Positions 1 to 55,969 of a stretch of DNA of 55,969 nt are shown here, one piece after another (the first letter of the stretch is position 1; every line of letters begins with the position of its first letter). This stretch comes from Folioceros fuciformis (lineage: Eukaryota), in NCBI GenBank assembly GCA_049999805.1, contig JBNGIO010006320.1, positions 227,624 to 283,592 of the forward strand. Reading direction: 5' to 3'. The notes below the pieces were generated by a model that did no database searches, had not been told where the DNA came from, and worked only from the letters and a program-made list of their open reading frames with translations. The position numbers and the translations under genes are program-made.

Positions 1-113
1 GCTGATTGTTGAGCAACTTGCCAATGGTTCGAGAACTATGTCAGGTCGTGACCTGTAATTTTCTGACAAAGTCTAGCCAACCACAGAGAGGGGTTTCCTT
101 CCTCGCACATGAC

Positions 114-3100
114 TTAAGGGCATGGGGTCGCCAGCGGGGCTCCACAGAGGGCTGGATTTCCTGCGAAGTCTGACGCTGGGAATCCTGCAAGGTTCTTGGG
201 AATGGGACCCGAGAAGTGGTTGTGCGCCACATTCAACACCTGGAGCCCCGGGATGCTTCCCAAGCTCTGGGGCAGCGCTCCCGAGAAGCTGTTGCTGGCT
301 AAGTTGAGGACGTGAAGTCCGGAGAGGGATCCGATGTTGGGAGAGAGGGTGCCTGCGAGGGAGTTGCTGGACACGTCGATGGCTGCGGTGGTGGTCAGGA
401 ACAAGGAGTTGTCGCTCAGAAAGCCGTTCCGAGTGTAGGAGACTCCATCGTCGTAGTAGGGCCCACCTAGCACAGGAGGGAGGTCGGCTCCAGTGGAGTT
501 GATGATGGCCGCCAGTCCAGACACGCTGTTGAGAGGCAGGGCCCCTGTGAGGCTGTTTCCGGATAGATCCAGTACCTGAAGAGAGGGTAGGTCGGTGAAG
601 AGGAAGCTGGGGATGGGGCCTGACAATTTGTTATGGGCCAAGCCCAGGACCTGCAAGGTTGTCCAGGAGCTCAGGTCGGGAATGGCCCCCGTCAGTTCGT
701 TGCCGCTGATGTCCAACACTGAGAGCTTTCCTGCACATTGTGAGAGCCAGGATGCGCTGGCCAGATCTCCTGCACATTGTTCAGGAATAGATTAGCTGAC
801 AGCCCTTGGAAGTGCGGAATGGAGTGGGGCAGGAGGGATATCAAACCTGTGAGAAGGTTGTCGTTCAGCGAGACGAAGTTGAGCTGCCCCAGTCCTTCCT
901 GACACGCGGTTCCCAAGTTGGGCACGGGGCCTGTGAACCGGTTGTGGTCCAGCTTCACCCTCTGGATGAAGGCAGAGTAGCTCAACAACTGGGCCGGAAT
1001 CTCCCCGGACAGTTGGTTGTAAGAGAAATCGAGGAAGTTGAGGAAGGGACTGGAGTCTGGGAATGCGGTAGGGATGCTTCCTGTCAGTTGGTTGTGTGAC
1101 AGGTCAAGGGTATTGAAGAAGATGGATGAGAAAATGTCATCCGGGATCGGCCCTGAGAGCTGGTTGTGAGAGAGGACGAGGTTGTTCAGGAAGAATGAGC
1201 CACTGGAGAAGTTCGACGGAATAGGACCCGAGAAACTATTGAAGCTCAAGTCCAGGCTGTTGAGGCTTTGAATGTTGCCGAACTCCTGAGGTATGTCGCC
1301 ACTCAACCTGTTGTGAGAGATGTTGAGGCGGGACACTGTGGTGCGGAAATTCTCCCCGAAGCTTGGGAGTGGCGACACAAACTTGTTCACTGATAGATCG
1401 ACGAAGAAGCTGATTTGCATCTGGAAAACCCAGGGCGGGATTGTACCTGTTCACAGATGCATCCATGGAAGAGAATTAGGCTCGCAAACACGAACCTCCT
1501 TGTGTTGAAACCCTGGAAGAAGTAGTAGTCACATATTAGGCACCTGAGAAGTCGTTGTTGTCGATGTAGAGCTGGGTCAAAGGAGTGTTATCTGGGCCAA
1601 GATCATCAGATGGTAGGCTTGAAAGCTGATTGAAGGAAAGGGCAATGGTCGTGGCGTTCCATAGGGATGTGGGAAAGGCTCCTGTCAGACTGTTGCGTGA
1701 AAGGTCCAGGTTCCCACGGATCACAGCATTTCCGAGGTTTTCAGGTATGCTTCCAGTTAGCTTGTTGTTGGACAGGTCCAAGCTTTCCAGCGCCAGGTTG
1801 GAGAACGCTGTGGGGATCTCACCTGACATCAAGAGAGAACGAACGAGTCATCATTGTAAACAACAGGACTTCACGCTCCCCCGCTAATTGCCGAAAGGTT
1901 GTGTTTACCACCTGAGAGCTGATTGCTTCCCAGCGATAGGGTCTTGAGAGCTCTCTTCAACTTCGCTAGAGATACTGGGATATTTCCCGTGAGTTTGTTA
2001 TTCCCAAGGTCAAGTATGGTAAGCTTCTTGAGTCTACTGAGAGTACCGGGGATAGCACCGGTCAGCGCATTGTCGCTGAGCACGAGCTGCCTCAAGTGGG
2101 TCTTCCCAAGGGAGTCAGGGATACTTCCAGACACGGAGGTGCCGCGGATCCGGAGAACTACAAGACCTTTGGAGTTTCCTATTGAAGAAGGAATGCTTCC
2201 AGTCAAACCGCGATCAAAGCTTATGAGAGCCCCTTGATCACCTTCTTCGCCTCCCAGCCGAACATCCCGCAGCTTTGTTAGCTTCCCTAGGCTTGCAGGG
2301 ATGTCACCCGTCAGCTCGTTTCCCTGAAGCCAAAGAGTCTGCAGCTGGGCCAGGTCTCCGAATGAGTCTGGGATGGGGCCCTCCAGCAGATTGTGAGTGA
2401 GCAGGAGGCTGATCAGGTTCTGCAAGCTTCCGATGGAGGAAGGCAGGGATCCTGCAGACGCATGCACGTCAACTAACGGTGCCTCATCGATACTCATCTG
2501 GGGCAAATGACCTTAAAACTTGTAAGCAATATACATACCTGAAATCTGGTTGTACGAAAGCTCAATCTTGACGAGTCCCGACAGAGACCCGATGCACGCA
2601 GGGATGGGTCCCGTGAGTGTGGCGGGTTGAATGTCGGTGTTGGCGATGGACAAGGTCTGTAGGTCCTTGAGCCGGCAGATACTTTCCGGAAGTGATCCAC
2701 TGATGTCGGGGTTCAAGCTAAGGTTCAGGTTCTGAAGGGAGACAATGTCGGACCACTCCGCTGGAATGGGGCCCTTGAATCTACTGCCCACGAGGGACAG
2801 CGTTGTCAGCTTTCTCAGCGTCTTCAGCCCCGCAGGCAGGTTAATATTGTTGAGGCCGTTCACATTGCTCAGGCTCAAAACCTCCAGTTCCTGCACCACC
2901 CATTGCATATTCCAAGGTCAAACGACGAGTCCGCTCGCTCAAAGCCGACGTCGACATGAGGACGAGTACCTTAAGCTTCGACAATGTGGTGCCAATCAAA
3001 TCAATGCCCGGGTTGGTCTGAGATAGACCTCCCTTGCTGTCGACAACCAGCTTGATCACTCGTCCTTGAGCATTGCACGTTACACCGTTCCAACTGCAAC

Positions 3101-3311
3101 ATGATTTAGAGGTCTTCCACGTGGTCAGATCCTTCCGGGAATCCGTCTGTCCGGCCTTGTACTGCAGAAGCGCATCTCTGTCGGAGGGAAAGCAGGTGGG
3201 GACATTGCTCGGGTGGCTCGCAGACGTCATCTGCAAACCGAGGAATGCCAAGAGCAGGCAAAACCTCCATACGAGCTCCGTCGCCGCCACGAACTGACTC
3301 GCCTTGGCCAT
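114..3311 (-). CDS. Secreted LRR protein, RLP-like ectodomain with island domain, no TM or kinase (copy A); 6 exons, 922 aa
   Basis: GT-AG exons 3311-2970, 2890-2539, 2451-1912, 1822-1544, 1446-847 and 769-114 sum to 2769 nt in frame. Hydrophobic leader (LVWRFCLLLAFLGL), LRRNT cap (CFPSDRDALLQYK...W...CCSWNGVTC), many plant LRRs (LxLSxNxLSGxIP), an island before the last repeats, and C-cap GNPALCGAPL followed directly by the stop. Confidence 0.9.
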
Positions 3312-3949
3312 CCTTGCAAATTCCAAAGCACACCACTTACATCTACGCAGGAACTCCTACTTTGCCGTCAACAATGTGAGTTGCAATGCCAATCAGACTG
3401 CCCTGCCCACTCGGAAGACCTTGATGAAAGAACCTGTCGAGCACCCTCTCGCTGACAGATCTTATAGCCCCAGCCTACCCACCTTTCCCAGCTACAACCT
3501 GGATGGAGAAGAGTGTGCGTGAGTAGGACAGACTGGGCCACGGGTTCGCACGTAGGAACGAACCGCCTTCTTTCCTTCCATCATCAGGATAACATGATCC
3601 TGTCACAGAACGTCTCTACCTAGGGCAGTGCCCTTCTGCCGCCTGCAACTATGCAGTACTCACCCATTGTTTATTATGACGTGATATCGTAATAGACACT
3701 GGATACACAGAGTTTCACAATTCTGTGACCTGTTGAAACTTGTGTCACGGCTGCTTTGAAGCAGACGGATGCTTCACCACACTGTCCACACACAGCATGT
3801 ACCGTCTTCAAAACAATGACCTATAGCTTGCAACTTTCGCGGAGTTTCTATTTGGCAGCGATGCCATGGACAACACCTGGCTGGGTAGGACGGAAGGACC
3901 GTATGGCCCTACAGTTAAGTACATAACGGTCTTCTTCTTCCACAATGAT

Positions 3950-6900
3950 GTCCACCACAGGTCGCAAGGGCAGGCCTGAATTTATGCGAGTTCCTTACAA
4001 GAGTTTGGATCTCAGATTTTGCGTCGGGTTGGTAGAGGAGCTCCATGCACTGCCGAGTTTTGTGTGGTAAGTCTGTGAGGTTTGTCGGGATGGCGCCCGA
4101 AAAATTTGATGCTGGCAACAGTGGACGCAGTTAAGACCTGCAATCGCCCTCACACTGACCGGCAGTGCTGGTGAAGTTGTTGCGGTCGGGATTCAGAACA
4201 CCACGGTCGCTCGGAGACGCGATGATGTGGGTAAAGGGTCGTGTGAGGTGGTTGCTTTACACGTCTATTGCCGTGTGGTGATGGTGATGGCCAAAGGAAG
4301 GGATTCCCTGCAGCACTTTGCCCAGAGAGTCGGGTCCACCTTGCACAGGCGGCAGGTGAGCTTCCGTGAGGTTGCAAATTGTCATAGCTGGCAGGGCCTC
4401 ACTCAACTGCCTGCCGGACAGATCGAGTACTTGCAGGGAGGTGTTAGGGTTGAGCAGATGGCTCGGAGCCGTGACTGCTTCTGTGAACAAGTTCCTCACC
4501 AACTTCAGCAAGTCCAAGCTTCTCCACGAGCTGCAGTCGGGGATGGTGGCTCTCATCAGTGCGTTGCCGCTGCTGTCCAAGTCTCTGAGCTTCCTGCAAC
4601 CGCGGAATGCAAGTCGCATCCAGCGAGAATTCCTGCATTTGAGCCGGCCCGAGAGGCTATTAGAAATGGCGTGCGAGCATGATGGAAGGAACGCACCCTG
4701 TCAGGCGTCTACAGTTGTGGTTAGCTGTGCGGAGGTTGTCATTGAGAGTGACAAGTGGACGGCGCATGCCATCCGCTCGTGCAAGCTTGGCCAGTGTCTG
4801 GTATGCTGCCAGTGGGGATGTTCTGGTTCAGCTTCATCTTCGGAATGGAGGCGAAGACCGCGAAAGCTTCTCAGAAATGTCTCCGGACAGCTGATTGTGG
4901 GAGAATTCGAGACACGCATGAATGAATCCGTTGTGGAGAGCGCATCGATTGAACGGTAGAATGCGGACGTCAGGATGAGATCTGGAGTGGCTGGAAGTTG
5001 GTTGTTGGAGACGACCAGGTCGTCGAGGAAAACGTTTTGCAAACGTCGGCTGAATCATGACAGGGAAAGAGAGCGAATATGCTAAGAGGCCGAACTGCAG
5101 AAGGGACTCGCACTCCGCGCAGCGCAGCTGCGTACCAGCTGAGAGAAGAAAATGTCTACGCAAAAATGTCTCATGAATTACCATATTATGAATGGGCATC
5201 CATCACCCCGCATGTGCCAGGCAACGGCCCATCCAGGGCAATGATGCTTGCTAGTCGAAAGAAAGAAATCAACCACAAACAAAAAATGAAAGGGATTTTA
5301 CTCCATTTCTATTGGGCGTTAGGATCGTTAAGAAATTCTAGGGCATATTCTTGACCTTTAGTTGCGATGGCAAGAAGATCAAGGCGTTGCAGGCTTGCAT
5401 AGGTGAATTATTTTTATGTACTTTGCCTAGTCACACATCTCTTTGCTTGGCATGCCTTGTCGAATTACGTGGTTTGCTTTGTTACGCATCCCTTTGCTGT
5501 CCACCCTGGTGGATTACTGGTGACGTTCATGGAGCACTGGGTGGCATCTATTAGAATCAACGAAAAACATATCTGCATTCCTTGGCCACCGTAGTGGTCA
5601 GGCTAGCTCGCACAAAGGTCCAAGGTGTTGCCCAAATCAGAAGGGATTGGTCCTGTCCTGCCCTGTCAGCTGGCTGATAGTTGTCAAACTCAGTGCTGTC
5701 GCTGACGGCGATGGGACTCCTTGCTCCCACGCGCTACGGGATTTGAGCATCAGCATAGGGTTCCACTGGAGGACCCAGCTCACGACCTTTCGACTTCAGC
5801 ACCAGTCTTTTATGAGACCATCTGTCGCACTGTCAGGTGGTTGTCCCCAGGGAGGACGTTCGTCATTACTGGTCTCCTGCCAAAAGAGCTGACAAAGGCA
5901 GTGAAAGAGAAAAGAATGAACAATTTTGCCGCACAGAAGCACAGCATACACATGGGGACTTGTGTGCACAGCCAAGCAAGGCTTGGCAGAGTTAAAAAAT
6001 GGATACCGGTTTCTTGTGGAACTTCACCCGATTTCAACAGAGGAGGCTGCACGACTGGATGAACATTCAGATGCCCTGCACCATGGAACAGGCTTTGTAC
6101 CTCGAAGAACGTTAGAATCTAACCAGAGTTTTCTTAAACGGAAGTGGCTGCCGAGATCAAGTTAGTGGCACATAACCTTTCGATCAGATAGCGACACATG
6201 ATCACACATCGTGCTAACTGCAAATGGGGATGATGGGAAGGATCTTGTCAGCTTGTTATTACATACAGTACGTAGATCAAGGCTCTGTTGGATAAGGCTG
6301 TTGATCAAATCAGAAGCGGTGGGCCCTGCCAACTGGTTGTTGAATAGATGCAACGTTGTCAGACTCAGTGCTGTCGCTTATGTCGGTGGAACTCCCCTCG
6401 CATTCCCACAGGCTCCAGGATTTGAGCGCCAGCCAAGGATGCGCCAGACCTCCGTAGTACAGTACCAGTACAGTATTTTAAACGGTCACTTGTCGTACTG
6501 TCGGTTGATCGTGTACAAGGACGACTTTGGTCAGTGTCTTCTGTCAAAGAGCTGGCAAAAGTCCAGACAGAGAGTTTGTTGTTCCTCAAATCCAAGATTT
6601 TTTAGCTCCAAGACGTGGAAAGGAGGCTGGAATTGTGCTCGAGAATCCACTAATGTTGAACGCAAATTCTGTTATAAACTGGTGAGCCCAAGAACGGCAG
6701 GATGCTCCTGACAGCCTGTCACACAAGTTCCTCGCATTCGTGAAATTCTGAAACCCCTTTCCACCTTCGCCAGAGGGAATGATCGCGACCAATCCGGGGC
6801 TGACAGCAGCTGCTCCGTCATCAATAGGATCCTGTTCAATCCCCGATTGAACATCTTTGTAGTCGCAAGCGCCCTCAAGGAGGCTGGCTGTGAAACGTTC

Positions 6901-6950
6901 AGGCTGTCCCTGGAGGCTTGAACGTTTAATTGGAGACTTGACGGTGTGAA
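3950..6950 (-). pseudogene. Decayed LRR gene remnants resembling the 7881-10987 copy
   Basis: Frameshifted fragments: ASNFSGAIPTNL; LNPNTSLQVLDLSGRQLSEALPAMTICNLTEAHLPPVQGGPDSL (cf. FNPNNSLQVLDLSGNQLSGPLPAMSISNVPATHLSPVQGGPSYL); NVFLDDLVVSNNQL; DLRNNKLS; IIPSGEGGKG. Exon-4-like sequence appears twice (~5620-5760 and ~6100-6430). Boundaries are approximate. Confidence 0.8.
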
Positions 6951-6989
6951 CACCTACTTAAGAGAGGGATGGCTCCCGAGAGGATTCTC

Positions 6990-7800
6990 CCAAGTTCAGG
7001 ATTCCGACGTAGCGAACTCCTTTGTACTTGCCAGGCAAAAAATGTTGAGTCTGCTCACTGTGTTGAAATTCGTCCCCAAGCTAGAGAAGGCAATACAAAC
7101 TTGTTCTCTGATAGCTCGACGAGCAAGCTGGACTCGCGCTGAAACACCCAGGGCGGTATTGTACCTGTTGACAGATGCATCCATGATAAGATAGAATCAG
7201 CCTCGTCCACAGGGCCGTTTCCTTCTTCCGAAACTCATGAAAATGCCACTCACCGATGACGCACCCGAGAATTCGCTGTGGTTGATGTAAAGCTGTTGCA
7301 AAAGCGCGCTCTCTGGACCAAGATCGCCAGACGGCAAGCTAGAAAGCCCGTGGACAGAAAGTTTAACGGTTGAGACGTCTCATGGGGATGTGGGAAAGGT
7401 CCCTGTCAGACTTGAGTGAAAGGTCCATTGTCCCAGAAACCAGACCGTCGCGAGGTTTTCTGGTATTCTTCGCGTTAGCTCGTTGTTGGAAACATACAAG
7501 GTGTCCAGCACCAGCACCAGCGTCAGCTGATTGTTGGAAACATACAAGGTGTCCAGCACCAGCGCCAGCGTCAGCTGGTTGTTGGAAACATACAAGGAGT
7601 CCAGCACCAGCGCCAGCGTCAGCATACAAGGTATCCAGCGCCAGCACCAGGTTGGAGAGCAATGTCCGAAATTCGCATGATGCCAAGAGAGAAATGAGTA
7701 TGGTAACAACCTGGAAAAGGATGCATGCACCACCTACACTGATTGCTTAGAAGCCCAAGAGGCTTGGTTAGCTTCCCCAGGCTTGCAGGGATGTCACCTC
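6990..7800 (-). pseudogene. Truncated LRR gene remnant resembling the 114-3311 copy (parts of exons 3-5)
   Basis: 7141-7185 (gaaacacccagggcggtattgtacctgttgacagatgcatccatg) matches 1424-1467, including intron sequence. 7777-7798 (gttagcttccccaggcttgcagggatgtcacc) matches 2277-2308. Fragment NFNTVSRLNI matches NFRTTVSRLNI. Confidence 0.8.
7483..7650. repeat. 48-bp tandem repeat (~3.5 copies) of a partial LRR within the pseudogene
   Basis: ttgttggaaacatacaagg starts at 7483, 7531 and 7579. The minus strand reads LTLALVLDTLYVSNNQ three times with variants. Confidence 0.9.
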
Positions 7801-7880
7801 GGGTTTAGGGTTTTCCTGACGCCAAAGACCAGCGATTTGTGCGGATGCTTTACTAGAAGTAGCTCAAGAGTTTGCATTGA

Positions 7881-10800
7881 TCAACCACAGGCGGCTGGTA
7901 GAGGATATCCACACAGTGCCGGGTTTCCCTCGAAACTGGTGACTGGGAAGTTCTTGAGGTTTGCCGGGATGGCGCCGGAAAATTGGTTGCTGGCAACACT
8001 GAACACTGTCAGACCTGCAATTGCCCCCACGCTTTCAGGCAGTGTTCCGGTGAAATTGTTGTGGGCGAGATTCAGAACACTCAGGCCGGTCAGAGAGCCG
8101 ATTCTGTGGGTGATGGGTCCTGTGAGGTGGTTGCTTGACACGTCTATGGTTGTGGTGATGGCGAGGGTGAGTGAAAAGGAGTCCCTGCTGTACAGCACTC
8201 CGTCCAGGTAGGAGGGTCCACCTTGCACAGGCGACAGGTGTGTTGCCGGGACATTGGAGATTGACATTGCTGGCAGAGGTCCACTCAACTGGTTGCCGGA
8301 CAGATCGAGTACTTGCAAAGAGTTGTTAGGGTTGAACAGGTAGCTCGGGATGGCTCCTATGAACTGGTTCCTCGCCAGCCCCAGCACCTCCAAGGTTGTC
8401 CAAGAGCTGAAGTCGGGGATGGCGCCTGTCAGTGCGTTACCGCTGATGTCGAACACTCTTAACTTTCCTGCACACTGCGGAATCCAGGTTGCTCCAGCGA
8501 GAGTACCTGCACTTGGACTAGCGAGTGTGAGAAATGAGGCACAGGCAGGATGAAAGGAAAGCTCCGGCATCCGAAGTTGTGGTTACCTGTGAGGAGGTTG
8601 TCATTGAGAGTGACAGTGGACAGGGCGTCCCATCCGCTGTTGCAGGCTTGACTCATGTCAGGGATGGCGCCGGTGAGCTTGTTATGGTTGAGCTTAGTCT
8701 TCTGCATGGAGGTAAAGCTGGTGAATAGCTTCTCAGAAATATTTCCGGACAGTTGATTGTGGGAGAAATCGATGAGGGTCATGAATGAAGATGCTGTTGG
8801 AACAGAGGGAAGAGGACCAGTGAGGAGGTTGTGAGAAAGATCGATGGAATGGAAGAAGGGGGAGGTGAGGATGCCATCTGGTATGAATCCGGAAAGCTGG
8901 TTGTGAGCGAGGACTAGGTTGTTTAGGAAAACGGTGTTGGAAAAGCCTGGAGGAATGGGGCCCGTGAGTTGGTTGAAGCTAAGGTCAAGAGAGTTGACGT
9001 TTGTGAACCGTTCAGGTATGCTGCCATCCAGCCGATTGTGTGAGAGGTTGAGGTACTGAAATAGGTGATGAGCTTTGAGGGGTGGTAGTGAGGACATCAG
9101 CTTGTTGTTGGAGAGATCTATAGAAGAGATGGAGCGGAATTCGAACACCCACGGAGGAATCACACCTGTATTTCCAAACATGTCTGAAGTATCGTAGTCA
9201 AGTAAGCTTTACCAAACCAAGTGTACGGAACAGAGAAGACCCTGTACCTGAAAGAGCGTTGGAATCCAACCAGAGTTTTGCCAAACTGTAATGGACGTTG
9301 GGATCAAGGTGACCTGCAGGTAACGTTTCTATCAGATTGTGAGACAAGACCACAGATTCCATCGTCCACAGGGATGATGGGAAGGATCCTGTCAGCTTGT
9401 TATAAGATAGATCGAGGCTCCCTTGCATCAGGGTGTTGCCCAAATCAGCGGGGATGGATCCTGTCAACTGGTTGTTGGATATATCCAAAGTTGTCAAACT
9501 GAGCGCTGTAGCTAATGTCGGGGGCACTAACCCTGCATTTCCACAAGCTGCAAGTTTGAGCAACAGATGAGGTTTCCACTGGAAGCTTCAAATTTCTTTA
9601 GTACCAGTGCTTCTCAAAGAACATTTTGTCGTACCTGTTAGTTGATTATTTCCAAGGAGGACACTCATCAGTGTCTTCTGTCGAAGAGCCGGCAAAGGTC
9701 CAGAGAGTCTGTTGTTCCTCAAATCCAAAACTTCTAGCTGGTCAAGACCTGCGAGGGAGGCTGGAATAGTGCCCGAGAGTCTATTATTGCTGAGCACAAG
9801 CTCTGTCAACCTGGTGAGCCCAAGAGAATTTGGGATGCGTCCTGACACAGATGTCCCTCGGATTCTCAAAACTCTAAGAACCTTTCCACCTATTCCAGAG
9901 GGAATGTTGCCAACCAATCCTGGGCTAAAACCAGCCGCCCCGTCAGTAATAAGATCCTGTTCTACTCCCAATTCGAATTCTTTCAAGTTGGCCAGTTTTC
10001 CCAGGCCCTGAGGAAGGCTGCCTGTAAAAACGTTGCCCTGAAGGGTCAGAATCTGGAGACTAGTCAAGTTGCCAAAGGATACGGGTATCGCCCCCGTCAG
10101 GTTGTTGTTATCTAGCCGCAGAACCTGCAGCTTAGTGAGCCTTCCCATTGTTTCCGGAATGCTGCCTGCAATCGTGACGTTTTAGCTGACAACGGGTCCA
10201 AAGATGGCACGGAGTCGGAGATTGGCAAGTTACTGTTGTGGTTGAGATTTGCTCACCGGAAAAAAAATTATTAGAGAGTTCAAGGGTTGTCAACTTGACA
10301 AGAGTACCCAAGCAGTCGGGGATGGGCCCTCCCAACACGAGGGCGTCGTCCATCTGTTGATTTATGGACAGAGTTTGCAGGTCGGGGAGGTGGCATAAAG
10401 AATCGGGAAGACTTCCGTTGAGAACATTGAGACTGATATTGATATTCCGCAAAGAAGGTATCGAAGACCACTCTGTTGGTATGGATCCTCCAAACCGGCC
10501 GTCCACAAGAGAGAGGGTGATTAGCTTGGTCAGAGATTTTAGGCCGGTAGGGAGAGTGTCGAACCGAAAATGCGTGAGGTTCAAAGTCTGGAGCTCCTGC
10601 AAGGTACCAAGCAGTTGTAAACTAAGCCATGCGTACACGCCTGTAGGTGTGCAAGCAGGGGTATTGAAGGAATGCGACAAAGCTTACAGTGAGCTGGGAC
10701 AGCGTTGTGCCGATTAAATCGTGGCCTAAGATCGCCTGGTGAATCCTCGCAAATGGGGCAACCTCAAGCTTTGTCACGCGACCTTGTGAGTTGCAGGTGA

Positions 10801-10987
10801 CCCCGGGCCAGAGGCAACAGGAGCTTGAGTTGCTCCAATTTGCAAATTCTTTTGCCCGTGGAGTTAGCCCAGCCTTGAACGCCAGAAGAGCATTGCTGTC
10901 GCCTGCTGGGCAAGCAGTGTAAGCATGCGCCGTCAACACATTCAGCAAGGGTATGAGGAGGAGGAGATTGAGGCGTCCCGGCGCCAT
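7881..10987 (-). CDS. Secreted LRR protein, RLP-like ectodomain with island domain, no TM or kinase (copy B); 6 exons, 886 aa
   Basis: Exons 10987-10688, 10596-10257, 10165-9635, 9532-9248, 9165-8587 and 8506-7881 sum to 2661 nt in frame, with the same intron positions as copy A. Signal peptide MAPGRLNLLLLIPLLNVLTAHA, LRRNT CPAGDSNALLAFK...CCLWPGVTC, ends GNPALCGYPLPAACG*. Confidence 0.9.
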
Positions 10988-11984
10988 TGCTGCAGTGTTC
11001 GCAACACCTTCTGCTATTGCAACATGCGGGGCCTAAGGATCTCCACAAAGAAATGGCAAGATAGTAAAAAACAGCTCGCGCATTCCTGACGTACGTGCAA
11101 GCTTCAAGGTTCAGAATTGCTCAGGACTGCAAATCCGAGAGGAATTGCAGCATGAATTGCAGGAAGGTTCAGTGAACACCAAATTAGAGCCTCCCATACA
11201 ATCCACTCGCAAATTATCGAATGAGCCGAGTTCTGGGACATCCCTGCACCTTGGCCGGACAGCTCCGTGCTCGTACATGCTTTTCATGAGCTAGCTTGGA
11301 GGAGCCAAAGCAGGACTTCGCTGGGCCCCAACCCAACAACAACTAAATTACCTGGAGGTGAGCGCCAGTCAGGCCGTGAGGACTTACCCCCAACCAACAG
11401 CTCTCAACCTGCCGCACAGTACATACATGGCCACCAGGGTGCACATGGATGTGAACTGCTCGCTGCCACATGCCTACATGGCTGGAGTTCGAATGTGAGA
11501 TCGGAGGCGATACCTGGAATTGTTCTGTACTACGGCACTCACGAGATCCTCCATGCTGTAACCTGTGAAACATGGACATTGTTAATTACGGCCGGCAGTC
11601 TAGTCGGTATTGAACGACTCTTGGTCCCATATCCTGTGACGAGCAAAGACACAGAGAAAGTAAGCAAAGGGGCGTCTTGCCTGCAGGCAAAAGGAAAACT
11701 TCAGGGTCGAGATACATGATCGCTCATCCAGCTTGGTTGATCCCATGCTATCGCACATGATTTCAGATCTAGGAAAAGACTGCGGTAACCCATATCGCTA
11801 ACACTTTTTGGAGATCTGACGCCGCTCTTGCGACCAGGTGGAGTCGAAGAAGGTTACGATCATGGTGCCTTAACATGAAATGATCTCCATACGTTCTTTT
11901 TCTTCTTGAAGTAGCCTAAGCTGTACAGTGCTCCGTACGAAGCTCCAACTCGTCATTCGCCAATGCAACTACTGAGTGTTTAAA

Positions 11985-13087
11985 TTAGAGCTTCGCTGGT
12001 TTGGGGAAAAGACTGGGTGTCCACTTCATTGCTATGCCTAGATTTCCCTTGATAGTCATCTTGCCCCTGAGCGAAAATGAAACGAAACCAATAATCAGCA
12101 GCCATTATTCCGAAAGTGGCCCTTTGGGAGAAAGAGGAACTCAAGCAGGAAACGACATGTGGAATTTAAGCACGTACATCAGGAAATCAGTTTGAGGATT
12201 CCTTTTCCCTGCAGCAGCTGCAACAAAGTCGGCATCCACAAACCCGAAGGTGGCATCAGGTTGGATGTCGGGGCGCTCACCTGCGCAAGGACGTAACCAT
12301 GTCATGACCCTACACTTTGTGTGAGGTTGAACGGGACAAATTACTCTGAAATACCTTTGTAGACATCGAGGTTCTTCAAGTCAACAATAAAGGTTTGCTC
12401 GGCCACTCCTAGCTTCTGCTTGAACCAAATACTCGTTAGGCTTCGGACACGAAAAAAATGTGCACCCTTGCTGCCAGATTCAAATCCACTCAGCCGCACA
12501 GCAAGCAGACTAGGAAGCGGTCAGGGGCAGCCACACCGAGTCGGTACTCAGGCAGAAAAAGGAAGGTCAACAAGCACAAACACAAGACCCTACTAGTTGC
12601 AGTGAAGGGCAACAAATCTGACAGCACCCACGAAAACCCGAAATTTCTCGACGTCCGAAACAGCCAATCCAGATCGCGCTGTCAGATGTTGGAGCAGGCA
12701 AACACAAGTTCATACCGAGAAATTTCAGTCCCGCTCCAAAGATGCGGACCACTGGATCAAGCCACAACCGCTGCGGAGCGACACGCGTTCCTATAGTCCA
12801 CCTCCAACAAACCATCCGAGCTACCAGAAATTCGGTCCAAAACAGCTCCAATCACATAGCTACCGGCCCGCAATCCACCAAGCAAGCACTCCAATTGCGC
12901 CTTCACAGCCAAACCAAGAGAGGTAGCGTACCTTTGGAGAGATTTTGAAGGCGTAGATATGTCCATTCTTCTTGGCCACTTCCTTGCCTTGCTCGGACTT
13001 CAGATGCGACCGCATCATGTCAAACAGCGGCTCAGACTTGAGTTGCACGGCGTTGCCGCCTTGCTTCATCTCGCCTGCGTTCACCAT
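11985..13087 (-). CDS. SCP2: Sterol carrier protein 2, peroxisomal; 4 exons, 133 aa
   Basis: Exons 13087-12932, 12415-12355, 12280-12178 and 12066-11985 give ...QLKSEPLFDMMRSHLKSEQGKEVAKK...ISPK/KLGVAEQTFIVDLK...PDATFGFVDADFV...NPQTDFLMGKMTIKGNLGIAMKWTPSLFPKPAKL*. This matches plant SCP2 and ends in a PTS1 (AKL). Confidence 0.93.
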
Positions 13088-13522
13088 CGCTTGCCTGCTC
13101 GTCTCCCTCCCTCGCAGCTCTTGCCGGCCTCTCCGTTCCCTCTGATATCACGCGCACTCTGCACCGCTCTACCTACACTTACAAGAAAGACCAAGACGTG
13201 GCAAACTTTTCGGAGTTTCAGCCGTGATATCTGATCAGCCAGTCCCCTGTAGTTGTCTCATCATCATCCCTCTATGTCCGTCCTATGTTCCGTCTTCCTT
13301 CGACGCTACAAATAATCTGCGGCGTGGAAGTAGCACCCCCCGACAAATCAATTTCCACTTTCTTGCAAACGTATTGTGTTCACACCACGCTATGCAAGAC
13401 TACTATTTCCAAATGCAGACACAGGAGGCCCTCGACCCGCCTTCACCGAGCCCTTCCACGTCAGTGGCTTCTGCACGCACATCCACCGGATTTACGAGGA
13501 AATGGACGACTCCGAAGCTCCT

Positions 13523-14101
13523 CTACTGCGGGGATGGCGGAATGAGATTCACCAGGACGCAGAACAGAGCCAGTACTACGAAGGCAGCATAGAGCAAAAT
13601 ATCGGCACTTCCAAACGCGTCCAGCACGCGATCCGCTCCCTCACCCATCTCGTACTTGCCACCCCTGACAGAGCCACCCCACTGCAACGCGCACGATCAG
13701 ATCCTTGCTATGGCAGGAAGAGATGCAGAATGCGCAGAGGCATGGCGGCACGCACTTCGGTGAGCCGAGGGCCCCCGGATTTGCTCCTCGGATCACCATT
13801 GGGAGGCCTCGGCTCGGGGGATGCATCCCCTTTGCTGTAGCTCAGCCAGGCTTCGTCCCAGTCCCTCTCCTTCTTGGAACGGCCGGTGTCCCCATCGCCC
13901 CCTGCGCCAGGACAAGAGAGATGAATCCGGCCAGCTCCTGGTAGACACTTTTCACTCCCGCTCGTCAAGCAACCAGACTTCCATACCAGGCTCGTCCGAG
14001 CTGCCGTCGGAGACGCATCGTGGCCGTAGGCCGGAGATGCGCAGTTGCGGCACCCTGCTTTTCAGAGCCAGGAATCCGTTCCTTCCTGCCAAGACAGACA
14101 T
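13523..14101 (-). CDS. Small putative plastid-targeted single-pass membrane protein; 3 exons, 139 aa
   Basis: GT-AG exons 14101-13987, 13901-13756 and 13681-13523 sum to 420 nt in frame. Transit-peptide-like start MSVLAGRNGFLALKSRVPQLRISGLRPRCVS, central RDWDEAW motif, C-terminal hydrophobic helix ILLYAAFVVLALFCVLVNLIPP. Confidence 0.7.
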
Positions 14102-15472
14102 CCATCACTTCCACTTCCACGGCCCTAGCCCGCCATCGCCATGCATGGCTACGAAGGCAGGTACATCCCATTCACCCCTTTCCGAGGTCAAGGCAGCTAG
14201 CTACCTGTTGCCAAGAAGGCAGGGTTGAGGGACTCCGACGCTGCCGAGATGCAGGGGACAAGACGCATCCCTGTCAAGGATGGATGCATTTGCACTTTGT
14301 AGTCACCGACGCCAGTGCCTTCCTGAACGTGGACTGGAGGAAAGCTGGAACGGAGTTGGGAAATAAAACCCTTCACAGCCCCCGGGTGACAGATGGACAG
14401 CCCTCGACCTGGTCTGACGACCAGCATCCGGTCTGCGTGGTTCGTGGAGGTCCTCGTCTTTCTCTCTCTTTGGGGGTTCAGCACGGATATGCTTGCGTCA
14501 ACAATCTCTTAGCTTATAGAAGTGGTTGGCGACAGAAAACGAAACGTGCGGATTTGGCCGTGCCCGGGAGCGCCTTCGGGCCTCTGGGCGGCATGGCCTC
14601 GACCGCAGCCGTGTGGTCTGGTCTCTGCCTGTCTTGCCGAGGCAGGTGCCAAGTTCTCTCATCTCTCTAAAAGTGATTATTACACGGAGAAGGGTCTGCT
14701 GTCCTCACCCGCACCCGCAGGCACCTTCCAGCATTTGCATTTGCAGGTGCAGGTGCAACCTCGTATTGGCTTCCAGAACGGTACACCTTGCATGAGCAGT
14801 TGTTGTGGGTCCAGGTGCAGAGCTTAATCCAGGCCTACCGAGATGGTGAAGACGGGCATTAGCCTCTAGAATAACTCCTTTTTCGGGATTGCGCAAGGGA
14901 AGTTCTCACCTTCCAAAGGATCTTGTTCCGGAAGGAGCCAACCGACGACCTCGTCTGCGTGGCCAGTAAACAACGTTATTAGAATAGTGGCAGCGGAAGC
15001 GGAGCTCGCCGGACATCGGAGGGCAACGTCTTCGTCCTCTTCGTCCTGATTCCGAGTGGTGCGCCTAGCATTTGAGCGTTGGGAAGTGGCCTTCCGCAAG
15101 TCTTGGTCTCCGCAGTATCCATTTCTGTTGGTCTGACAGGTGACGTATAGATCGCACTTTGCCCAAGGGAAATGTCCAGCTTGTCCTGGCCACTACGGAG
15201 TTCGTAGCGGGATAGTAATAGCATTGGGGGTTTTGGCGGTCGGGGGGAATAATTCCAAGTATTCTAAGGATGAGAGTGGGTTCGGGCCCGGTTTGCAGAA
15301 TTCTGGAGGAGGGCAGCGCGGGTTGGACGTGTGGCCAAGCACACGGGCCTGCTTGTGCCAGATGCTGCTGTTTGTGAAAGAGCACTGGTGGAATCCGGCA
15401 CCTAAGACGCAGGGGACAGAGGCAGGGGAAGGACACCGGGTGCTTCTGCTCATCCAAAATGAGAGGCCCAGG

Positions 15473-17516
15473 ATGAGGACGCTGGGACGCTGGGCAGCAG
15501 TCGTCACAGTTCTGCCCATGCTGATCGTGCTTGTGTCGTGCAGAGCTTTGTCTGTGGAGAGGAGATGCTTGGATGCGCAGGAGGACTCTTCTCCGTGCCC
15601 CTTGAATTTCACGGCCGGATGGGCAGTGTTTCCTTGGATTGGAGACCAAATCAAGAGCAGCTCTTTGGACAAGCAGTGCTCAGGGGTGATCGCCGGTTTG
15701 AACCTTGTTGTGTCTGTGCATGTGCGTGCCACCGGTGCATTCTTTGTGCCTCAACATGCAGTAGCTGGTTGCCTCGATGACTTGGAGGTGAGTGGGCCTG
15801 TTTCTCCACACCACGGTACGATCGCAAATGGTTGGTGGGACTGGAATGGGGTGATTGTGAAGGTCAGACCTTTGGTGTGTGTTGCAGTCGGCGTTGCAGG
15901 CATACGGAGCGCCTTCCACCTTGCTGCAGCAGTGTAACATCTCTCTGAACGAGTTGTCCGACTCCTCCAACGTCTGCCAGGGCAACCTGACAAGCAGCGG
16001 CATACGACGCCGGATTCCTGCTGATGAGGGGGCAACCATCAACGCCACTTGCGGGGTTTCTCTTACTGAAATTGCATCGTGCAGCCTCTGCACCGCCAGC
16101 CTGGTGAACTTGTCGCAGAGGCTGTATGGAAATGGCTCCAGTGCGCAATGCTTTGATGCCGCCAACATATGGGCAGCCGCGGTGGTAAACAGCCGAGGGC
16201 CCCTCGATCCTGACACTGCCAGATGCTTGTTCTCCATCGGTCAGTGGACTTCCAGCAAAGGACAAGTCCGCCGGAAGGTGATCATCGGAGCGGCGGCAGG
16301 GGGAACCCTGCTAATTGCGATCGTTGTAGGAGGCGGGATCTGGTTGAGGGGCAGGAAGCGGAGGCTGGCCAAGGCGAAAGCACAGAGCCAGCTTCTACAC
16401 AGTTTTGCCGAGGCCTCCTTGCAGTCTGGCAGCAGCGTGGTGTGGTATGACATGTCCGTCATCAAAGCTGCTACCAGGAACTTCCACAGGGACACCATCA
16501 TCGGAAGTGGCGGCTACGGCAATGTGTTCAAAGGCCAGCTGCCTGACGGCTCCGTTGTGGCACTGAAGAGATTCAAAAACTGCTCGCCGGCTGGGGACAA
16601 GGATTTCGCGCACGAAGTGGAGGTTGTCGCCAGTGTGCGGCACCGGAACCTGGTAGGACTGAGAGGCTGCTCCATCTTGAGCGGCCCTTTGGAGGGGCAC
16701 CAGAGAATCATCGTCTTGGACTTCGTCCCCAACGGCAGCCTCCACGACCACCTGTTCGGGAAGAAGTACCCACCCTTGGACTGGCCGACGAGGAAGAAGG
16801 TAGCCATCGGCACCGCCAGAGGAGTGAGCTACCTCCACAACGATGTGAAGCCGGCTATCCTCCACAGGGACATCAAGTGCAGCAACATCCTGCTGGATGA
16901 GAACATGAATGCTAGGGTTGCGGACTTCGGTCTGGCCAAGTTCACACCCGAGGGCATGACTCATGTCACTACCAGAGCAGGAGGCACTCCTGGCTACATC
17001 GCTCCCGAGTACGCTCTGCTCGGACAGCTGACGGAGAAGAGTGATGTGTACAGCTTCGGCATCGTCCTGCTGGAGCTTCTCACCGGAGTGAAGGCACTCA
17101 ACGCAGCCATGAAGCAGGGAGACTCTCCTGTACTCATCAGCGACTGGGCTTGGTACCACGCCAAGAATGGCAGGTTAGAGAAAATACTGGACCCAAGAAT
17201 GAAGAAGCAGGAGCCTCCCGAGGTGATGGCCAGATTTCTGTTCATCGCACTGCTCTGTACTCACTACCAGGTGAACGCCAGACCTTCTATGGAGGAAGCT
17301 CTCAGGTGGATGGAGAACGAACATATCGTCCTCCCCCCAATTCCTGAGCGTGACATCCCGATCACCTCGACTATTGATGAGATAGAGAGGTCCGTTGGCG
17401 GATCAGGAAACCTCTCAAGCAAAAGCGGCTTCCAGTCCTACAGTAGTTCCGAGACAGACTGGGAGACACACTCCAAGTCCACGTTTCCGACGACACTAGA
17501 CAGGGCGTCCGGGTAG
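15473..17516 (+). CDS. RKF3-like receptor kinase with Cys-rich SPARK-type ectodomain; 2 exons, 647 aa
   Basis: Exons 15473-15787 and 15888-17516. Signal peptide, CPLNF...C...CL...CSLC...CF...GPLDPDTARCLF ectodomain, TM (IIGAAAGGTLLIAIVVGGGIWL), and kinase motifs GSGGYGNV, VALKRFKNCS, LEGHQRIIV, HRDIK, DFG, GYIAPEY. KRFKNCS and LEGHQRIIV are typical of RKF3. Confidence 0.92.
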
Positions 17517-17716
17517 TACCCGGCAGGTAGTGTTCTTGATATTATTATTACTTTTATTCTTCTTCTGAAAGCAAACATTCCTACCCTCCAACAATGTTTC
17601 TCAGTTGCAAGTGCACTCGTGTATCCATCCGCCCTGCTGGAACTTGTGTTTAGTTCTAGTGATCGTCTAAGAGTTCGGCATGCTTCAAACTGGACCGCCC
17701 CAAAACCTGGACCCCC

Positions 17717-19377
17717 TCAATGGCCCAACTGCTGAATTATTCCAGGAAGAGACTGAGCTCCGACAAAGAGAGCATCCGCAAACAGGACCACCGCGACCTG
17801 GGCACGCCCAAACGTGGGACAATGTGATGAGGTCAGAAGGTTGGAAGACACAAAGGACTCCAAGCAAGTCCATGCCCAAATCATACCAGTCGCCCAAAAA
17901 ACATCGCTCTGTATCCCCATCCTTCCTTGGCAGCCTGAGCACGCTGTTGATCCGTCCACCTGCGAGGACCCAGCGTCATCACTACTTGTTGAGCCATCGC
18001 AGTGAAATGACTGGCAAATAAACTTGTGCTTCGTGACAGAGGACGTACCCCAGGAACTCTGAGATACCACCGATTCCGGCAAACTTGAATGGCTGCGAAC
18101 CTTCCCTCTCCAAATCCTGCGTGCGAAGAGGACTGCTTCATGAGGCAATGCGGTGTACCAGCCGAGTCACGCAGGATAGCCAAGCCACGGACGTACCCCT
18201 TCCTCTGCAGCCTCAAGGCCCCCGCTGATCCAAAACAGATTCCTGTATCCCACTTTGTACATTTGTTCACATGCTGCGAGAGACCTGTGAAATGAAGACC
18301 TGTGAGGTGGAAGAGCATGCCTCCAAAACGACTCAAACTGCACAGTGAGAATAGGCAAGGCGGCACTCGACCAGGGAGAAGGAGAATACCTCAAGCCTCG
18401 TTGGCAGGTCACAACCACATTCGCACTCTTCGGGATTTTAGCTACCACGTCAGGCATGAAACGTCTGCGCCAAGCAACAAAACAGCACTGTTACAGCGGA
18501 CTGTAAGGCGAGATGAGAAACTTGTACGAGCCAGGATGTAGAGGCTGACTCGTTATATTTGGTCACAGGGTCACCGCTCCACCATCCCCCTGTGACAGCA
18601 ACAGGCAGATGAGGTGAGGTTGATCTTGTTTGTCCTCTGGGTCTGAAGAAGAGAAGGAGAATTATATGAGAGGGATGTGAGATGGGACGTACCCATGGTG
18701 AAGCTCGTCAGCTTCTTCAGCAAGGAGCCAGGGTCTATGGATTTGTCAACATCGTACATGGGAATCCACACCGAGTTCTTAACTGCTGCCTGACCATCAC
18801 AAAACGTCCTGTCAGCACAGGAAGACGAGACCCGGCCAGAGCAACGCGGAAGCCTGACTCTGATCCCGCCCACCTTATCCCGCTCGTACGATGGCCGAAC
18901 GTCTAGCAAGGTGTAGTCCGTCAGCTGCAGTGCATAGCCGGCTTCTTTGGGCGACATGGACTTCACCCTCCCCTCTTGCACCTGCACCGCACCCCCCACA
19001 CGGACATTGAGACTTGGCTCCTGCTGCTGGCAGCAGCATGGCACGCCTCCTGCCCGCAACCAATGCACCGCCCTTCCGTCCCATTGCCCTTGGTAGCAAA
19101 CCGGGGAATGCAGAATCACCTGCCTCGCCCACCGCTTCTCGGCTGCCATCATCTCCTTCATCTGCTCCGCCAAGTCCGCGCGCACCGCAAGCTGGCGGGA
19201 AGGAACGAGCTGCCGCCTCGCCCCATGGCGGCCGCCGGGAGACAGCTGCAGCTGCAGCTGCAGAGGCAGGGGCAGAGGCGCCCAGAGCGCACAAGCGCCG
19301 GACTGGACAGCCCCCGTCCTGCTCCCCACCACCAAGTGCACCGACAGCCCGGGGCCGGCAACGCCCAGGCCCGCCAT
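17717..19377 (-). CDS. STR11: Chloroplast rhodanese-like domain protein (STR11-like), multi-exon
   Basis: Spliced peptides: EMMAAEKRW, KEAGYALQL..LLDVRPSYER, GGWWSG, active-site loop CQRGLR-SLAACE, NLFWISGGLE, FAGIGGISEFLGWTDQQRAQAAKEGWGYR, ADALFVGAQ...LGH*. N-terminal transit peptide present. Confidence 0.92.
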
Positions 19378-20435
19378 CGCTCCCGCGCACCGACACAGCC
19401 CAATTCAGGAGCCCCGCGCGACCCGACCCACCAGCCTCAACCTCACCCTTCGCCTCCACCAAGCCCTCACACACATTCCAGCTGCGGAAATGGCGGCGGG
19501 CTCAGCGTGGGTCTCGCCCAAATCCACGGCAAACGCCCAACCCCACGACATTCCACCCACCCCCGCTGCGCACATACCTGCAGAGGAGATGGTGTCGACA
19601 TCGATATCCCTGTCCTGCTGCTCGCAACCGTCCGGGCCTGGCTGCCTTCCGGGCAAACAACTCCCAGCAGCATCCTGCCTCACCTCTCCGAAGGCTCGGT
19701 CCGGATTTTGTTTCAGAGCGCGAAGTATATCCTCCGCGCGGATGTCTGGAGTGGGTACTCTTATCTGACAGCGTTAATCAGACGCTTAGCGGAAGTGGGG
19801 CCTTCCTGGCCGTAATTCCTTCCATGGCAGGAGGGAACTTGAAGCGAACGAGCACCAAAAAAAAATTCTGACCATCCTATCCTGCGCTGTGCCCGGGAGG
19901 CGCCGCTAACCACCTCCGACAGCCATCCCGTTCGTGCTGTCTTTCTGATTCTTGAGAATTGGGGTGCCCAATAGGCGGGACGTGGATTCCTGCCACCTCC
20001 TCGCCAGACGGGCAGAGGCCTGGCCCGTTTAGCATCATTTCAGGTAAGGATTAGGATGACCTCAACCATGCACCCTGTCGTGGAAACTGGTTTCTCAAGC
20101 AAGGCGGAAAACGCAGAAATGCCACACAGGCGCCATCCGGACAGCAGTGGCAGCACTCTCAAAATCGCAGCAACCCAGTAAGTTGTTTGCATTTCAAAGT
20201 TGCATATAGAAAAGTGCGGTAATCTAACAAAGCTCCTCTTCCGGTAGAGCCATGGGAACGAGAGGGTAGGGGTAGGAATCTTCAGATTTGGCGTTCTCTT
20301 CTTAAGGCATGTTTCCTCACTATTGGGCAAGATGGGTCCTTCACTCTCTTTTGGCCGTATAGTCTTCTTTTTATTTTATTTTCTTTCCGTATCGTCCCAC
20401 ATTGATGCACCCAACTCCCCCAACTTTTTTTTTTC

Positions 20436-21116
20436 AGGCTATGCCTTAGTTTTCATCTCTTAGGGATTTGAAGGCTATGCCTCAGTTTTCATCTCTTAGG
20501 GATTTGAAGGCTCCAAGCTTCTATTCTTGAAAAACAATACAAGCAGGTGCAGCTCAGTCTTCGTAAGAATCCTTCTATCCCCAACCTAGTTGGATGCAGT
20601 GCTATTTGTACTTAAAAAAGTGCATAGGTTTTTAGCCTTGATTCGACCTTGCATCCAAGCTTTCCAAATAGCAAAAGCCACATTTTCTACTAAGATGAGT
20701 TGTGAAAGCTGTGACCTACTAAGATGAGTTGTGAAAGCTGTGACAGTTGCGGCCCTATAGTTCTAAGGCTGCAAGACTAAAGGCTACAAGGCTTAAGCCC
20801 CTTTGGCCACACTGACTAAAGGCTACAAGGCTTAAGCCCCTTTGGCCACACTCTCACTCAGTTGGGCCTCTGCCCAAGGTCTATCCTTACAACCACATTG
20901 CATGGAGGAGCCCAAGGTCTATCCTTACAACCACATTGCATGGAGGATACAAGGCCTGAGCTCCTTTGACATAGTCTCACTCAGCTAGGTCTCTACCTAA
21001 GTTCTGGACAGACAAAGTCATTGGCCTCATGCCCTGTCACATGGCGGAGGCCTCCATTGAATCTCACGAGAAAGCACAAGTAGAGGCCTCCATTAAATCT
21101 CACAAGAAAGCACAAG
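20436..21116. repeat. Series of five separate short tandem duplications (29-39 bp)
   Basis: Paired units start at 20436/20472 (36 bp), 20687/20716 (29), 20775/20814 (39), 20872/20910 (38) and 21047/21083 (36). Confidence 0.9.
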
Positions 21117-22289
21117 CTTCATTGCCGCGTGATATGCTAAATCAGTTTTACTAGAATAGTTATACAAGAAAAGGTTTGGTTGTTCAAGATTGCACTTACC
21201 AGAAATTTGTTTACATTCATGGCATGTACAAAGGATCAATTATCCCTCACACATGCTTCACAATTAAATCTCAATTTGAGGCTTGCCTTCATGAGAAAAA
21301 AAGACTCTCATGTTATAGAGTGTGTCCATATAATAACCAAGTATCCAACTACTTGTATTACTACATGACAACTGACAACACATTACAACTTCAGAGCCTT
21401 GGAATTTTTCTACCACATAGTTAAGCATAGTTGAATTGATCCACTACCATTGTAGATTCAACCATTACAAATGATTCAGATGGATAGATTGATGAATTGC
21501 TCTTCAGCATTTTGTGTTCATAATAATCACCCATTAAGCTTTGTAAGGATATGCACAAAGCAACCAAGACATGTTGTCTTCATATGAATCTTCCACAAGG
21601 CAAGGAGGATTTGTTTACCATAAAGCATGTGACATTATAGCAGTGCATTACTTTTAGTGTAGGAGGATACTCGTTTGGCTCCTTTGCATGTCCCTTTCTT
21701 ATCTTTGTTGAGATCTTATCTTTGTCTCAACCAAGGGCCCTTATGTCTATTTGATTCTGAAGAAATATGTTTTACTTTACTGTTATATCTACTGCACTGG
21801 CTCGCGCTATGAGATGAGAGATTCATGTTGGACAAACACACATCACAGCGCCAAGGTGGGAGCGGCATAAGGACTTGGACTCGAAAGTCGAGAAGAGGAC
21901 TATCTGAAGTGTGCAAAAGGGCAAAAGTACTCCCAACCACGGCTGTCTTGTACTGCAAGGTGGCCCGGTGCGAACGGGAGAGAGAGAGAGAGAGTGTGTG
22001 TGTGAGTGTTTTCGAAGTGCATGGACCGTTCTATGGGCTGAACTGTGGGTGGGCCATATGGAAGTTTGGGCGCGCATTTGAGCAAAGGAAGAGGACGCAG
22101 CAGCAGCCAGGGATTGGAGGTCCGTGTTCCTCCCCAACTGGGTGAATGCTGGCTAGGTCATGGAGTGTGGGGATTTGCTTAGCTGGCGGACTGGCTGCAG
22201 CTGCGGCTCTGGCAATGGCCCGGCTGCTGCAGAATTCGCGTATTCTTGGAGAGGCGGGGAGATGGAAATAGTGTGGAGGTGATCAGCTG

Positions 22290-25200
22290 ATGAAAGGAAC
22301 AGAAGGAGGGAGCAGGGCTGAGCGTGTTGGATGCGTTGATTCGATGAGAAAAGATCTTGCCCTTCACGTGTGTGGGAAACGAGGGGCTCGGCATCAGGGC
22401 GGATGTGTTGGATGTCTGATGGTGCTGTCGGACTGCGCCAGCCCTGGGCCGAGCAGGGACGAGGGCTGCGAGGTGGGGTCCGTGAGGTACTGCCGGGACG
22501 TGCTGGGTTTGAACAATGACGGCTTCGACCCACGGGCTAAGCAAATCGAGCGGCTGGTGCCGCGGGAGGAGGTGCTGCGGGTGTTTGGGGGCCGGCCTGG
22601 GGCCAAGAAGGGCCTCCGGGCTGAGAATTGCGTAGACAGCCATGGCAGTCCCGACCATGAGCTCATGGAGTTTGTCCGGGATATGCAGAATAAGGTGTAC
22701 AGGTCGTGCAAGTCCAAGGACATCAGCTTCGCCTTCGCGCGCGGCATTCTTGCCGACAGAAAGGGGGCTCGGATCGACTGGGCCACATTCGCGCACAAGA
22801 CGCAGGCTAAGCAGCGGAAGATGGCGGCCAGCTGGGCGGAGCGGCATCCCGGGGAGGTGGTGTCCGGCCGGGACGTGAGTGGGCGGGACGCTGGGAGGGA
22901 AGTCACCAGCGGCCGCTGCCGGGAGGAGGAGGTGAACAGCTGCGATAAGGGGCTGCGAGCTCCCGCGGCGCCCACTGTGGAGGAAGAGATGGGGTGGCAA
23001 CAACACAGTGGGCATGGCGGAGGAGGATTGGAGGGAGCGGACAAGGCGCACGTCGGGGATGACGATATTTGGGACAATAACAGGATCGAGGACATCGAGG
23101 AGCAGCTGCGAAGAGTGGATATGCAGAGGCGACACTGGCACGAGGAGTATGTGAAGGTGCTGCAGGCGTCGCTGCAGGGACTGAAGGATGGGAGGCGGGT
23201 GGCAGAGATGGCGATCCAGGACATCACCATGAAGCTCAAGGACGGGCGGGGGAAGCTGGTGGAGACTCAGCGGAGGATTGAGTCTGTGAAGGAGAGCTTG
23301 GAGCAGAACATTGCGGACCGGACTGTGCACGAAAGGAGGTTGCAGACTCTGGTGACGGATAAGAGGAGGCTCGGGACGAAGGGGGGTGCTGTGAAGACGC
23401 GGGATTTGAGTGAGGTGACAACGGAGAAGGATCTGGTGCAGGATCTTCTGCAGGGGTGCTACGAGCAGAGTGGGATTCTGGAGCAGCTCATGTCTCGCCA
23501 TGTGCAGATGGAGATCGTGTTGACGCACAGGGTGGAGGAGCTGGACAGGCAGCTGGCCGAGGTGATGGTGGACTTTCAGGAGAAGGATGCCCGGGTAGAG
23601 AAGGCGTCCAAAAAGCTGCAGGAGGCTGGGCAGATGATGTTGCACTTGCAGACGGTCTACAACCTGGTTAAACAGTCGGAGAATCTGGTTGTGGTGCCCA
23701 GGTGTATTCCTCAGCCGAGGGAGTATCCGCGGGAGCTCAACCCGCCGGAGACTGTGACTATCAGACCTTGCCCCATGTGTTCGAGGTGGTTTTATTGTGG
23801 GGATTGGGTTGGTGCGTCCTGCGGTTGTGTGTACCATCTGCACTGTGCTGCTCTGTGGTTCAAGCAGTCCAATAAGTGCTGTAAGATTGGGTGTGGCAAG
23901 AACATGCACCCTGACTGGCTAACCGCCTGGGGCAAGCAGTGGGATGATGAGGCGTTGCTGACGAATTTGGCGAAGAATTTGGATGAATGGCGGAATAGGT
24001 GGAAGGATGATTACAGATGTCAGGGAACGAAGAGATGCCGAACGGACAACTTTTCCTCTTATGACATCCACCTTGAGCACGGTGGAAGCTTTGAGGGTGG
24101 TCGATCAGGGCTTGACACCACTGAAGAGCTCATTCACGTGCTCGATTCGAAGAGGATGCGTTTGAGCGAAGATTCGTCGCTAGCCTGCAATCAATGTGAG
24201 CTGAAGCCTTTGCCTTACGTACTCATTTCTGTGGACGCCTGGTGTCAAGTCCGAGACCCTGGTTTGGGATCTCTTTTCTTTGTGGGACGCTCTTTATTCT
24301 TGAAGTAGTGGTCATGGCTTGGTCAGTTTTGCAACTCTTGCGAGCTTTTGGAACATCGTGTGTGTGTGTTTTTCAATCTTGTCGTCCTCTGGTCCCCTTT
24401 TTTGGTTTGCCAAACATAAAATGGAGCTGAGAAGCTGAAAAGTTTGTAGTCCTTGTGTTCCCTTTCACAGGTATGCAAGACTTTATAGTGCATGACGTTC
24501 CTAAGTTGGTCGGGAGCCAGCAGACAATGGACCATGATGTGCATGATAATGGACTAAAGCTTGGTGAATCGACTCACCATGTGTTAGATACAACAGAAGA
24601 AGTAGCCAACAGTCTTCAGTTAGATGGATCCACTCAGCTTGTATTAGGAAATCTAGGAGATGCTAGGGATGGTGGCAGACAACGTGCAGAGCTGGATTTT
24701 TCGTGTGAGGGACGTGGACTTCAGGACGACAAGGATGAAGGTGGGGAAACTGCAGACTATGTGGCAGCCATGGAGTGTGGCTGTGGCGACAACAGTGACT
24801 TGGGGGTAGCAGTGGATCACGGAGAGATGGATGTTCTTCGTGAAGAAGCAGTGATACAGAACGATACAGCAGATTTAGGGTCGGGAAGAACCAGGGACGC
24901 TGGCGCACCGGTTGGAGTAGCAGATATTCTGATATCAGAGGGCAACTGTCAGGAGGTTCCAGAAACTGAAGGTGTTGTCAAGGCGCTGGACATAGCTCAA
25001 CACACTTCAGCAATAATTGGAGAGGCAGTCCTACAGAAGCATATAGGGCAGACGGCGGCCTCTCAACAAATTTTGGGTCAAGGGGTCGAAGTTGCAGCTG
25101 CTGGTGGGCCTCCAGCAGGAGTACAGTGGGAAGAATGCAATAGAGGTGATTCGAATGTAGCATTTTCAAAGGGCGTAAAGACGGGTTCTGAGCCAGCAAG

Positions 25201-27824
25201 GGAATTGGATGATAGGACGCTCACCCCACATTGTTTTAGAGTAGAAGCACCTTTTCAAGGTATCAAGTACTATAGGAAGACTGGACTGGGAAGGCAGAGA
25301 GACTTGAAATCAGGGGGGGCAACGGTCGAATCTGTGATATCTGAGGGCAAGTATAAAGAGCGTCCACAGTCTGAGAACGCTCCCAAGCGTGTGACCTCAA
25401 CTCCGCATGCGTACACTGACTTTAGACAGGAGGACATTGATGTTAATTTACCAGCGGCAGGAAATGAGGAATTTGAAGACCACAGCTATGTTATGTCTAG
25501 TCCATGTCAGAATTTGTCTTCTCTGCACAAACCAGATGAGATAGATGTAAATTTACCAGCACCGGATGAGAAGATGGAGGATGCTGAGGTTTCGGAGGCG
25601 GCTGCCAATTTGACAGCTGAAAGCCATCGGATAGATGCGGCAGGTGAACAAGCTCCTGGTGGGCAAGTTTCCCTCGAGGATCAGATCGGAAAGGTTGGTG
25701 AAGAGAGAGGAGGTCGGCGTGGTGGTGTCAGTAACGATGGTGAAGTTAGTATGGAGAGTGATCTCTGCATGGAAGATGATGCTGGAGCTAGGCAAGCTCA
25801 TCAGTACTTGGTTTTCATGGAAGAGTTTCCGGAAAGGGATGGGGTAGAGTGTGTCAACCTGCAGGATCCTGTGAACATGCGAGGGCAAGTCCATGAGAGG
25901 GACGCAGATGATGACCCCATCATTCCGCTAGTAGCAGTGGAGGATATGACTGGGAAGGATAGAGAGCTTGAAGATGGCCACAATCTGGATGATGTGTCGA
26001 TGACAACCCCGTCTCAGGGGGCAGAGATGGATGCAAGGTGCAGAGAAACCCTCCATTCCTCGTCTCCAGATGATCCTTCTGCAACAGGCGAGAGGGCTAG
26101 ACGAGCTCAGAACGTTGGCATGCAGGACAGTGATGTGCAGGGTGCAGTAGCTCCGATTGAGCCTGCATCGGATGTCAAGTTGTATTATCAAGCCAGTATA
26201 GATGTTCAGACGGGTACCATTGCTCTGGACAATGTGAGCGTGAAGGAGCTCACTCAGGACGCGGAAGCTGTACAATCTCAGGATCAGACACTTGCCCAAC
26301 GTGATGCAACTTCCACAGACGGAGTGATGGATGTGGAATGCAGTGGCAGTGCAGCAGATGTGCAGGTGACAGCAGGACCACCAGCTNNNNNNNNNNGGAG
26401 GGTGCAAAGAAACCCTTCTTTCTCTCTCTCCAAGCGATGCCAGCGTCACAGACGGAGAGGCGATGGATGTTGAAGGCAGTGCCAGAGTAGTGGTGTATGC
26501 TTTGCAGACAGCAGGAAAACCGGCAGAGTCTCAGATGGCTGCAGGTGGCGAAGAAACTCGTCATTCATCATCTCCAGATGATTCAACTGCAACGGGAGAG
26601 AAGGCAGCAGGAGTGCAGAACGTTGTTAGCTTGCTGGCTGACTGTCATGGCATGCTGGACAGTGATGTGCAGGGTGAAGCAGGTGTGATTGTATCGGCAT
26701 CTGTTCATGATGTTGCAATGTTGGATCGAGACAACAGAGATGATCAGGTGGGTGATAATTCTCTGGACGATGTGGACGTGGACGGGCCAACCCATTGTGT
26801 GAAAAGCTTGAAACCTGAAAATCAAACAACTGCACAACATGATGCAACTGCCACAGTTGAAGGGGAGAGGCATGTCCAAGGCAGTGACAGCGTCGCGGAT
26901 GATGTGCAGGTGGCAGTAGGAGCAGCAGCCGCGGTTCAGCCAATTGATCCACTAGAAGCGCCTGTGACAGGCGCTGCCACCCCAGCGATAAGATTAAATG
27001 CCGCAACGAATGCGCAGGAGGTCGAACAGTCTTGTTCTGCGTCCTCACGTGATAAAGGCATGCAGGAGGAGGTAGCGAGTGAGGCTCAGAATGATCTCAA
27101 CCTGCAGGACGATGCGGAGCACGAAGTTGACAAAATGATGACCCTACAGGATGACGCTAGCTTGACATCTACACCTATGGACGAACTAAATGCGGGAGAG
27201 GAAACACCTCCAGACCAACCCGCACCCGTCGAGGTTGTCTCTGAGCCTGAACAAGAAGAGCCGAGCCACCAGGTAACCCCCATCATCACTAAACGGGTCA
27301 TGACAGCGAGTTACCCTGGCGAGGATGGAGCAGAAGAATCATGCAACCATCCTCCTGCACCCACAGAAGGTACAAATTCCCTGGATCATTGTGTATCATC
27401 ACAGACTCTACCTGACCCAGGTGAGCAAGTCTCCTTCCTAGGCTGTCCCACCCTCCCATCTGGAATGGGCGCAATCAGCCCCCAAGCGGGCAATCTAATT
27501 GGAAGTAGGTGGCCATCTGGGAACGCTGTTGAGGATGTCGTCAACCGGCATGTGGCAGCAGGAGCGGAAAGGCAGGAGGAAGGCAGCGTATGTTCCGACA
27601 GATGTGGCACTGCCTCCGTGCCACCTACGGTGATCGAACTACTCTCAGACGACGAGGAGATCGAAGTGATTGATGCGCCGCAGTTTATTCCTCGAAGGCG
27701 GAAAAGGTGTACAGGAGTAGGCCTACCACGGTGGCCCTCGTCCCAGCAGGTGCGTCCACCAGGTGGATCAGGCCGCTTCACGTCGCTCCTCCGATTCGTG
27801 GAGCAAAACGCGCCGAGCGGGTGA
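22290..27824 (+). CDS. Large spliced protein (~1750 aa): TE-like N-terminal domain, coiled coil, variant RING finger, acidic repeat tail, SIM-like motifs and NLS
   Basis: ORF 22290-24195 splices in phase 1 (T|GTGAGC...TTTCACAG|GT) to 24471. The frame change to the 26463 ORF falls at the 10-N gap (26387-26396), and that frame is open from the gap. RING CPMC-x13-CGCVYHLHC-x10-CCKIGC at 23769-23894. VIELLSDDEEIEVID and PRRRKR lie near the C-terminus. Start codon and 3' end are uncertain. Confidence 0.7.
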
Positions 27825-28527
27825 TATCGGTAGAGTATCTAGGAAAGTCCTATTCTAGAGCAATTTTGTCCACCATCACGCTAGTATTGTTGAAAGCTGT
27901 AGATCCTAGCGACCATGCACATTCGGAGGAAGCTTCATCCAGATTCCCAGGACTAGGATTGACCGTTGTCTCTGTTCCTATGGATGTCACGAGCTTGGCT
28001 GGGAAGGCTTGACGCATGCGTTGAGCTTTCGGCTGGACGAAGGGCCAGTCAAAAAGTGGCACACAGGAGACTGACCTTCGTCTGTAGCTACTTCAGTTGC
28101 TCGTGCATAGGCTGGAGGCTGTAGTTGTGTGGGCCAAGGGTCCCGGGCTTTGTCCGGCTGTCGACCGCCCTAGCTGGCGAAGTGACACATGTGGGCAAGC
28201 AGTTCCTTCAACGCATTCTCGCGGAGTTGGGGCATAACATCTCGCGGCGCGGAAGGCGATGAGATTGCGGGGCCACATCCGGGCAGGCTTCTTCACGTGG
28301 TTTCGATTTTTCTAAATCCTTTGCCTCTCCAAGTGTGTGGGTAGTGGAAATCGCGGAAGCGGCTTTGGAGCGCCACTTGTGGCCCGGCCCCATGGCCGAG
28401 GAAGACGGGGAGGGAGCGGGGATTATGTATAACGCACTAGCGTGCGTACCAGACCATACAGACATACCATATCATACTAAAGAGAAGAGTCCGGCCGGAG
28501 TTATGGTACTATCATGATAGCCTTATT

Positions 28528-28763
28528 ATTCCATTTCATTCCATTCCATTCCATTCCATTCCATTCCCTTGCATTCCAATTCCATTCCATTCCANNNNNN
28601 NNNNATTCCAATTCCATTCCATTCCATTCCCTTGCATTCCAATTCCATTCCCTTGCATTCCAATTCCATTCCATTCCCTGGCCTTCCATTCCCTGGCCTT
28701 CCATTCCCTGGCCTTCCATTCCCTTGCATTCCAATTCCATTCCATTCCCTGGCATTTCATTCC
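28528..28763. repeat. (CATTC/GGAAT)n pentanucleotide satellite with higher-order variants, spanning an assembly gap
   Basis: ccattccattcc runs plus recurring ccttgcattccaattccattc and three copies of cctggccttccattc. N gap at 28595-28604. Confidence 0.95.
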
Positions 28764-31700
28764 CGATCGTCATGGCATAAGGAGCCGCCGGGTTCAAAAG
28801 CTCAAGCTCTGCTCTTCATACTGCGTATCGGATAATGATCGATCGCCAGGAGGAGCGGGGATTGGGCCGATGGAGTGGCCTATAGTGGGGTCGTTTTCGG
28901 AATAAGTAATTGGGTCGTAAAGCAGGCAGTATGACACACGGCCCACTGGCTCTCCGCTGCTGCTGATATCACCGGATCTGCGTGGACGGATAGTTTGACG
29001 CAACGAGCGGTTGGTTGCGCCGTCCAGTGGCCACCTAGCTGACCGAGCTTGGAAAGGCGTTGTCGGAATTCACTGTGCTCTTGATGTGCGAGAGATTTGC
29101 GTCCGCTCTGTCGTCACCTGCGGCGAGAGCGGACAGAAATGGACTGGAGGAACATCCGGGATTAGCAATGGAAAAGCCCCCTGGGAAGGAGCTGCTCAGC
29201 TTTGGAAGCAAAACTGCACGCACTGTAGCTTTTTCATTATTGTGTAGCACATGGAGAATCTGGACGAGGTTGCGAACCTCAACAGTGCGCGGTGACTTGA
29301 ATCCACACAATGCTACAACGGAGATTCTACGGCCCTCGTGAAAGGACTGTGGATAACAGGACAAGGGCGCTGCCTATCTGCTCTGGAATCCTGACAAGTA
29401 AAGACATCATAATGGCAACAATGATCACATTACTGAAGGATCTTGCTGCAACACAAGATGGTACTGCTTACAGCACCTGAGAGCACAAATATACTTGGCG
29501 AGGAAGCCTCAGGCTCGCTCTTCGGCTTCAGTATACAGTCCACCCGTTCTAAGAATTGAATGCCATTCAGGCCTGAAACACGGCGGGGCTAACGGCCAGG
29601 AATCGTGGTTTAGGCCTGAATGACATTCAACACTTAGGACGGTCGACCGGGTCGCTCGACTCTTCAAGCTCTTCAGCTTGCGGTTGTGCGTGCATGCGCA
29701 ACCATCGGGCACCACTGGGCAGCAGCGTCCAGCACACATGTATACCAGTCCATTTCTACAAAAGCACAACACGTGACACACACCCTTCCACCACAAACGA
29801 CGCGTTTCACGGACCGGGTCAGCAGGACTTGGTCTCGAGTGGACGTGTCCTGGAGCAGGCACAAGCTCAAGATCAGTCACAAGCTCAAGATCAGTCACGA
29901 GAGGAAACCTTCAAAAACCCTGCTTCCCTCGTCCCCGTTCAAGAAAGAACGCTACCCTTTCCGGATCCAGCCACATTCACACCAACGCCACTGACCACAC
30001 ACACAAAAGCACCAGACCAGCGCGCGCCAAGCATCCATCAACCATGCTGCGTCTGCAATCAGAGGAGGCCTGCAAAAGGGACGAGAAGGAGCACAAGGCA
30101 CGCAGCCAGCCAGCCAGCCAGCCAGCCACACACACACAAAGAGTTACACAAAGACAAGGCTACCGAAGGCGAGCACACTTTGGAGCACAAGACAGGACAC
30201 GAAGGGAGGAGAAGAGAAGAGAAGAGAAGCGCAAACCGAATGCCTAGAGTGTGCAAAGCCAGCCACAATTTATACGCGGAGGACGAACAGAAGCGGACAC
30301 TCGTACCTGGCGCATGCAACGACGGCACTGCTCAGCTTGGCCGGCAAGTACACGCAGACTGCCGGCTTCATTCTGTGCGCGAGAGAACAGCTTCAAGTGT
30401 GGCGCCAGCGGCAAGCCCGCTTAGTCGGGACCTGGGGCCCCACGCATCTCACCAACCCGCCATTAAAGCTGTACCTGTACCTTGTTAATGGAGGTGGAGC
30501 ACACCGGAAGCAGCCCGCGTTAAATTAAAATACCGGGACGTCACGCTTGGATTACCCAAATCCCTTTCGCCTCAAATATCTATACTATACAACCCTCATG
30601 AAACTATATCTTTTATCATCTGCATAGTCTACTAGTTAGTGGGACCGATTGACTCCTGCTGGACTCCTTCCTCCCTGTCTGTGTGTTTAGAAACCAGAGA
30701 AGACTAGGTACTAGGCACGAGGACAATACTTTGTGAACAAGCTAGACTCCATATGTGGTCGATATTCTCTCACCATTCCGACTTAGACTCCAACATACTC
30801 CATTTTTTAATCAGTCGCTACCTGAACTTTAGATGTAGATGATATTTTCTCAGTCTTTCTATCTATATATAAACTTGATACTGCTTGTTTTCCTTTCTCT
30901 CTGCACTTGCACGTGCACCTCTGTACGTACAAACCTAGGTCACCCTCCAAGAATCTCTTATCGTATATGATCATACCCTATTCTTTAAGTAGTAAGAAGA
31001 AGCCTATTGATGATCTCCCAAATCCTCCAGTCTTCTCAAACAATAAGAAGTCAATTCACCACACATAATTTCCCACAGTATGGCATCGAGACGAGACCTG
31101 ACTTTACGCAACAGTAACATGGGTGACCCAATCTTCCCTAAGCGCATTCGCAAGAACCCAATAAATGCCAAAAAGGTAAAGCTCTCACATCTTTTGCATT
31201 TGTCCCTCGAAAGGAAAGGAAAGAAAAGGAAAGTCGACGACTCAAAACAATGTTTCCACACATCTCGAAATGTACACATTTTGTAATCATAAACTTTGAA
31301 GACAAAAGAATAGACTTTGTCACAGCGTTATCCATGCAAATGAAGGAAGGAAGAAAGGACGCAACCTGCTCTCTCCATAGGAAGCTAGCTGCGAAAGCTC
31401 TCAGAAGCTTCTCCTTCTCAATCGATGAGAAGAGATTTGCGAAAGAGAGATTTGTGAAGAAGAGTTTTGTGAAGAAGAGTTTTATGAAGAAGGGATTTGT
31501 TTTCTACTTTGTGGTGTGTTGTTAGTGTAATGAGGCAGACAACCAATGAGTCTCCTTTGGTTGTGCATGCACTCATTCCTTGCAATGACAAGAAGTTTGT
31601 TGTACCTATGTATGTACATACGGGGCAGTGTGCTCGTGGGTAGGATGAAGAAAGGGGGCGATGAGTCTGCGACGCTGGGGGTGCCTGATCCATTCTCGCG

Positions 31701-32501
31701 CCTGGAGAGTCCGGGCAGTACGAGCGATCCTGGGGGCACCCATCTGCTCCCAGGCTGTTAAGTAGTGGAGCTGCCAAGCATGGCAGGCCTTCAGCGGGCC
31801 GCTGGTTATCAGAAATTGGCGACTCGGTCGGGAGTCGCGACTCCAAAGAGGAAAAAAGAAAGCTATCCGGAAACTCACCATTATTTGTGGTGAGGAAGGA
31901 GGAGAAAGGTCGGGGTGGGAGAATACGTATCTACATCGGACAGTGGACGATCTCGTTTCACGAATTTTGGGGACGAGAGAGGAAGGTGAGTGCAGGAAGG
32001 TGACGGGAAATCATGTGAAGGGTTGTCCAGTGTGGGTATCCGATGCGCAGCCATTGAAAGTAACGGGCCGTGTCGCGGCACGGCCAGGCGGGCGTACAAC
32101 CCGTCGCTTCAAAGGTCCTGGGTCTTCCTGGAGGTCTCCACCGTTCTCGCCACTGTCTCCGACCCTCTACACTGCACTGGCCCCAGGGAAGCGGATCGTG
32201 AGCATATGCGATCTCGCGATCTCGCGATCTCCCTCTCGCTTGCGTGTGGAAGCCTTCCTCCTAGTCGGCCGGGATCTTGGGTTCACGGCATTGACCTGCT
32301 CAGCTCCGGATTGGGACCAGGTATTGGCATTGATACCTGTAGCCCTAACTCCCTACGTTGTGGATCTGTGGAGGGCGAGGTTTCTGTGCTGAATCGGGAC
32401 TCCCCAGCTTGGGCGGGACGCTATTCCATGCCGAGATCAGGTGGCCTAGCATCGCAGTGATATCCCAGCCTGGTGGGCGTGGTTCCTCTGCGGACGCTAG
32501 G

Positions 32502-35500
32502 ATGTTGAACAAGTTGCTGCCCCGGCGCCCCTCTTCGCTGTCCTCGCAGGTATTGTCATGGCTCCTGGATGGGTGTTTCTGATGTGGAGGCAGTGTCTGA
32601 GCCCATGGTCTAGCTGTGGTGTGGATCCGGAATGGTGTTGATGCAGCTGCCTCTTGTCCAGCACCCTGTTGCTTGGAATGCCAGCATTCTTTCTACCTTG
32701 CTTGTTCTTTACTCTGATTCGGCTGTGGTGAGAGAGTGCGACGTCACCTTAAACCCTAAACCCTTACGGGTTCTGAATCCATCGGCAGCTGAACGGTTGT
32801 CAAGTCTGCAGCTTACCAGTCAATATTCCTGCAATTGAAGTGTTTGTTGTTAGGGCAAGGATGGTTTGGCTGTGCAGGGTGCTGAAAGAAGTGATAGTCC
32901 TCGGGTGAGCATATCTAAGGAACCAGGCAGTGAATTTGAGGCAACCGTAAGCCCAGAACATTGCAAGCACATGATGATGACCTAAGACTGACAAGTCTGA
33001 TTTAGAGGGTCGTTTCAGTGCGGTATGTCTTATACAGCCTGCTGTGCTGGAACGCAGACGTCTCAGAGTGCGGCCCAGAACCTGCCCAGTGGTGGTTTGA
33101 AAGGGGCGGAGGTGGAGCTGACATTGACAGGCCATAGCGGAGTACCAGCCACCGCCCTACTTCTGGCATATGAGCCAGCTCAGAGACTCCTAGCTGTTGG
33201 AACCAGGTGCAGGGGGGCAAGCACTTGACGTAGTGCCGTTTGTAAGTCGTCAGAGATGATGATTAGCTGCTTACTCGCAGTATCTAATGCGATATCCGTT
33301 TTGATCTGTTTAGGGATGGTCGTGTAAAGCTGTTTGGTGCCGATGGCTCTGAGGATCTATTACTGTCTGCAGGACGGGACCCATGCAAATATCTGGAGGT
33401 GTGGCTTCTGGTGTGAACTGGGGGTCCTTTTTTCTGTTAACAAGATGGCTGCATTGTGTCTGTGGAGTGTTCCTGATGCAACTCTTCTTTTTTTTCCCAC
33501 TGTCAGTTTATTTACAACCAGAATGCCTTGGTTCATATATCTACCACGAATGAAATCAAGGTAACATGTTCGTTGCCAGGGCTATGTGGGCTTTCTGTTC
33601 TCTTAGACACAGTCAAACGTTTGTCTGTCTTGTTTCCTTGATACAAGACATTTAAACTTCGTGGTGGCTTGCAGGTTTTTGATGTCAATGACAGAGAGCT
33701 GGCTGCATCTCTACAGTGGGCTAGTTGTGTCACGGCCTTTACTGTTGCACAGGGAACTATGTTCATGTATGTTCTGATGGGCACCAGTCTCCCTCATCTT
33801 TCCAGCGATTTGGTGTTCAAAAGAATTTGTGCCTTGTACACTAGACACTACAGCTCCAGCGTGCTCCCCCTCCAAAATTGGAGGTCTTGTAACGTACATT
33901 GCCTGCTCCAGGTACATTGGGGATGAATCCGGAATGGTGAGCGTCGTGCAATATTTGCCGGAAGAGGGAATACTTTCTGTCACGCCATATTCTGTACCAA
34001 GCCATCTCACGCTCCGTAAGTGATGAGTTTTGGAAGTATACTTCTCGCTCCATTCCTTCTTGTTGAACTGTTGCAAGTTCTATTTTTCACCATCTCTTCT
34101 GACAGCCATACGCTGGCTGCACAGGTGGCCTGGTTGAGTCTGGAAGCACTGATGGGGGCCTTGTTGTTGCAATACTTCCCCAACCTGGAGCTGTTCACAA
34201 CAGGCAAACACCCCATCTTAGTCAATTGCTTGTGCACGTTCCATCTGCCACTCTGGTCTTTTCGATTAGCTCACAATCAACCCTATTCTCTTGGGCAGAA
34301 TTCTGATTGCATATTCAATTGGCTTGGTGGTTCTTTGGGGCCTCTATGAGGAGCAACCTTTACTTGTACGGGGCGGGTCAAAGAATCAGCATTCCAAGAT
34401 TAAAGGTCCGTCAGCTGGAAGGACATCACTACTGCTGGCACTTGATGACGAGGATGATCCACAGGAAATAAGCAATGCCTGTTGGGCTAGTATATCGGGA
34501 AAGCTGCTGGCTGTTGGCTACCTCAATGGAGATATTGGTCTGTGGCATATTCCAAATCCATTTTCCTCGAAGAAGGCAGAGGGCGATCCATGGTCGCCCC
34601 TGCAATTGGTGAAGCTAGCACCATCAGAACAACGTCTTCCAGTCTCTTCCATCAATTTCGCTGCAAGTGGGCAAACCTCTGGTCGTTTGTACGTATTGGG
34701 CGGAGGCGACTGTCAGCATCCTTTGAAGATAACTGTGAGTAGGTAAATATGGTTGTAGTCTGTATGAGAACACATCTCAGGGGTGCGGATCCTTGCACAC
34801 CAAGGCTACTGTCTGAGGAAGGCCGCTGCACTTGTAAAAGTTTCTGCATTCTAGGTCCAGGGGGTTCATGAAGCATCACTTCCTGCCTTTCTTTGTTTGC
34901 TTTTTCTTGTACCGTCCGTGTGCTTGATATGTCTCTCCGCAAAGGAGATGCTGTGTTGTGTCATATCTGTAAATACTGGAGCATTTACACTCGTGAATTT
35001 TCTGTTTTTGCAGGTGCTTGCTGTAGCCGAGGAGGAGCCTTGCAAGTTGCCTGCCCAAACAGAACTCCCTTGGTTTGGCCCCGTCGGAGATTTTCGGCTT
35101 TTAAGGGACACAGAGGATGTGTATGGTTCAGCCAGTGGCATTGCAGTTCTAGACAGTTCTGGTCAGCTTCGCATATATGATGAGAACACAATTGCAGGAG
35201 CGATTCACCCAGATAAGATAAGTGTATCAGACCTGCAACCTGCTCCTGTCCACCTTCAACTGTCTGAGTCAAGTATTACTACTGCGAAGGCCTTCTTGTT
35301 CACGGAGACTGATATGGCATTTTGCATTGTGCCTAAGGTGAGCGTGAGGCATTTCATTGTACACCAGGGAAGGTTGTATTCAGATTCTTTGTCATCTGGC
35401 ACCTTGATCTATACTTTCCTCCAATTTCAGGTGCTCAAAGACAATTCAGCTATCTCGTCTTCACGAGGGCTGAAATTTGGATCAGGTCATCCTGGAGGTC

Positions 35501-38500
35501 ATACTGGGGGTACTTCGACATATTACCTGTCAGGCCACAAAGATGGGACCGTTCAGCTGTGGGATGCAACTATTCCTGGGTTTCACTTTGTCTGCCTAAT
35601 CCCACAGAATCTTGAGAAGGTATGTTATGCTGTGATTGCTGCATGCACGCTTCTAGTTAGCTTAAATCTTTGTAAGCACACTCGCTTAGGTCTTGAATTG
35701 ATAAGCGCACATTTTACTGGAAAGGAGGAAGAAGAAGGTCAGGTGTATCCCCCTGTGTCGGCTCTGGATTTCTGTCCTACCTCGGGCTTACTGGTTGTTG
35801 CCCATGAGAAAGGCTTGGTAAGTGGACCTTCTGCTCTGGTGGTTTGTGCATTATTGTTGCATGTGTTCTGTTTGTGACTGTCAGCTCCGTTTTTGCTGTT
35901 TTTTTTTGTTTTTTGTTTTTTGTCCACAGGTGAGATTCTACATTCTTTCTGAGCAAAAACGAGATTACTGTAAGAGAGTCATCAAGGCTGATATGACTGT
36001 GGACACAGGTGGTTCAATTGTCAACTCTTTTGTCCATGATGTCTGCATGTGTACTCCTTAATCTGCCTTTAATCATCTTTGACTTGGTTCTCACAGGATC
36101 AGTGGCAAGTCATGACGCTGGCTTTCAGATTATATCAGATGTTGTATTGCATCAAGCTACAGTGACCAGAATACGTCTAGCGACTGCAGTTGGTCTTGTT
36201 GCTCTCGGGGATGCCAGTGGTGTGGTAAGGCCTCTTGCGGAAAAGCAGATTCTGACTGTTGTGTTCTGTATTCGAGGATCACATGTGACGTACGAAACTT
36301 GGGCAAAATGGTAGTTCATTCTCTCAATGTGCATCGCAGGTGTCATTGGTAAACTTGAAGACTATGTCAGTTTTGTACTTGAACAGGCCTATGCCTGTAC
36401 CGTCGTCTTTGGATCTTTCAGTGGTGCCCTCTGCCTTGTCCGGAACACCGTCAGGTTCTCCAAGGAGCAATGTGAACTTAAGTACACCAAGGCCAGACTT
36501 TGCGGCATTTGTGACAAATACAAAATCAGCACTTTTTGTTGTCAGTGAGAAATTGAGATATGAGTTCCATCTGGGTGATTCGAAAGTGATTGCAGCAAAG
36601 GCGGAGCCGACAGACATAAATTCGTTCTTTCTAGGTGAGATATCTGCTTTCTCAAAAGTAGTGACAACACGCAGCTTTGTGGTGTGCTACATGATGGTGG
36701 CTTGCCTTTGTGGAGTAAAGTCTTATTGCTCACCAAGCGTGGGCAACGGTAATGATTCAGATGTTGCGGGATTATGTATCTCATCCCCAGCAAGTGAACT
36801 ACCACTTCCATGGATCTCTAACCCAGCGGCAAACAATACTGGCGGAACAACTGAAAACGCCATGGATGCCGAACAGACTGGTGATGCCACAGGGTCGCTC
36901 CCAGCCTTGACGTCAGGAGAATCTGCTGACCGTGGAGAGGCTCCTGAAGAAGCTGCAGAGAATTTGCCTGCCACTCCCAAAGCAGGCACTGATTCTGGTG
37001 CAGTTCTGTCTGGGCTGTCTGAACCGGTGTTCCTTCTATTGTGCACTGAGAAGCAACTGGTTATGTTCAACATCACAGCCATGCCATCCGTAAGGGCACG
37101 CACAGGCTTTTGACACTGCATTGTTTTATAGTCGCTGCTCTCTCACATTTATTGCTGGTTTGCTGCCTTGGTTGTGCAGGGAAGATTTAATTATCTGACA
37201 AAGATCGATGTACCTGGGCCATGTATCCGAGCTTTCACACTGGGAGTGAAGGATGTCTTACCCCCTGGGCTTCTTCTGGTGTATCAAAGTGGAGATCTGG
37301 AGGTTCGGTATGTTCTGGTTTTACTCCAAATGTGTTTCCTTTTCGCTTAACCTGGTGTATAATTCAGCCAACCAGGGGAGAGGTAAGTTGTAGGTTAAGT
37401 TTTGCAGCTTGTCTTTTGCAGGTCATTGCCAGACCTTACAGTTGTGACAAAAACCTCAATCACTGAATGCCTGGGGTGGCAGCTGGAAGTCAATGATGCC
37501 AACTTGAAAACTTTGGTTTGCACGGCTGATGGTCATCTGAGCATGGTGAGTACTGTTGCTTTGGTTGGTGCTGTCCAATTTAAGTGTGCTTTATGAAGGT
37601 GATGTTCCTGACGGATTGGGGGCGCAGGTTGTGTTTTCTGACACGGACGGCAGTGCAGAAGTTGTTCAGATGTCTGTTCTGACTAATATTCCCTCACAGT
37701 AAGCTACTTACAGCTGCACATAAGCTGGTTTGTGGAGATTGTGTTTTCAGGCGCTGGCATAACCCATGATTGCGTGAATGCAGACAGAGGTGCAGTGCAG
37801 AGCCTGAAAGTCCTCAAGGATCTGGTGTTGAGGCGGAGGAACCAGAGGGTACCGGAGTTGTAAGCAGTGAGCGCAAAAAACCCAAAGTCTTCAAGGCCGT
37901 ACGTCTTCTAAACTTTTCTGTGTGCTGGCTTGAGATTTTGTGTTCATGGACCGGTGTTTCTATGTTCGTTTTTTAGGAATGGAGGATACCCGTGTATGTT
38001 GTGCGAGAGTCAAAACTGAGCGATGTTTGTTGTTTGGTTGAACGTTTCTTTGGTGCTACTTCGAGCTCATGCAGTTCAAATCTCGTTTACGTGGCATGGC
38101 AAAGGAAGCAAAATTTGTGGTCGCCACTGTGCAGAGCAACCTCCCTAGCGAGGTTACGAAGGCCCTGAAAAAGGGCACAAAGGTTGTCAGTAGCATCGGC
38201 AACACAGTGAGCAGCAGTTTACCTACGAAAAGCTTAAGCCTTCCTAGGAAGAGCAAGATCTGGTTGAGAATGAGCTCAGAAAAACCGGTATTGCGCTCGT
38301 CGTCAGACTTGCAAGTCTTGTTTCTGAAGCCTGTTGGCTCGGCAGAAGAGCTGGACATCGACGACATAGATATTGATGACGTGGGCAGTGATGATTTTCG
38401 TTCGACACCAGCTGTTGATGGTACGCATTTCATGTCATGTTTAGCTCTGTTGGTTGTTGTGGACTGCTCTGCTCCCAAGTCTGTCATGGATGGTGCTCTT

Positions 38501-39158
38501 CATAATCAATGCAAGGCAGTGATTTACCAGATGTGCTAACAGACGTGATTCTGTTGCATTGTGTGGTGTCGAGTAGTGACAGATCGGCGTGCTAGCCCGA
38601 AAGACTTGAAGAAGAAAGCTAGTTTTTCAGGAGAGAGGTCTAGTATAGGAGAGTCTGTGGATAAGCTAAGCATGCGAGAGGTGTCTGAGCGGTCAAAACT
38701 TTTCGAAGGTGGGTCTTCGAGCGGCGGCAGTAGCTTCACCCCACAAGTGCGCTCAGCGGCCGAGATCAGGGCTAAGTATGGCCACCCATCTGCAAGCGTA
38801 TGTTCCGGATCCTTCAGCTGTTCCTGACGTTGTGAATCCGGCCGGTTACTTCGGTTGGTGGTCTGATCACGTGGTTGCTGTACGTGACTGGGTTTGCAGG
38901 ACATTGGAGGTGCCGCACGGGAGGCGAGACACAAGCTCGCGGAGCGTGGAGAGAGGCTGCAGGTCTGTCAGCCTTCACTCCGTGGCTGTTAAAGGACCCA
39001 ACTGCCCGTGTGAGATCGGTTTAACAGTTTTGTCATCTTGCGTCTAACAGGCGGTCCAGGACAAAACTCAAGATCTTGAAGCTGGAGCTGCTAATTTTGC
39101 TTCCATGGCAGAGGAACTTGCAAAGAAGATGGAAGGGAAGAAATGGTGGGAGCTTTAA
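32502..39158 (+). CDS. Tomosyn/Lethal-giant-larvae-like WD40 protein with C-terminal R-SNARE motif, multi-exon
   Basis: MLNKLL start, then GHSGVPATALLLAYEPAQRLLAVGTR/DGRVKLFG, YIGDESG, RILIAYSIGLVVLW, LAVGYLNGDIGLW, YLSGHKDGTVQLWDAT, SALDFCPTSGLLVVAHEKGLV, ELDIDDIDID, RSAAEIRAKYG, and C-terminal ...KLAERGERLQ...DLEAGAANFASMAEELAKKMEGKKWWEL*. Confidence 0.92.
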
Positions 39159-40402
39159 CGTGGCTAAGATCTTTCTTGACACCTTGTTTGGTTTGATGTG
39201 AACGTGTTGCTGTGTTTTGAGTGCTCTGTTTAACGCGGGGAAACAATCCACAATCCCACTCATCGTTCATTGTACAGCTATACCGACGAGCATCGTCTGA
39301 CTGAGATTTGTGTGGCCCTCTCCTTCACAACCCCTGACTGCATTCGTAACAGCGTTGTGGTGAATCTCTCCTGTCCCCAGCCGTACCGGCGACGGCGCTC
39401 CGCGACGAAGCCGATGGACCTGGGCGACAAGACGGTGAGACGTACCTCCACAGCGTGCCGCCTGCCTGCCTGCATGCTTTCGCTGGTAGACCGTGCTCTC
39501 GGCACTGTTCCAGAGACGTGTCCTTCAGAGAGCGACGAAACGTCGAAGCAATCAGCGACAGCCTCATCAGCCATCGGTGTGTCCCCTCCTGGAACATTCT
39601 CGTCCTTACGGTTAGGGTTTCCACCACCTTAGCAAGCCCTGAGGCAACTGGTGGCACGGGGGAAAGAATTTCCAGCTACGGGAATTCGGGATTTTGGGTA
39701 GATCATTGAATAGTACCCTCGCCACAAGGCGGGTCAGCAATGGCTCGCATAGTACATCCAAGGCACCGCGTTGCCAAAATCAACGTGAAGTTCGCGCCAA
39801 GTGTGTAAAGCCATTGTTCTTGTGTCCTCCTGGATCGCTCATTTGATTTATGTTTATGCACCCACTGTGCAAGAAGGAATCTTACATATACTTATAAATT
39901 AGCCTGGAAGGAAAGCTACGGGTGAGCCGGAAGGGAGCTATCTTTTGCACTCCACTCCCACGGAGGCATGCTTCTTTTTCTTCAAACTACACTCTCCTTG
40001 TGCAAAAGTCATTCACAAGTTGGATGGTTGAAAAGCCCAACCCTGAATGTGCAGTACTTGGGGCTGTGATTAAAAAATCGTTCAGTATGTCTCTGTCCGT
40101 CTTGCTTAAACTTCGTTTTTGCCCGAGACGAAGTGACAAATCCTGCTTGCAAATCACGAAAAGCGTTTGACAGGTCTCCATGTTCTTTTCGGGATGCCTA
40201 ATGTAAGTCTAATGAAGCAAAGCTTGGAAGGTACACGTCAGGATCCGGAGCTGCTCGTGTGCGATGCNNNNNNNNNNNNNNNNNNNNNNNNNNNNNNNNN
40301 NNNNNNNNNNNNNNNNNNNNNNNNNNNNNNNNNNNNNNNNNNNNNNNNNNNNNNNNNNNNNNNNNNNGGTGGCGACGTTGTGAGCCGGGCGACTTGCGCG
40401 CG

Positions 40403-40435
40403 TGGAGTGGAGTGGAGTGGAGTGGAGTGGAGTGG
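40403..40435. repeat. (GGAGT)n microsatellite next to an assembly gap
   Basis: tggagtggagtggagtggagtggagtggagtgg. Confidence 0.9.
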
Positions 40436-40739
40436 TACACACTTGGACGGAAAGGACAGGGTCAGGCTTCAGGAGCCGACTTCGCAGTGATGCAAAAGAG
40501 GGAAGTCGTTCTTTCCTACAGGAGTCTGGGCCCCGGGATGCAGTTCGGAGGACGTGGGCTGCGGCTACGAGTGGGCCGCATGTGGAGCGGAGCGCCACCC
40601 AGGTGCCCTTCAATCATACAGGTTTGCGTGTACTTACATAGGTACCCACCTGCATTCCTGAATGAAAACGGGTGAAAAGAGGAACGAGTGTCGAAACTGT
40701 GTGAGTCAGTGATCCCGGGAGGGACGTGGGCGTGATGAA

Positions 40740-43700
40740 ATGGCAGGCACCAGCTATTGCTGCTGCTCCTGTCCTTCTTCTCCCGCCACCGCCTGCTCCA
40801 CGTCTTACGCTTCCCGCCTCGGCCTGAGCTCCAGCTCCAGCTCCATCTGGATCTCCCGTCGCTTAAGCTTGAGGGATAAGAGGCCAAGTTCTACGGGGAT
40901 CTCAGGTCTGTGCCTGTCTCTGTCCTTGTTCCGCTCCGCAATCTGCTCCCATCTGCCCCCTCGCGAATCCCGACTCATCAATCCCGACTCGCGAATTTCG
41001 CTCTCCTGCCTCTGCGGCCCCCCGTTCACGCCTTTTCTCTGCACGGCCAATATTTGATCGACGTGCCAGAATGCGCCGTGCCGTGCACCGGGTCCCATTG
41101 ACGCCCACTCTCTTACCCGGTGTGCCGTATTCCTAGCTGCAGTCGCCGTGGGCGCGGCCAGGCCCAGTCGCTCCCGCGCAGCTGCCGTCGGTCGCAGCGC
41201 TGCAGCCAGCATGTACCCTGGGAAGCGGGAGCTGTGCTCGGAAGGGGACGCGACCTGGAAGCTCTGGGAGAATGGGAAGAAGCCCAAGCTCAAGGTGGGT
41301 GGGTGCGTGGGACTGTGCGGGCCTTGTGGGCTGCTCCCGCTCTCGGTCTCTTATCCCGATGTCACGGTGGGTGGCGCAGGCTGGGGCTGGGGACGCGGTG
41401 GAGTCAGGGTATGAGAACGATTATGGAGGGGATGGGGAGCCCCTGCTGCGCCATTCTAGTACTACTCCAATTGATTGGGGAGCAGTCTCCTTGCTGTAAG
41501 CCGCACCCTTTTGTCTGCGGGAGCAGGGAAAGTGGCTGGGTCGTGACTCAGCCTTTTTTTTTTTTGTTCCCTCCTTCGCAGCTTCTTGTTCCCAGCTCTC
41601 GGGGGACTCTTGTTTGGGTATGACATTGGTGCCACGTCGGGAGCTTCCATTTCCTTGACGGTAGTGGGATTTTCAAACCGAGCTTCTGTTTTCAATGCTG
41701 CTGCCTCCGGAACTGACTTGCCCTGTCCTCTGTATTTGTGTAGTCACCGGAGCTGAGTGGGACTCAGTGGTATGATTTGGCATCATGGCAAACTGGCTTG
41801 GTGGTGAGGGCTCGAGTCTGATCCCCAGTTGGTGAACAATGCGGAAGCATGTGGCGTAACTGGTATTAATGATGTTTCTGGGGTCGTGCAGGTGAGCGGG
41901 TCACTCTACGGTGCTCTGCTGGGTTCAATACTGGCATTCAACATTGCCGATTTCCTAGGTACTTGGTTTGCAAACGCTTTTGCCTCTACTCTTGGGATAA
42001 TGGGAGGGCGGGCTACAGCTTTCTGACTCGCTTTAAGGTGTCTGTCTTTGCAGGTCGTCGCAGAGAGCTGATCGTTGCATCTCTGATTTACGGAGTAGGT
42101 GCTGTGATAACAGCAGTTGCAACCAACTATGCTGTGCTGGTCATCGGCCGGCTCCTTTTTGGAGTAGGGATAGGTTTGGTATGTCGTCTTACCCGATTCC
42201 TTTCAACCATTCTTGTCTTTGCTTGGACATCTGTCACCTCACTTTGGGACTTGGTCATTAACGAAGCTCATCCTTGTACACCTCATGGGCACAGGCCATG
42301 CATGCAGCTCCCATGTACATTGCCGAAACGTCTCCCCCAAAAGTTCGTGGGACGCTCATTTCTCTCAAGGAGGCATTCATTGTCTTGGGCATGCTGGTGA
42401 GCAGTGGAAGGAGGCTACCCACCTTTGAAGCTGGCTGGCCCTTCAGGGTATGCTCATCCACAGGGCTGGCCCTGTTTTTGTGTGCAGCTAGGGTACCTAG
42501 TAGGTTCTGTTGAGATTGACAACGTTGGGGGATGGAGGATCATGTATGGAGCGGCCCTGCCTATTGCCTTGGTGATGGGAGTAGGGGTGTGGTGGCTGCC
42601 CCCATCCCCACGGTGGCTGCTTCTCTGTGCTGTCCAAGGCAAGGGGAACGTTGAAGAGCTTAAGGAGAGGGCGGCGGCATCCATTCGAAGATGTGGAAGT
42701 AGTAGAGCTAATGACGAGGACGTCCAGGAGCAGTTAGATGATACCTTGTCCTCTCTAGGAGGAGGAGAGGAGATCACCTTCGTGGAGTTATTCCAGGGCC
42801 TTAACTTGAAAGCTCTGACTGTAGGAGCCGGGCTGGTCTTCTTCCAACAGGTTGCCCCAGCTCAACTCGTCTTGCTCATGTCCGTGCCAGGGGCAAGTTG
42901 CAGCTGGGCATACCACCCATGGCTCCAATGATTGATTAACAAGAACTTGGCCTTGTAGGTGACTGGCCAGCCGAGCGTTTTATACTATGCAGCTCCAATT
43001 TTTCAGGTTAGTGTTGTCTGTCATCGCAGTTGTTGACCTTGGAGGTAGCAATGTGCTCTGACATGAACCCGTGCTTGGTAAACAGTCTGCGGGTTTCAGT
43101 GCAGCCGCGGATGCTACCAAGCTCTCCGTCTTGTTGGGCTTCTTCAAGGTGACTGAGCATACAACCTACTTGGGCTCTTGACTACTTTAGACGATCTTTT
43201 GTCCACGTCGACCGTTTGTCCTCTCCTTATAACTAACGGGCTTTCCAAATGGCTCCCTGGCTGCTTCGCTTGTGGTTGTCTTCCTTTGTCTGTTCGCTGC
43301 AGCTGCTCATGACTGGGATTGCTGTCTTCAACGTCGACAAACTTGGGCGAAGGCCTCTACTCATTTCCGGCGTCAGTGGAATCGTGCGTGGTCACCTAAC
43401 CCAGCTTGTCCACCCCCACTTTTGCTCCGCAGGCTTACGTCTAGAAACGTGACGTACACCTTCTCCTCTCCCTTGCAGGTTGTCAGCCTCCTCCTCCTGG
43501 CGGGCTACTACTCGTTCGCCCAAGGATTCCCAATCCTGGCTGTCGTTGCCCTCCTCTTGTACGTGGGTTGCTATCAGGTGAGCCACGTCAAGCCCTCTGT
43601 CCCTCGAATGGAACGTGGCACCAATTTTCCTTGTCTTCCATCAAATTTGAATCTCACGCATCTCTCTCATCCCTGCAGGTATCTTTTGGGCCTGTCTCAT

Positions 43701-44080
43701 GGTTGATGGTGTCGGAGATCTTCCCCCTGCGATCACGAGGCCGAGCTCTGAGCCTGACCACCCTCGTTAATTTCGCCTCCAACGCAGTGGTGGCTTTCGC
43801 CTTCGCTCCTCTCCAGGTGACTTCTTTTCTCACGCACTCTACTCTATGCTCTTTGCGAATCAGGATACTTGAAAACCAGCTTCCTCAACCTAAGCATCTT
43901 CCTCTCCTTTCCTTTCCTTTGCCCTGACAGGCTGCGGTGGGTGCATCCGTCACATTCCTCATCTTCGGGGCCATCGGAGTGGGCTCCTTGGCCTTCATCG
44001 TCATCAGTGTCCCTGAAACGAAGGGCCTGACCCTGGAGGAGATCGAAGCAAAGTTGCTGGGAACGCGGCCTGATGACTGA
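40740..44080 (+). CDS. MFS monosaccharide transporter, VGT/xylose-proton-symporter-like family, with transit-peptide-like extension (plastidic pSuT-like)
   Basis: Spliced motifs FLFPALGGLLFGYDIGATSGA, SPELSGTQWY, VSGSLYGALLGS, DFLGRRRELI, AMHAAPMYIAET, RGTLISLKE, PPSPRWLLL, FQQVTGQPSVLYYA, VDKLGRRPLL, YQVSFGPVSWLMVSEIFPLR, PETKGLTLEEIE. Ser-rich N-terminus; the first exons are less certain. Confidence 0.9.
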
Positions 44081-44996
44081 GGAGATGAGACAGATATGTC
44101 ATATACAGATCGCCTCTGAGAAGATTAGATCACAGTAACTAGTGTAGCAGACACGTGGTGCCTGCCCCACTACAGCGGATCTTTGATGCCACCGACCTTT
44201 CACTGTATTCACCCCCGGTGCCTTTTTCTCAGTGCGCCAGCCACATCTCAAGCCAATAACGCCGTGCCACTCTCCCATTCCAGTTTGGCGATTCCTATGG
44301 CCGGGTTGGCCGGGTGGAGGCAACGGAAACAGGCGGGGCCCGACTGGACCCGACCCGGCCCATGTCAGCCCATCCCAGCCCAGGACGTCTCTCTCAGTCT
44401 TCGGTCTCCTCACTGTGATCTTTGAGGGGTGGGGAGAGCTCCATCATCTCGTGGTTCCACCATTCTCGCTTCTGCCATTGACGCTTGACTTCAACGCTGG
44501 GTGGAGCTTGGGGTTTGTTTCGTTTCGGGGCGGCAATCTGCGGACTCGGCCCTGGTTTCGCGCTAACCACCCGCCCCGTTCCTCTGTGGGTTCTTTGAAT
44601 TCTGACCCCACACAAAGTTCTAGTCCTTCCCTTCTCGCTTTCCGTCGTCGGTCTATACCTTGGCTTGGCTTGCCTTCTTCTCCGCGCCTCCATCTCCTTA
44701 CTTACGTCCTCCGCCGAGCGTTTGACCCGCTCTACGCGACTTGAGCTTATTCGACTTTTGCAGAATCGTGTACGTGGGGGGCAGGCAAGTCCCTGCAGGG
44801 CTGGCTTTCGTCTGAGGGTCAGCAGAAGCAGACTGTGAGCTGCCTGTTTCCCGGGGCCCTCCTTCATCTGTGCGTGGTGGTTGCGGTGGCAGGCCGGCAC
44901 GGGCGGGCGGGCTTTTAGACCCGCCTTGGGCTTTCGGGTGATGGGAGTGCTGCTGACCGAAGCTCAGGCATAACGGGCTCCAGGCGGCTGGCCACA

Positions 44997-46978
44997 ATGA
45001 CAGGGAAGAAGCCCTTCAGTCGACCTTTTCGGCCGACCATCAATGTTCAGGTCGCCAAGCAGGAGGCCACTATACCAGAGTTTTTGTAAGCACGGCCACT
45101 GAATTTCAATGCTGCGCGTCATGTTCATCCCTTCGTGTTGTTGTGCGGGGTTAGGTTGGTGTGTATGCGGAATGCTCCTTTCCTGTGCTGCTAATTCGAC
45201 AGTGCAGTTTCTGGGGAACGAGAGTGGAGGCATTTGCTTCAAACGCTGTCACGGGGCTGAGTCTGCTGCTCTCGTCGTGGTGGGGAGTGTTCACGTGTTA
45301 GTGTTGGAGGGTTAAGTGGGTTAAGATAGGGATGTGTTTGCTTTGCAGCACGGCGAGTGGCACTTTCAGGTGCGAGGACATGATATTGAACAAGGAAGGA
45401 CTGAAGCTTGTCTCCAAGGCTAACGAAGAGGCTGGTGCCAGCGTAAGGGTTTCTCTACTCGTGTTTTGCTCCGCTTTGAGCCACACCTGTTCATGTTTCC
45501 TGATAGTACGCTGTGGGCACTTGGTATGGACTCTAAAGCCTGCAGCAGATGCTCAGTTCACGCTTGCGGATTTGGAAACTATTAAAGTGATAGGGAAGGG
45601 CAGTGGCGGTCTTGTACACCTTGTCCGTCACAAGTGGACAAACGAGATATACGCCTTGAAGGTTCGTTGCCTTCCAGCACGGGTTTTCCTCGACCATGTC
45701 CGGCTGACGGATCTGACCTTCTGTCAATTTGCTTGTCCCCGTGAAGGTGATACAAATGAACATACAGGAGACCGCGCGCAGGCAGATAGTGCAAGAGCTG
45801 AAAATCAACAAAGCAACTGAGTGCAAGTATGTGGTGGTTTGCTATCATGCTTTCTACCAGAATGGAGCCATATCTATCCTGCTTGAGTATATGGACGGTG
45901 GATCTCTTGCTGACATCGTGAAGAATAACCAAGTTCCAGAGCCTCACCTGTCATTGATCAGTCGGCAGGTTTGTGCATCTCAGTAGTTGCATATCTAATC
46001 TTTTCGACTGAATTTATGTTTGTGAGTTGGCTCTACCTTTGTTGTCTGTGCCACTGCCCTCCTGCTCCGACTGTAAGGTGGTAACCCTTCTCTTTGGACT
46101 CATATGCAGGTGCTTCAAGGTCTGCAGTATTTGCACCATGCGAAGCGCATTATACATCGAGATATCAAGCCGTCAAATCTTTTACTGAATCACAATAGTG
46201 AGGCCAAAATCACTGACTTCGGTGTCAGTGCAATTCTTGAACACTCCATGGCCGAAAGGGACTCATTCATTGGCACATATACATATATGTCGGTAAGTTC
46301 ACCCCTTGCGCACATCTCTCTGTCATTTGCCAGGCTTGCTGAGCAGATCTGACTCCTGAATTTTCCGTGTTGATTCTCGTCTGCAAGATTGAACTAACCT
46401 TGATAGCTGGTATGAATACAACAGCCGGAGCGAATAACTGGTAGCAACTACTCGTACGACAGTGACATCTGGAGCTTGGGTCTGACGCTGCTCGAGTGTG
46501 CACTGGGGCGGTTCCCGTACCGGCGTTGGTTGAATTTCTACGAGCTCTTGCAAGCGATTGTTGAGCAGCCACCTCCCGTGCCCCCTGCAGACCAGTTTTC
46601 TCCAGAGTTCTGCTCATTCATATCCGGGTGGTGAGTTAGATTTTCATCACTTCATAGTCTCTGCATTTATGTCGAAGCCATGTTTTCCGAACGGTCTTTT
46701 GCTGAAGGCATGCCGGATCTCTTGAATAGGCCCGGGTTTTAACATTTTGGGTTGTGTGACACAGCCTGCAGAAGGATCCGAAGCACCGCCTGAGTATTGC
46801 CCAACTATTGGTAGGTCTCGGTCTGCTCAAACTGACGCATACGATATCCAGTTTCCGCTGCCAACTTAGATCTGGTGCTTGGTTTTGTTTGCAGGATCAC
46901 CCTTTCTTGAAGAAGTACGAGAACGAGCAGATTAGCCTGTCTGAACTCATACCTGCGACCTCGTCTGCTCCAGAGTAA
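44997..46978 (+). CDS. Group A MAP kinase kinase (MKK1/2/6 clade), multi-exon
   Basis: Basic docking N-terminus [62 protein letters not shown], activation loop SMAERDS (S-x5-S), [32 protein letters not shown]; stop at 46976-46978. Confidence 0.95.
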
Positions 46979-47564
46979 GGCTGGAAGATGAAGAGGTTGA
47001 TATAGTGCTTGCCGCCTCCCCTCAAATGTTACTTTTCACCTTGCCGTGGCGCAGCCGAAGTCGATGTGTAGCCATAATACTTCAAGAATCCCACCGTTTC
47101 ATTCGTGTCTTCCGGAGACGGGTCCATGTGGCTCTTCTCTCCTGTCTTTTATATTCCTCGTAAATCAGTGTTGGATGGTTTCCGTCCCAACATGAACTGT
47201 GAAATTGTGCCTAGCCGGTTGAAATTACTGTACGCACATGGAGGTCGAGAACTGGAGACTCTACCTCTGAAGCAGGCAGCGGTGATTGCATACCACGCGC
47301 TACCCAACGTCACATGGCGTCTTCAAATATTACGGCCAGTAGGTTGGCCTCCGGAAGTCTTGGCAATCTCTGTACTTTAAGGATTTCAGATTTCGAGTAT
47401 GTGTTTGCTACGGACAACTGCTTTGAATTTCAAGTGTTCATAATCAGTGGATTATGTAATCTCAATTGGTTGTAGATTTCCACTCTGGAGATCTTTCTGA
47501 CGGGTTGAGTTCAAGGGCAGAAAGGTGCATTGCACCCTGGGAGGATGGGTGACAGGAAAACTAT

Positions 47565-47636
47565 TCCAGGCTGCCCAGAAATTTGCAGTAGCCAATAACG
47601 TCCAGGTTGCCCAGAAATTTGCAGTAGGCAATAACA
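47565..47636. repeat. 36-bp tandem duplication between convergent gene ends
   Basis: tccaggctgcccagaaatttgcagtagccaataac at 47565 and a near-identical copy at 47601. Confidence 0.85.
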
Positions 47637-47686
47637 ATGAAGAAATATACAACGTGCGAATAGCTTCCGACATCGTTCAATGGCTA

Positions 47687-50643
47687 CTATGCTGTGCAGA
47701 GGCTCTCGAAGCCCATGTATTCTCCTGCTTGAAACCTCTGCACGTTTCTGATGATTCCAACGATCCCTGCATAAAAGGAGGTAGCAGCTGGATCAAGCTG
47801 GAAGGACTGACAAAACAAGCAGGACGCCTACGGGCAAAGTTTGGCCCTCTGCGTACCCATGGTGAAGGCGCTTATGACAATGCTGGAAGCTAAAGTGAAC
47901 ACAATGATGGAAGGTCTCTTCAACATCCTGATCAGCTTTGCAACGAAGTACTGACACCAGAAGGCAGATACAATGGCCAACACGACCAGGTACGATCCTG
48001 TACAGAGAGCAGGAACTTGGAGGTGAGAGCGAGGCTGTGGAGAGACTGCACGATGCAAGGGCAGGTGATAAGAGACCACTCACCATAGGTGATGGGGATG
48101 CGGCCCAAGAGGTAGTACTCGATGACCGACATGGATGACGAGAAGATCATGACGAACGTTGCCGTTGCACTTGTCACCTGCGGGCAGGTAGCATTGAGCT
48201 GAACGCATTGAAGCACACACACAAATACCGGCGCAAACAGAACATGCCCTGTAGCTAGAAGCGCAGCCCAGATTTGGTTTCTCACCTGAGGACTGATGCC
48301 TATTTTCAGAAGCTGAGGGCCCTGAATGTCCAGAGCCCAACCCAAGACACATTTCTCATCATGGTGACCTTACCAAGCCTGCATACACCTGGACATGAAC
48401 AAGTTGCAGTGAGAAACCCGTAAGCCAGTATTGTGAGTTGCAACNNNNNNNNNNNNNNNNNNNNNNNNNNNNNNNNNNNNNNNNNNNNNNNNNNNNNNNN
48501 NNNNNNNNNNNNNNNNNNNNNNNNNNNNNNNNNNNNNNNNNNNNACATTCCCCCAACAACCCCAGCGGATATCCCGAAGACGCAGCAGGACGCAAGCTCC
48601 GCCACGGTCCATTCGACTAGATCCTCCTCCCCCCATTCCTTCACGCTCTTCTGTTTGCCTTTATTGTACAAACCGATTACTGTGCGAATGGTCACAGAGA
48701 AGGCCACTGGAACCTAATGGTGCCAAAGCAATACCTTAGCTCTCGTGAACGAGCTCAATGACAGTGAAAATCCACGGGAATTCTAGAATTTGACGGGTGG
48801 GATCTACCTGCACTAGGTTGAGCACCCAGTATGTCGCTCCACATTCTGGCACGTTGATCTGGACTCAAGAACAGAACACATGTCAAGCGCTGTTGGAAGG
48901 AATGTCATCAGTCCCTGAAATTTTGCAGCCCTGAGGCCTCCTGATCACACTGTCTGCCCCTGCTAAATCCTGAGGGAGTGCCCTTGGATAAATGCAAGCG
49001 CACCTTGACGACTTGGATTACGAGAAATACAAGCCAAACCAACCAAAGGAGACCGAGGGCTCTGAAATCCACATGTTTCCACCATCTTTCCACGTCCTCC
49101 TGCAGAAGTGCAGATCTCGAGTTATTATCGTTTACTTGAGCGGGTCGGGGCTAATTTGTGGGATATACATTTTAAACCTCACGTCGTACTGGCTGGAAGC
49201 ATCTCTGGCGGGAGGTCGCACGCTGTCTCCAGGTTCAACTGGTCAGAGTCAGCCATAGCGGTTGTGTCAGAGCCTGGCTTACGCATGGAAAGCATCAACG
49301 TTCGACAATCTGTGACACAATAGTAATACTGAGATACTATTGCGTTGATCTGAAAGCATTCACTCGTGTTTCATTGCAAATGGACCACCTTCTTGATTGG
49401 AGCTTTCCTGTAGTAGTAGCATCTGCCGGCACACCCAAGGACGGATGTTAGAATGGGGAAATCTATCATAGATGGTCTCAGAAAGAAGCGACTTCAGATT
49501 TGTGCAGATCGAGACTGCGAATCATACAAAGAGAGTGATGTCGGACCTGATTCCGTGCGTCCTCTCGATTCCACGCAACGATGGCCTTGACGAAAGCAGA
49601 CCATGAGAGTGCTGCACCCACAGAACGCAACATCAACAACAACTGGCATGGAGAATTTCAAAGAGGGTGTGTGTCGCATTTGGAACAGTGGTGTCAGAAA
49701 GGATTACCACAGAAGATGATAATGAGAAGCGCGACGATCATCCAGTCAGCGAATATAACGTTGAGCGCGATTCCAATGCTGATCCCCAGCAGTAGCATAG
49801 GCTGAAACAGCAGTGCCAGCTCGTAGTCTATAACAGACCGATCGGCGGTAGGTTGCTTCACCTTGAGATTGAAATAGGTGGTGGACGCAGCTCCCCCCAT
49901 GATCATGGCTGCAACGAGAGAGGTGAAGCACTTGACAAGCTACATAGAGCCAGAGCCAGAGCCAGAGCCAGGCTGAGGCCAAAGCAAACATCCACACTGC
50001 ACATCAAAGCGAACGCTGTGCCCAGTACATTTGGAAAGCGCTGTAGCTGTCTTGGAGTCGAAGCCCATGACCAGAATAAGCATGGGTACAAAGATGCCAC
50101 CTCCCCCAACCCCTCCCACACTTCCCAGGGCCGCCCCAAAGAACCCAATGGCACTGCCCACGACCACCCTCCAACTGAACTCGAACTTCTGCAAAACGGA
50201 TTCGAACTGTTACAGGTCTGAATGGAACTCGTTTCAAATCGAAGCATCCGTCACCAGGCAGCGCGCGCAACCCAAGAACGTCATTATACTGGAAGCAAGC
50301 AACTCACCGGCCAGTGAGATCGGAAATCGTCATCTCCAGCGGGCAGATTGTAGCTGTTCAGAAGAAAAGTAAGGAGGCTGAAAGGCTCCTGCCCCGAATT
50401 CTCATCCTGGCGGCCACGGGCGACCACGTCCCCGTCACTGTCACTGGCTCCGCCTGGCTTCCCTGGCGCCGTGCTAGCGCCTCGCGGCTCTGAAATCTTG
50501 ATATGGGTGATATCGAAAGCAGCAGCATCGTCTGCATCAGGGAGGGGGTGCACCACTGCTGCCAGATGAGCAGTGGCCTGAATCAGGATCGTGAGCAGGA
50601 GCAGGACCCCGTACCACCCTCCTCCGCCTCTGAAAGGACTCAT
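47687..50643 (-). CDS. Sulfite exporter TauE/SafE family membrane protein, multi-exon, interrupted by an N gap
   Basis: Signal-like N-terminus, [125 protein letters not shown], and C-terminal EYMGFESLC. Confidence 0.93.
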
Positions 50644-51937
50644 CCTCCTAAACGCACGGCGTCAGCACGGCCCAGCCCGCAGCTCAGCGTGGACAGATCG
50701 ATCTGGCGGCAGGCAGCCCGGATGTGCGTGCTGCAATCCTGCCCGGTGTCCAGGGAGGAGAAACGTCCCGGAGGTCCGCAACCAGGTCTCGGCTCATTTA
50801 TACAGAGGAACAGGACCTGCTCGATCACATACCGAGCGCAGTAAAAGCCTTGCAGCCACGTTCCCATAATCTCTACGACCACGCATCCGCGATGAGCGCG
50901 ACCATCATAATCATTGGGTTCTTTACGCCAACGCGATGCAGATAGATCGCGGATTCCCTCGGCTCGTAAACTCCTTGGGCTGTGGTGGGGTCCGTTCTAT
51001 CGTCTCCCACATCCCGGGAAAGAATCAGAGGGCGCCCACCGCCCAGTGCCTATACATCCATACTCGATGGAAGTTAATGCCTGCCACCGCCCGTGCGGTA
51101 CGGTTGTGCCAGGCCTTACGGCTGGTGGCAAAAGCCATTCCGTTTCGCCCAACGACGCGGCCTTACCAGTTCTCATCCTCCGTCCGTGAGCTGAACCTGC
51201 TGTTACACCAACAGGCATTCCGCGCGGTGTGGCGGTGCGGGCATCACGCGATAGTAAACCATGCGCCAATTACGCTAACAATACCTAGCTTCGTGGCAAC
51301 CAGCATTAACCTTAATGTTCATTGAAGCGATTGCCCAAATTCACGTTTGCTATGTTCAAAGTTTCCGCTTACGCTGACCAAAGGGGTTCAGAGATGATCA
51401 TCGGAGAGCATTTGACTCGGATGCTCTCCGATGATCTTACTTGTCAAGGGCAGCTTTGATTGAGCTTAGTGTACATGGATCGTACTGAGTGCAAAAATTT
51501 TGAGGAGCGGCTTCGGGATACACCATTCATGGTGCAATTGCCTAAACCTGGACACTTCTCACCTGCAGATTTGGAGTGGGTGTGCTCCTCTTAGAGCCAT
51601 TCGAAATGGGCACATGGGCATTAGCGGATTATTCGTGTTGCTCACATCTTGATGATGACAAGGATCTGTGTTTTGATATTGCTGCTATCATGGAACAAAC
51701 CTTACATCAAATTCGGATACTTACAGCTTAGCAGAGAGAGACCTTGGTCACAAATGCCATTACAAGAACTCCCTGTGAATAAAGGTTCAAACAGTTTGCA
51801 ACGGTTGAGAGGGTTTGATGAAGTGCCATGGAGGAAGAAAAAAAGTAGTGACTCGGAAACTGTGACCATCGTTTCAAAGGCAGATTTCTGTAGTAGCTTT
51901 GTTGTCCTTGATCAAAGCTAAGTAGCCTGCATATTGG

Positions 51938-52600
51938 CTTGTCCGTCTCGTTGTAAGCTTTTCTGGAGAGCATTTGACTCTTTTGGAGACAGCGCGTAGA
52001 CAAAATGTGAATTGCCTTCCAAAAGCTTCTTCGGTTCATATTTCCTTCATCTTTGATCGAAACCAGGCATGTTGCACACAGACATGTCCGTCATGTTGTA
52101 AGCTTTTTTGGAGAGCATTTGTAAGCTTTTTTGGAAAGCATTTGACTCTTCTGGAGACAGCAGGTAGACAAAATGTGAACTACCTTCCAAATGCTTCTTC
52201 GGTTCATATCTCCTTCATCTTTGATCGAAACCAGGCGTGCTGCACACCGACGTGTCCGTCATGTTGTAAGCTTTCCATCAAAGATTGATAAGAAAGCATT
52301 TGACTCATCTAGAAAAAGCGGGTAAACAAAAAGTTGACATGCCTGTCAAAGGTGTCTTTCGCTCATATCTCCGTCTTCTTTCATCGGAACCTAGCGTGCT
52401 TCATTTCAGCTTGTCCATCTTGTTGTAAGCTTTCCATTGAAGTATGATAAGAAAGCATTTGACACATCTAGACATTCATACCAGCTTGTCCATCTTGTTG
52501 TAAGCTTTCCATTGAAGTATGATAAGATTGAAACCGATCCAAGCACGCTTCACATCAGCTTGTCCATCTTGTTGTAAGCTTTCCATCGAGGTATGATAGA
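51938..52600. repeat. Degenerate ~160-170 bp tandem repeat (about 3 full plus partial units)
   Basis: caaaatgtgaa at 52001 and 52169, variant at 52327. Recurring ttgtaagcttt, g(a/g)(a/g)agcatttgac and ttgtccatcttgttgtaagctttccat. Confidence 0.85.
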
Positions 52601-53236
52601 CAAGCAATCAACTCGACAAGCAATCAACTCTTCTAAAGAAAATCGTGAGACAAAAGATGAAGGCGCTCTCAAAGCCAGCGTTCCTTCTGCTCTCAACACA
52701 TTAAGTTCATCATAATCGGGAAACTCTACAAACTGATAAGCGCTTGGTTTATTATCGCGTGATCCAAGCATGGTATGGCATGCTAAAGGGGACACACCCC
52801 CTCTCACTAGGTTGTTTTACAAACACACGGTTTATGTGTCCCCTTTGGGGCGTACGCAGTTTGAAGGCCAAAACCAAACCGGACAATTCACACAGATGCA
52901 TGTGAAAAAAATTGTGTGGAGGCCACTTGAAAGACGTTTCCTCATATTGATAAAAACCCTAAGCCCTAAGCCCCATGCGATACCTATGCCCTCCAAAATA
53001 GGAATATTTTATATAGATTCAATTGGGTATCGGCGCTGTAATAAATTCTAAAAAAAAAATATTCTATGAAAATCCAGTCCTAGGAAATAGAAACCTCTAT
53101 GATAAGTTTATGGTCTTTTTTTTCCCGTTGGTGCGGAGTCCGGTTTGGTCGGTGTAAAAATGGACACGAAAAAGAGATACCCATACACGCAGGGTTTACG
53201 AGGGCATGATCGCATACTGCAAGATCGCGTTCAACT

Positions 53237-53356
53237 CACGGGACGGAGCATGAGAACTGGTAAGGCCCCACGGGACGGAGCATGAGAACTGGTAAGGCCN
53301 NNNNNNNNNAGAACTGGTAAGGCCCCACGGGACGGAGCATGAGAACTGGTAAGGCC
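53237..53356. repeat. 32-bp tandem repeat in the right inverted-repeat arm, spanning an N gap
   Basis: cacgggacggagcatgagaactggtaaggccc at 53237 and 53269, continuing after the gap at 53300-53309. Confidence 0.9.
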
Positions 53357-53907
53357 GCGTCGTTGGGCGAAACGAAATGGCGCCGTAAGGCCTGACATAG
53401 CAGTACCGCACGGGCTGTGGCAGGCATTAACTTCCATCGGGGGTATCGATGTGTAGGCCCGCCGAGTCTCTTGATAAACTGTATTCACGGCATGACACAA
53501 GGACGCGACACATGTCAGAATATGCCATCACAGCTCCCGTGTTTCGTACCAAGGCCATCAGCACCAGCCCCGCACGCAACCACGATTCAAACAGCATGGG
53601 CAATATAAATAATTCAGCGGCCATGGATGCCAGACGGCACAACTGTGAGCAGGAGTCCACAATTCCTGCCGAATCCAGCGCCTTTTTTAATCACTCCTCC
53701 TCCCTTCTTCCAGGGCTAAGGACACGGAATCCAGCAAAGCCCTCCACGCATTTCACATGTTGTCGTCGGCTTTACAGCACTGCTGCAAGCAGATAGGCTA
53801 ATGAATGAAAACCGGATGCAGACATGACGATAGAAAGGTCCTGCCTAATTCTGAAGCCTGCACGTTACATCTCCTGGCCATGTGGGCTATGACGAGCATT
53901 CATGGGT

Positions 53908-54413
53908 GGCTGCGTCTCAATCTCCGAAGCGATGAATGCTTCACTCGTGTGAAATCCTACGTGGTATTTCTTGCCCCGTCCATCCAACGAACTCCGTACG
54001 CCTAAGGCTAGCCAGCTCACATACGGTTTTGTCGCGACGCATTGCGCCATGCGCGTACGCTCTGTAGGCAGTAGAACCGGGCGGGCTGAATGAAGCAGAC
54101 ACGATCCCTCCTGCGACCGCTCGCCGTGACCCGTTTCCTCCTCATCTTGTTCGCTTCCTCTTCGGCAGCCCCTGCTTTTTGAGGGAGGCCGAGATCGGGC
54201 CGGGAAGAGGAAGGACGGGAAGGGGGTTGGGCTGGAGAATAAGGATTTTAAGATCGCCTATGTTCCATGAATGTCTACTGCAAATTTATTTCAGGAGAAG
54301 GCCTGAAATGTGTTGCCAGATTCGATTGTCGATGGAGAATGCCCACGCAGAATTGCCCAAGCAATCCATGGAATGAAACACGCGTTCATCGCTTCGGAGA
54401 TTGAGACGCAGCC
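53908..54413. repeat. Inverted repeat pair with a 29-bp perfect core, MITE-like
   Basis: ggctgcgtctcaatctccgaagcgatgaa (53908-53936) pairs with ttcatcgcttcggagattgagacgcagcc (54385-54413). Confidence 0.75.
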
Positions 54414-54935
54414 TTCATGGGCAGGAGGACACCACAAGCACCGAGGCAATACCATCCATCACGACTCCACAGTACACCTCCCTCCAGTCCCTCATCACTC
54501 GTCTCGTCTGCTCCGGTCTGGTCTGGCTACACCAAACCAGTGAATCGTACAGCTTGTTCTGCAATTGCAAGCTCAGTGTACAAGACCCCAACGTCTCACC
54601 GTGTGAACCCACGTTAGACTGCACTGCACTGCACTGCACTGCTTTGCTTCAGCTGCACCTGGAATCTGTCAGTCCCAGGCCCATGCCCAGGCCCAGGACT
54701 CCGAAACTGGGATCCGCCTGCAACCTTCGTCAGCCTCGTCCCTGACACTACAGCACTCTTACTGTAACGATCCAGTTTATTTTACGACAAGGAGGCAAAC
54801 AAGACAAGTCAGGACGGCACGTCTGTTGTCGCGCTTTCAAATCTCGTACGCAGCTATGGTGCGCTGTATCGGGCTCCTACTGGTCATGTCGCGGGGCCCA
54901 CCACCTGAGACACCACCACTAGGGCCGGTCTCTGT

Positions 54936-55969
54936 TCATATGGGAATCTGGCTAGCTTTTTCTCGGTACAGCTGTGTTATAGCAGTTATCCAACTAATAT
55001 ATAAAATATTCGATATCAATTCAAATATTCCAAGGGACAAACTCCAGTACAATCAAAGGGGCAGAGTTCTTACATCTCCGGTGTCAAGTTTCTTGGACTC
55101 TTCAACCAGCCTAAAACTTTCAGCAGAACAATCTAAGAGGATAATCATATTTTATTCATCACATAATTTAATATACAGTACAACAACACAGTTCATAAAA
55201 ATCAAAACCCTTTCCTTACCGTCCTGTGGATGAGATTACATGAGCTTTGTCTTTGTGATTGCAGCAAGAAATGAGTTGCAATGTGTCTTACTTATCAATA
55301 AACACCTTGCTAAGAATACCCAAATGAGATGGGCTGCTCCTCAATGTCCCACCCACGTTGGATATCAATAAGCTTGAAAGAGTTGTCTCCATAGGAAGCA
55401 ATCTCTCCAATCCGCCATTGAAGCTTGTTTCGAAGTTCATCATTTTTCAAGACAAGGTAATAGAAGTCCTTGTTAGCAGTGACAAAGTGCCTATACTCAC
55501 GAGGGGCTATGAGGGAGTAAGAATTGGCAGCAGCAAGGCCCCACACCGTGTCCCACAATTTGAAGATGGTTTCTTGGTCTGTGATGCCTATGCATTCAAA
55601 GATTTGCTGAACATTTTTGCTGTGATCATCTGTATTGACTTCAGGGTACCACTGCCACGGCCATTGCTGCCATTGGTAATCAAGATCAAGCTCTTCATTT
55701 AAAGAAACATGAATTTTGGCTTTTGCAACGTACATAGTTTTCTCTAAGAGCCGTTTTTTGATCCACAATCCCAGTGGTGACCCCCTGCATACTCCTCGCA
55801 CAAAGAATTCAAAAGCTGGGTGATCACAAATGTAAACATGCTTAGGAATCAAATGCACCAAGAGGGATGGTGGAGGATTGCCTCTCACTACAAAATCTTT
55901 GCCTTGTAGCATCCTTGGAGGGAAGGTGTAAGTGGGTACTCCATGTCCTCCTAATTCTTGTCCAAGATA
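54936..55969 (-). CDS. 3' part of an unknown gene continuing beyond the window
   Basis: The frame is open from the window edge (YLGQELGGHGVPTYTFPPRMLQGK...) for ~220 codons to TAG at 55310. Alternatively it splices (TTT GG|GT) to exons 55110-55074 and 54971-54936, giving GLVEESKKLDTGD-LYREKASQIPI*. No domain recognised. Confidence 0.5.

Follow-up and report, generated by a model that had tools for sequence, protein, structure and literature searches.

Three neighbouring open reading frames (ORFs) in the window, the whole stretch of 55,969 nucleotides that was analysed, almost certainly constitute one plant gene encoding a very long RING-finger protein and probable ubiquitin ligase. The gene itself is real, and it is a new addition to the RING E3s from a bryophyte-type family undescribed so far. 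The explanation that we favour, and consider probable, is a single land-plant host gene, most likely from a bryophyte, whose product of ~1730 aa or more combines a novel N-terminal helical domain, a coiled coil and a RING-H2-type finger with an HPDW...WG extension, and operates by an E3 mechanism. In such a protein the coiled coil would mediate oligomerisation and the RING would bring in a ubiquitin-charged E2, making it an E3 ubiquitin ligase, while partner or substrate choice would fall to the N-terminal domain and the tail. A phase-1 intron would join the RING-bearing exon to a fast-evolving, acidic and repeat-bearing tail of ~1100 aa, whose terminal module, carrying SIM-like, acidic and basic elements, may confer nuclear targeting and, perhaps, recruitment to SUMOylated proteins.

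A gene model across an intron and an assembly gap

The stop-to-stop frames on the + strand span 22272-24308 (678 aa), 24431-26473 (680 aa) and 26370-27824 (484 aa). The sequence-only reading had joined them into one protein through an in-phase intron and a frame change located at a run of 10 N, and this proposal is supported by the phase of the splice sites, the continuity of a repeat over the gap and comparison with a 64 % identical relative (P0001). The features of the resulting gene model are collected in Table 1.

Table 1 Features of the proposed gene, in window coordinates
Feature	Position	Strand	Description
Exon 1	22344..24195	+	617 codons + one base; frame open from 22272
Conserved N-terminal helical domain	22461..22868	+	Residues ~40-175 from ATG 22344; family-specific, fold class without match
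Coiled-coil region	23079..23699	+	Residues ~246-452; one proline in 210 residues
RING-H2-type zinc finger	23769..23894	+	Residues 476-517; C-X2-C-X13-C-X-C-X2-H-X2-C-X10-C-X4-C
Family-specific post-RING extension	23895..24038	+	HPDW...WG motif + long helix
Proposed phase-1 intron	24196..24470	+	275 nt, GTGAGC...CACAG
Exon 2, first part	24471..26386	+	638 codons of acidic tail; 0 stops vs 37 and 52 in the other + frames
Diverged tandem repeat over gap	26025..26930	+	Unit A 26025-26386, short unit 26397-26532, unit C 26533-26930
Assembly gap	26387..26396		Exactly 10 N, at repeat-unit junction
Exon 2, second part	26397..27824	+	475 codons + stop at 27822-27824
C-terminal module	27630..27707	+	VIELL-SDDEE-IEVID (27630-27674), APQFIP, RRRKR (27693-27707)
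Possible extra splice donor	27750..27755	+	CAG|GTGCGT, 72 nt 5' of stop; read from sequence

Judged by eye against the consensus, the donor GT at 24196 (AAT|GTGAGC), which leaves one base of the split codon in exon 1, and the acceptor AG at 24469-70 (TTTCACAG|GT, with pyrimidines making up 80 % of the preceding 20 bases) are the best-looking pair in the interval. Together they restore the frame between ORF1 and ORF2, and the spliced reading across the junction (...ACNQ-C-MQDF...) is free of stops. The identity of P0001 to exon 1 (404/636) extends as far as ...CNQ and ends exactly at the proposed donor; P0001 continues ...CNQ-C-K, and the codons TGT AAG for C-K would place a GTAAG at the same point. 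On this geometry the intron is predicted to be spliced out. The N-terminus of P0001 aligns with the ATG at 22344, which is favoured as the probable start codon over the in-frame alternative at 22290, and the two yield predicted proteins of 1731 and 1749 aa, respectively, with the content of the gap extra.

The frame change between ORF2 and ORF3 falls at the assembly gap. Each read in its own frame, residues 494-638 of ORF2 and 20-178 of ORF3 are 40 % identical (E 8e-21), as parts of a repeat with a length of ~510-540 bp and a nucleotide identity of 75-81 %. Because the repeat reads in matching frames on both sides, ORF2 and ORF3 lie in one frame and the frame change is an artefact of the placeholder gap. 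Where other units read '...TAGKPA' and then 'ESQMAAGGEETRH', here '...TAGPPA' precedes the gap and 'GGCKETL' follows it, and the missing sequence may range from as little as ~18 nt up to whole extra repeat units. The dN/dS between units A and C (0.64 over 145 codons) points to weak constraint.

We consider it unlikely that the locus harbours two transcription units or encodes a short protein only, with exon 1 read to the stop at 24306-24308 (~655 aa, a size typical of the family) and ORF2 and ORF3 representing either a young gene or an untranslated or decaying extension. Such a young gene would start from the ATG at 24473, two bases after the start of exon 2, so that a separate ORF is conceivable, but the 164 nt between the ORF1 stop and this ATG would offer scant room for a promoter. 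Relatives with both the N-terminal domain and the finger have 477-798 aa and end shortly past the RING; the similarity to P0001, however, does not fade but halts exactly at GT(A/G)AG in both species (the P0001 DNA being deduced from its peptide), and the strongest acceptor lies in the correct phase. The tail differs in GC3 (0.42-0.47, as against 0.74 in exon 1 and a range of 0.43-0.72 in neighbouring genes), is weakly constrained and has no detected relatives among proteins of 261-832 aa, yet its 638 and 475 observed codons far exceed the longest frames found in 500 mononucleotide shuffles of each ORF (<=189 and <=196). The three apparent ORFs, kept apart by an intron and a gap in the assembly, belong in one gene entry.

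Domains and relatives of the first exon

The finger carries eight zinc-ligand positions with cross-brace spacing, seven of which do not vary across 37 sequences; the fourth ligand is His in 62/78 rows and Cys in 14/78, and Cys in the window protein. No Pfam RING model matches it even at E<=1, and the RING-type zinc finger proposed from the sequence was confirmed only through family-profile and fold work. A profile built from 78 relatives (A2) matches the solved RINGs of RNF126 (3.7e-6), RNF24 (1.2e-5), RNF4 (5.4e-5), RLIM (2e-4) and Arkadia (2.3e-3), while the window sequence alone, searched against the PDB, has as its best match ZNRF1 (E 0.016), which likewise has Cys at ligand 4, followed by RNF126 at 0.057. 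The AlphaFold model of the RING region has a mean pLDDT of 84.8, reaching 94-97 over the finger, and Foldseek aligns the finger model to RNF126 (prob 0.99, rmsd 1.8 Å over 49 columns) and RNF165 (TMt 0.77); the top 50 PDB matches are RING domains nearly throughout, at E-values of only ~0.1. Profile homology and predicted fold thus assign the finger to the RING type, and it deserves that label although Pfam misses the window sequence. By our own count, RING-type Pfam matches were found in 53 of 102 relatives at E<=0.01 and in 10 of 102 past the curated cut-off, including an ordinary multi-RING protein (P0035) and one that passes via a second RING (P0025).

With the RING-H2 E3s RNF126, RNF24, RLIM/RNF12, RNF165/Arkadia and ZNRF1 the window finger has in common the cross-brace pattern, profile homology (E 3.7e-6 to 2e-3) and the predicted fold (rmsd ~1.8-2.3 Å over 48-53 columns). 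It differs from them in the X4 spacing of its last ligand pair, in the HPDW...WG extension and in having no Pfam RING match, and the protein is unrelated to them outside the RING. In the extension, W is kept in 75/78 rows and G in 72/78, and the helix occupies residues 81-109 of the AlphaFold model. The window protein would be expected to act as an E3 ubiquitin ligase by virtue of this finger; nonetheless, the X4 spacing, which deviates from X2, and the Gly that follows the last ligand, where many active RINGs have an Arg/Lys 'linchpin', imply that ligase activity could be weak or absent.

The coiled coil noted in the sequence-only reading is corroborated by its low proline content and by a hydrophobic 3.5-residue (heptad-type) periodicity over residues ~299-452 that is equalled by 0-2.3 % of shuffles (300 per window). 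In this part a second profile (A1) matches tropomyosin, prefoldin, GCN4 and lamin (E 0.008-0.5). Bre1/HUB1 and RNF8 are coiled-coil RING ligases in which a long coiled coil directly precedes a C-terminal RING. The window protein resembles them in having a long coiled coil directly N-terminal of its RING, and RNF8 is among the Foldseek matches, but it shares with them neither coiled-coil nor N-terminal homology and continues for ~1100 residues beyond the RING.

The N-terminal domain has G82, F131 and W146 invariant in alignment A1 and is confidently folded in the AlphaFold blocks covering residues 41-170 (pLDDT mostly 85-98). It found no match in Pfam, among PDB folds (best E 1.7), among viral folds (best E 0.47), in the PDB sequence-profile search or in the Atlas. 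The earlier description of this N-terminus as transposon-like is accordingly not upheld, since no recognisable resemblance to transposons emerged and no viral or transposon structure was matched.

The family has 102 representatives at E<=1e-3. Similarity extends over the finger in 97 of 103 stored relatives, over the N-terminal domain in 13 (one of which, P0002, looks like an artefact) and over both in eight; the latter end soon after the RING and do not have the tail of the window protein, and all relatives found for exon 1 have 1081 aa or fewer. The named members, annotated as 'hypothetical' or 'RING-type domain-containing' proteins, come from the liverwort Riccia sorocarpa (KAL3676315.1, KAL3687295.1, KAL3681661.1 and KAL3698318.1) and the moss Ceratodon purpureus (KAG0597150.1). 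All five belong to the same finger family as the window protein, and KAL3676315.1 and KAG0597150.1 also carry an N-terminal domain like its own. They are distant from it (E 1e-7 to 7e-7, 24-32 % identity over matched stretches), have 469-798 aa and bear C-terminal extensions unlike the window's, with a second RING in the Ceratodon purpureus protein. The analysis hence defines an uncharacterised family, with exclusively bryophyte named members, in which an N-terminal domain folds confidently yet resembles no known structure.

Genomic setting

The sequence-only reading had placed the gene in an accessory island and raised the possibility of a mobile-element-borne E3 acting on SUMOylated silencing factors; such a gene would be carried by a transposon, and its product would degrade silencing factors of the host. 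We regard this as highly improbable. In its favour, several clusters of relatives at 90 % identity contain numerous near-identical sequences from short contigs (16, 19 and 6 members, one of them on 15 contigs), and the gene has few introns; these clusters could, however, correspond to multicopy genes or merely to many samples of one species. No pairs of inverted repeats and no long terminal direct repeats were detected in 18000-32000, where the direct repeats are local tandem arrays only. Transposase, reverse-transcriptase and integrase domains were absent from 58 hand-picked ORFs (of 107 of >=120 aa in the window), as were transposon protein domains from the eight ORFs of a further scan and from the 102 relatives, and the 56-kb window contains no second copy of the gene. 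A mobile origin consequently finds no backing in terminal repeats, transposon domains or a second copy in the window, and the accessory island is not apparent in the sequence, where the flanks are ordinary plant genes (LRR receptor-like, SPARK-kinase, WD40-type and sugar-transporter). The anti-silencing role is unsupported by any result, and nothing in the analysis favours a new system of this kind.

The acidic tail and its SIM-like module

The tail had been described as ~1100 aa of acidic sequence, in agreement with a net charge of -125 over 1114 aa (D+E 18.4 %, K+R 7.2 %). It may be disordered, although the charge-hydropathy plot, which put well-folded domains on the disordered side too, is uninformative for it. 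The first part of exon 2 matches no Pfam family at E<=1. The C-terminal motif and basic cluster pointed out previously were located as VIELLSDDEEIEVID and RRRKR, read from the sequence, a module that we take to resemble SUMO-interacting motifs (SIMs) followed by a nuclear localisation signal.

The presence of this module invites the reading of the protein as a SUMO-targeted ubiquitin ligase (STUbL), in which the VIELL...IEVID cores would bind SUMO or poly-SUMO, RRRKR would direct nuclear entry and the RING would ubiquitinate SUMOylated targets. SIMs in PIAS, Daxx and RNF4 have a hydrophobic core and, after a Ser/acid run, another such core, the arrangement found here, and just 2.9 % of 5000 tail shuffles yield a strict core with an acid run; yet 8 % yield a tandem SIM-like pair, and the SIM-like sites of the tail do not outnumber chance expectation (4 vs 2.7 expected, p 0.29). 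The STUbLs RNF4 and Arkadia do appear among the PDB matches of profile A2, amid many non-STUbL RING-H2 domains. Exon 1 contains a single SIM-like site (EELIHVLDS), which P0001 does not conserve, the tail offers no relatives among proteins of 261-832 aa on which conservation might be checked, and it has two cores where RNF4 has 3-4. Of the STUbL claim, then, the RING and the SIM-like, acidic and basic module stand, and functional SIMs are not established; we deem the reading rather doubtful. SUMO reading is moreover not a family trait, because members with the same architecture (477-798 aa) do not have the tail.

Like the window protein, the STUbLs RNF4, Slx5/Slx8, Arkadia/RNF111 and Arabidopsis AT-STUbL1-6 combine a RING with hydrophobic and acidic SIM-like cores beside a basic cluster. 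RNF4 has ~190 aa and four N-terminal SIMs, whereas the two candidate cores of the window protein lie ~1150 residues C-terminal of its RING; no homology to STUbLs was detected outside the RING. In herpesvirus ICP0 a RING precedes a long, largely unstructured region in which SIM-like sequences occur together with a nuclear localisation signal. Its parts follow the same order as those of the window protein, but ICP0 is viral and the window gene sits among ordinary plant genes. It is quite improbable, in our estimation, that exon fusion endowed an N-domain/coiled-coil/RING family with an acidic repeat tail of ~1100 aa ending in a working SIM-SIM-NLS array, giving rise to a giant STUbL-like ligase of the bryophyte lineage; if true, plants would have an ICP0-like nuclear E3 targeting SUMOylated chromatin proteins. 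Plants do possess STUbLs discovered through SUMO binding, and At-STUbL2 is a BRCT-RING protein (PMC4890748). As a candidate for a SUMO-reading E3 in plants, the window gene lends itself to testing.

The possible extra splice donor lies downstream of the module; its use would exchange the final 25 residues for those of some downstream exon.

Gene model

The sequence-only reading had joined three forward-strand open reading frames (ORF1, ORF2 and ORF3) into one protein of about 1750 residues, through an in-phase intron and a frame change at an assembly gap. All three frames were verified in sequence, and those that make up the tail contain 638 and 475 open codons, versus at most 196 codons in any shuffle of the two tail ORFs. 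The donor AAT/GTGAGC at 24196 and the acceptor TTTCACAG/GT ending at 24470, the latter with 80 % pyrimidines upstream, are the best-looking sites of the interval; one base stays in exon 1 and two come from exon 2, and the predicted join (...LACNQ-C-MQDFIVHD...) contains no stop. Independent support for the donor comes from P0001, a 650-residue protein that is the only close relative found (64 % identity to exon 1, 404/636): similarity ends exactly at ...CNQ, where both proteins have a C and then diverge completely. The peptide C-K of P0001 would correspond to GTAAG at the same place. Because the start of P0001 aligns with the ATG at 22344, we prefer this codon over 22290.

The assembly gap at 26387-26396 is exactly 10 N long. 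The last 145 residues of ORF2 and residues 20-178 of ORF3 are 40 % identical (E 8e-21), each in its own frame, and belong to a diverged tandem repeat of ~510-540 bp (75-81 % nucleotide identity) with a shortened unit directly after the gap. Since the repeat is read in each ORF's own frame, ORF2 and ORF3 share one reading frame broken only by the placeholder gap; judging from the remaining unit junctions, the missing sequence could be as short as ~18 nt or amount to entire additional units. A codon model trained on two exons weakly favours the proposed frame. The in-phase splice sites, the end of P0001 similarity and the continuity of the repeat argue that the three frames belong to a real, probably single gene, whose product from ATG 22344 comprises 1731 residues plus the gap content. 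The last 25 residues are uncertain because of a good-looking donor (CAG/GTGCGT) at 27750.

Features of the window on Folioceros fuciformis contig JBNGIO010006320.1
Feature	Position	Strand	Basis
LRRNT_2 + LRR receptor-like gene	76-3356	-	Pfam scan of ORFs
LRRNT_2 + LRR receptor-like gene	7884-11032	-	Pfam scan of ORFs
SPARK-domain protein (receptor) kinase	15137-17516	+	Pfam scan of ORFs
GC-rich stretch	18570-19870		
Tandem duplications	20431-21116		
(GA)n(GT)n tract	21975-22010		
Antisense open frame	22179-23918	-	
ORF1	22272-24308	+	verified in sequence
ORF2	24431-26473	+	verified in sequence
ORF3	26370-27824	+	verified in sequence
SIM-like/acidic module VIELLSDDEEIEVID	27630-27674	+	read in sequence
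RRRKR basic cluster	27693-27707	+	read in sequence
Pentamer satellite	28509-28774		
Second 10-N gap	28595-28604		
Gene with weak WD40 match	34855-35874	+	Pfam scan of ORFs
Sugar transporter	41873-43924	+	Pfam scan of ORFs

A RING-finger protein of an uncharacterised family

The gene encodes a giant RING-finger protein. Its family is uncharacterised, and the named members are all bryophyte proteins, four of Riccia sorocarpa and one of Ceratodon purpureus, labelled 'hypothetical' or 'RING-type domain-containing'. The finger of the window protein (residues 476-517) reads C-X2-C-X13-C-X-C-X2-H-X2-C-X10-C-X4-C. Taken by itself, the window sequence matches no Pfam RING model at E<=1, and its best PDB match is ZNRF1 (E 0.016), in which ligand 4 is likewise Cys. 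An exhaustive search yielded 102 relatives at E<=1e-3, and the finger region is covered by 97 of the 103 stored relatives. In an alignment of 37 sequences, seven of the ligand columns are invariant; the remaining one, ligand 4, is occupied by His in 62 of 78 rows and by Cys in 14, the window protein having Cys. The 78-sequence profile matches the solved RING-H2 domains of RNF126 (3.7e-6), RNF24 (1.2e-5), RNF4 (5.4e-5) and RLIM (2e-4). By our own count, 53 of the 102 relatives have a RING-type Pfam match at E<=0.01 and 10 reach a curated cut-off, one being an ordinary multi-RING protein and another passing via a second RING.

Structure predictions covered the RING region and the conserved N-terminal domain. 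The AlphaFold model of the RING region has a mean pLDDT of 84.8 (94-97 over the finger), and nearly all of its top 50 PDB structure matches are RING domains, including RNF126 (probability 0.99, rmsd 1.8 A over 49 columns) and RNF165 (TMt 0.77); the E-values of ~0.1 are expected for so small a domain. Atlas searches with exon 1 returned RING clusters with scores of at most 0.87, taken as a lead only. On the profile matches, the invariant ligands and the model we accept the finger as RING-type, as first read, with the caveats that the last ligand pair is spaced by X4 and that the residue after the final ligand is Gly. C-terminal to the finger come a family-specific HPDW...WG motif and a long helix.

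Residues ~246-452 are nearly free of proline, display a significant 3.5-residue hydrophobic periodicity and are matched by the family profile to tropomyosin, prefoldin and lamin; they form a coiled coil, as first read from sequence. The protein is predicted to be, probably, an oligomeric E3 ubiquitin ligase.

The N-terminal domain (residues ~40-175) is helical, with pLDDT mostly between 85 and 98, and is common to 13 of the 103 stored relatives, one of which, P0002, looks like an artefact. It has no match in Pfam or among PDB sequence profiles and no usable match in Atlas, and fold searches returned none in PDB (best E 1.7) or among viral structures (best E 0.47); nothing in these results marks the domain, previously called transposon-like, as such. 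Over the three ORFs, Pfam gave DUF745 alone (E 0.036, below its cut-off) and PHROGs gave no match. P0002, a relative of window 22400-22800, carries the P0001 N-terminal domain with S>F, P>L/F, R>W and A>V throughout, and appears to have been assembled from C-to-T converted (bisulfite-type) reads that ended up in the protein collection rather than to be a paralogue; Cys>Tyr at zinc ligands of some relatives may have the same cause. P0025 (KAG0597150.1, Ceratodon purpureus) combines the family N-terminal domain and finger with a second RING of the canonical C3HC4 type (PF13920, 35.5 bits), and the 'UG' in its locus tag may point to a U sex chromosome.

The Marchantia V chromosome carries a RING gene, ORF162, and a possible family link to it is a lead only. 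Two papers, PMC9261002 among them, give no more than the name of ORF162. No paper on the family was found in the literature on Marchantia ORF162, Arabidopsis SUMO-targeted ubiquitin ligases (STUbLs) or multicopy and Y-chromosome liverwort RING genes, where the search for a multicopy RING gene returned nothing relevant; this does not count as evidence of the family being unpublished.

The acidic tail and possible SUMO targeting

The tail was correctly read as acidic: its 1114 residues after exon 1 contain 18.4 % D+E and 7.2 % K+R, for a net charge of -125, and few aromatics (F 1.2 %, Y 1.0 %, W 0.3 %). It is likely disordered, as predicted, although a charge-hydropathy test did not discriminate. 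The tail has no Pfam family, its C-terminal 120 residues match no PDB sequence at E<=10, no relatives of ORF3 or the tail were found among proteins of 261-832 aa, and no longer relatives of exon 1 among proteins of 1081-3085 aa. A dN/dS of 0.64 between two repeat units indicates weak constraint. GC3 is 0.74 over exon 1 (N-terminal domain 0.79, coiled coil 0.82, RING part 0.62) and drops to 0.42-0.47 in the tail, which we place within the range of neighbouring genes (0.43-0.72); the fall may reflect either a 5'-to-3' gradient or a tail of different age or origin.

In its classic form, a SUMO-interacting motif (SIM) has a V/I-rich core and, after it, a run of Ser and acidic residues. The tail does contain the SIM-like acidic module and the basic cluster of the sequence-only reading, the latter resembling a monopartite nuclear localisation signal, but its SIM-like sites are no more frequent than expected by chance (4 observed vs 2.7 expected, p 0.29, 5000 tail shuffles), and, in as many shuffles, a tandem SIM-like pair arises in 8 % and a strict core with acid run in 2.9 %. 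The exon-1 SIM-like site EELIHVLDS is not conserved in P0001, and those family members of the same architecture that were seen do not have the tail. Given these chance levels, the absence of the exon-1 site from P0001, the tailless family members and the lack of tail relatives found, we regard the STUbL reading as a reasonable hypothesis and not a result, SUMO targeting by this protein being possible but unproven. Plants do possess STUbLs that were identified by their binding to SUMO (PMC4890748). One of these is the BRCT-RING protein At-STUbL2; in atxr5/6 mutants, its loss suppresses the over-expression of transposons. Such plant STUbLs and the window protein have the RING in common and nothing else. 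The main values of the analysis are the correct annotation of the gene and a testable SIM hypothesis.

Genomic neighbourhood

A mobile-element origin had also been proposed. No inverted repeats were found in 18-32 kb, where direct repeats are local tandem arrays only; no transposon domains were detected in the window ORFs scanned or in the relatives, and the window holds no second copy of the gene, which ordinary genes flank on both sides. Some relatives do group into clusters on short contigs, each with many near-identical sequences; repeated sampling, and not copy number, may be the cause. Neither the proposed origin nor an anti-silencing role borne by a transposon found support.

The window as a whole is eukaryotic and plant-like; the genes neighbouring the RING gene were identified among 58 ORFs chosen by hand from the 107 that reach 120 aa. 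The two LRRNT_2 + LRR receptor-like genes lie in tandem, each spread over several frames and hence multi-exon. A rhodanese-like assignment for 18170-19404 (-) was dropped, as Pfam gave no support. In the GC-rich stretch (0.64), several frames of both strands stay open, giving ORFs of 208-302 aa; those scanned matched no Pfam family. Upstream of the RING gene, five tandem duplications of 29-39 nt, perfect or nearly so, lie side by side in an AT-richer stretch, and the (GA)n(GT)n tract lies ~330 nt before the ATG. An (ATTCC)n-like pentamer satellite, in which CCCTTGC/CCCTGGCC variants are interspersed, is located 0.7 kb past the stop codon and is broken by the second gap. The antisense frame over exon 1 (579 aa, Pro/Leu/His/Gln-rich, without Pfam match) is most likely a by-product of GC3-rich, purine-rich sense codons.
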